30,977 nt of DNA from Bdellovibrionales bacterium (GCA_043739185.1 JAYUEN010000470.1:1-30977), one strand, 5' to 3'; positions 1 through 30,977 are shown, numbered from the stretch's first letter. Translations and numbers: made by a program. The notes: generated by a model from the sequence alone, not told the origin.

Positions 1-19
1 CCTAATTTTTAGTATCAAA

Positions 20-46
20 TAAAAAACAATCGCCTGCGCTTGCGAT
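20..46 (-). terminator. Possible weak intrinsic terminator downstream of the protease gene
   Basis: ATCGC(29-33)/GCGAT(42-46) stem, followed on the minus strand by TGTTTTTTA. The stem is only 5 bp. Confidence 0.3.
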
Positions 47-116
47 CAACTGGCTCAATTGCAAAAAGAAAAATTATCGCAATATGCTTTAAAGCTCCAA
101 GCTTTTCGTTCAAAGG

Positions 117-875
117 CTACTGCTTAGTTTTCGCTTTTGCTTTCAATATCCAATCGAGATTTTCAAATATAGGAACAGCAAAGCCTAATGCCTTTTCATC
201 ACCACATCTTGTGCCGGAAGCTTTGGTCGATTGAATAGCAATCAAAACAGGCCTCGATTCAAAAATAGCAAACAGGCCGCCACCACTATCGCTTTGGCAA
301 GGCCCTCCACCAATTTGGCTCGCGTGATACGCCAAAATTGGATACTGAACATTTGGTGAAATATCAAAATGAACTTCAAGCGCAAGATTTGGCGATTCTT
401 CGCTCTTTTCTGCCTTACCATTGGCAATTAAATAAATCTTCGAAGAATCATAACTATGCTCATCTACAAGTCTTGCTTCACTATGCGAAAATGAGATGGG
501 GTGGCTCAAATTTATAAGCGCAATGTCCGTCCCAACTTCGACTAATTTGGGGTTTGCTTTAAATCCGACTCTATAATTTGGATGCCTTACAACTGAAGTA
601 ATTCGAGTCTTGTAATAATGAGCATTCATCGGATCACTAATTTTCAGCTCGTCAAAGACTTGTAATTCTTCAGTGCAATGAGCAGCCGTAAGCAGTCTTT
701 GACTATCTAAAATGACCGCCGAACATTGTAAAGCGCCTTCTGAACTTTGTACTGGCCTCATGCGAACCACAAAACTCGCCTCGCCCAATTCAAGGGGAAT
801 GGCCTCTCCACCAAATATTGCATGGGAATTTAGATTGAAACTGAGATTCAAAAAAAGACAAATGAGGTGAATCAT
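117..875 (-). CDS. Secreted trypsin-like (S1) serine protease
   Basis: Catalytic triad motifs LTAAHC, DIALI and CQSDSGG. Signal peptide from the ATG at 875 (MIHLICLF...SHA), then mature IFGG resembling IVGG. The ORF track extends to 935. Confidence 0.9.
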   Translation of the reverse strand: MIHLICLFLNLSFNLNSHAIFGGEAIPLELGEASFVVRMRPVQSSEGALQCSAVILDSQRLLTAAHCTEELQVFDELKISDPMNAHYYKTRITSVVRHPNYRVGFKANPKLVEVGTDIALINLSHPISFSHSEARLVDEHSYDSSKIYLIANGKAEKSEESPNLALEVHFDISPNVQYPILAYHASQIGGGPCQSDSGGGLFAIFESRPVLIAIQSTKASGTRCGDEKALGFAVPIFENLDWILKAKAKTKQ

Positions 876-989
876 ATATCCGAAATAAAGCAAGACCCAT
901 GTAATGTCAAAAGCCCCGAGCCATTTTGTAATCATTATTAGCGTAAATAAGTCAGGCGCTTAATGCCTTGAATTACGAAATGTTAGCAG

Positions 990-2036
990 CTATTTCGAAA
1001 CTCGATCCCGCTTTCGATTGGGTCCTTGGGCTTCATCGAAGATTCCCTGAAAACAAGAATGCCATGATTTTTTCTTAAACTCTTCTGCTGGTAGGCTTGC
1101 GATCGCCATTTGATGACCGCGGCTTTTTTCTGCGGCAAATAAATCAACGAGCCTTCTTAGGGCTTCTTTGTGGAGGGCCGTACAGCCGTAAGTGGCCACT
1201 TGTCCAGCCTTATGAAAGCGATCGAGCATCTCGATTTTCTTTGCACATTCGCTCTTTTGATTTGCATCTTTCATTCGACACTCATCTTGAATCCGGGCAT
1301 TCATTTCAGCCAAAAGCACTTCGTCAACTTGATGAACGAAAATGCAAGAGCCTGATTTTGAGACCGCTGAGGTCTCATGCTCAATATGAAGGCCTAGGGT
1401 ATAGAGCTTATTTAGCCCCAATTGTTCTCCAGAACCTTCCTCAACTGAAGCCAGGGCCCCTGCAGGCCGGTACCAGAGACGATCATATAGTTTCGCATTG
1501 TTGACATCATCCGAGCAATTGAGCTCATTGCTTACCATCTCCTTACCATTAACTACAAAAACTGGAGTATCAGGTGCAATCGCCTCTGCTTCGAGTTTTG
1601 GCCTCAAAATTTGCAAGTAGTTGGGGTCCTTTGATCTTGCCTCTTGTCCAAAATATTTGTCCCGAAACCGAAAAACTCCGGCAGGAGTTTTATGATCCCC
1701 TTCAACTTTGAATTTGTCTGAGGACGGATTTTCAGTCAGGTCGCGATATTTATTTCCCCAAGCCATGCCATTTTCACCGATAAAGGCTTGCTCGTCGACA
1801 ATGGCCCTATTTTGAACCCAAGCTGCACCCAAGCTTTTACGCTGAAAAACTTTTAACTTTGCATTTGATGTCTGCCAATTTTCGGATGTCACAATTACTA
1901 ATACATAAGCTCCGTTAATATTTTTAAGCGCTTCTTTAGGGCAAGACTCAACATTTTCAATAGCCTGCGCACTCACGTGAAATATACAAATGAGTGCAGT
2001 AAGGACGGACATTTTAAAAAATAAAACTAATTTCAC
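990..2036 (-). CDS. Secreted L,D-transpeptidase-like (YkuD superfamily) protein
   Basis: Signal peptide ending AQA. Motifs K.EGD.KTPAG.F, GSCIF.H and TYGC (catalytic His and Cys). Alternative ATG start at 2012. Confidence 0.8.
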   Translation of the reverse strand: MKLVLFFKMSVLTALICIFHVSAQAIENVESCPKEALKNINGAYVLVIVTSENWQTSNAKLKVFQRKSLGAAWVQNRAIVDEQAFIGENGMAWGNKYRDLTENPSSDKFKVEGDHKTPAGVFRFRDKYFGQEARSKDPNYLQILRPKLEAEAIAPDTPVFVVNGKEMVSNELNCSDDVNNAKLYDRLWYRPAGALASVEEGSGEQLGLNKLYTLGLHIEHETSAVSKSGSCIFVHQVDEVLLAEMNARIQDECRMKDANQKSECAKKIEMLDRFHKAGQVATYGCTALHKEALRRLVDLFAAEKSRGHQMAIASLPAEEFKKKSWHSCFQGIFDEAQGPNRKRDRVSK

Positions 2037-2043
2037 TCTAAAG

Positions 2044-2071
2044 ATATCGGAAATATATTGGCTATTCTAAA
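2044..2071 (-). promoter_or_regulatory. Putative sigma-28 (FliA)-type promoter for the L,D-transpeptidase-like gene
   Basis: Minus strand reads TTTAG-N15-TCCGATAT, with the same spacing as the site at 18798-18825. Confidence 0.45.
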
Positions 2072-2122
2072 ACGAAACTCTAGGCCTCTCAGGACCTAGG
2101 TCTCGGGCATAAGCGCCGCATT

Positions 2123-2794
2123 TTAAAAGCCAACCAAGAGCTCGGAAGCTTTTTTTGAAGCTTCAAGGGCAGTCATTTTATCAAATGCTTCGGAGTGCAA
2201 AAACATATTCATCTTTCGATTGTTTTCAATGCTGGGTGCAAAATTCCAAAGCCATTCATGTATAATTAAAAAGGACAATTGAAATTGATCATGATGCAAT
2301 AAAGATTCAAATATCTCAAGATCAAATTCAAATATGATTTTATCTTCTGTCGTTTTGCTTTCCGCATTCGAAAGCCGCACTATGGCTTGAAGAATTTCAA
2401 TTCCGCCCTTGCCATTATTACAAGAAATCGGCAATTTGATCTGTTCATCATAAACTCTTAAAGGAGAAAAATAAGGCTTCCACTGATAATGTTTTTTCAA
2501 ATCTTGATTGCCGATTTGATTCATAAACTCTTCAAATGAAGGACTCAACTGCGGAATCTTTTCTTGCAACAATACTAGGATGTGCTCAAGTGACTGTTTT
2601 AAGACTCGAAAATAATTTAACCTCGCTGGGTGCCTTTGCGGTCTATGTATCATTACAAAATCAAGACTCTGATAACTGATATCACCAGAACAAATAACGA
2701 CCTCTCCGCCGTTTCGCACGCGATCAGCATATCCCATTGAAGAAATTATACTGAAAATAAAAATATTCAAAAATAAATATTTGAAATTAAACAT
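2123..2794 (-). CDS. Secreted hypothetical protein with an N-terminal DRVRNGG motif and a C-terminal HEWLW helix
   Basis: ATG at 2794 (MFNFKY...GYA signal peptide) overlaps the end of the upstream gene by 8 nt, suggesting translational coupling. The ORF-track start at 2842 is less likely. Confidence 0.75.
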   Translation of the reverse strand: MFNFKYLFLNIFIFSIISSMGYADRVRNGGEVVICSGDISYQSLDFVMIHRPQRHPARLNYFRVLKQSLEHILVLLQEKIPQLSPSFEEFMNQIGNQDLKKHYQWKPYFSPLRVYDEQIKLPISCNNGKGGIEILQAIVRLSNAESKTTEDKIIFEFDLEIFESLLHHDQFQLSFLIIHEWLWNFAPSIENNRKMNMFLHSEAFDKMTALEASKKASELLVGF

Positions 2795-3608
2795 CGAGCA
2801 GCGCCAGAGGAAAAAATTGCAGATTGAGTTGGTAGACAGCATTTCCGTCTTTTGAATCAGTCATGCTTTCAAAATCTCCCATAAATTTTTCAATTAACTG
2901 CTTTGCTTCATTCAATTTATTTTTATCAATTTTCAAAGTACAAGCCTGCATGCTTCTTTCTTGAAAGCCGAATTTTCGAATGGCCTTAATGCCTATACTA
3001 CCCATTTCTTCGTGATATTGCTTTATAGACTCTGAGCTAATTTCATTTTCAGAGAGCAGAAGAACATCTGATGCAATATAGTTTGACTCCGACTCTTGCA
3101 AAAAACCAAGTTCGTGCAATTTTTCACAGACACTCAACAAATTTGCTTCGCCTTCATAGCTCAGTTTTTTCCGCAGCCAGATTTCATCCTTTATTATTGG
3201 CGTCAACTGCGCAAGCTGCCGAATTGCCAAAAAATACCAATTCCTAACTTCGCTCATTTGAATCTCTGTTAAAATGATCGTCTTTCTTGATTTAACGCCA
3301 GTTAAGATTTCGGTTTCAATTAAGCCTCGAGTAGGATGATCTTGAGCCAACTTTGTTTTCTGTATTAAATATTGAAAATGCCTTTTTTCAATCTCGGTAA
3401 AGTTAAAATATTTCACAAGTGCTGCACTTACAACGGGGCCACAAGTTCTTTGACCGCAAATGATTTTAGAAATCGAGGTTGTTGATTTGAGGCCAAGCCT
3501 CTTAGCCCATCCTGAAATAGACCATGTTGGTCGTTCGCTTCGCGATTTTTCGACAAAATCAGCTAAATAATTTTCGAGAGTCGCGTATTCAAGAACATCA
3601 ATTCTCAT
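2787..3608 (-). CDS. TIGR02147/DUF4423-like protein with an N-terminal HTH (putative regulator)
   Basis: HTH-like WS...WAKRLGLKS...S.I..G.R, middle WY.LAIR.L, I..YH and C-terminal VYQLNLQFFPL. ATG at 3608 follows a GGGGGG RBS-like run. Confidence 0.85.
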   Translation of the reverse strand: MRIDVLEYATLENYLADFVEKSRSERPTWSISGWAKRLGLKSTTSISKIICGQRTCGPVVSAALVKYFNFTEIEKRHFQYLIQKTKLAQDHPTRGLIETEILTGVKSRKTIILTEIQMSEVRNWYFLAIRQLAQLTPIIKDEIWLRKKLSYEGEANLLSVCEKLHELGFLQESESNYIASDVLLLSENEISSESIKQYHEEMGSIGIKAIRKFGFQERSMQACTLKIDKNKLNEAKQLIEKFMGDFESMTDSKDGNAVYQLNLQFFPLALLDV

Positions 3609-3617
3609 CTTGCCCCC

Positions 3618-3644
3618 CAAACGAACACTTTAAATAGCCGATAG
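3618..3644 (+). promoter_or_regulatory. Putative sigma-28-type promoter upstream of the pilin-like cluster
   Basis: CAAA-N15-GCCGATAG versus the sigma-28 consensus TAAA-N15-GCCGATAA. Confidence 0.45.
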
Positions 3645-3804
3645 AGAGCATTTTAGCTAGACAGTGCGCAAAGCGACATTTCAATTACTTAATAAAGCGT
3701 TGGCAGACTTGCAAACGCTTTTTGTGAGCTTTTCAAGACTCAGACTTTGAATTCATATCAAAACATCTGATTCAAGGACTAACATTAAGAACAGTGGGGG
3801 CAAA

Positions 3805-4473
3805 ATGCGATTTTTAAGTGCCAGCTGCAAGTATTTTAAGAATAATTCAAAAGGCTCCGTTGTTGTTCTAGCCCTTGTGGCTACTTTGGCGGTTTCATTG
3901 ATTGCTTCAGTTGTCGGTGGCTATTTTCTCAATCTTCGAAAGCAGCAAAATCGACTCAATTTAATTAATTCACTTAGCCTCATTCAAGCCAATATATTAG
4001 ACACAATTTCAAGTGATTCAGCTTGGTTCATTACGAAAACAAATAATGCTCCGGCCTCAAACCTCAATCCCAATCCATTCAAACTCTATGATGGCGCAGG
4101 AACTTTGATTTATGACTCTACCAGCGCGACTTCTGGCTTCACGATAACCGGAGCTCCCTGTCAAAATTGGTCCAGTGGGGGTTCCTCAAGCTGCCCGCTA
4201 AGACTTCTACTCAGCTGGAAGCAAGTTGCCCAATGCAATTTAGATGTCGTGCCAGCATTTCAGATCACTGGCTCTTATAGTTATGCCCCCGGAGATGCGG
4301 CCAATCGCTTTGAGCTCAATTGGCTCAATTACAGCAATCAACTCACTTTTTGTAGAAAGTCTGCAGTGCAAAATTACAGTTGCGTGAATGGCCCTCCTGC
4401 AGCCGCTTGTGGAGCTCCTGACCAATGGTACTGCACTTCAACCGGATGGATTTGTGGCCGTATATTCAACTGA
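3805..4473 (+). CDS. Pilin/pseudopilin-like protein (non-Glu5, PilX/GspK-like N-terminus)
   Basis: Basic leader, then KG^SVVVLAL and a hydrophobic helix. Shares SD.AW..T, FKLYD..G, GFT..G..C and C.L.L.LSW with the next two ORFs. Confidence 0.7.
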   Translation: MRFLSASCKYFKNNSKGSVVVLALVATLAVSLIASVVGGYFLNLRKQQNRLNLINSLSLIQANILDTISSDSAWFITKTNNAPASNLNPNPFKLYDGAGTLIYDSTSATSGFTITGAPCQNWSSGGSSSCPLRLLLSWKQVAQCNLDVVPAFQITGSYSYAPGDAANRFELNWLNYSNQLTFCRKSAVQNYSCVNGPPAAACGAPDQWYCTSTGWICGRIFN

Positions 4474-5167
4474 ACATAAAAAACTTTTATGCTCTACATC
4501 GGGCTCAACCTTGTTAGAACTTAGTCTGACAATAGGAATTTTATCAATTTCGATTCTCTCAATTACATGGACACTCATCAATATTTCAAAGAAACAAGTT
4601 GATCAAAATTTTATTTTTAGTCTTATTCAAAATCGCCTCTTATTTCAGGGAGTCATTGCCAGTGACAATGCTTGGACAGCTACAGTTTCAAATAATCCAA
4701 GTATGAATTGTCTGCAGACTCATTCGAGTTGCACGGCCACCGCAAATTTAGGACCACAGACGTTTAAGCTCTATGATCAAAATTCAAATCTATATTATGA
4801 CGGCATCAATGCCCTTTCAGGATTTACTGCGAGCGGAAGCACTTGCAATTCTTTCTCGAACTCTGCCGATTGCGTCCTGCACTTAGATTTGTCTTGGAAG
4901 CCACAGTGTGATGCAGCCTCTAGTCTTGATCCCAATTGTTTGTCTCCGTATGTGCAAATTTTAGGTTCATATAGCTATTTGGGGCCAAGTACAGTCTCAT
5001 TCAATTGGGCTCATTATAATTTTCAATATGGAAGGGCGACTCCAAGACTTCCGAGTTCAGCACTTCCTTGTTTAGACGCCCCTCCGGCAGGGGGTTGCAA
5101 TGCTCCAAAAATTTGGGTGTGTATGCCGCCGCCAAGTTATTGGGAGTGTCACCTTTTAACTCCCTAA
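4454..5167 (+). CDS. Type IV pilin/pseudopilin-like protein
   Basis: Prepilin-type G^STLLE with Glu at +5, then a hydrophobic helix. Likely start is GTG 4454 (in frame, after GGATGGA); the ORF track starts at 4388. Paralogous to its neighbours. Confidence 0.75.
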   Translation: MAVYSTEHKKLLCSTSGSTLLELSLTIGILSISILSITWTLINISKKQVDQNFIFSLIQNRLLFQGVIASDNAWTATVSNNPSMNCLQTHSSCTATANLGPQTFKLYDQNSNLYYDGINALSGFTASGSTCNSFSNSADCVLHLDLSWKPQCDAASSLDPNCLSPYVQILGSYSYLGPSTVSFNWAHYNFQYGRATPRLPSSALPCLDAPPAGGCNAPKIWVCMPPPSYWECHLLTP

Positions 5168-5197
5168 AATGATTCTTACGACTTTGGAGTTTAAAAT

Positions 5198-6367
5198 ATG
5201 AGAGGCTTTTCATTAATTGAAGTTCTAGTAGGAATTCTGATTAGTTCAATTTGTGCTTTGGGCTTAGCTAATATTGTTGGTCAATGGTCGGAACTTAACC
5301 AGGGCCAATCGCTATCTAGCGTATTAAGTCAAAATCGCATCAATGTTCAAAATGCAATAAAGAGTGATCTCGCTTGGTCAAAAACCATAAGCGTAAATGC
5401 CAATATGAGTTGCCTCAACCAAGCTGCAGGCTGCGCTAGTGTGGTTGTGCCACTTGCCTTTAATTTAGTCGACGCTAATGGTGGCTCTGTTATTTTTAAT
5501 GGACAAGCAGGCTTCACTGGCTTTGAAATTAATGGCAGTCTCTGCCTGGCCTCATGTCCTGTTCAGTTGGTGACGACTTGGATTCCCCAATGCAATTTGG
5601 GGATTGATCCAAATTGCGTCTCTCCACTTATATTGATTCAAGGAACCTATACTCAAAATTTTCAAATCCTTGGTGGAATCAATTGGGAAAAATACAATTT
5701 TCAAATCTTGAGACACGCGATTAATACTTCTCCCTGTTCGGGAAATCTCCCGGTTTGCTCAGCGCCTCGAATAACGGTCTGCACTTCTTCTGGCTGGATT
5801 TGCGTGACACCAGGCTGCTCCCCTCAACTGGTGAGCTGGACCATTGCTGGCACATTATGCCAAGGACAAGCCACCGCCACCGATGCCGGTCAAGACTCAA
5901 GTGTCATCAATTCATTTAATGCAAATTCAGGATTTGCAATTTTCAACTGCAGCAGCGCAGGCGATGGACTATTTAGCGCAAACCCAAATCCGGGAGCTAG
6001 TTGCAACCCACCACCGACTCCGACGCCAACTCCAACTCCTACGCCGACTCCAACTCCTACTCCGACTCCAACTCCAACTCCAACTCCGACTCCAACTCCG
6101 ACTCCTACGCCGACTCCAACTCCTACTCCTACTCCTACGCCGACTCCAACTCCTACTCCTACGCCGACTCCTACTCCTACTCCTACTCCTACTCCTTCGC
6201 TAACCTGGCATATTTCTGGTGGAGGCCCTCAAGCTGGTGCAGACACTTGTTTCATTCTAAAGGGCGAATATGCAGGCAATGTAAGCCCTGGCCAAGCCTG
6301 TAGCGTATTCAAACCCAATGGGCCTTGCCGAGAATCAAATGAAAAATATATTATGGGCTGCTTTTAA
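5198..6367 (+). CDS. Type IV pilin-like protein with Cys-rich modules and a (PT)30 linker
   Basis: Canonical MRG^FSLIEVLV prepilin site and a GGAG RBS. Paralogous core, then the PT repeat and a small Cys-rich C-terminal domain. Confidence 0.85.
6014..6193 (+). repeat. Coding hexamer repeat CCN-ACN x30 encoding (Pro-Thr)30
   Basis: 180 nt. Variation is confined to synonymous third positions in the PT frame. Confidence 0.95.
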
Positions 6368-6665
6368 TGCAAAAGAAGAAAAATCCGCAAATCCATAAAA
6401 GTCTCTTTTCGAGACATTCAAAAAGCTGTCACCACATAAGTGGCTGTGAAATGCCTATTCGAAGTTTTGAAGATATTTTTTTTGAATGTCACTAAACTCG
6501 TCAAAGTATACTTCAGATGAAAACAACCGAGCCGAATCGCAAATCGATACAGCTCATTAAAAAGACAATTCCTCTGTGAAAACAAAACAAAAATGCGAAT
6601 TGTTTCAATTTGATATTGGTACTTCAAATGCAGAAATAAAGTGAAAGCCCTGAGGAAATGGCCTA

Positions 6666-9600
6666 ATGCAAATTCAAAACTATAAAATCAAACAAACTGC
6701 CATTATTTCAATTTTTATATGCGTCCTGACGCTGCCATTTCAAAATTGTTCGCAGGTAGATTTCGCTTTGAATTATAATACACTGGCCTCCCTTGCTAGC
6801 TCTGGCCCAATGCTTATTGTAAATGGCGGCCGCCCAAGCAATAGCAAGATCATGCCGGTAGCATTTCAATTAGCGGCTCTACAGAGTCAAACCGGCGCCG
6901 AATTCACCAGCATGCGGCTTGGTCTTAATCGCAATACTTTAGATAGCGCTCCCTATGTCCCCTTTGCCAATCCAACGAGTATTGATTTGCAAACCGAATA
7001 TGCAAATGATGGAACCAAAGATGGCATTAAAAATATTTACGTTGATATTCATATTAAGGGCACAGAGGCAGCGATGAATTTAATCGGCCAACTGACCCTC
7101 GACACCATTGCTCCAACTACGCAATCACTCAACATTGAAAATGGTGCAAGCTCAACAACTATGAATTATACAAGTTTGCAATTGCAGGCCCATGACACCT
7201 ATTCAAATATCACCCAAGTTTGCTTTAAAACTTTTGCGATTCAACCTTCAGTCAAGGATCTCTGCTGGACTCCTGTGAGTCAACTGGGAGCCAATGCCCT
7301 AAGCCCAAATCTCGATTTAAAAAAAGCACCCTTTCTTATTGGCTTTGTTCAGGGAAAATATACGGTATATGCTTTTCTTCAAGACGAAGCCGGCAATATT
7401 TCAAAACTGACAAGTGCCGGAGCCGGCACTGATAAATTGGATCGAAAATCGATTCAGTATAATCCGCCGATACCACCTGTACTCATCAATATTTTTGCCA
7501 GCAATACTGATCATTCAAGTTTTCCTCCAAAGCTAAATCAACTTACCAATATGCCAGGCGATAGCATTTATATTAAATGGAAAGTCGCCTCTGCACCGGG
7601 CGGCTTGGGCGCAAACCCAGTACAGCTATTTTATACCTTAGATGAAAAACATTATTCTCTGATTGAGAGTAATCTTGCCAATGCTGCTAATGGCGATTGT
7701 AGTCTCGATGCCAACTACAGTGGCTGTTACAAATGGACTTCTAAAATCGACACTGACAAATACTTTCGCATACGTGTGGGTGTCCAAGATAAAAATGGAC
7801 AATTGAGCTTCGCTTCAACTCTACCTATTAATACCGGATCGTTTTATATTTTGGCGGGCAATACCGATCCCGGACTTGATGGTTCTGCCGCCAGTGCAAT
7901 TTTTTACAATGCCAATCTCTCGCAAACTTTTTATGCCGATCCGCAAAGTTTTGTCATCACGCAATTCGGGAGCATTGTTTTTCGTGATTCACAACGCGGC
8001 CTTTTACTCATTGATCCATACAACGGAATTCAAAAATTAATTGTACCTCTTGATGTAAATGGCGGAGGGCATTTTGTCGACGGACCACTCGGAACGGCAA
8101 CACTTGCCTTCAATAATGCTCGCATCGCTTTAGATTACAATGACCGTATTTTAATCATGGACTCAAGCAAAATTCGTGTTTTAGATTTGCAATCTAAAAC
8201 TCTTACTTCATTTATAGGAAATGATTCACGTAGCAGCGGCTCTCTCGCCTCCGGAACTTTAGCAAATAAATTTGATTTTAGTATCAATGATAGCGGTGGC
8301 TCAAATACAGTTTTAGCGAATCCAATGTATCCGCTCCCCAATGGCGATTTGATTTTCAAAAATGGCAGTGATCGCAGTAGCATTGGCGCCGGCGCAAGCC
8401 TTCGCATCTATAAGGCTTCAGATCAAAGGATTTATACCATGAATCCCAGCGGTGCAGGCGCTAATTACGGAGGCTCTTGGGATCCAAGCTGGGATATTAC
8501 AAGTAGCAATCATACCCTAAATAATTTTGGCATCGGATTTGATCCTTTCAATTCCCAGCTCACCAATATATTTGCCGGCCTCTATATGCAAATTGTGGGT
8601 GACAATGCCTATTACTTTAGTTCGCTTGATCCATACACATTTAAAGTGCTTCCTCAAAATTTACAGATGGCAATTCCTTTTGGATTTGGCCACAATACAG
8701 ATCAATACCTAAGCGATCGAGTTGGCAATACAACGAGTTTTTCACGTTGGGGTGCGAAAATTTTGCAATTCAATAACTCAAATAATTCTTGGACTACAGT
8801 GCTCGGCACCGGCACTCTCGGCCAATGTGCTGACGGTACCAAGGCTCTTGATTGCAATGTCGATTTGCAATCTGTTTTTATTGGTCCACAAAATCAAATT
8901 TATTTTGCAGATCGCGGGCGCATTCGCACCATTGCAGACGGCAAAGTATTTAGCATTATTGGGCAGTCCTATAGCTTTGGTGATGGCGGACTTGCAACTT
9001 CAGCGCGTTTTGGTTTAGTCGATTATATTGATCAAGATAAGAATAATAATATTGTTGTGCTTGACTCAACCGAAGCACGCTTTCGGAGCTTTCCGGCCGC
9101 AGGAGCAATTTCGACCATTGCAGGAAATGGCACTGCTGGCAATCCTGATGATTCGCAACTGGCTGTGAACCAGCCCCTTTTGACAGGTTATTGGGGCGGC
9201 CTTTACTCATTTACGATTGACCAAAACACAGGGGATCTTTATTTCGTGAATTATAAATTGAATGCGACCACCGGTCATTGGCAAAATCTTTACGGTTCCG
9301 CGACCAACTTTGCTAATGGCGATGGTCTTCCCGCAGCTTCAATCACCGCCAATTATCCCTGGGCGACCTTAGGCTTTGGAGGTGGCAAGCTTTTGCAAGC
9401 AAGCAATAATTGGACTTACGATGCCACTCATCCAAATGGCTGGCTTTATGATAGTTTTTATAAATTGTACGACAGTACAAATAACTATGTTCAGAGCAAT
9501 TTGGCTGGGAGTCATGAGCCCTCAACTTCTGGTTTTGGCGCCGATGGAGACCCACTATCAAATGCTCAGGTTCCCCCACAGTTCAATCAAGAAAATTCAA

Positions 9601-9965
9601 AAGTCTTTTATGACAAAGACAAATCTCGCTGGTACGCTTTGAACAATCGAAGTAGCGCAATTAAAATTTTAAAAGAAGGCCCTGATGAAGTAATGCAAAC
9701 TCTAGTGAATTTGCCAAGAGCAATCAGCTCCTTTACTTATGTCTTGAATTCTTCAAGTCAGCCCATGGTATACTACTGTGCAACTGACGGATTGATTTAC
9801 AAATTTAATATTACATTGAAAACTGAAAAGGCGATACCATGGCCAAGCCCGAGCATTGCATGCCAGGGAAACGCACTGCTTTTGAACCCCTCACGCAATA
9901 GCGTAATTTTTCCTTTTAGTCAGAATGCTCTAAATGGAGTTGCCGAAGTGGTCGACACTCCTTAA
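6666..9965 (+). CDS. Large surface or lipoprotein with beta-sandwich-like N-terminal domains and an NHL-like beta-propeller region (adhesin-like)
   Basis: Signal peptide ending LPFQNC. NHL-type motifs GDGGLATSARF, TIAGNG.AG, VLGTGT.G and IYFADRGRIR. Ser/Asn/Gly-rich. Confidence 0.75.
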   Translation: MQIQNYKIKQTAIISIFICVLTLPFQNCSQVDFALNYNTLASLASSGPMLIVNGGRPSNSKIMPVAFQLAALQSQTGAEFTSMRLGLNRNTLDSAPYVPFANPTSIDLQTEYANDGTKDGIKNIYVDIHIKGTEAAMNLIGQLTLDTIAPTTQSLNIENGASSTTMNYTSLQLQAHDTYSNITQVCFKTFAIQPSVKDLCWTPVSQLGANALSPNLDLKKAPFLIGFVQGKYTVYAFLQDEAGNISKLTSAGAGTDKLDRKSIQYNPPIPPVLINIFASNTDHSSFPPKLNQLTNMPGDSIYIKWKVASAPGGLGANPVQLFYTLDEKHYSLIESNLANAANGDCSLDANYSGCYKWTSKIDTDKYFRIRVGVQDKNGQLSFASTLPINTGSFYILAGNTDPGLDGSAASAIFYNANLSQTFYADPQSFVITQFGSIVFRDSQRGLLLIDPYNGIQKLIVPLDVNGGGHFVDGPLGTATLAFNNARIALDYNDRILIMDSSKIRVLDLQSKTLTSFIGNDSRSSGSLASGTLANKFDFSINDSGGSNTVLANPMYPLPNGDLIFKNGSDRSSIGAGASLRIYKASDQRIYTMNPSGAGANYGGSWDPSWDITSSNHTLNNFGIGFDPFNSQLTNIFAGLYMQIVGDNAYYFSSLDPYTFKVLPQNLQMAIPFGFGHNTDQYLSDRVGNTTSFSRWGAKILQFNNSNNSWTTVLGTGTLGQCADGTKALDCNVDLQSVFIGPQNQIYFADRGRIRTIADGKVFSIIGQSYSFGDGGLATSARFGLVDYIDQDKNNNIVVLDSTEARFRSFPAAGAISTIAGNGTAGNPDDSQLAVNQPLLTGYWGGLYSFTIDQNTGDLYFVNYKLNATTGHWQNLYGSATNFANGDGLPAASITANYPWATLGFGGGKLLQASNNWTYDATHPNGWLYDSFYKLYDSTNNYVQSNLAGSHEPSTSGFGADGDPLSNAQVPPQFNQENSKVFYDKDKSRWYALNNRSSAIKILKEGPDEVMQTLVNLPRAISSFTYVLNSSSQPMVYYCATDGLIYKFNITLKTEKAIPWPSPSIACQGNALLLNPSRNSVIFPFSQNALNGVAEVVDTP

Positions 9966-10033
9966 TTTAGCTTAGACGCCAACTCGCTTTTTTGCATTGC
10001 AAGCATTTTAAGAAGCAGGTAGCATAAAAACCA

Positions 10034-10726
10034 ATGAGTACTGCAAGTGATCTACTCTTTCAAAAATTCGAAGCTGTAAAGTCAAATATTGACCGCGAGG
10101 CGGTTTTTAAAGAGCTTGGTAAAAACGCGACTTCGATAGCCGCCGTGACCGATGACGAACTGACTTTCTTTTTCAAAATGAATCGGGTCGAATCTCAGAC
10201 TCTGTTTATGACTCCGGTTGAATCTCCAAGAAATTTGATAATGAATGAAAATGGCTTTTTGTTTTTTTCAATCTCAAGCGGTCAATACGCCCTTCGCGGC
10301 CCCCTCAAACCTTCTCAAGATGGATTGATTTGTTTTTCAATGAGCAATGAATTGCGAAGACTACAGAGAAGAACTAATTTTCGCGTTTCAACTATTGGCA
10401 CCAAGACTTTAAAGGTAAAAATTCCTGAATTTAATTCTAAAATAAAAAATGTTCAATTTGAGGTTCAAGACATTAGCGCTGGTGGTTTAACCATTTATGT
10501 TTCAGATGCAAAAATATTAAATTTGCAGTTTGGAGCAAGCTTTATTTGTGAGCTCAGTCACCCTTCAAGATCAGTTGAAAATCTGAAAGCCAGCATTCGC
10601 CATATTGATCAAGTTGAAAATGGCCAAAAGCTGGGAATTGAATTTCTAAATCTCAGCAAAGATCAAATGCAAGATCTCCTGGCTCTTTCGCTTCAAATGC
10701 ACCGCGAATCAAAAAGTAGTTTCTGA
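10034..10726 (+). CDS. PilZ-domain c-di-GMP receptor (YcgR-like architecture)
   Basis: RxxxR motif (QRRTNFR), DxSxxG motif (DISAGG) and C-terminal GIEF. Confidence 0.9.
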   Translation: MSTASDLLFQKFEAVKSNIDREAVFKELGKNATSIAAVTDDELTFFFKMNRVESQTLFMTPVESPRNLIMNENGFLFFSISSGQYALRGPLKPSQDGLICFSMSNELRRLQRRTNFRVSTIGTKTLKVKIPEFNSKIKNVQFEVQDISAGGLTIYVSDAKILNLQFGASFICELSHPSRSVENLKASIRHIDQVENGQKLGIEFLNLSKDQMQDLLALSLQMHRESKSSF

Positions 10727-10727
10727 T

Positions 10728-12119
10728 TCAGCGTTTTGACTGTGGAGCACCATCTGAACACGGACCAAAACTTCTAATAAGGGCTGCCGCTTTTTTCTGG
10801 CCAGGTTGACCCAGGTGCATGGTTTGCCAGTAGTTACCCTTCCAAAATACATTGTGCGAAGAATTGACCGGCTGACTTGAATACCAATTGAGCATATCAA
10901 GACCACAGCTTACGTTGCGGGCTCCATCATAAACATCAATGCTTTTTCTGCCGCAAACTCCACCGCAATAAATATTAGTTTTACCTAAATCAAGTTGCCA
11001 CAAGCCAGCCGCGGTTCCGTAAGTACCTTGCGTATGAATGTGGGGATTGCATGAACTCTCTTCCATGGCAATTGCGGCCGCAAACCAAACCCAAAAGTTT
11101 CGCTTGGTATCTTCATTAAAACTTGAATACTTTGGGCAAACTAAATTAGGAACATCCGTCGGCGGACCATCAAAGAGTACGTTATCAACATTTGATGTAT
11201 TGTGATTATAAATATAAAGTCCCCATGGACCATAGTTTCCGTTGGCATCAATAAAGTCTTCGCAATCGGTTGACCATTTTGGTCCAGGAACAATTCCCTG
11301 AGCACTTCGAGGAAGAGTCACCGCCGCTGGCATGCGATCCTGAGTCAAGGGTCGATATGAGCTAAATTCTTGACCGTTTCCGCCCCAAGCATTTAAACCG
11401 TTTCGTAGCACTTTAATTTTATAAATCAAAGATGCTGGCTTACCGGGCAAGAGCTGACCCGCTCGATCAAAGATTTGGAGTTCATTTCCCGCAGCATCCA
11501 TCAACATTATATTCTGACGTTCCCGAGAAAGATTTGGGCGATATTGCAACCAAAGATCTTCAGTATAAGAACTGTCGCCAATCAAATCAATTTGGACCTG
11601 AATCATATAGCGCACATCTTGCGTAAAACCCTCAGGATTTGCGCCGTGGCTCACAAGATGAAAACTTTGCGGAATAACTCGACCTTCGGTTCCCTTTGCT
11701 AAAAGGCTTACCGGAAAATCAAATGGTCTTTTTGCCAAATGAAATCTTGCAAGCATTCGACCATAAGTTTTCAGTTTGTTCCACTCGGCTCTTTCGATTT
11801 CAGCAAGTTGCTCAAGTTTTTCAAGATCGGCCTCTTTTATATCGGCCCAATGTTGGTGAGCACTTTCAGAAATTTTATGTTCTTCAAGTTTTATTTCTTG
11901 CGCGAGATGCTTTCCGAGCTCTTTACGTTTTTCAGAAGCAAGTCTAAAGTTTCTCCAGTCGTATTCTAAAACGCGCTCAAAAGATTCTTTGGCTTCACGA
12001 TGCATTTCCTTCCAGGTCATTCCCGGCTTGAAACTTTCAGCCTTTAAAAAGGGAGCAGACACAGTTCCTAGAATTAGGGCGCCAAATATACATTTCTTTA
12101 TCGCACCAAACTTAGCCAT
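10728..12119 (-). CDS. Secreted protein with a C-terminal lytic transglycosylase (SLT/lysozyme-like) domain
   Basis: Signal peptide, catalytic-type AIAMEESSCNP, AAGLWQL and NVSCG. The N-terminal ~270 aa were not recognised. Confidence 0.7.
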   Translation of the reverse strand: MAKFGAIKKCIFGALILGTVSAPFLKAESFKPGMTWKEMHREAKESFERVLEYDWRNFRLASEKRKELGKHLAQEIKLEEHKISESAHQHWADIKEADLEKLEQLAEIERAEWNKLKTYGRMLARFHLAKRPFDFPVSLLAKGTEGRVIPQSFHLVSHGANPEGFTQDVRYMIQVQIDLIGDSSYTEDLWLQYRPNLSRERQNIMLMDAAGNELQIFDRAGQLLPGKPASLIYKIKVLRNGLNAWGGNGQEFSSYRPLTQDRMPAAVTLPRSAQGIVPGPKWSTDCEDFIDANGNYGPWGLYIYNHNTSNVDNVLFDGPPTDVPNLVCPKYSSFNEDTKRNFWVWFAAAIAMEESSCNPHIHTQGTYGTAAGLWQLDLGKTNIYCGGVCGRKSIDVYDGARNVSCGLDMLNWYSSQPVNSSHNVFWKGNYWQTMHLGQPGQKKAAALIRSFGPCSDGAPQSKR

Positions 12120-12309
12120 TGAAAATCTCCGAGTGATTTTGATTTTAACTTAGATTGCAGCTTTTGCGCCTGAGTTAGCAGCTCCTTTAGATGATGGCCT
12201 CGCTTGGTATTTCACAGTGCATTCACATAGATATATGGTAAAATTAAAGTCTGTGATCAGCACATTTTGGAGGCTGCTTCGTTGAACTTTTGGTCACTGG
12301 TGACGGAAA

Positions 12310-12413
12310 CCGAAATGTACCTGCTTAGTTTTGGAGGCGCATTGCGTTTAAGGTATTCTAAAATGAATCTGACTTACGCAAAGCGCCTCCAAAACTAAGC
12401 AGGTACATTTCGG
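12310..12413. repeat. 104-bp inverted-repeat element (MITE/REP-like)
   Basis: 12310-12340 is the exact reverse complement of 12383-12413 (31 bp). The arms extend to 38 bp with one mismatch around a 28-bp spacer. Confidence 0.9.
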
Positions 12414-13582
12414 CAGGAATTTCTTGAATTTACAAAGAGTGGAGTTTGATTGAATGGGAGCTCTAATACGAAGCAAGTATTCGGCGAGCCAGATTTATAG
12501 CTAAGAGATCCGTTGTGGCCCTTTGCAATTCCTTTCGAAATGCTAAGACCCAAGCCGCTTCCCATTCCAAAATCCTTGGTTGTGAAAAAAGGCTCCATGA
12601 GTCGTTCGACAATATGTGGAGCAATGCCACAGCCACTATCAGTAAAAAGGATCTGTACTGAATTTTCGCAAATCACAGATTCAATTTCAATCCATCGGTC
12701 CTTTAAATCTGAAATCGCATCAATAGAGTTTCCTAAAAGGTTCACAAAAATTTGCGAAATCTCAGTTGGTCGACATAAAATTTGAATATCTTGAGAACAC
12801 TTCATGCGAAGTTCAATCTTGGCCAATTTGAATCGGTCCATACAAAATGAAAGGCTCTCTTCAAGGATTTGAAAAACATTACTACTTTGAAACTGAGCGT
12901 TTCCGGCTTCTCGCGAGAAAGTTCTAAGGCCAGCAATGATTTTTGCAATTCTTAGACAGGAATTTGAAATAGAACTAAGCCCCTCTACTATTTTTTCATT
13001 TTCGATTTTACCTGCAACAATTCGGTTCATTAAAATTTCGGCTTTTCCTGAAATGACGGTCAAGGGATTATTGATTTCATGAGCAATACCTGCTGCCATT
13101 TTACCTAGTGAAGCTAATTTTGCGGAAGAGACCAAATCGGCTTGTGCTTTTTTCAGGGCTTGCTCGCCCTCTTTGAGTTCGGTAATGTTTTCGATAACAA
13201 GGATTTTAGTTGGGCTACTCGAAGCTGAGGCCTCGGTGACGTCATCTGAAATATTAAAGTCAAAATTGATTTCTTGCCCATCAAGTAAGGCCCGTGCCCC
13301 ATCAATACCTCTAAGAAAAAAACTGATGTGCTTTTTTGGAATTGAATTTTTATCTTTGAACTCAACTAAAATATTTTCAAGACCATGAGTATGAGTCTTA
13401 AGCTGAGCAAGCTCCATGATCCCGGCCGCACCTTTTAAATTGTGAAAACTTCTGAATACTTTATCATAAGTTGTTCGAAACTCGGCACCGCCGTCGAGAG
13501 CCAAGAGACTGGTTTCGGCGACATCTAATAATTCTCTTGATTCTGATTTAAATTCTTCAATCTCTTCTTCAGAAAATGACAT
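12395..13582 (-). CDS. Cytoplasmic histidine kinase with an N-terminal Hpt domain (Hpt-HisKA-HATPase_c)
   Basis: Hpt motif FRSFHNLKGAAG, H-box AHEINNPL, N-box NLLGNS, DSGCGI, FFTTK and GSGLGL. ATG at 13582 lies 7 nt after AAGGA. Confidence 0.88.
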   Translation of the reverse strand: MSFSEEEIEEFKSESRELLDVAETSLLALDGGAEFRTTYDKVFRSFHNLKGAAGIMELAQLKTHTHGLENILVEFKDKNSIPKKHISFFLRGIDGARALLDGQEINFDFNISDDVTEASASSSPTKILVIENITELKEGEQALKKAQADLVSSAKLASLGKMAAGIAHEINNPLTVISGKAEILMNRIVAGKIENEKIVEGLSSISNSCLRIAKIIAGLRTFSREAGNAQFQSSNVFQILEESLSFCMDRFKLAKIELRMKCSQDIQILCRPTEISQIFVNLLGNSIDAISDLKDRWIEIESVICENSVQILFTDSGCGIAPHIVERLMEPFFTTKDFGMGSGLGLSISKGIAKGHNGSLSYKSGSPNTCFVLELPFNQTPLFVNSRNSCRNVPA

Positions 13583-13977
13583 TAGCAAATCCTTTGCATG
13601 GCTGACATTGAGCTGAGTATTTGACTATCGCTGTTTGATTTTTTTTCAATTCTCATTGCACCAGATTTTTCGGCTAAGTACGACCGGCAAAAGAGCTGGA
13701 AAATGACAATTAATATTAATTTAATAAAATTGACCAATAGCTGGTCCATAATATTGAAATCGCTATTTGGGCTTGATCAACTTGCTCAGAATGAATTTGG
13801 AATGGATTTTACTTATATATTTTAACTTTGCTGATTGAACTTTGTGAAAATATTTTCTCAAAACGAAATTCAAGGTCTTGTGTCTAAACACGATCTTTAA
13901 AAAGATTCGGGCTTTCAGATTGAGACCTGGGCTCGTGATAATGAAGCACTTATTTAGATTTAGTAAAAGTCAGAATA

Positions 13978-14844
13978 CTAAGCGCCGCCGTCCCCACCAC
14001 CAAAGTAGCAAGAAGGATCTGTAGGACTCAACACTTGATCAACTTGGCAGAATGCGGCTCCATTTGGCGTCCAAATTCCGGCCGCATTACAGGTAATATA
14101 ATACGGAGAGGTGAATTGAAAGTTCGATACACCTTGGCCAGCATTTAGAAAGACATTGCTTGTTGAGCATGCCACAACTGAACCCGCACTTGCCGACGCA
14201 TTAAAAACGGTTGCAACATTTAATGGATTACCCATGCCAACTTGAACTCCGTTTGTACAAAAGAGGCGAACAGCACAGACAAAACTTGCGTTGACGGGAC
14301 TACAATTTGCGACGGGAGTTGGTGTTGGTGCAGGTGTTGGTGTCGGTGCAGGTGTTGGTGTTGGTGCAGGCGTTGGTGTTGGTGCAGGCGTTGGTGTTGG
14401 TGTCGCCCCAATCACTCCAATATTAACTTGAATACTTGAAGCTATGGCACCCGTTGCATCCTTAATAGTAACTGAAATCGTGCCTGATGAAGAAAAGGCA
14501 ATTGAGCAAGGTATACTTTGCAAGGCTGAATGGATTGGAACTCCGCTTGCACACGCAGAGTTTCCATTTGATGTATAAATGAAGGTAAAATCATATGGTG
14601 CTACTCCTCCAATGACAACGGCCGTAATGGTTTGGTTCACACCTGCATTTACATTTAATATGGGCGCACTCAAATTAACTGCCATTGACTGACCATTTCC
14701 GGTTAAAACCGGAACTACAGTGCTCGAATTTTTTGAAGAGGCTTGATTCCAGGCTGAAGCGCCGCCATCAGACTGGGCGCAGTTTTGAAAAACAAAGAAA
14801 CTTGCAAAAATCGATGTGAGTAAGACGATTTTAATGTTTTTCAT
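13978..14844 (-). CDS. FQNC-signal exported protein: Ig-like region, PTPTPA linker, Cys-rich C-terminal domain
   Basis: Signal peptide ending VFQNC, a GG.APY.F beta-strand motif, the repeat linker and ITCNAAGIWTP. Confidence 0.8.
   Translation of the reverse strand: MKNIKIVLLTSIFASFFVFQNCAQSDGGASAWNQASSKNSSTVVPVLTGNGQSMAVNLSAPILNVNAGVNQTITAVVIGGVAPYDFTFIYTSNGNSACASGVPIHSALQSIPCSIAFSSSGTISVTIKDATGAIASSIQVNIGVIGATPTPTPAPTPTPAPTPTPAPTPTPAPTPTPVANCSPVNASFVCAVRLFCTNGVQVGMGNPLNVATVFNASASAGSVVACSTSNVFLNAGQGVSNFQFTSPYYITCNAAGIWTPNGAAFCQVDQVLSPTDPSCYFGGGDGGA
14314..14403 (-). repeat. 18-bp coding tandem repeat, about 5 copies (PTPTPA)
   Basis: GGTGTTGGTGCAGG(T/C)GTT-type units with synonymous variation. 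Confidence 0.9.
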
Positions 14845-14995
14845 TTTAAACCCCGTTCTTTTCTTTTGAACTCTGACATTATATTACCTTGAAACTGCAA
14901 GTGTTTGGCCATTACAAATCAATCAGGTGCCGTCCTTGAGCCCCTTGCTGATCAAAGTTTTTACTCGTATCTAAGTACTCGACAAGAAATGAAAA

Positions 14996-15008
14996 TCTCA
15001 TTTTGAGA
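14996..15008. promoter_or_regulatory. Palindromic site TCTCA-N3-TGAGA, one of the best copies of a recurrent intergenic motif
   Basis: Perfect arms in a divergent intergenic region. Related copies at 6401-6415, 13912-13926, 18748-18762 and 18778-18792. Confidence 0.45.
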
Positions 15009-15206
15009 CATCTTCGACATAAACACTTGCATCGCAGTCGAAAAACTTAATTTCCGCATATCTCATATCTACTCAACGGCAAAATCTCAATTCGCCTTGA
15101 ATCAATTTGTCTCAGGTTGCGGACCATCGTCTGGCCAAATTATATTATTTTTGAGATCCCTATCGAATCCCCTTTCAAGACTTTAGATTTAAAGTAAAAT
15201 TCAACT

Positions 15207-16505
15207 ATGAAATTGATTATTCTCGCTGCCTTTGATCTTTTCCTTACTTTCTCCATTTTGCATTTGAACCCTTTTCTTTTTTCAAAACATTTGCTGTGGA
15301 GCCGAGATGAGCTAGGTTCGCGCCCGATTCCTGTTTTTTCCCCTCTTATAAGTGCCCAAGGCCACGTTGCACATTTCATTTACAGAAATTCAAGCTCACG
15401 CCACGGCTTTGAAAAGCTTGCTATCAATTTAAAATTAAAAAAGGCATGGCAAACAGAAGGCCTTAATTTCGGAGCTCATACCGCAAGTAAATCCTCGCCC
15501 GCAATTGATCAAGACGGTATTTTTGTCGGTGGCGACATGAATTCATTTTCGGCCTTTGATTTTCAAGGTCATTTAATTTGGCAATTTCATCTTGAATATA
15601 CCGCGCGTGGAGTACATGGGACCGCCGCACTTGATGAACATTTTGTTTACTTTGGCGCCTACAATGGACGCTTTTACTGCTTAGATAAAAAAACTGGAAG
15701 GGTTCAATGGGTGATACGTCTTGGTGATAGCATTGGCTCCTCCCCCCTACTTTACAAAGATGAACTCTATATCAGTGTTGAGACATTCACTCCACCAAAT
15801 GGCTATGTCGTTAAGCTCAAAGCAAGTGATGGTAGTATGGTCTGGAAATCCCAGCTCCTAGGCGAACAAGCGCATTCATCAGTTGCCTTAGAAGAAGAGA
15901 GCGGCCTCGCTTTTGTAGGGGCCAATAGCAAAAAGCTTTTCGCAATTGATTCAAAGTCCGGCAATTTCATATGGCAAAAAGATGTGGATGGCGAAGTCAA
16001 ATCCACTCCGGCAGTTCACCAACACATCGTATATGTAACCGACCGTGGTGGTTTTTTGTCCGCATTTCAAACCTCAACAGGAAATCTTCTCTGGAAAACT
16101 CATATCTCTAGTGACCTTAAAACAGACAAAGGTTCGCAATCATGCCCCACAATCTTTGAGCGTGAAAAGATGATCGTTACTGCAAGTCTTTCAGGACTTA
16201 TTGTTGGAGTTCGAATGAGTGATGGCAAAATACTTTGGCAAAAACAAAGTAGCCACAATAGTGGTTTGAAGACGAGCGCCACCGGTACTTTGCAGGAAAA
16301 TAGCTCTTCTTCATTGGCCTGGATCGAATGCGATCACTTTGAAATCTGCGCGCTCAACCCAAGAAACGGAAAGGTTTTAACGCGAATTAAAACGGATGCG
16401 CCCATTTCAGGGAGCCTTGAATTTTTCGATGGCGCAATGTATTTTGCAACGGATCCGCAGCTCGAACGGAATTTAGCGGGGACTCTTTTAAAGCTGGAGT
16501 ACTAG
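15207..16505 (+). CDS. PQQ-like (BamB-type repeat) beta-propeller protein
   Basis: Repeated S[ST]P.....vy.G...G..ya.D..TG...W units, e.g. YCLDKKTGRVQW, AIDSKSGNFIW and AFQTSTGNLLW. Hydrophobic N-terminus. Confidence 0.85.
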   Translation: MKLIILAAFDLFLTFSILHLNPFLFSKHLLWSRDELGSRPIPVFSPLISAQGHVAHFIYRNSSSRHGFEKLAINLKLKKAWQTEGLNFGAHTASKSSPAIDQDGIFVGGDMNSFSAFDFQGHLIWQFHLEYTARGVHGTAALDEHFVYFGAYNGRFYCLDKKTGRVQWVIRLGDSIGSSPLLYKDELYISVETFTPPNGYVVKLKASDGSMVWKSQLLGEQAHSSVALEEESGLAFVGANSKKLFAIDSKSGNFIWQKDVDGEVKSTPAVHQHIVYVTDRGGFLSAFQTSTGNLLWKTHISSDLKTDKGSQSCPTIFEREKMIVTASLSGLIVGVRMSDGKILWQKQSSHNSGLKTSATGTLQENSSSSLAWIECDHFEICALNPRNGKVLTRIKTDAPISGSLEFFDGAMYFATDPQLERNLAGTLLKLEY

Positions 16506-16562
16506 ACTGTACAAAAAGTTAAATTTCGTTGTTTTTATTGGTTTATGTTAAGTTTTTACAGT

Positions 16563-17774
16563 CTAGTGTGCCGGTTTATGAATGCCACCTGCGACGTCAA
16601 TCCAAGACTTCGATTTGCAAAAATCTCTAATTTCAATGATTTTCTGAAAACTTGCATCACTGGTTCTTTTGGCTGTGAGCCCAAGATCAAGATCTATAAA
16701 ATCAGGACGATTTTTTTCACTTCGGCAGTAAGTTGATGCTTCAGCGAAGATCACCAAAGGATCGCAATTGATTCGTACCCCAAGTTGATTGAGACTTTTT
16801 CGAGGAGCTTCTCTGATTTGCCCATTTTGATACTTTAAAAAAATAAAATCATCACATTGAACATTTGCATCGAGCATATTGAGAGAAAACATCCGTCCCT
16901 CTCCCGTTAAGGCAGAGTCTCCGGAATAAAAAAACGGCGGCAATTGTAGAATAACAAACGCTGCTAAGAAGACCATACTCGGCTTATTGAGACTCAAGAT
17001 ATTCATTTTAATTTCATTGAAGTTCAATTCGAAATTTCTTACAAAAATATAAACTGTAAGCAAACAAGCCATAATAGCTGGATAAAAAATTCCGACAATA
17101 AAATAAGAAAAAAAGTGAAAGCAAAACAGTTGCATAAATGTAAACCAAAAAATGAGGCGCTTTTTAGAAAGCAGCCCCCACACCATTAGCATTTCGAGAA
17201 ATGGGACATAAGCACAGAGCCACTCGAGTAATTTTGCGGAAAGTGCGATCGGCTTTGTGAAACTAACGCTCGATAGCCACTCCACATTGAATTTGAGAAT
17301 GCCAGCAAAGAAATAAAAAAGAGGGATCAGAAAGAACGTGGTGCGAATCTTATCAGGAAAAAACAAATAAGCTATGCTCACCCAAAGTGGCATATAGTGA
17401 TAATTTCCCATGAAACGATAATCTTGAAAAAAAATAAATAATTTAAAAAAAAATAGAAAAAGCAAAAGTGGATACGCATAGGAATTAAAGGCTTTTATAA
17501 GAAAAGCAAGAAAACAAGTCAGAGCAAGAACTCCGTAAATTCCGAGGATTGCATGCACCATCAAGTCCGATGCAAATGTGTATTTATAGCACTGCGAATA
17601 AATTGGCCAGCAGACACGAAAAGGATCGCGCAAATATTTTAAAAGTAAATTCCCATTATTCGTCCAAAACCAAAAACTAAAAACATGGGTAAGCGCCAAA
17701 GCAGAGCCAAAGTATTTTAAACTTCGACTTGCCAATATTTCTTGAATGGAGTTTTGAAGGTAGCGCTCAAGCAT
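16563..17774 (-). CDS. HTTM / vitamin K-dependent gamma-carboxylase-like integral membrane protein
   Basis: Multiple TM segments with NYHYM, YFFAGILK...EWL, FH and GEGRMFSLNM, resembling the HTTM/VKGC motifs N.H.Y, Y..AG..K...W and EG..FSW.MM. Confidence 0.65.
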   Translation of the reverse strand: MLERYLQNSIQEILASRSLKYFGSALALTHVFSFWFWTNNGNLLLKYLRDPFRVCWPIYSQCYKYTFASDLMVHAILGIYGVLALTCFLAFLIKAFNSYAYPLLLFLFFFKLFIFFQDYRFMGNYHYMPLWVSIAYLFFPDKIRTTFFLIPLFYFFAGILKFNVEWLSSVSFTKPIALSAKLLEWLCAYVPFLEMLMVWGLLSKKRLIFWFTFMQLFCFHFFSYFIVGIFYPAIMACLLTVYIFVRNFELNFNEIKMNILSLNKPSMVFLAAFVILQLPPFFYSGDSALTGEGRMFSLNMLDANVQCDDFIFLKYQNGQIREAPRKSLNQLGVRINCDPLVIFAEASTYCRSEKNRPDFIDLDLGLTAKRTSDASFQKIIEIRDFCKSKSWIDVAGGIHKPAH

Positions 17775-17955
17775 TCTCTAAGTAGAATTGAATACAGTGG
17801 CTTCGTCAAATGCCGGCCCTTGTCAGCGTTTATGCAACCAGCCCCGACGAATGTCCAAGTTAAGGTCCGGCGGCGTCTTTCCAACAAGCGAACAGAATTG
17901 ACCTCCATAAAAAAATCTATGACAATTTTTCAAAGTCATGTTGAGGAGGTAGCGA

Positions 17956-18714
17956 GTGAGAATTCAGACCATTACGATTGATAATTTTTATCCTGACCCC
18001 ATGCGAGTTCGCGAATTTGCGCTATCGGTTGGTTGGCACCAACCATATCAGAAGGACAACGGGAATATTAAAACTAATACTGCTCAAAAAGCTGATAAGA
18101 CCTGGTTGACCACAAATAAAGTCGATATAGCGCCGACGATTTTCCATTCTGACAAAATGATTTCTGTACTTGAATCAGTCACGGGCGACGATATCGACCG
18201 GCAAGCCTGGAAAGAAAGACCAACCCGTTGGAATGGATTATTTCATGTAAAAACCCATGACCAATTCGAATCCTGTCTTGATAGTGACTATAATCCACAC
18301 CAACACGCAGGTATCCACTCTCATACAATTGACAACTCCAATTCAACGGGCGCCGATGGTTGGGCAGGCATCATTTATCTAAATCCCAATGCTGCCCCAG
18401 CAGCTGGACTTACCACTTGGCGCCCCAAAACTGTCGTTGAAGATAGCTTCTGGACAATCCATTTTACCCACGAAAACTTTGAAAAAATTGATACAATTGG
18501 CAACACATTTAACCGATTGATTCTGGCACGCGGGGATATTTGGCATTCGGGCGCAGCGGGTTGGGGTGATTCACTGAGTACTGGTCGAATGTTTCAAACA
18601 TTTTTCTTTCGTAGTCTGGGGCCCTCCAAAGTCAAAAAAGATTTCAAACTCACGTCTGACGATTTACCACAGCCTAAAAAACCAGAGTTGTCAGTAGTCT
18701 CCAAAAGCATTTGA
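17956..18714 (+). CDS. Fe(II)/2-oxoglutarate-dependent oxygenase-like protein (DUF6445-like)
   Basis: IDNFYPDP..VR.FAL, WAGIIYLNP, FNRLIL.RG..WHS and GR..QTFF. Strong GAGGAGGT RBS before the GTG. Confidence 0.8.
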   Translation: MRIQTITIDNFYPDPMRVREFALSVGWHQPYQKDNGNIKTNTAQKADKTWLTTNKVDIAPTIFHSDKMISVLESVTGDDIDRQAWKERPTRWNGLFHVKTHDQFESCLDSDYNPHQHAGIHSHTIDNSNSTGADGWAGIIYLNPNAAPAAGLTTWRPKTVVEDSFWTIHFTHENFEKIDTIGNTFNRLILARGDIWHSGAAGWGDSLSTGRMFQTFFFRSLGPSKVKKDFKLTSDDLPQPKKPELSVVSKSI

Positions 18715-18797
18715 TTCGGTTCTAGGAAGTGTACGCCCCCCGCGATTGTCTCAAAATGATTAGTGCCTCATTATAGCGCCTCGTTTTGAGAAGTTGC

Positions 18798-18825
18798 TTT
18801 AGAATGAAAACTTTCTGTCCGATGA
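18798..18825 (+). promoter_or_regulatory. Putative sigma-28-type promoter for the tandem-domain FQNC protein
   Basis: TTTAG-N15-TCCGATGA. Shares TTTAGAAT-N12-TCCGAT with the site at 2044-2071. Confidence 0.45.
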
Positions 18826-18892
18826 GTATCTGTTCTATTTAGATACTTTTTGAAATGAATTCCGAAAGCAAAGAATTCGAAGGGGAATAATT

Positions 18893-19705
18893 GTGCGTTT
18901 GGTAAAAGATCTCTTGTTGAAGTTAAAAAGCAATCATACAAAAAAAATAGCAGCCGCAAGAATTGGAGCGATTTTATTGATAAATTTCGCAATTTATCTA
19001 TCAATTGTGGTCTTTCAAAACTGCGCAGACTCCGGTGGATCTTCTCCAGTGAACCAGTCTAAGACGGCATCGGCGGTAACAGAACCGGCGCCCTCATGTA
19101 AATTAGTTTTTTATGACACGAAAACTGGGATAAACGGATCAAATATTGATGCAAACGTAGGAGATTCTGTTGGAATGTATATCACCTGGTCCAATGTAGC
19201 AGCCAATGCAAGTCAAAATTGGGCTGCAGCCACAGCAACATATAACTGCACAATTGGCACTCCAGGTACTTTTGATCCATCAGACTTGGCAACAAATTAT
19301 CAACTTCCTCCTGATCCTGCCACCGTTTCAAATAGCTGTACAGTAACAGTCACAAATAGCGGCGGATCAAATACTTGCAGTGGGTCGGTAATCGTCCATA
19401 CTCCAGCACCGACTTGTACCGTTGTTTGGAGTGATACGACCAAATCTACTTCAGGAAGCAATCTTACAGTAAGTAAATCCGATAATGTCGGTTTAACAAT
19501 TTCATTTATGAATCTTTCAGGAAGTAATGGCGCCCAAGCAAGTTATTCGTGTACGCTGGGAGGAAGCGGCAACTTCACCCCTGCTCAATTTGCTAATCCG
19601 TATGTTCTTCCACCAATTCCCGCAGTTTCGAGTAATAGCTGTACAGTCACCGTTACGAATTCCGGAGGAAGCAATATTTGTTCTGGTGCTCTGACGGTGC
19701 AATAA
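18893..19705 (+). CDS. FQNC-signal exported protein with two tandem ~100-aa four-Cys beta domains
   Basis: VFQNC signal. Internal duplication PAP.C...SNSCTVTVTNSGGSN.CSG at 19085-19399 and 19403-19702. Start codon uncertain. Confidence 0.8.
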   Translation: MRLVKDLLLKLKSNHTKKIAAARIGAILLINFAIYLSIVVFQNCADSGGSSPVNQSKTASAVTEPAPSCKLVFYDTKTGINGSNIDANVGDSVGMYITWSNVAANASQNWAAATATYNCTIGTPGTFDPSDLATNYQLPPDPATVSNSCTVTVTNSGGSNTCSGSVIVHTPAPTCTVVWSDTTKSTSGSNLTVSKSDNVGLTISFMNLSGSNGAQASYSCTLGGSGNFTPAQFANPYVLPPIPAVSSNSCTVTVTNSGGSNICSGALTVQ

Positions 19706-19918
19706 TCTGTGATCTCAACGGTCTTCGGCGGCAAGACTATTGCCAAGGGTTCAATTATTAATTGATTGGCAGTATTTCTTACAACCAGACTCAATTTATA
19801 AGTTTGAACGAGCTTGCAGGAAAAACCAAGGAACTTCAGCTTTTACCTGCTTCTCAAGCATTGTTCTCGACCAATTCTGGACTACAACACTGGGTACCAA
19901 ATCAAATAGTCTAAAGAG

Positions 19919-21202
19919 ATGGATCCCACAAGAAAAGACCGCTTTCCCCCATCTGAAATTTCATGGGCGGCAATTGAATTTGAACGTCTTCCCAATCCCC
20001 TTTGGGCAAAAACATTTATTTATTTAACTGCTTTTATTGTGTGTATCGGAATCGGATTTAGTCTCGTTGCAAAGGTACCTCTAACCGCCGAAGGAAATGG
20101 TCGTATGACGAGCATACAAGCTCCCGTACCGATTCGCGCGGCTGCTAAAATGACTGTTTCAGAGTTGAAAGTTTATGAAAATAAAGTTGTCACAAAAGGC
20201 GAAGTGCTTATTGAATCGATGGAGAGCCTCTCGCCACAGGATGTAGGGCTTCTCAAACGCTACGTGAGTGAGCTTTCAGGAATCGACAAGTGGGATCTGA
20301 TTCGATGTGGTCAAAAGTGTATCTCAAGACTCAAAGACCAAGCGCGTGCATACCAATCTCTGCATCTGCAAGGTGAAGCCATGAACTTTGCAACCCCGGT
20401 ACAAGATCACTTAAGAGAAATTTTACTTGGTTTACAAGAACGTTTGGAGTTAGCAAATCTGACCGCAGATATGCGAGCCCAAATTGCGATGGACAATCAA
20501 AAAATTGCTCAAATTAAAAGTCGACAGGCCGAAGTTATATTGGCAAAGGAATTTGAAGCCCTCAATGTCGATTTGGTACAAAACCAAACACGTATCAAAG
20601 AACGTTATCAGAAATCCAACGAGCGCATTAGCAGTGCTCAAGAACAAGTGATTTCTTATCTCACGGACTTAGAAAATAAAATTCGTTATTTCACCTCTCA
20701 GTTTGTAATTAAAGCCCCCTTTAGTGGAACGGTATCTAATCTGAGTGTTAAGGGAAAAGGCGAAGTGCTTACTCCAGGGCAAGATTTAATGGTCATCGTA
20801 CCAAAGGACTCAGAACTCATTGCCGAACTTGAAGTAGAAAATCGCGACATCTCAGATGTGCAACCTGGCCAGACCGCCGACCTCGTCATTGATTCCCTGC
20901 CAGAATATGAATATGGTACGGTCAAAGGAGTCGTGCTCGAGTTTACCCGAAAAGAGAAAGACTCTTCTGTTATTCGAAACTTGGCTTCAATTGAAGCTCC
21001 TGTTTTCGTCGCTCGAATAAAACTTTCTAGTCAATCCTTAACAAAAGATGGAGTTGTTTCGCCGTTCATCTTTGGGATGACATTACACGGCCACGTCACG
21101 ATTCGGACTGAGTCTATCTTTAACGTTGTTATGAGAGCGCTCTTCAGACTTAAAGAAGGTTTGCGCCAGCCCAAGCAAAAGATAGGCAAAAATAAAAAAT
21201 GA
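19919..21202 (+). CDS. HlyD-family membrane fusion (periplasmic adaptor) protein
   Basis: N-terminal TM, V.E...V.KGEVL, coiled coil, IKAPFSGTV, GQ.LM.IVP and N.DI..V..GQ...EYG.V.G. ATGA overlap with the next gene. Confidence 0.92.
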   Translation: MDPTRKDRFPPSEISWAAIEFERLPNPLWAKTFIYLTAFIVCIGIGFSLVAKVPLTAEGNGRMTSIQAPVPIRAAAKMTVSELKVYENKVVTKGEVLIESMESLSPQDVGLLKRYVSELSGIDKWDLIRCGQKCISRLKDQARAYQSLHLQGEAMNFATPVQDHLREILLGLQERLELANLTADMRAQIAMDNQKIAQIKSRQAEVILAKEFEALNVDLVQNQTRIKERYQKSNERISSAQEQVISYLTDLENKIRYFTSQFVIKAPFSGTVSNLSVKGKGEVLTPGQDLMVIVPKDSELIAELEVENRDISDVQPGQTADLVIDSLPEYEYGTVKGVVLEFTRKEKDSSVIRNLASIEAPVFVARIKLSSQSLTKDGVVSPFIFGMTLHGHVTIRTESIFNVVMRALFRLKEGLRQPKQKIGKNKK

Positions 21203-24200
21203 CTTCTACAGCCTACGCCAAAACGGTGTTATCGGAAATGAGTAGTCACTCCATTTTCAGGTTTTTTCCTGAAGTTTTAGATGCGTTTCTCAAGCATGGC
21301 GTTGTGCAAAGTGTGAACCTTCGCAAGCGTATTTGCGTCGTGAACACACCTATTAAACATCTTATCATTCCGATTGATGGGAAATTGCGTCTGGTTCTCC
21401 CAACTGGTCGTCCTGGTGATGAAAGATTTCTTGCAGTCCTTGATCCCCTCCTACCCCTTTGCTGGCGAGACCATCTTCAAAACAATCCGTATTGCCTCTC
21501 TGCTATAACAGAGGAGAATTGCAATATTCTCTTTGTTCCGAGCAATATAGTCAATAAAGTATCACCCTTACGATCCCCGACCGAAAATGCTATCCAGTTA
21601 TTGATATCCTCCTCTGCCTTAAGAAATTTTATAGAATCCGGAGATGCCAAATTTAAATGTGGAGTAAAAATAGCAAACTGTCTTAAGACCATAGACGCTC
21701 CAGCAATTAGACTGCGAAATATTGAGGAAGTGAATTTCAGTGGAAATCTACTTCACTTTATTGAAGATGGTTGGGTTGTTTTTGAAGGCCAGCTGCAAAC
21801 AGGTCAAACTATTCATCGGGTGTTACGTGCAGGCGACTGGTTTGGAGAACCTTGCTTTCAGAAACTATTCACAAGGCCTCCTAAATTAACTTTTTCAAAA
21901 GAAATGACGATTCGGCAGTTTGCGCAATCGAAGTTAAAATCAGCTTTTCCCAATGGAGAGGTTCCGTGGGAAGCCATCGCTCCAGCCTGGTTAGAAGAAG
22001 CAAAGAGGTCGGCGGAATCCAGCTTCAAGACCTCCCCTCGAAAACGGACAAGACTTACCGACCTAACAATGATAGAGTTGGGATACAAGACTGATCCCAA
22101 GAAAATAGTTTACGCTAACAATAGTAGCGAATGGCCAGAAATGGCGGTCCGCAACTTGGCTATCCTTAATGCTGTTGACCTCAACCTGTCGAATCTTAAA
22201 ATATTCTTTGATGCCAATGAAAGACTGTCTCTTGGATCTTTCGCAGAAGTTTTAGAGCGTCATGGCTTTATTACAAGAGCCCTTCGTTGTGAGCCGTCTC
22301 GCCTCAAGAGACAAAAAATGCCCTTGTTGGCCTTTTGTAATTCACGTCCATATGTGATTCTTAAGGTGAGCGGGCGACAGGTTTATCTTCTTGATCCCGA
22401 GAAAGGAATTGTCGGTGTCCACCTTAAAGAATTCTCTCAGGCTTGGAATGGGCAAGCTCTCGAAGCGCAGCGCTCACCGCTTGAACCAATCTTAGAGGAC
22501 GCCATTACCAGACACTTTCTGGACGATTTTCGCCGGATAACGGCGGCGCTGATCTCTGCCATCTACGGCAAAGACTCTTCTGGTATTTACCGCAATATGT
22601 TTATCTTGGGTTTGGTTGCAGCACTCCTCGAAGGAACTATTCCACTATGCATGGAATATATTGTAGGAGACATTCTCACTTCGAAGAATCTGCAATCACT
22701 TCAAACCATATGTATTGGTATAATTTTGATTGTCTTTTTTTCGACTGTCTGCGAGGTCATCAGTAAACTCCTATCCGAAATGAAACTCCAAAGACTCCAG
22801 TTCGATACACAGTCCTATATGATTCGCCAGTATCTGCAAACTCCTCCAAAAATCCAAGGAGAGAGCCGCTCTTATGATATGATTGCGAAATTGGATTTGA
22901 TGCAGCACTTAAACGAAACTTTTCACAATCCAAGAATTGAAATTTATTTATTGGGTACCGTTTGTTTCCTATATTTTCTGGTCATCGCAGCAATGCGACT
23001 AGATGTGGCCATTGTTTTAGCGATAGGATCCCTCGCAATGGGAAATTTAAAACGCTTCTATGTTGATCAGAACCTTCATGAACTGCCGGGCACAACTGAT
23101 CTCCGTCAAAGTGCAAAAATTAAGCTGGGTGAACAGATTGAATCAACTCACGTTATCAAAAGTGTGCGCGGAGAGGTCATAGCGGCAAAGAACACTGAAT
23201 TTTATTCATTAGGCGTAACTCGTCTTTATCTGAAACTTGCCAATAAACTCAACAATGGATGGGGTGCCACCGGAATCATCACCGCCGTAGTTTATTCTAT
23301 ATCGGTATATCTGATGATTGGTGGAGGAGGATTCACAAAAGGCAAACTAGAACCAGGTGTCTTCTTGGCGGTCATGCTTTTTCTGGGCATCTTTAATCGA
23401 AAATTTACGGGTCTGACAACTGCTTACGGAGAATATCAGTTCTTCAAACTTGAATCTATTAGTTACGGTTACTATGCCCGCCCCAATCAAGAGTATTCGT
23501 TGCCTACCATTAGAAACACACGAGCCATTGCCCTCAAAGGTGATATCCGATTTGTCAACGTAGGCTTTCAGTATTCGGGGACAAATAATTTTTGTTTGAA
23601 AGAAATTTCATTTTCAATTCAACCAGGCAAAACCATCGCAATTGTTGGACAAAGTGGTGCGGGTAAATCGACCTTAGTGCAGATGATCGCAGGGCAACTA
23701 AGACCTCAGTCTGGTAGCATCGTATATGATGAAGTAGACTCAAGGCTCTTATCATTACAGTCGATTCGAGATCAAATCGGAATAGTTGAGCAGGAGCCGA
23801 AATTATTTGCTGATACTTTTATTGCCAATATCGCATACGGAGATGATGCTCCAGATATAAAACGCGTCGAGGCTGCAGCTCGAGCTAGCGGCGCAAACTT
23901 GTTCATTGAATCATTACCTGGTGGCTACCATTTTTTCTTGCACAATAATGGCCGAGATTTATCTGCAGGTATGAGAACCCAAATTTCTATTGCCAGGGCA
24001 ATTTATAAAAACCCGCGTATTTTAATCATCGACGAGGCGGGTGCACATCTTGACCCTATTTCTTTTAAAAGCATGTGCGACAATGTCACAGAGCTAATGG
24101 AAGACAGGACTGTAATCTTTGTGACTCAGCGTCTGCAAACCCTACAAAAAGTCGATTACGTATACGTTCTTAAAAATGGTTTTATCATTGAATCTGGCAC

Positions 24201-24270
24201 TCACAATGAACTGATTCGTAATCATAGAGAATATATTGAACTATTCCGAGCGCAAGTTAGCACTTACTGA
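21199..24270 (+). CDS. Peptidase-domain-containing type I secretion ABC transporter A (2x cNMP-like, C39-like, TMD, NBD)
   Basis: cNMP-like L.FI.DG.V...LRAGDWFGE, C39-like P.LAF....YVILKV....VYLLDP..G....W.G, Walker A GQSGAGKST and Walker B LIIDE. Confidence 0.88.
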   Translation: MTSTAYAKTVLSEMSSHSIFRFFPEVLDAFLKHGVVQSVNLRKRICVVNTPIKHLIIPIDGKLRLVLPTGRPGDERFLAVLDPLLPLCWRDHLQNNPYCLSAITEENCNILFVPSNIVNKVSPLRSPTENAIQLLISSSALRNFIESGDAKFKCGVKIANCLKTIDAPAIRLRNIEEVNFSGNLLHFIEDGWVVFEGQLQTGQTIHRVLRAGDWFGEPCFQKLFTRPPKLTFSKEMTIRQFAQSKLKSAFPNGEVPWEAIAPAWLEEAKRSAESSFKTSPRKRTRLTDLTMIELGYKTDPKKIVYANNSSEWPEMAVRNLAILNAVDLNLSNLKIFFDANERLSLGSFAEVLERHGFITRALRCEPSRLKRQKMPLLAFCNSRPYVILKVSGRQVYLLDPEKGIVGVHLKEFSQAWNGQALEAQRSPLEPILEDAITRHFLDDFRRITAALISAIYGKDSSGIYRNMFILGLVAALLEGTIPLCMEYIVGDILTSKNLQSLQTICIGIILIVFFSTVCEVISKLLSEMKLQRLQFDTQSYMIRQYLQTPPKIQGESRSYDMIAKLDLMQHLNETFHNPRIEIYLLGTVCFLYFLVIAAMRLDVAIVLAIGSLAMGNLKRFYVDQNLHELPGTTDLRQSAKIKLGEQIESTHVIKSVRGEVIAAKNTEFYSLGVTRLYLKLANKLNNGWGATGIITAVVYSISVYLMIGGGGFTKGKLEPGVFLAVMLFLGIFNRKFTGLTTAYGEYQFFKLESISYGYYARPNQEYSLPTIRNTRAIALKGDIRFVNVGFQYSGTNNFCLKEISFSIQPGKTIAIVGQSGAGKSTLVQMIAGQLRPQSGSIVYDEVDSRLLSLQSIRDQIGIVEQEPKLFADTFIANIAYGDDAPDIKRVEAAARASGANLFIESLPGGYHFFLHNNGRDLSAGMRTQISIARAIYKNPRILIIDEAGAHLDPISFKSMCDNVTELMEDRTVIFVTQRLQTLQKVDYVYVLKNGFIIESGTHNELIRNHREYIELFRAQVSTY

Positions 24271-24276
24271 GGAAGA

Positions 24277-27200
24277 ATGAACGACGAAAAACTGAAATCA
24301 TCAATATTAGCTCTCGTTCCTCCCTCGGCCCGAGAAAAATTGTATGCTGATTGCAAAGAATACAACATTGTCAAATCGGATTGGTTAAAATTGACTGAAC
24401 CACCAACCGACCTTGCATTTGTATTGAATGGAGAAATTGCACTAAGAAATAAAACGGGCAATATGATGGAATATGGCCGGGTTGTAAGTGGTAGATCAAT
24501 TGAATTGAAAGCATTTTTTCTAAAATCACCTACTTGGGATTGGGCATGGCAAGCTCAAGAAGACTCAAAAGTCTTTGTGGTTCCTTGGAAGTCATTTGTC
24601 GAGGCCTTTGCTTCAGCGCCTCAAACTCTTAACTACCTTCACAGGATGGCTATCAATCCAGAATTGCAAAAGCTCAAGAGAGATTTGCGATCTCTTGGGA
24701 CCGCCCATCAAAGTGTCGAAACTATAATTAATAGCTTAAAGCATGGTTCATTTTCTGAAGCCAAATCTCGCTGTGTAAATGAACGTCTCTTTTTTGTTGT
24801 ATCCAGCGGCCGTATGGAGTTGAATTTTGCCTTGGATGGCACTTTTCGCCCAATGGGAAGTTTTCAGTTGGGCGAAACTTTAATATACGATCCCAAACAA
24901 AAAAATTATTTTTATGAAGTTATTGAGGATGTTAAGGGCTGGTATATTTTTGAAAGTGAATGGAAGAAACTGAAATGCCAAAAAGATCTAGAGGATTTTT
25001 TTGAAATTCGTTATGGTCTAATTGAAGAGTCAAAGGATGCGCTTTCAGATCAAACTACCGGCGAAATGGAAATTTATCAGGGGCAATCGAAACTCAAACG
25101 CAGAGTCACAATTTTTCACCGACTACATTATTTTTTTTCATCTAGAAAAATCGTAACTCACTCTGAATTTTCTAATGCGGCACCTGCATGTTTAGCATCT
25201 GCTGCGGCTCAGTTTGGCTATAAAATTGGAGTGAAGGCAATTAAGTTTCACTTCACAGGTTCGCACGAAAGTGGAGTTTTGAACTCCATTGCCCGGGTGG
25301 CACATAGCATTTCTTTTACCTCAAAAAAATATACCATCAATCCTGAGCTCAACTTCAAAGCAAATTATCCGACTATAATAGACTATGGTTCAAAACCCCT
25401 GCTGCTATTTTCAATATTAGATCATCATGCTGAGGTAGGAGATACTCAAACAGGTGCCATTAACTTCATAGCGGTTCATAGACTCACAAGACGATGGAAC
25501 GGAAGAGTCTTAGAAATTTTTCCGACTGCAAAATCGTGCAATCTTTCTGACTCGAGAGTAGAAATCTTTAAGTACTTCTCGCTTTTGAAAGGCAATCTTC
25601 ATGCCTGTTTTCTTATTTTTCTAGCGAGCTCCCTTTCTTTTCTTTTTAGTTTAACAATTCCCATGTTCAATCAATTCGTCTTTGAACGTATGGCAGAAGA
25701 TGAAGATTGGTCCTTGGGAGCGGTGGTAACTATAGGTTATTTTGCGAGCAGCCTTATTGCGGCAATACTGACTTGGGCTTCTCGCATGATCGTGAGCCAA
25801 TTCAACTTCACAATGGACGCCAAATTTACCAGTGCATTTGTACAGCAGCTCGTTCGTTTGCCCGTAGGCTTCTTTGATAGCGTTGGTAAAGGTGAGCTCT
25901 TCAACCATCAAATATTACTCAAAGAAGTCCAGGTTTTTGTCACTCAGCAAATCGTCGCGATCGCTATGCAATTGACTTGTGTGACAACAGCTTCATTTGT
26001 TCTTTATCTGTATCATCCTAAGTTACTATGGACCGTGTCGCTCTTCATTATTCCTCTTATTTTACCGATCGGAATCTTAACTCCGACTTTGATTCGCCTG
26101 AGAACATCAATGGCCCAGCATGAATCTACAGGTAAACGTATCTTAATGGAAATCTGTGATTGGTATGAAACAGTGAAATTGAACAACTCATTTCGCGCAG
26201 AACGTTGGCGATGGGAAGCCAACTTTCTAGACCGATCCGCACTTGCTATCAAAGCACAAAGATTCAGTACTATCGTCACTGGAGTCAATGCCTTTACTCG
26301 CGAAGCGATGAAAATCGCAGTTTTGTATGAGGCAGTCCAACTCAGTTTCAGTAATAATCTCAGTGTCGGCAAAGTAGTTGCTGCAATTTTTTGTGTCGAG
26401 CTTCTCACCCCTGCTCTAGTTGGTTTGTTAGAGGTATTTGATACCTTCCCTAAATTCCTTGCTGGTCTGGCTCAAGTGGATCCGATATTCAGCAAACGCC
26501 CTGAGGCTATTGATTTGCCAACAGACAAGAAAATGGTACGCGAGGCCCGCGGAAAAATTAGATTTGAAAATGTTGATTTTCGTTACAGCCCGACTTCCCC
26601 CAATATTCTAACAAAAGTGAATCTTGAAATTGCTGCTGGCGAAAAAGTTGCGATTGTAGGTATGAGCGGTTCGGGCAAGTCGACTTTGGTAAGCCTGTTC
26701 AACGGATTGCGAAAACCAAGTTCTGGCAATATCTTTATAGACGATATAAGTATAAAAAAAATGTCACTAGCCACTCGAAGAAAAATTGTCGGAATGATTC
26801 CTCAGGGAAGCCGACTCTTTTCGGGAAGTTTAATTGACAATATTTCGATGTTTGATCCTCAGGTCTCATTCGAACGCGTTGCTGCGGCTGCCTACCACGC
26901 CGATGCCGAACAATTTATCACCCGCCTTCCTCAAGGTTACTCATCTATGATTGCTGCTGGCGGTACCGGCCTATCAGTTGGGCAGGCACAAAGAATTTTA
27001 ATTGCTCGCATGATCTATGAAGATTTCAAAGTTTTTATTCTCGATGAGTCCACCAGCCACCTCGACCCCATTTCGGAAGAAAGATTGCTCAGTCGATTTT
27101 TAAAAAGTATTGGAAGTCGAACTCTCATATTTGTCTCACAACACGTTAATCTATTGTCGACGACCGACAAAATCATTTTTGTCCACAATGGGACAGTTGC

Positions 27201-27285
27201 CGAAATCGGCCGCCATGAAGAATTATTGCATAAACGCGGACTTTACTATGAGTTTTTGTCACGCCAACAGAGCGTTGCACTCTAA
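24277..27285 (+). CDS. Peptidase-domain-containing type I secretion ABC transporter B (2x cNMP-like, C39-like, TMD, NBD)
   Basis: cNMP-like LAFVLNGEI and FVVSSGRM, C39-like AAPACLA...WNGRVL, RLPVGFF, Walker A GMSGSGKST and Walker B FILDESTSHLD. Confidence 0.88.
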   Translation: MNDEKLKSSILALVPPSAREKLYADCKEYNIVKSDWLKLTEPPTDLAFVLNGEIALRNKTGNMMEYGRVVSGRSIELKAFFLKSPTWDWAWQAQEDSKVFVVPWKSFVEAFASAPQTLNYLHRMAINPELQKLKRDLRSLGTAHQSVETIINSLKHGSFSEAKSRCVNERLFFVVSSGRMELNFALDGTFRPMGSFQLGETLIYDPKQKNYFYEVIEDVKGWYIFESEWKKLKCQKDLEDFFEIRYGLIEESKDALSDQTTGEMEIYQGQSKLKRRVTIFHRLHYFFSSRKIVTHSEFSNAAPACLASAAAQFGYKIGVKAIKFHFTGSHESGVLNSIARVAHSISFTSKKYTINPELNFKANYPTIIDYGSKPLLLFSILDHHAEVGDTQTGAINFIAVHRLTRRWNGRVLEIFPTAKSCNLSDSRVEIFKYFSLLKGNLHACFLIFLASSLSFLFSLTIPMFNQFVFERMAEDEDWSLGAVVTIGYFASSLIAAILTWASRMIVSQFNFTMDAKFTSAFVQQLVRLPVGFFDSVGKGELFNHQILLKEVQVFVTQQIVAIAMQLTCVTTASFVLYLYHPKLLWTVSLFIIPLILPIGILTPTLIRLRTSMAQHESTGKRILMEICDWYETVKLNNSFRAERWRWEANFLDRSALAIKAQRFSTIVTGVNAFTREAMKIAVLYEAVQLSFSNNLSVGKVVAAIFCVELLTPALVGLLEVFDTFPKFLAGLAQVDPIFSKRPEAIDLPTDKKMVREARGKIRFENVDFRYSPTSPNILTKVNLEIAAGEKVAIVGMSGSGKSTLVSLFNGLRKPSSGNIFIDDISIKKMSLATRRKIVGMIPQGSRLFSGSLIDNISMFDPQVSFERVAAAAYHADAEQFITRLPQGYSSMIAAGGTGLSVGQAQRILIARMIYEDFKVFILDESTSHLDPISEERLLSRFLKSIGSRTLIFVSQHVNLLSTTDKIIFVHNGTVAEIGRHEELLHKRGLYYEFLSRQQSVAL

Positions 27286-27408
27286 CTCATTAATAAATTT
27301 ATAGATTTTAGGCATTTAACTTTACACTCCCTAAAACCAGCTTCTGGACTTGAGAAATCTCCATATTCTGACGAAACCTGAGCTATCGATATCTTAAGGA
27401 GGGAACGC

Positions 27409-28176
27409 GTGCTCCACACCATCAATGATCAGCCTTTTTACAAGTTCGAAGACCAACTTGATTTTGATCTGCTTCACCAAGAGGCAGCAGATCTTTTAAT
27501 TTATGCTAGGGACAAGTTCGACTTTGGCACCCCATCTGGAGCCGTCACACGCGGCTCGGATGGTATCAATCAGCTCGATGATGTGAACAAGGAATTGACG
27601 GCTCGCGACCAGGAACGGATGAAAGGAATGACCGCAGGCCAAAGGGCGGCTTACCTGAAAATCGTCAAACAAACCTACTTCCCATGGTTCGTTTATCCTC
27701 TGAACGAACGTCGTGATTGGAACCTACGCGGACAAAAACGAGATTCCTGGCTTCCTCACGTAGAAAAGTATATGCCCAATTTTATCAAAGCTGTCGAAAG
27801 CCTGAAGATGTTCAAACATGTTGGTTGGGCTCGACTCTATGCCAACGAAGCCTTTAATGGCGTACAAGTTCATTTTGATGGGCACTTAAATCCGGCAAAT
27901 AAAAAGTTGTCTTTTGATAATTTTGTTTTTTTTAACCTTAACGCAAAACCACTTTTTCTTTATGATAAGGATCAACACAAAAAGATTTACATGAAAGAAA
28001 AACTCTTTTATTTTGATGCCGCCAACTATCATGGTACGGATGCGCAACCTTTCTTCAATTATTCGATTCGTATCGATGGTGAATTCACCGACGATTTCTC
28101 GAAATCTTTGAAGCTAAGCCGCAATGAGATTACGAAGCATACCCTGAAACAACTGCCAGCCGATAGGGCGGCCTAA
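27409..28176 (+). CDS. Fe(II)/2OG oxygenase-like protein (DSBH fold, Asp/Pro-hydroxylase-like motif layout)
   Basis: HxD (VHFD), distal His (FD..NYHG) and downstream Arg (SIRIDG). AAGGAGG RBS before the GTG. Confidence 0.65.
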   Translation: MLHTINDQPFYKFEDQLDFDLLHQEAADLLIYARDKFDFGTPSGAVTRGSDGINQLDDVNKELTARDQERMKGMTAGQRAAYLKIVKQTYFPWFVYPLNERRDWNLRGQKRDSWLPHVEKYMPNFIKAVESLKMFKHVGWARLYANEAFNGVQVHFDGHLNPANKKLSFDNFVFFNLNAKPLFLYDKDQHKKIYMKEKLFYFDAANYHGTDAQPFFNYSIRIDGEFTDDFSKSLKLSRNEITKHTLKQLPADRAA

Positions 28177-28194
28177 CACAATATTTTATCGATA

Positions 28195-28725
28195 TCAGAT
28201 TTGGTAAGCCGCTGAAATACGCGAGGCCAAAGTTGGGCTTAAAATTTTTCTCGCTGGCTTCAAGTATTCTTTAAAGGCATCTCTATCTTGCCCTATTGTG
28301 CGAGGCCGCAGCTCAATAATATTTGCAAAATTCAAGACAATGAGATCCCTAAATTGCTCAGATGTGACCGGCATTCTTCGATTGTCTTGAAAACTTTCAA
28401 CATAATATTCTCCATCATTCTGAAGCTGGCTGAACAATGAAACTCGCGCATGAACGCAAAATAAAAAAACCAAGGCCTCTGCCCGCTCGCCCACTACGGA
28501 CCTAACCCAGTCGCGCTCTTGCAAAGAAACAATCTCGTGTCGAAACGCGACGGTTCCGTAAATACTGTGAAGTAAACCGGCGACACATACGGCTTCTTCT
28601 TCTTCCCAACTTTTTAAAACCTGGTATACCCCAAGAAGATGTTGATCAAAACTTTGACTTAAATGAGCAATTGAGCTGAAACCATATGCAGAAAATTGAC
28701 TGAGAATATGTACAGGATCCTGCAT
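28195..28725 (-). CDS. DUF6817-like HD-fold protein
   Basis: H....F..HL.GVY..L..W......C.AGL.HSIYGT and R..VR..VG..AE.LV..FC. Confidence 0.75.
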   Translation of the reverse strand: MQDPVHILSQFSAYGFSSIAHLSQSFDQHLLGVYQVLKSWEEEEAVCVAGLLHSIYGTVAFRHEIVSLQERDWVRSVVGERAEALVFLFCVHARVSLFSQLQNDGEYYVESFQDNRRMPVTSEQFRDLIVLNFANIIELRPRTIGQDRDAFKEYLKPARKILSPTLASRISAAYQI

Positions 28726-28746
28726 TTAACACTTCACCTTTTTCTC

Positions 28747-30210
28747 TCAACGATTGACCGTAGCTGAACTTTTAAGTTTTTCAGCTACCCGACTTTTTGA
28801 TTTTTCTAACTGTGCAATCTCAAGTCGAGCTATTAATGACTTTTCCCAGGCGCTTCGTGCGACATTCAAGGCTTCTAAATACGTCCTATATGCTTGAGTC
28901 GTAACTGTCAGGTCAATCAATCCAATTTTCAATTGCACCCTAATAACCTCAATTAATTTTTTGGAATCAATAATAGTTTTTTTAGCCACTTCAATGCTTT
29001 CAGCAGCATGAGCCATCGTACGGTATAGCAATTTCAAATCACGGTTAAAATCAAGTATGGTTTGAAGCTCCATCTCATCAAGTAAATGACTTCTTTCAGC
29101 AGCTGATCTGATTTCTAAGTTCTTATTTTCTCCGGCAAAATTATATGAAAAACGAAATCCGATAATTCCTTGGCCACGATTGTAATTTGATGGGTTATCA
29201 GAATAAAACCCTAAACCCAAATAAGGAACTAGACTCCATTTCATTTCCTTACGCAAGAGTTCGATATTTTTCTTTTGGGCCTCCTTACGAAATTCAAAAG
29301 ATTGAATCGCCGGCAAGGATCGAACGAATTCGTCATTTATTCGATTGGGATCATTTTTTTCTAATTTTATTTCTAAGGGGTCCTGGCATTTGGCCTTTTG
29401 CCGAAGCAGACTCCTTGCGACCCAAATAGCCTTTGTCCCTACGTCAGAAAAACGGGCTTCAACATCACCTTGATCCTCAATATATTCCTGGCGCTGCTGT
29501 TCTAATTGATTCTGAACATTTTTTAACAGCAAATAATCTGGCAAAGACATGCTCTTTGACTGCAACTTGACTTCGGCTGCATGAAGAATTTCGGCCAAAA
29601 TAATACCAACCGCATCTAAATCTTGCAGACGGCAAAGCAAATTAAAATATTGAACGATATACACCTGCTTTTTCTGAATTTCTGAAAGATAATTTGATTC
29701 GGCGTCAAAATAGCTTGATCGCGCTTCACTTCTTTCGATGTCAGCACGTATGTTGAGCGGACTTCGTGAACCACCTTTCGATATGTCTTTTCCAATCGTG
29801 AACTGCCCCTGAATTGGAACAACGGAAGTGTCACTAGGCGCAATTGGCTGAAAAAAACTCGTTTCAGATTTGAATTCCAATCCATTGCGATTTAAAAAGG
29901 TCACGTTAATCATTCCGGGAATCGATTTCGCCATCGCGCGATCTGTGCTTGCGTAGGTATTGATATCTGTGTTCAGAGTCCAAGGACTTTCGTAAAGGGT
30001 AGATTGGTACCGCAAATCATTGTATCGACCCGAGCTCTGCAAAACTTCTTTTCTTTCGCCCGCTTCGATTTCAATTGAAATCTTTTTTTGAAATTCGTCA
30101 AAACTCATTGCATCTTGCGCGAATGAAGTGTGGGACGCAAAAACCAATGAGCACGAAATCAAAACTAAATCGAAAATTTTATTTTTCGCTAAGGATTGAG
30201 CAGCGTTCAT
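28747..30210 (-). CDS. TolC-family outer membrane efflux protein (divergent)
   Basis: Signal peptide ending SFA, about 490 aa. Two-fold alternation of beta strands and long helices, including PYLGLG, GFRFSYNF and a C-terminal ..KIG.ID. Adjacent to the HlyD/ABC operon. ATG at 30210 follows GGGG; the ORF track starts at 30249. Confidence 0.7.
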   Translation of the reverse strand: MNAAQSLAKNKIFDLVLISCSLVFASHTSFAQDAMSFDEFQKKISIEIEAGERKEVLQSSGRYNDLRYQSTLYESPWTLNTDINTYASTDRAMAKSIPGMINVTFLNRNGLEFKSETSFFQPIAPSDTSVVPIQGQFTIGKDISKGGSRSPLNIRADIERSEARSSYFDAESNYLSEIQKKQVYIVQYFNLLCRLQDLDAVGIILAEILHAAEVKLQSKSMSLPDYLLLKNVQNQLEQQRQEYIEDQGDVEARFSDVGTKAIWVARSLLRQKAKCQDPLEIKLEKNDPNRINDEFVRSLPAIQSFEFRKEAQKKNIELLRKEMKWSLVPYLGLGFYSDNPSNYNRGQGIIGFRFSYNFAGENKNLEIRSAAERSHLLDEMELQTILDFNRDLKLLYRTMAHAAESIEVAKKTIIDSKKLIEVIRVQLKIGLIDLTVTTQAYRTYLEALNVARSAWEKSLIARLEIAQLEKSKSRVAEKLKSSATVNR

Positions 30211-30702
30211 TTTTGCTACCCCAGATTTGTAAAATAAAATGCCGTGCACATTTCGCTTAACACTGCCCTTGATCGCACTTTAATAACGAGAAGTACCTCA
30301 GTAACTACACCACCAGAAAAGAACTGAGACAAGTCCAGTAGAACACTGAACTATTTTTCGGACCGACGCTAGTTAAAGTCTTAATCCAGTAAGTAAATGA
30401 ATATGTTTAAGCTTATAGTTATCGCCCAAAGTACCTAGAGTGAAAGCGAAATCTCTATTCAAGTCGCTTTGTAACACAAGTAAGATTGCAGTCTCCTACT
30501 GAGTAAGGCATGCGATCACTTGTGAATTCTTAATCGGCCGTCCAAACTCAACTGAGTTGTATATGTGATGCATGTTCACGTTCAGTCGAGCCGGTTCAAC
30601 GAAGGCTAAGCCAGAGGCTCCATCCGTAAGAGAACCAGCCAAAACTGGCAAAAAAACAACTAGACACACTCTTTTCTAATAGAAAGTATCTCGCCAACTT
30701 TC

Positions 30703-30733
30703 GCCCCTCTCCATTATCTGAAAGGAGAGAGGC
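30703..30733 (-). terminator. GC-rich stem-loop just downstream of the Pro-rich ORF (terminator or mRNA-stabilising hairpin)
   Basis: Minus strand GCCTCTCTCC-N11-GGAGAGGGGC forms a 10-bp stem with one G.U pair that pairs only on the minus strand. No clear U-tract. Confidence 0.55.
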
Positions 30734-30740
30734 TCGAGAC

Positions 30741-30977
30741 TTATTCTGGCCCTGGATCTGGCCCTGGATCTGGAGACGGATCCGGAGCCGGAGACGGATC
30801 CGGAGCCGGCGATGGATCCGGAGCCGGAGCCGGCGATGGATCCGCGGGACTTGGTGACGGGCTCGGCGATGGATCCGCGGGACTTGGCGACGGGCTCGGC
30901 GATGGATCCGCAGGACTTGGTGACGGGCTCGGCGATGGATCCGCGGGACTTGGCGACGGGCTCGGCGATGGATCCGC
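30741..30977 (-). CDS. 3' end of a Pro/Ser/Asp-rich repeat protein (partial; start lies beyond the window; absent from the ORF track)
   Basis: Manual translation gives (ADPSPSPSPSP)4-ADPSPAPAP-DPSPAP-DPSPAP-DPSP-DPGP-DPGP-E-stop, with TAA at 30743-30741. Differences among the 33-bp units are synonymous, and a hairpin follows the stop. Confidence 0.8.
   Translation of the reverse strand, partial: ADPSPSPSPSPADPSPSPSPSPADPSPSPSPSPADPSPSPSPSPADPSPAPAPDPSPAPDPSPAPDPSPDPGPDPGPE
30835..30977. repeat. 33-bp coding tandem repeat, at least 4.3 copies, continuing off the window
   Basis: GATGGATCCGC[GA]GGACTTGG[TC]GACGGGCTCGGC starting at 30835, 30868, 30901, 30934 and (partial) 30967. Confidence 0.95.

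Follow-up and report, generated by a model that had tools for sequence, protein, structure and literature searches.

A stretch of DNA from a Bdellovibrionales bacterium (GCA_043739185.1 JAYUEN010000470.1:1-30977), 30,977 nucleotides in all and here called the window, ends in a low-complexity reading frame of Pro, Ser, Ala and Asp codons that lies opposite a twin-ABC export operon with oxygenase genes nearby, and this raises the question of what is made from the repeat protein and how the product leaves the cell. The reading that we favor, with a probability of roughly 0.6, is that of a RiPP cluster of the azole type in which Asp would also be tailored and a precursor of protein size would be exported uncleaved through a protease-dead twin-ABC exporter. 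In that case the window probably covers the half devoted to export and tailoring, and the whole RiPP-type cluster, about 22 kb or longer, is spread over contigs C316, C35 and C470. Gene content, family membership, residue conservation and contig adjacency, as read from the sequence, form the established part of this account, and the features concerned are the following.

17956..18714, + strand: oxy1, DUF6445-family Fe/2OG-type oxygenase (24.6 bits, cut-off 24; Atlas structure search)
18893..19705, + strand: lipoprotein with an FQNC lipobox-like motif, between oxy1 and HlyD; paralogue on contig C297
19919..21202, + strand: HlyD-type membrane fusion protein, closest relatives 53% and 46% identical
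21199..24270, + strand: ABC exporter 1 (ABC1), with cNMP-like N-terminal region, C39-like domain, membrane domain and NBD
24277..27285, + strand: ABC exporter 2 (ABC2), domain layout as in ABC1
27409..28176, + strand: oxy2, Fe/2OG oxygenase of a family without a Pfam model, Fe/2OG beta-helix fold
28195..28725, - strand: DUF6817/SmaX-like HD-type Fe enzyme (88 bits, cut-off 25.2), candidate converter of beta-hydroxy-Asp to aminomalonate
28747..30210, - strand: TolC-like outer-membrane efflux protein (TolC/OEP; 42.6 bits, cut-off 22), ATG start; an in-frame GTG lies at 30249
30741..30977, - strand: C-terminal 78 codons of the Pro/Ser/Ala/Asp repeat protein, candidate precursor; stop at 30741-30743
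30831..30977, no strand: 33-bp tandem repeat, 4.5 copies within the window, 95% match; the assembly breaks here
L001:6881-7605 (contig C35): N-terminal 241 codons of the repeat protein, candidate precursor

The window holds only half of the locus, since the repeat ORF runs on into contig C35. The 33-bp unit also terminates C35 and is found on no other contig, and the two ends join in frame with a 29-nt overlap; no read or contig among the matches listed bridges the repeat, so the length of the protein is a minimum. The earlier note had seen the repeat frame at the end of the window, and the sequence past position 30977, found on C35, adds a leader and extends it to at least 310 aa. At its other end C35 codes for residues that align, gap-free, with residues 8-24 of a YcaO homologue; among 1080 contig ends this one scored best (24, the next 7). 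C316 begins at YcaO residue 26, and two leftover bases fit a Tyr at 25. Contigs from two runs, both of which may be of the source sample, extend 4357 nt beyond the C316-facing end of C35. C35 carries a YhhC-like Fe/2OG oxygenase (oxy3), two SdpAB-like pairs and one TOMM C-like gene, and C316 a SagD-type YcaO, a SagB dehydrogenase and a second C-like gene.

The repeat protein, which would be the precursor, consists of 43% Pro with 65 Ser-Pro and 14 Asp-Pro pairs. Its polar leader of 28 residues is followed by (Ala/Ser/Thr-Pro)n and (Ala-Asp-Pro-Ser-Pro...)n; this core holds 67 Ser, 9 Thr and 1 Cys, and all 14 of its Asp stand directly before Pro. A ribosome-site-like AGGA lies upstream of the start. 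No signal peptide was found (best 9-residue hydropathy 1.16 at the N-terminus), and the repeat is therefore not the C-terminal tail of a Sec-exported protein, which answers a doubt that had been raised about it. The leader contains no double Gly, no RTX-type Gly/Asp repeats were seen, and precursor-family models gave no match to the protein, which is far longer and more Pro-rich than usual TOMM precursors.

It had been remarked that no classic RiPP synthetase is visible, and this is true inside the window, but a YcaO/SagB/C-like set lies just outside it on C35 and C316. The YcaO, an azoline-forming D protein whose gene is split over the two contigs, scores 242.7 bits against TIGR03604 (cut-off 219.25) and ends in PxPxP, and the FMN dehydrogenase SagB, the B protein, scores 93.9 bits against TIGR03605 (cut-off 78.4). 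Two C-like genes flank YcaO (TIGR03882/TIGR03603, E 3e-6 and 1e-7, below the curated cut-offs), and their products have an RRE-like N-terminus and share conserved Cys motifs with homologues found next to other YcaOs. Because of this azole synthetase the cluster is RiPP-type rather than an extensin analogue. Provided that the repeat protein is the substrate, YcaO and the two RRE-bearing C-like proteins would probably cyclise some of its Ser and Thr to oxazolines, which SagB would oxidise to oxazoles.

The likeness to TOMM/LAP clusters covers the SagD-type YcaO with its PxPxP end, SagB, the C-like proteins and a Ser/Thr-rich candidate core after a short leader. The locus differs from them in the length, Pro content and single Cys of that candidate, in its Ser alternating with Pro instead of Gly/Cys runs, and in having two C-like proteins and as many SdpAB-like pairs, along with three Fe/2OG oxygenases, while an active C39 peptidase is missing.

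Whether the synthetase acts on the repeat protein may be questioned, as the YcaO operon is divergent from the repeat ORF and about 5.7 kb distant, whereas the ORF starts 42 nt downstream of the oxy3 gene on the same strand, an arrangement that favors the earlier proposal of the repeat protein as an oxygenase substrate. The repeat protein might then be hydroxylated only, on Pro and/or Asp and perhaps on to aminomalonate, and be secreted to form a surface polymer of an extensin-like or metal-binding kind, with the YcaO operon serving another, unseen precursor. Pro-rich small ORFs adjoining related exporters without YcaO in G183 and L061 agree with this, as do the fold matches of oxy2, which include peptidyl and free-proline hydroxylases, Chlamydomonas P4H among them. 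However, these matches tie with Asp/Asn hydroxylases and others, and no convincing second azole precursor was found, one filter giving five weak candidates genome-wide and none inside the cluster or its gaps. The 67 Ser and 9 core Thr of the repeat protein are the only dense cyclisable residues at the locus, and glycosyltransferase families had no match among the 22 window and 9 C35 proteins. We consider hydroxylation alone an unlikely account. Plant and algal hydroxyproline-rich glycoproteins have long Ser-Pro and Ala-Pro repeats similar to those seen here; unlike them, the present system has no signal peptide and no cluster glycosyltransferase, and a prolyl 4-hydroxylase is only putative.

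For the favored azole-type reading, Asp tailoring is suggested by the DUF6817 gene. The DUF6817 member SmaX converts beta-hydroxy-Asp to aminomalonate and requires Gln147 for activity, according to the sections of the source cited here (PMC12186529). Six of seven key SmaX residues are kept in the locus protein (H21, H29, H53, T58, R94 and N135). The Fe ligands His39 and His63 are matched by H29 and H53 at a constant offset of -10, and Asn143 by N135, equated by eye from the construct in the supplement (PMC12186529) and invariant in five of five aligned DUF6817 proteins. Among the substrate residues, His31, Thr68 and Arg104 correspond to H21, T58 and R94, while the Gln147 position is Leu139. 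The same sections state that SmaO requires Asp-Gly, that YhhC/CinX-linked precursors also occur without DG/GD motifs, and that DUF6817 occurs in RiPP clusters, including one of azoline type, together with Fe/2OG partners (PMC12186529). Both loci combine a DUF6817 enzyme having the three Fe ligands and, here, three of the four substrate residues with adjoining Fe/2OG and HlyD/ABC export genes. Compared with the SmaO-SmaX cascade as described there, the present locus has no Asp-Gly site in the repeat protein but at least 14 Asp-Pro sites instead of two, no double-Gly leader, Leu at the Gln147 position, and a likely partner, oxy3, that is not adjacent.

The partner oxy3 matches the YhhC model at E 3e-8 (33.5 bits, below the cut-off of 150), and the Atlas structure search gave TM 0.61/0.85 with a YhhC cluster in row 2. 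Given the repeat protein as substrate, oxy3, presumably co-transcribed with it, would be expected to beta-hydroxylate its Asp, and the SmaX-like DUF6817 enzyme to cleave the product to aminomalonate, a step to which we give the same weight as to azole formation. In oxy2, H155-x-D157, H208 and R221 are kept across 103 aligned relatives. Fold searches for prolyl-hydroxylase likeness covered oxy2, and Pro, Asp/Asn and other hydroxylases came out tied at Z 10.9-11.4, against 13.6 for an unrelated hydroxylase. Of the hydroxylation of Pro and/or Asp claimed earlier, the Asp branch is strengthened by the SmaX family, but the Pro branch is unassignable to any one oxygenase. Hydroxylation of Pro in the repeat protein is possible, and oxy1 or oxy2 might perform it if that protein is the substrate, which is more tentative than the Asp step. 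In oxy1 the distal His197 and Arg211 are conserved and the proximal motif is H-S-H in place of H-x-D; its membership in the cluster is uncertain, and a DUF6445-like gene lies near the exporter in G339 too. The two dissimilar Fe/2OG genes said to bracket the exporter are both real, but a lipoprotein gene, probably a bystander, intervenes on the left, and "bracketing" is loose.

A chance neighborhood would explain the gene content differently: the twin-ABC type I exporter would be an ordinary one, typical of the lineage and serving some large protein of acidic or adhesin-like character, and would stand by accident next to unrelated oxygenases, one solitary DUF6817 and a low-complexity gene rich in Pro. 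Of 390 class genomes, 17 have the exporter, with varied neighbors, and in seven genomes of genus g55 as well as in G506 and G447 it or its TolC is surrounded by housekeeping genes or adjoins proteins of 1100-1770 aa, no modifying enzymes being seen there. DUF6817 is solitary in the other two of the three class genomes (out of 390) that have it, G290 and G402, and the source genome has 44 Pro-rich frames. A close YcaO is likewise present in 3 of 390, the other two not being among the 17 with the exporter, oxy3 was found in 1 of 141 genomes, and neither YcaO nor DUF6817 lies near the exporter in any of 17 other neighborhoods (16 from the class plus G183; many end at contig ends). Against chance, the source genome has a single copy each of DUF6817, of a SagD-type YcaO that exceeds the cut-off, of the three oxygenases, of TolC and HlyD and of the N-termini of both ABCs. 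All lie within about 25 kb, and the locus has no large cargo gene. Five elements recur in the same arrangement in G033, which has an exporter, a convergent TolC homologue, a low-complexity ORF and an SdpAB-like pair; of the loci compared, it also contains the HTTM gene most similar to that of the present locus (E 2e-15). In some other genomes, too, related exporters adjoin small low-complexity ORFs and oxygenases. The expected co-occurrence holds in part, for exporter, low-complexity ORF and oxygenase, but the full set has no second genome among those searched. A chance neighborhood appears quite improbable.

The tight operon described earlier is confirmed, with a 4-nt overlap between HlyD and ABC1 and a 6-nt gap between ABC1 and ABC2. 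All parts of type I secretion (ABC exporter, membrane fusion protein and TolC-like channel) are present, and the repeat protein lacks a Sec signal, as cargo of this type does. About 530 nt separate the repeat ORF from the TolC gene, and a single transcript for both is therefore putative. The C39-like domains of the ABC pair were found as claimed, but the catalytic Cys is absent: it is Ala in ABC2, and no Cys motif was seen in ABC1. Because both the peptidase Cys and a double-Gly leader are lacking, one-step exit through ABC1/ABC2-HlyD-TolC is proposed to occur without C39 cleavage. The Cys is retained where a double-Gly precursor is nearby (G183, G339) and lost where there is a small ORF without a canonical double-Gly leader (present locus, G033), so this exporter family seems to swap cargo and to lose or keep the peptidase accordingly. 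Walker A/B are intact in both NBDs, with signatures LSAGM in ABC1 and LSVGQ in ABC2; these are non-canonical and the H-loop His is Gln in both, so ATPase activity may be low. A decaying cluster or inactive exporter, its product, if made, staying in the cell, would fit these changes, the C39 Cys loss and the Leu at the SmaX Gln147 position, but it is very improbable, as all reading frames are intact and tightly packed, Walker A/B are kept, the position four residues past the conserved Asn is variable among other DUF6817 proteins, and relatives share the loss of the C39 Cys.

Cyclic-nucleotide control of the exporter, also suggested earlier, finds no support. The cNMP-like domains score 33.3 and 22.5 bits against PF00027 (cut-off 27.5), and where the nearest solved cNMP protein has its F-G-E stretch, the aligned residues of ABC1 are C-W-R, without the Gly-Glu of the nucleotide-binding cassette; the domain of ABC2 was judged by eye only. 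HetC-type cNMP-C39-ABC exporters share the domain order, and the cited part of the source describes HetC, unlike the present exporter, as an active peptidase without a neighboring HlyD; the cNMP domain of HetC bound ppGpp, not cAMP, in vitro, so that such a domain is no evidence for this control (PMC10986499). The NHLP/Nif11 export cassette, as outlined in the sections cited, resembles the locus in that a single operon joins HlyD to two ABC exporters and has RiPP enzymes next to it (PMC2887384). The locus proteins reach 240-279 bits against cut-offs of 709-853 for its models (TIGR03794/03796/03797); by comparison with that description, both ABCs here are cNMP-like and C39-like with no catalytic Cys found, and no NHLP or Nif11 precursor is present (PMC2887384).

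The SdpAB-like pairs, an MBL hydrolase and an SDR may process the product further. SdpA/SdpB of Bacillus subtilis, needed for precursor processing according to the cited part of the source, likewise pair a small protein with an HTTM membrane protein beside a secreted precursor (PMC6818787). The match here is weak (TIGR04033 E 2e-6 and 3e-4, far short of the cut-off), the locus has two such pairs, and its substrate, unlike the one in that description, is no hydrophobic toxin precursor exported by Sec (PMC6818787). Since 17 of 20 genomes tested contain HTTM genes, finding them here says little by itself.

All the enzyme types are known, but within the literature searched the substrate, a run of Ser-Pro, Ala-Pro and Asp-Pro repeats about 280 residues long, is unlike the azole-peptide precursors described. 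If it is modified, YcaO, Asp hydroxylase and SmaX-type enzymes would act processively on a polyproline-like chain; it would be the first Asp-Pro substrate for aminomalonate formation, possibly with a bacterial RiPP prolyl hydroxylase, and the border between RiPP and structural biopolymer would be blurred. The locus further draws attention to an exporter family from a lineage whose peptide products have been little studied. A bolder and rather doubtful extension is a protein-length ribosomal polymer, in which dozens of Pro-Ser would become an alternating proline-oxazole backbone and Asp-Pro would yield aminomalonate, with some Pro hydroxylated, secreted uncleaved by the protease-dead twin-ABC exporter as a stiff surface fibre, metal chelator or mineral-binding coat and not as a small antibiotic. 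Aminomalonate in such a polymer would provide strong Ca- and metal-binding groups.

The Pro/Ser-rich repeat protein at the right edge of the window is best explained as the substrate of one cluster extending over three contigs of the source genome, namely C316, C35, and C470 (the window itself), a reading to which we assign a probability of about 0.6. The modify-and-export idea of the earlier note is partly right. Judged from its genes, the locus fits an azole-type RiPP cluster with SmaX-type Asp tailoring better than it fits an extensin analogue or a category of its own. What appears unusual here, in one genome, is the protein-sized Ser-Pro/Asp-Pro precursor, the many tailoring enzymes predicted around it, and the apparently protease-dead twin exporter.

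The earlier note had called for the sequence beyond the right edge, and C35 supplies it, including the start and leader of the repeat ORF: besides C470, only the contig end of C35 has the 33-bp repeat unit, and the two contigs join in frame through a 29-nt overlap. The N-terminus consists of a 28-residue polar leader, with neither a hydrophobic signal nor a double Gly, followed by Pro-Ala, Pro-Ser, and Ala-Asp-Pro-Ser repeats. The protein has at least 310 residues (132 Pro, 67 Ser, 38 Ala, and one Cys), a lower bound because no contig among those listed (32 of 105 pieces) bridges the repeat; it contains 65 Ser-Pro pairs and 14 core Asp residues, each followed directly by Pro. Pro-rich stretches are common in the source genome (44 frames), and the protein-like ones mostly begin with signal or lipoprotein leaders. 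Within the precursor gene (L001:6975-7170, on C35), strain differences are visible in sequencing runs X3 and X4, and X3, at low depth, has a 6-nt insertion inside the Ala-Pro repeats, a hint of variable repeat length. The literature searched, mostly outside subscription journals, contained neither a bacterial Ser-Pro repeat RiPP precursor nor a description of the present cluster.

Three Fe/2OG oxygenase genes accompany the precursor:
17956-18714 of the window, oxy1, DUF6445
27409-28176 of the window, oxy2, without a Pfam model
C35, ending 42 nt before the precursor start codon, oxy3, PF13640

On C35, a packed operon divergent from oxy3 encodes an SDR/epimerase, an MBL-fold hydrolase, a TOMM C-like protein, and two small-protein/HTTM pairs with weak likeness to SdpA/SdpB. 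The last C35 gene, whose start overlaps the preceding stop codon, runs off the contig, and the 21 codons at this end match, with no gap, residues 8-24 of the YcaO of another genome, G604—the best match among 1080 contig ends. C316 starts at residue 26 of the same protein, with two leftover bases that fit Tyr25, and contigs of runs X1 and X2, both possibly from the source sample, extend 4357 nt past the YcaO end of C35. The YcaO remainder on C316 scores above the TIGR03604 cut-off and carries a C-terminal PxPxP, typical of azoline-forming YcaOs according to the available part of 10.1101/2025.07.11.664356; C316 also encodes a SagB dehydrogenase, above cut-off, and a second C-like protein. By the definition in the accessible text of PMC4603692, this gene set reads as a TOMM-type cluster.

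In the proposed pathway, the precursor would be made in the cytoplasm and its leader would probably bind RRE-like domains of the C-like proteins; some Ser/Thr residues would be cyclised by YcaO and the rings then oxidised by SagB. Asp would be hydroxylated by oxy3 and then shortened to aminomalonate by the DUF6817 protein, Pro might be hydroxylated by oxy1 or oxy2, and the chain would leave the cell uncleaved, or trimmed by the MBL hydrolase or by the SdpAB-like pairs (precursor processing in Bacillus depends on SdpAB, according to the portion available of PMC6818787). It is also conceivable, though unlikely, that oxidation and export alone serve the repeat protein and that YcaO acts on another peptide. 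A close YcaO occurs in three of the 390 genomes searched in the class, the other two having different Gly/Ser/Cys-rich candidate precursors, which counts against a conserved system. Five further YcaO-like genes of the source genome, shorter and divergent (L003-L007, on C455, C99, C203, C42, and C27), were set aside as weak or short matches; where read, most adjoin histidine kinases or solute-binding-like proteins, with no C or B proteins in those stretches, and they are possibly a non-TOMM YcaO group of the lineage.

A literature search for the name DUF6817 returned a single paper (PMC12186529). In its available text, beta-hydroxy-Asp formed in a RiPP precursor by SmaO, an Fe/2OG enzyme, is cleaved to aminomalonate by SmaX, which belongs to DUF6817; pairs of this type occur in 43 clusters from known RiPP classes, of which the data table lists one as azoline-type, and DUF6817 is also paired with YhhC-type enzymes in clusters whose precursors have no DG motif (PMC12186529). 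The window protein shares H31, H39, H63, T68, and R104 with SmaX, all displaced by one constant offset, and it keeps the conserved Asn, but Gln147, needed by SmaX, is replaced by Leu, and whereas SmaO requires Asp-Gly, the Asp residues of the candidate precursor precede Pro (PMC12186529, in part). The oxy3 product weakly matches YhhC, an Atlas neighbour. The sequence suggests that the window DUF6817 protein probably acts as SmaX does, its partner being YhhC-like.

The genes named by the earlier note all lie where it placed them, including the 4-nt overlap and 6-nt gap, and Pfam and NCBIfam back the identities of HlyD, the two ABC exporters (ABC1 and ABC2, both with cNMP-like and C39-like N-terminal regions), OEP/TolC, and DUF6817. 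In oxy1, the distal His and Arg are kept and H-S-H replaces H-x-D. Folded from its single sequence, oxy2 gave low confidence (pLDDT 37); aligned with 102 relatives (103 rows taken from 150 listed, among 205 found), it gave a confident Fe/2OG beta-helix (pLDDT 88.8) with H155, D157, H208, and R221 conserved. Its fold matches were tied among PHD2-type prolyl, free-proline, and Asp/Asn hydroxylases, and therefore no one substrate can be assigned to it. PDB sequence searches with oxy2 gave no match, the Pfam model Asp_Arg_Hydrox weakly matched only 3 of the 103 sequences, and word-indexed searches with oxy2 and with DUF6817 returned only the query. Between oxy1 and HlyD lies a gene for a lipoprotein that has another paralogous copy in the genome. 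The names carried by relatives of HlyD point to Bdellovibrionota as the probable lineage. Between the repeat ORF and TolC, about 530 nt (30211-30740) hold no convincing ORF and had no Rfam match; a separate promoter may lie there, and promoter and terminator scans gave chance-level results.

A profile made for the N-terminal region of ABC1 from five sequences, which match by construction, hit 17 of the 390 genomes, the source genome included. Neighbourhoods, many stopping at contig edges, were read in the 16 others and in G183. In G033 (74% complete), HlyD-ABC-ABC, a convergent TolC homologue, and an SdpAB-like pair accompany a 145-aa Ala/Gly/Ser/Lys ORF; the exporter lacks the C39 Cys, and no YcaO was found in this genome. 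In G506, G447, and seven genomes of genus g55, the exporter or its TolC is surrounded by housekeeping genes or adjoins large proteins, and no modifying enzymes were seen. Against a conserved system count DUF6817, found in 3 of 390 genomes (the other two solitary), and oxy3, found in 1 of 141; HTTM genes occur widely (17 of 20 genomes). That the genes are chance neighbours we consider quite improbable. The small ORFs of five loci shared no leader motif on alignment, and in G445 a Pro-rich frame that precedes HlyD was discarded because it has no ribosome site and overlaps the HlyD start. Of two metagenome scans, the first yielded nothing related and the second a single locus, L061, whose 89-aa ORF, Pro-rich in its tail, directly precedes an HlyD of 54% identity; a genome-contig search gave two strong matches already counted, not counted again, and a third, weak match of 63 aa.

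In the exporter of the window, the catalytic Cys of the ABC2 C39-like domain is Ala, and no Cys motif was seen in ABC1. Both NBDs keep Walker A/B, with Gln in place of the H-loop His and altered signatures. The H-loop His matters for hydrolysis. A decaying or non-exporting cluster is the least probable explanation. The suggested cyclic-nucleotide control is unsupported, because the first cNMP-like domain lacks the binding-cassette Gly-Glu and the same domain of HetC bound ppGpp, not cAMP, in the available text of PMC10986499. In its three-gene layout the exporter is similar to the NHLP cassette (PMC2887384, in part), but its scores lie far below the NHLP cut-offs.

Two neighbouring genes were excluded from the cluster because counterparts recur on at least three other contigs of the genome (C180, C500, and C471):
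15207-16505 of the window, plus strand, PQQ/BamB-like propeller gene
16563-17774 of the window, minus strand, VKGC/HTTM-like membrane protein of 403 aa, no Pfam match

They form a recurrent gene pair, found twice near a YcaO cluster in G426 (34% identity). A YcaO/SagB/C-protein cluster of this genome (L059:9304-14248, G426:C1) has as likely precursor a Gly/Ser/Cys-rich peptide fused to what, by eye, resembles a Hint domain. By eye also, the G604 YcaO cluster (L058:3939-8552, C121) includes a 78-aa ORF with a Gly/Ser/Cys tail, a hydroxylase-like gene, and a TRAP-like binding protein. Two twin-exporter loci with the C39 Cys kept are separate candidate RiPP clusters. In G183 (L017:16134-19934, C20), a double-Gly precursor with (Ser-Met-Pro-Pro-Cys-Pro-Asn-Val)n repeats, which contain Pro-Pro-Cys-Pro, accompanies an FlmC-like Fe/2OG oxygenase and two proteins (420 and 509 aa) without NCBIfam match; in G339 (L039:6635-18538 and L040:1540-3585, C90), a double-Gly precursor, rich in Lys and with Gly/Arg/Pro in its core, accompanies several enzymes without characterised function, and several oxygenases, one of them DUF6445-like, lie around the twin exporter. 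Elsewhere in the window, a pilin-like protein with an N-methyl motif and a 30-copy Pro-Thr repeat (5198-6367, plus strand) is encoded among two further pilin-like genes (3805-5167) and a gene (6666-9965) for a lipoprotein of 1099 aa without Pfam match.

A small acidic ORF (115-139 aa), conserved in four g55 genomes, adjoins the twin exporter:
L041:17608-17955, small acidic ORF
L043:15880-16227, small acidic ORF
L045:17093-17464, small acidic ORF
L050:11421-11840, small acidic ORF

In G566 there is additionally a TolC-like gene, as well as an acidic protein of 1769 aa.
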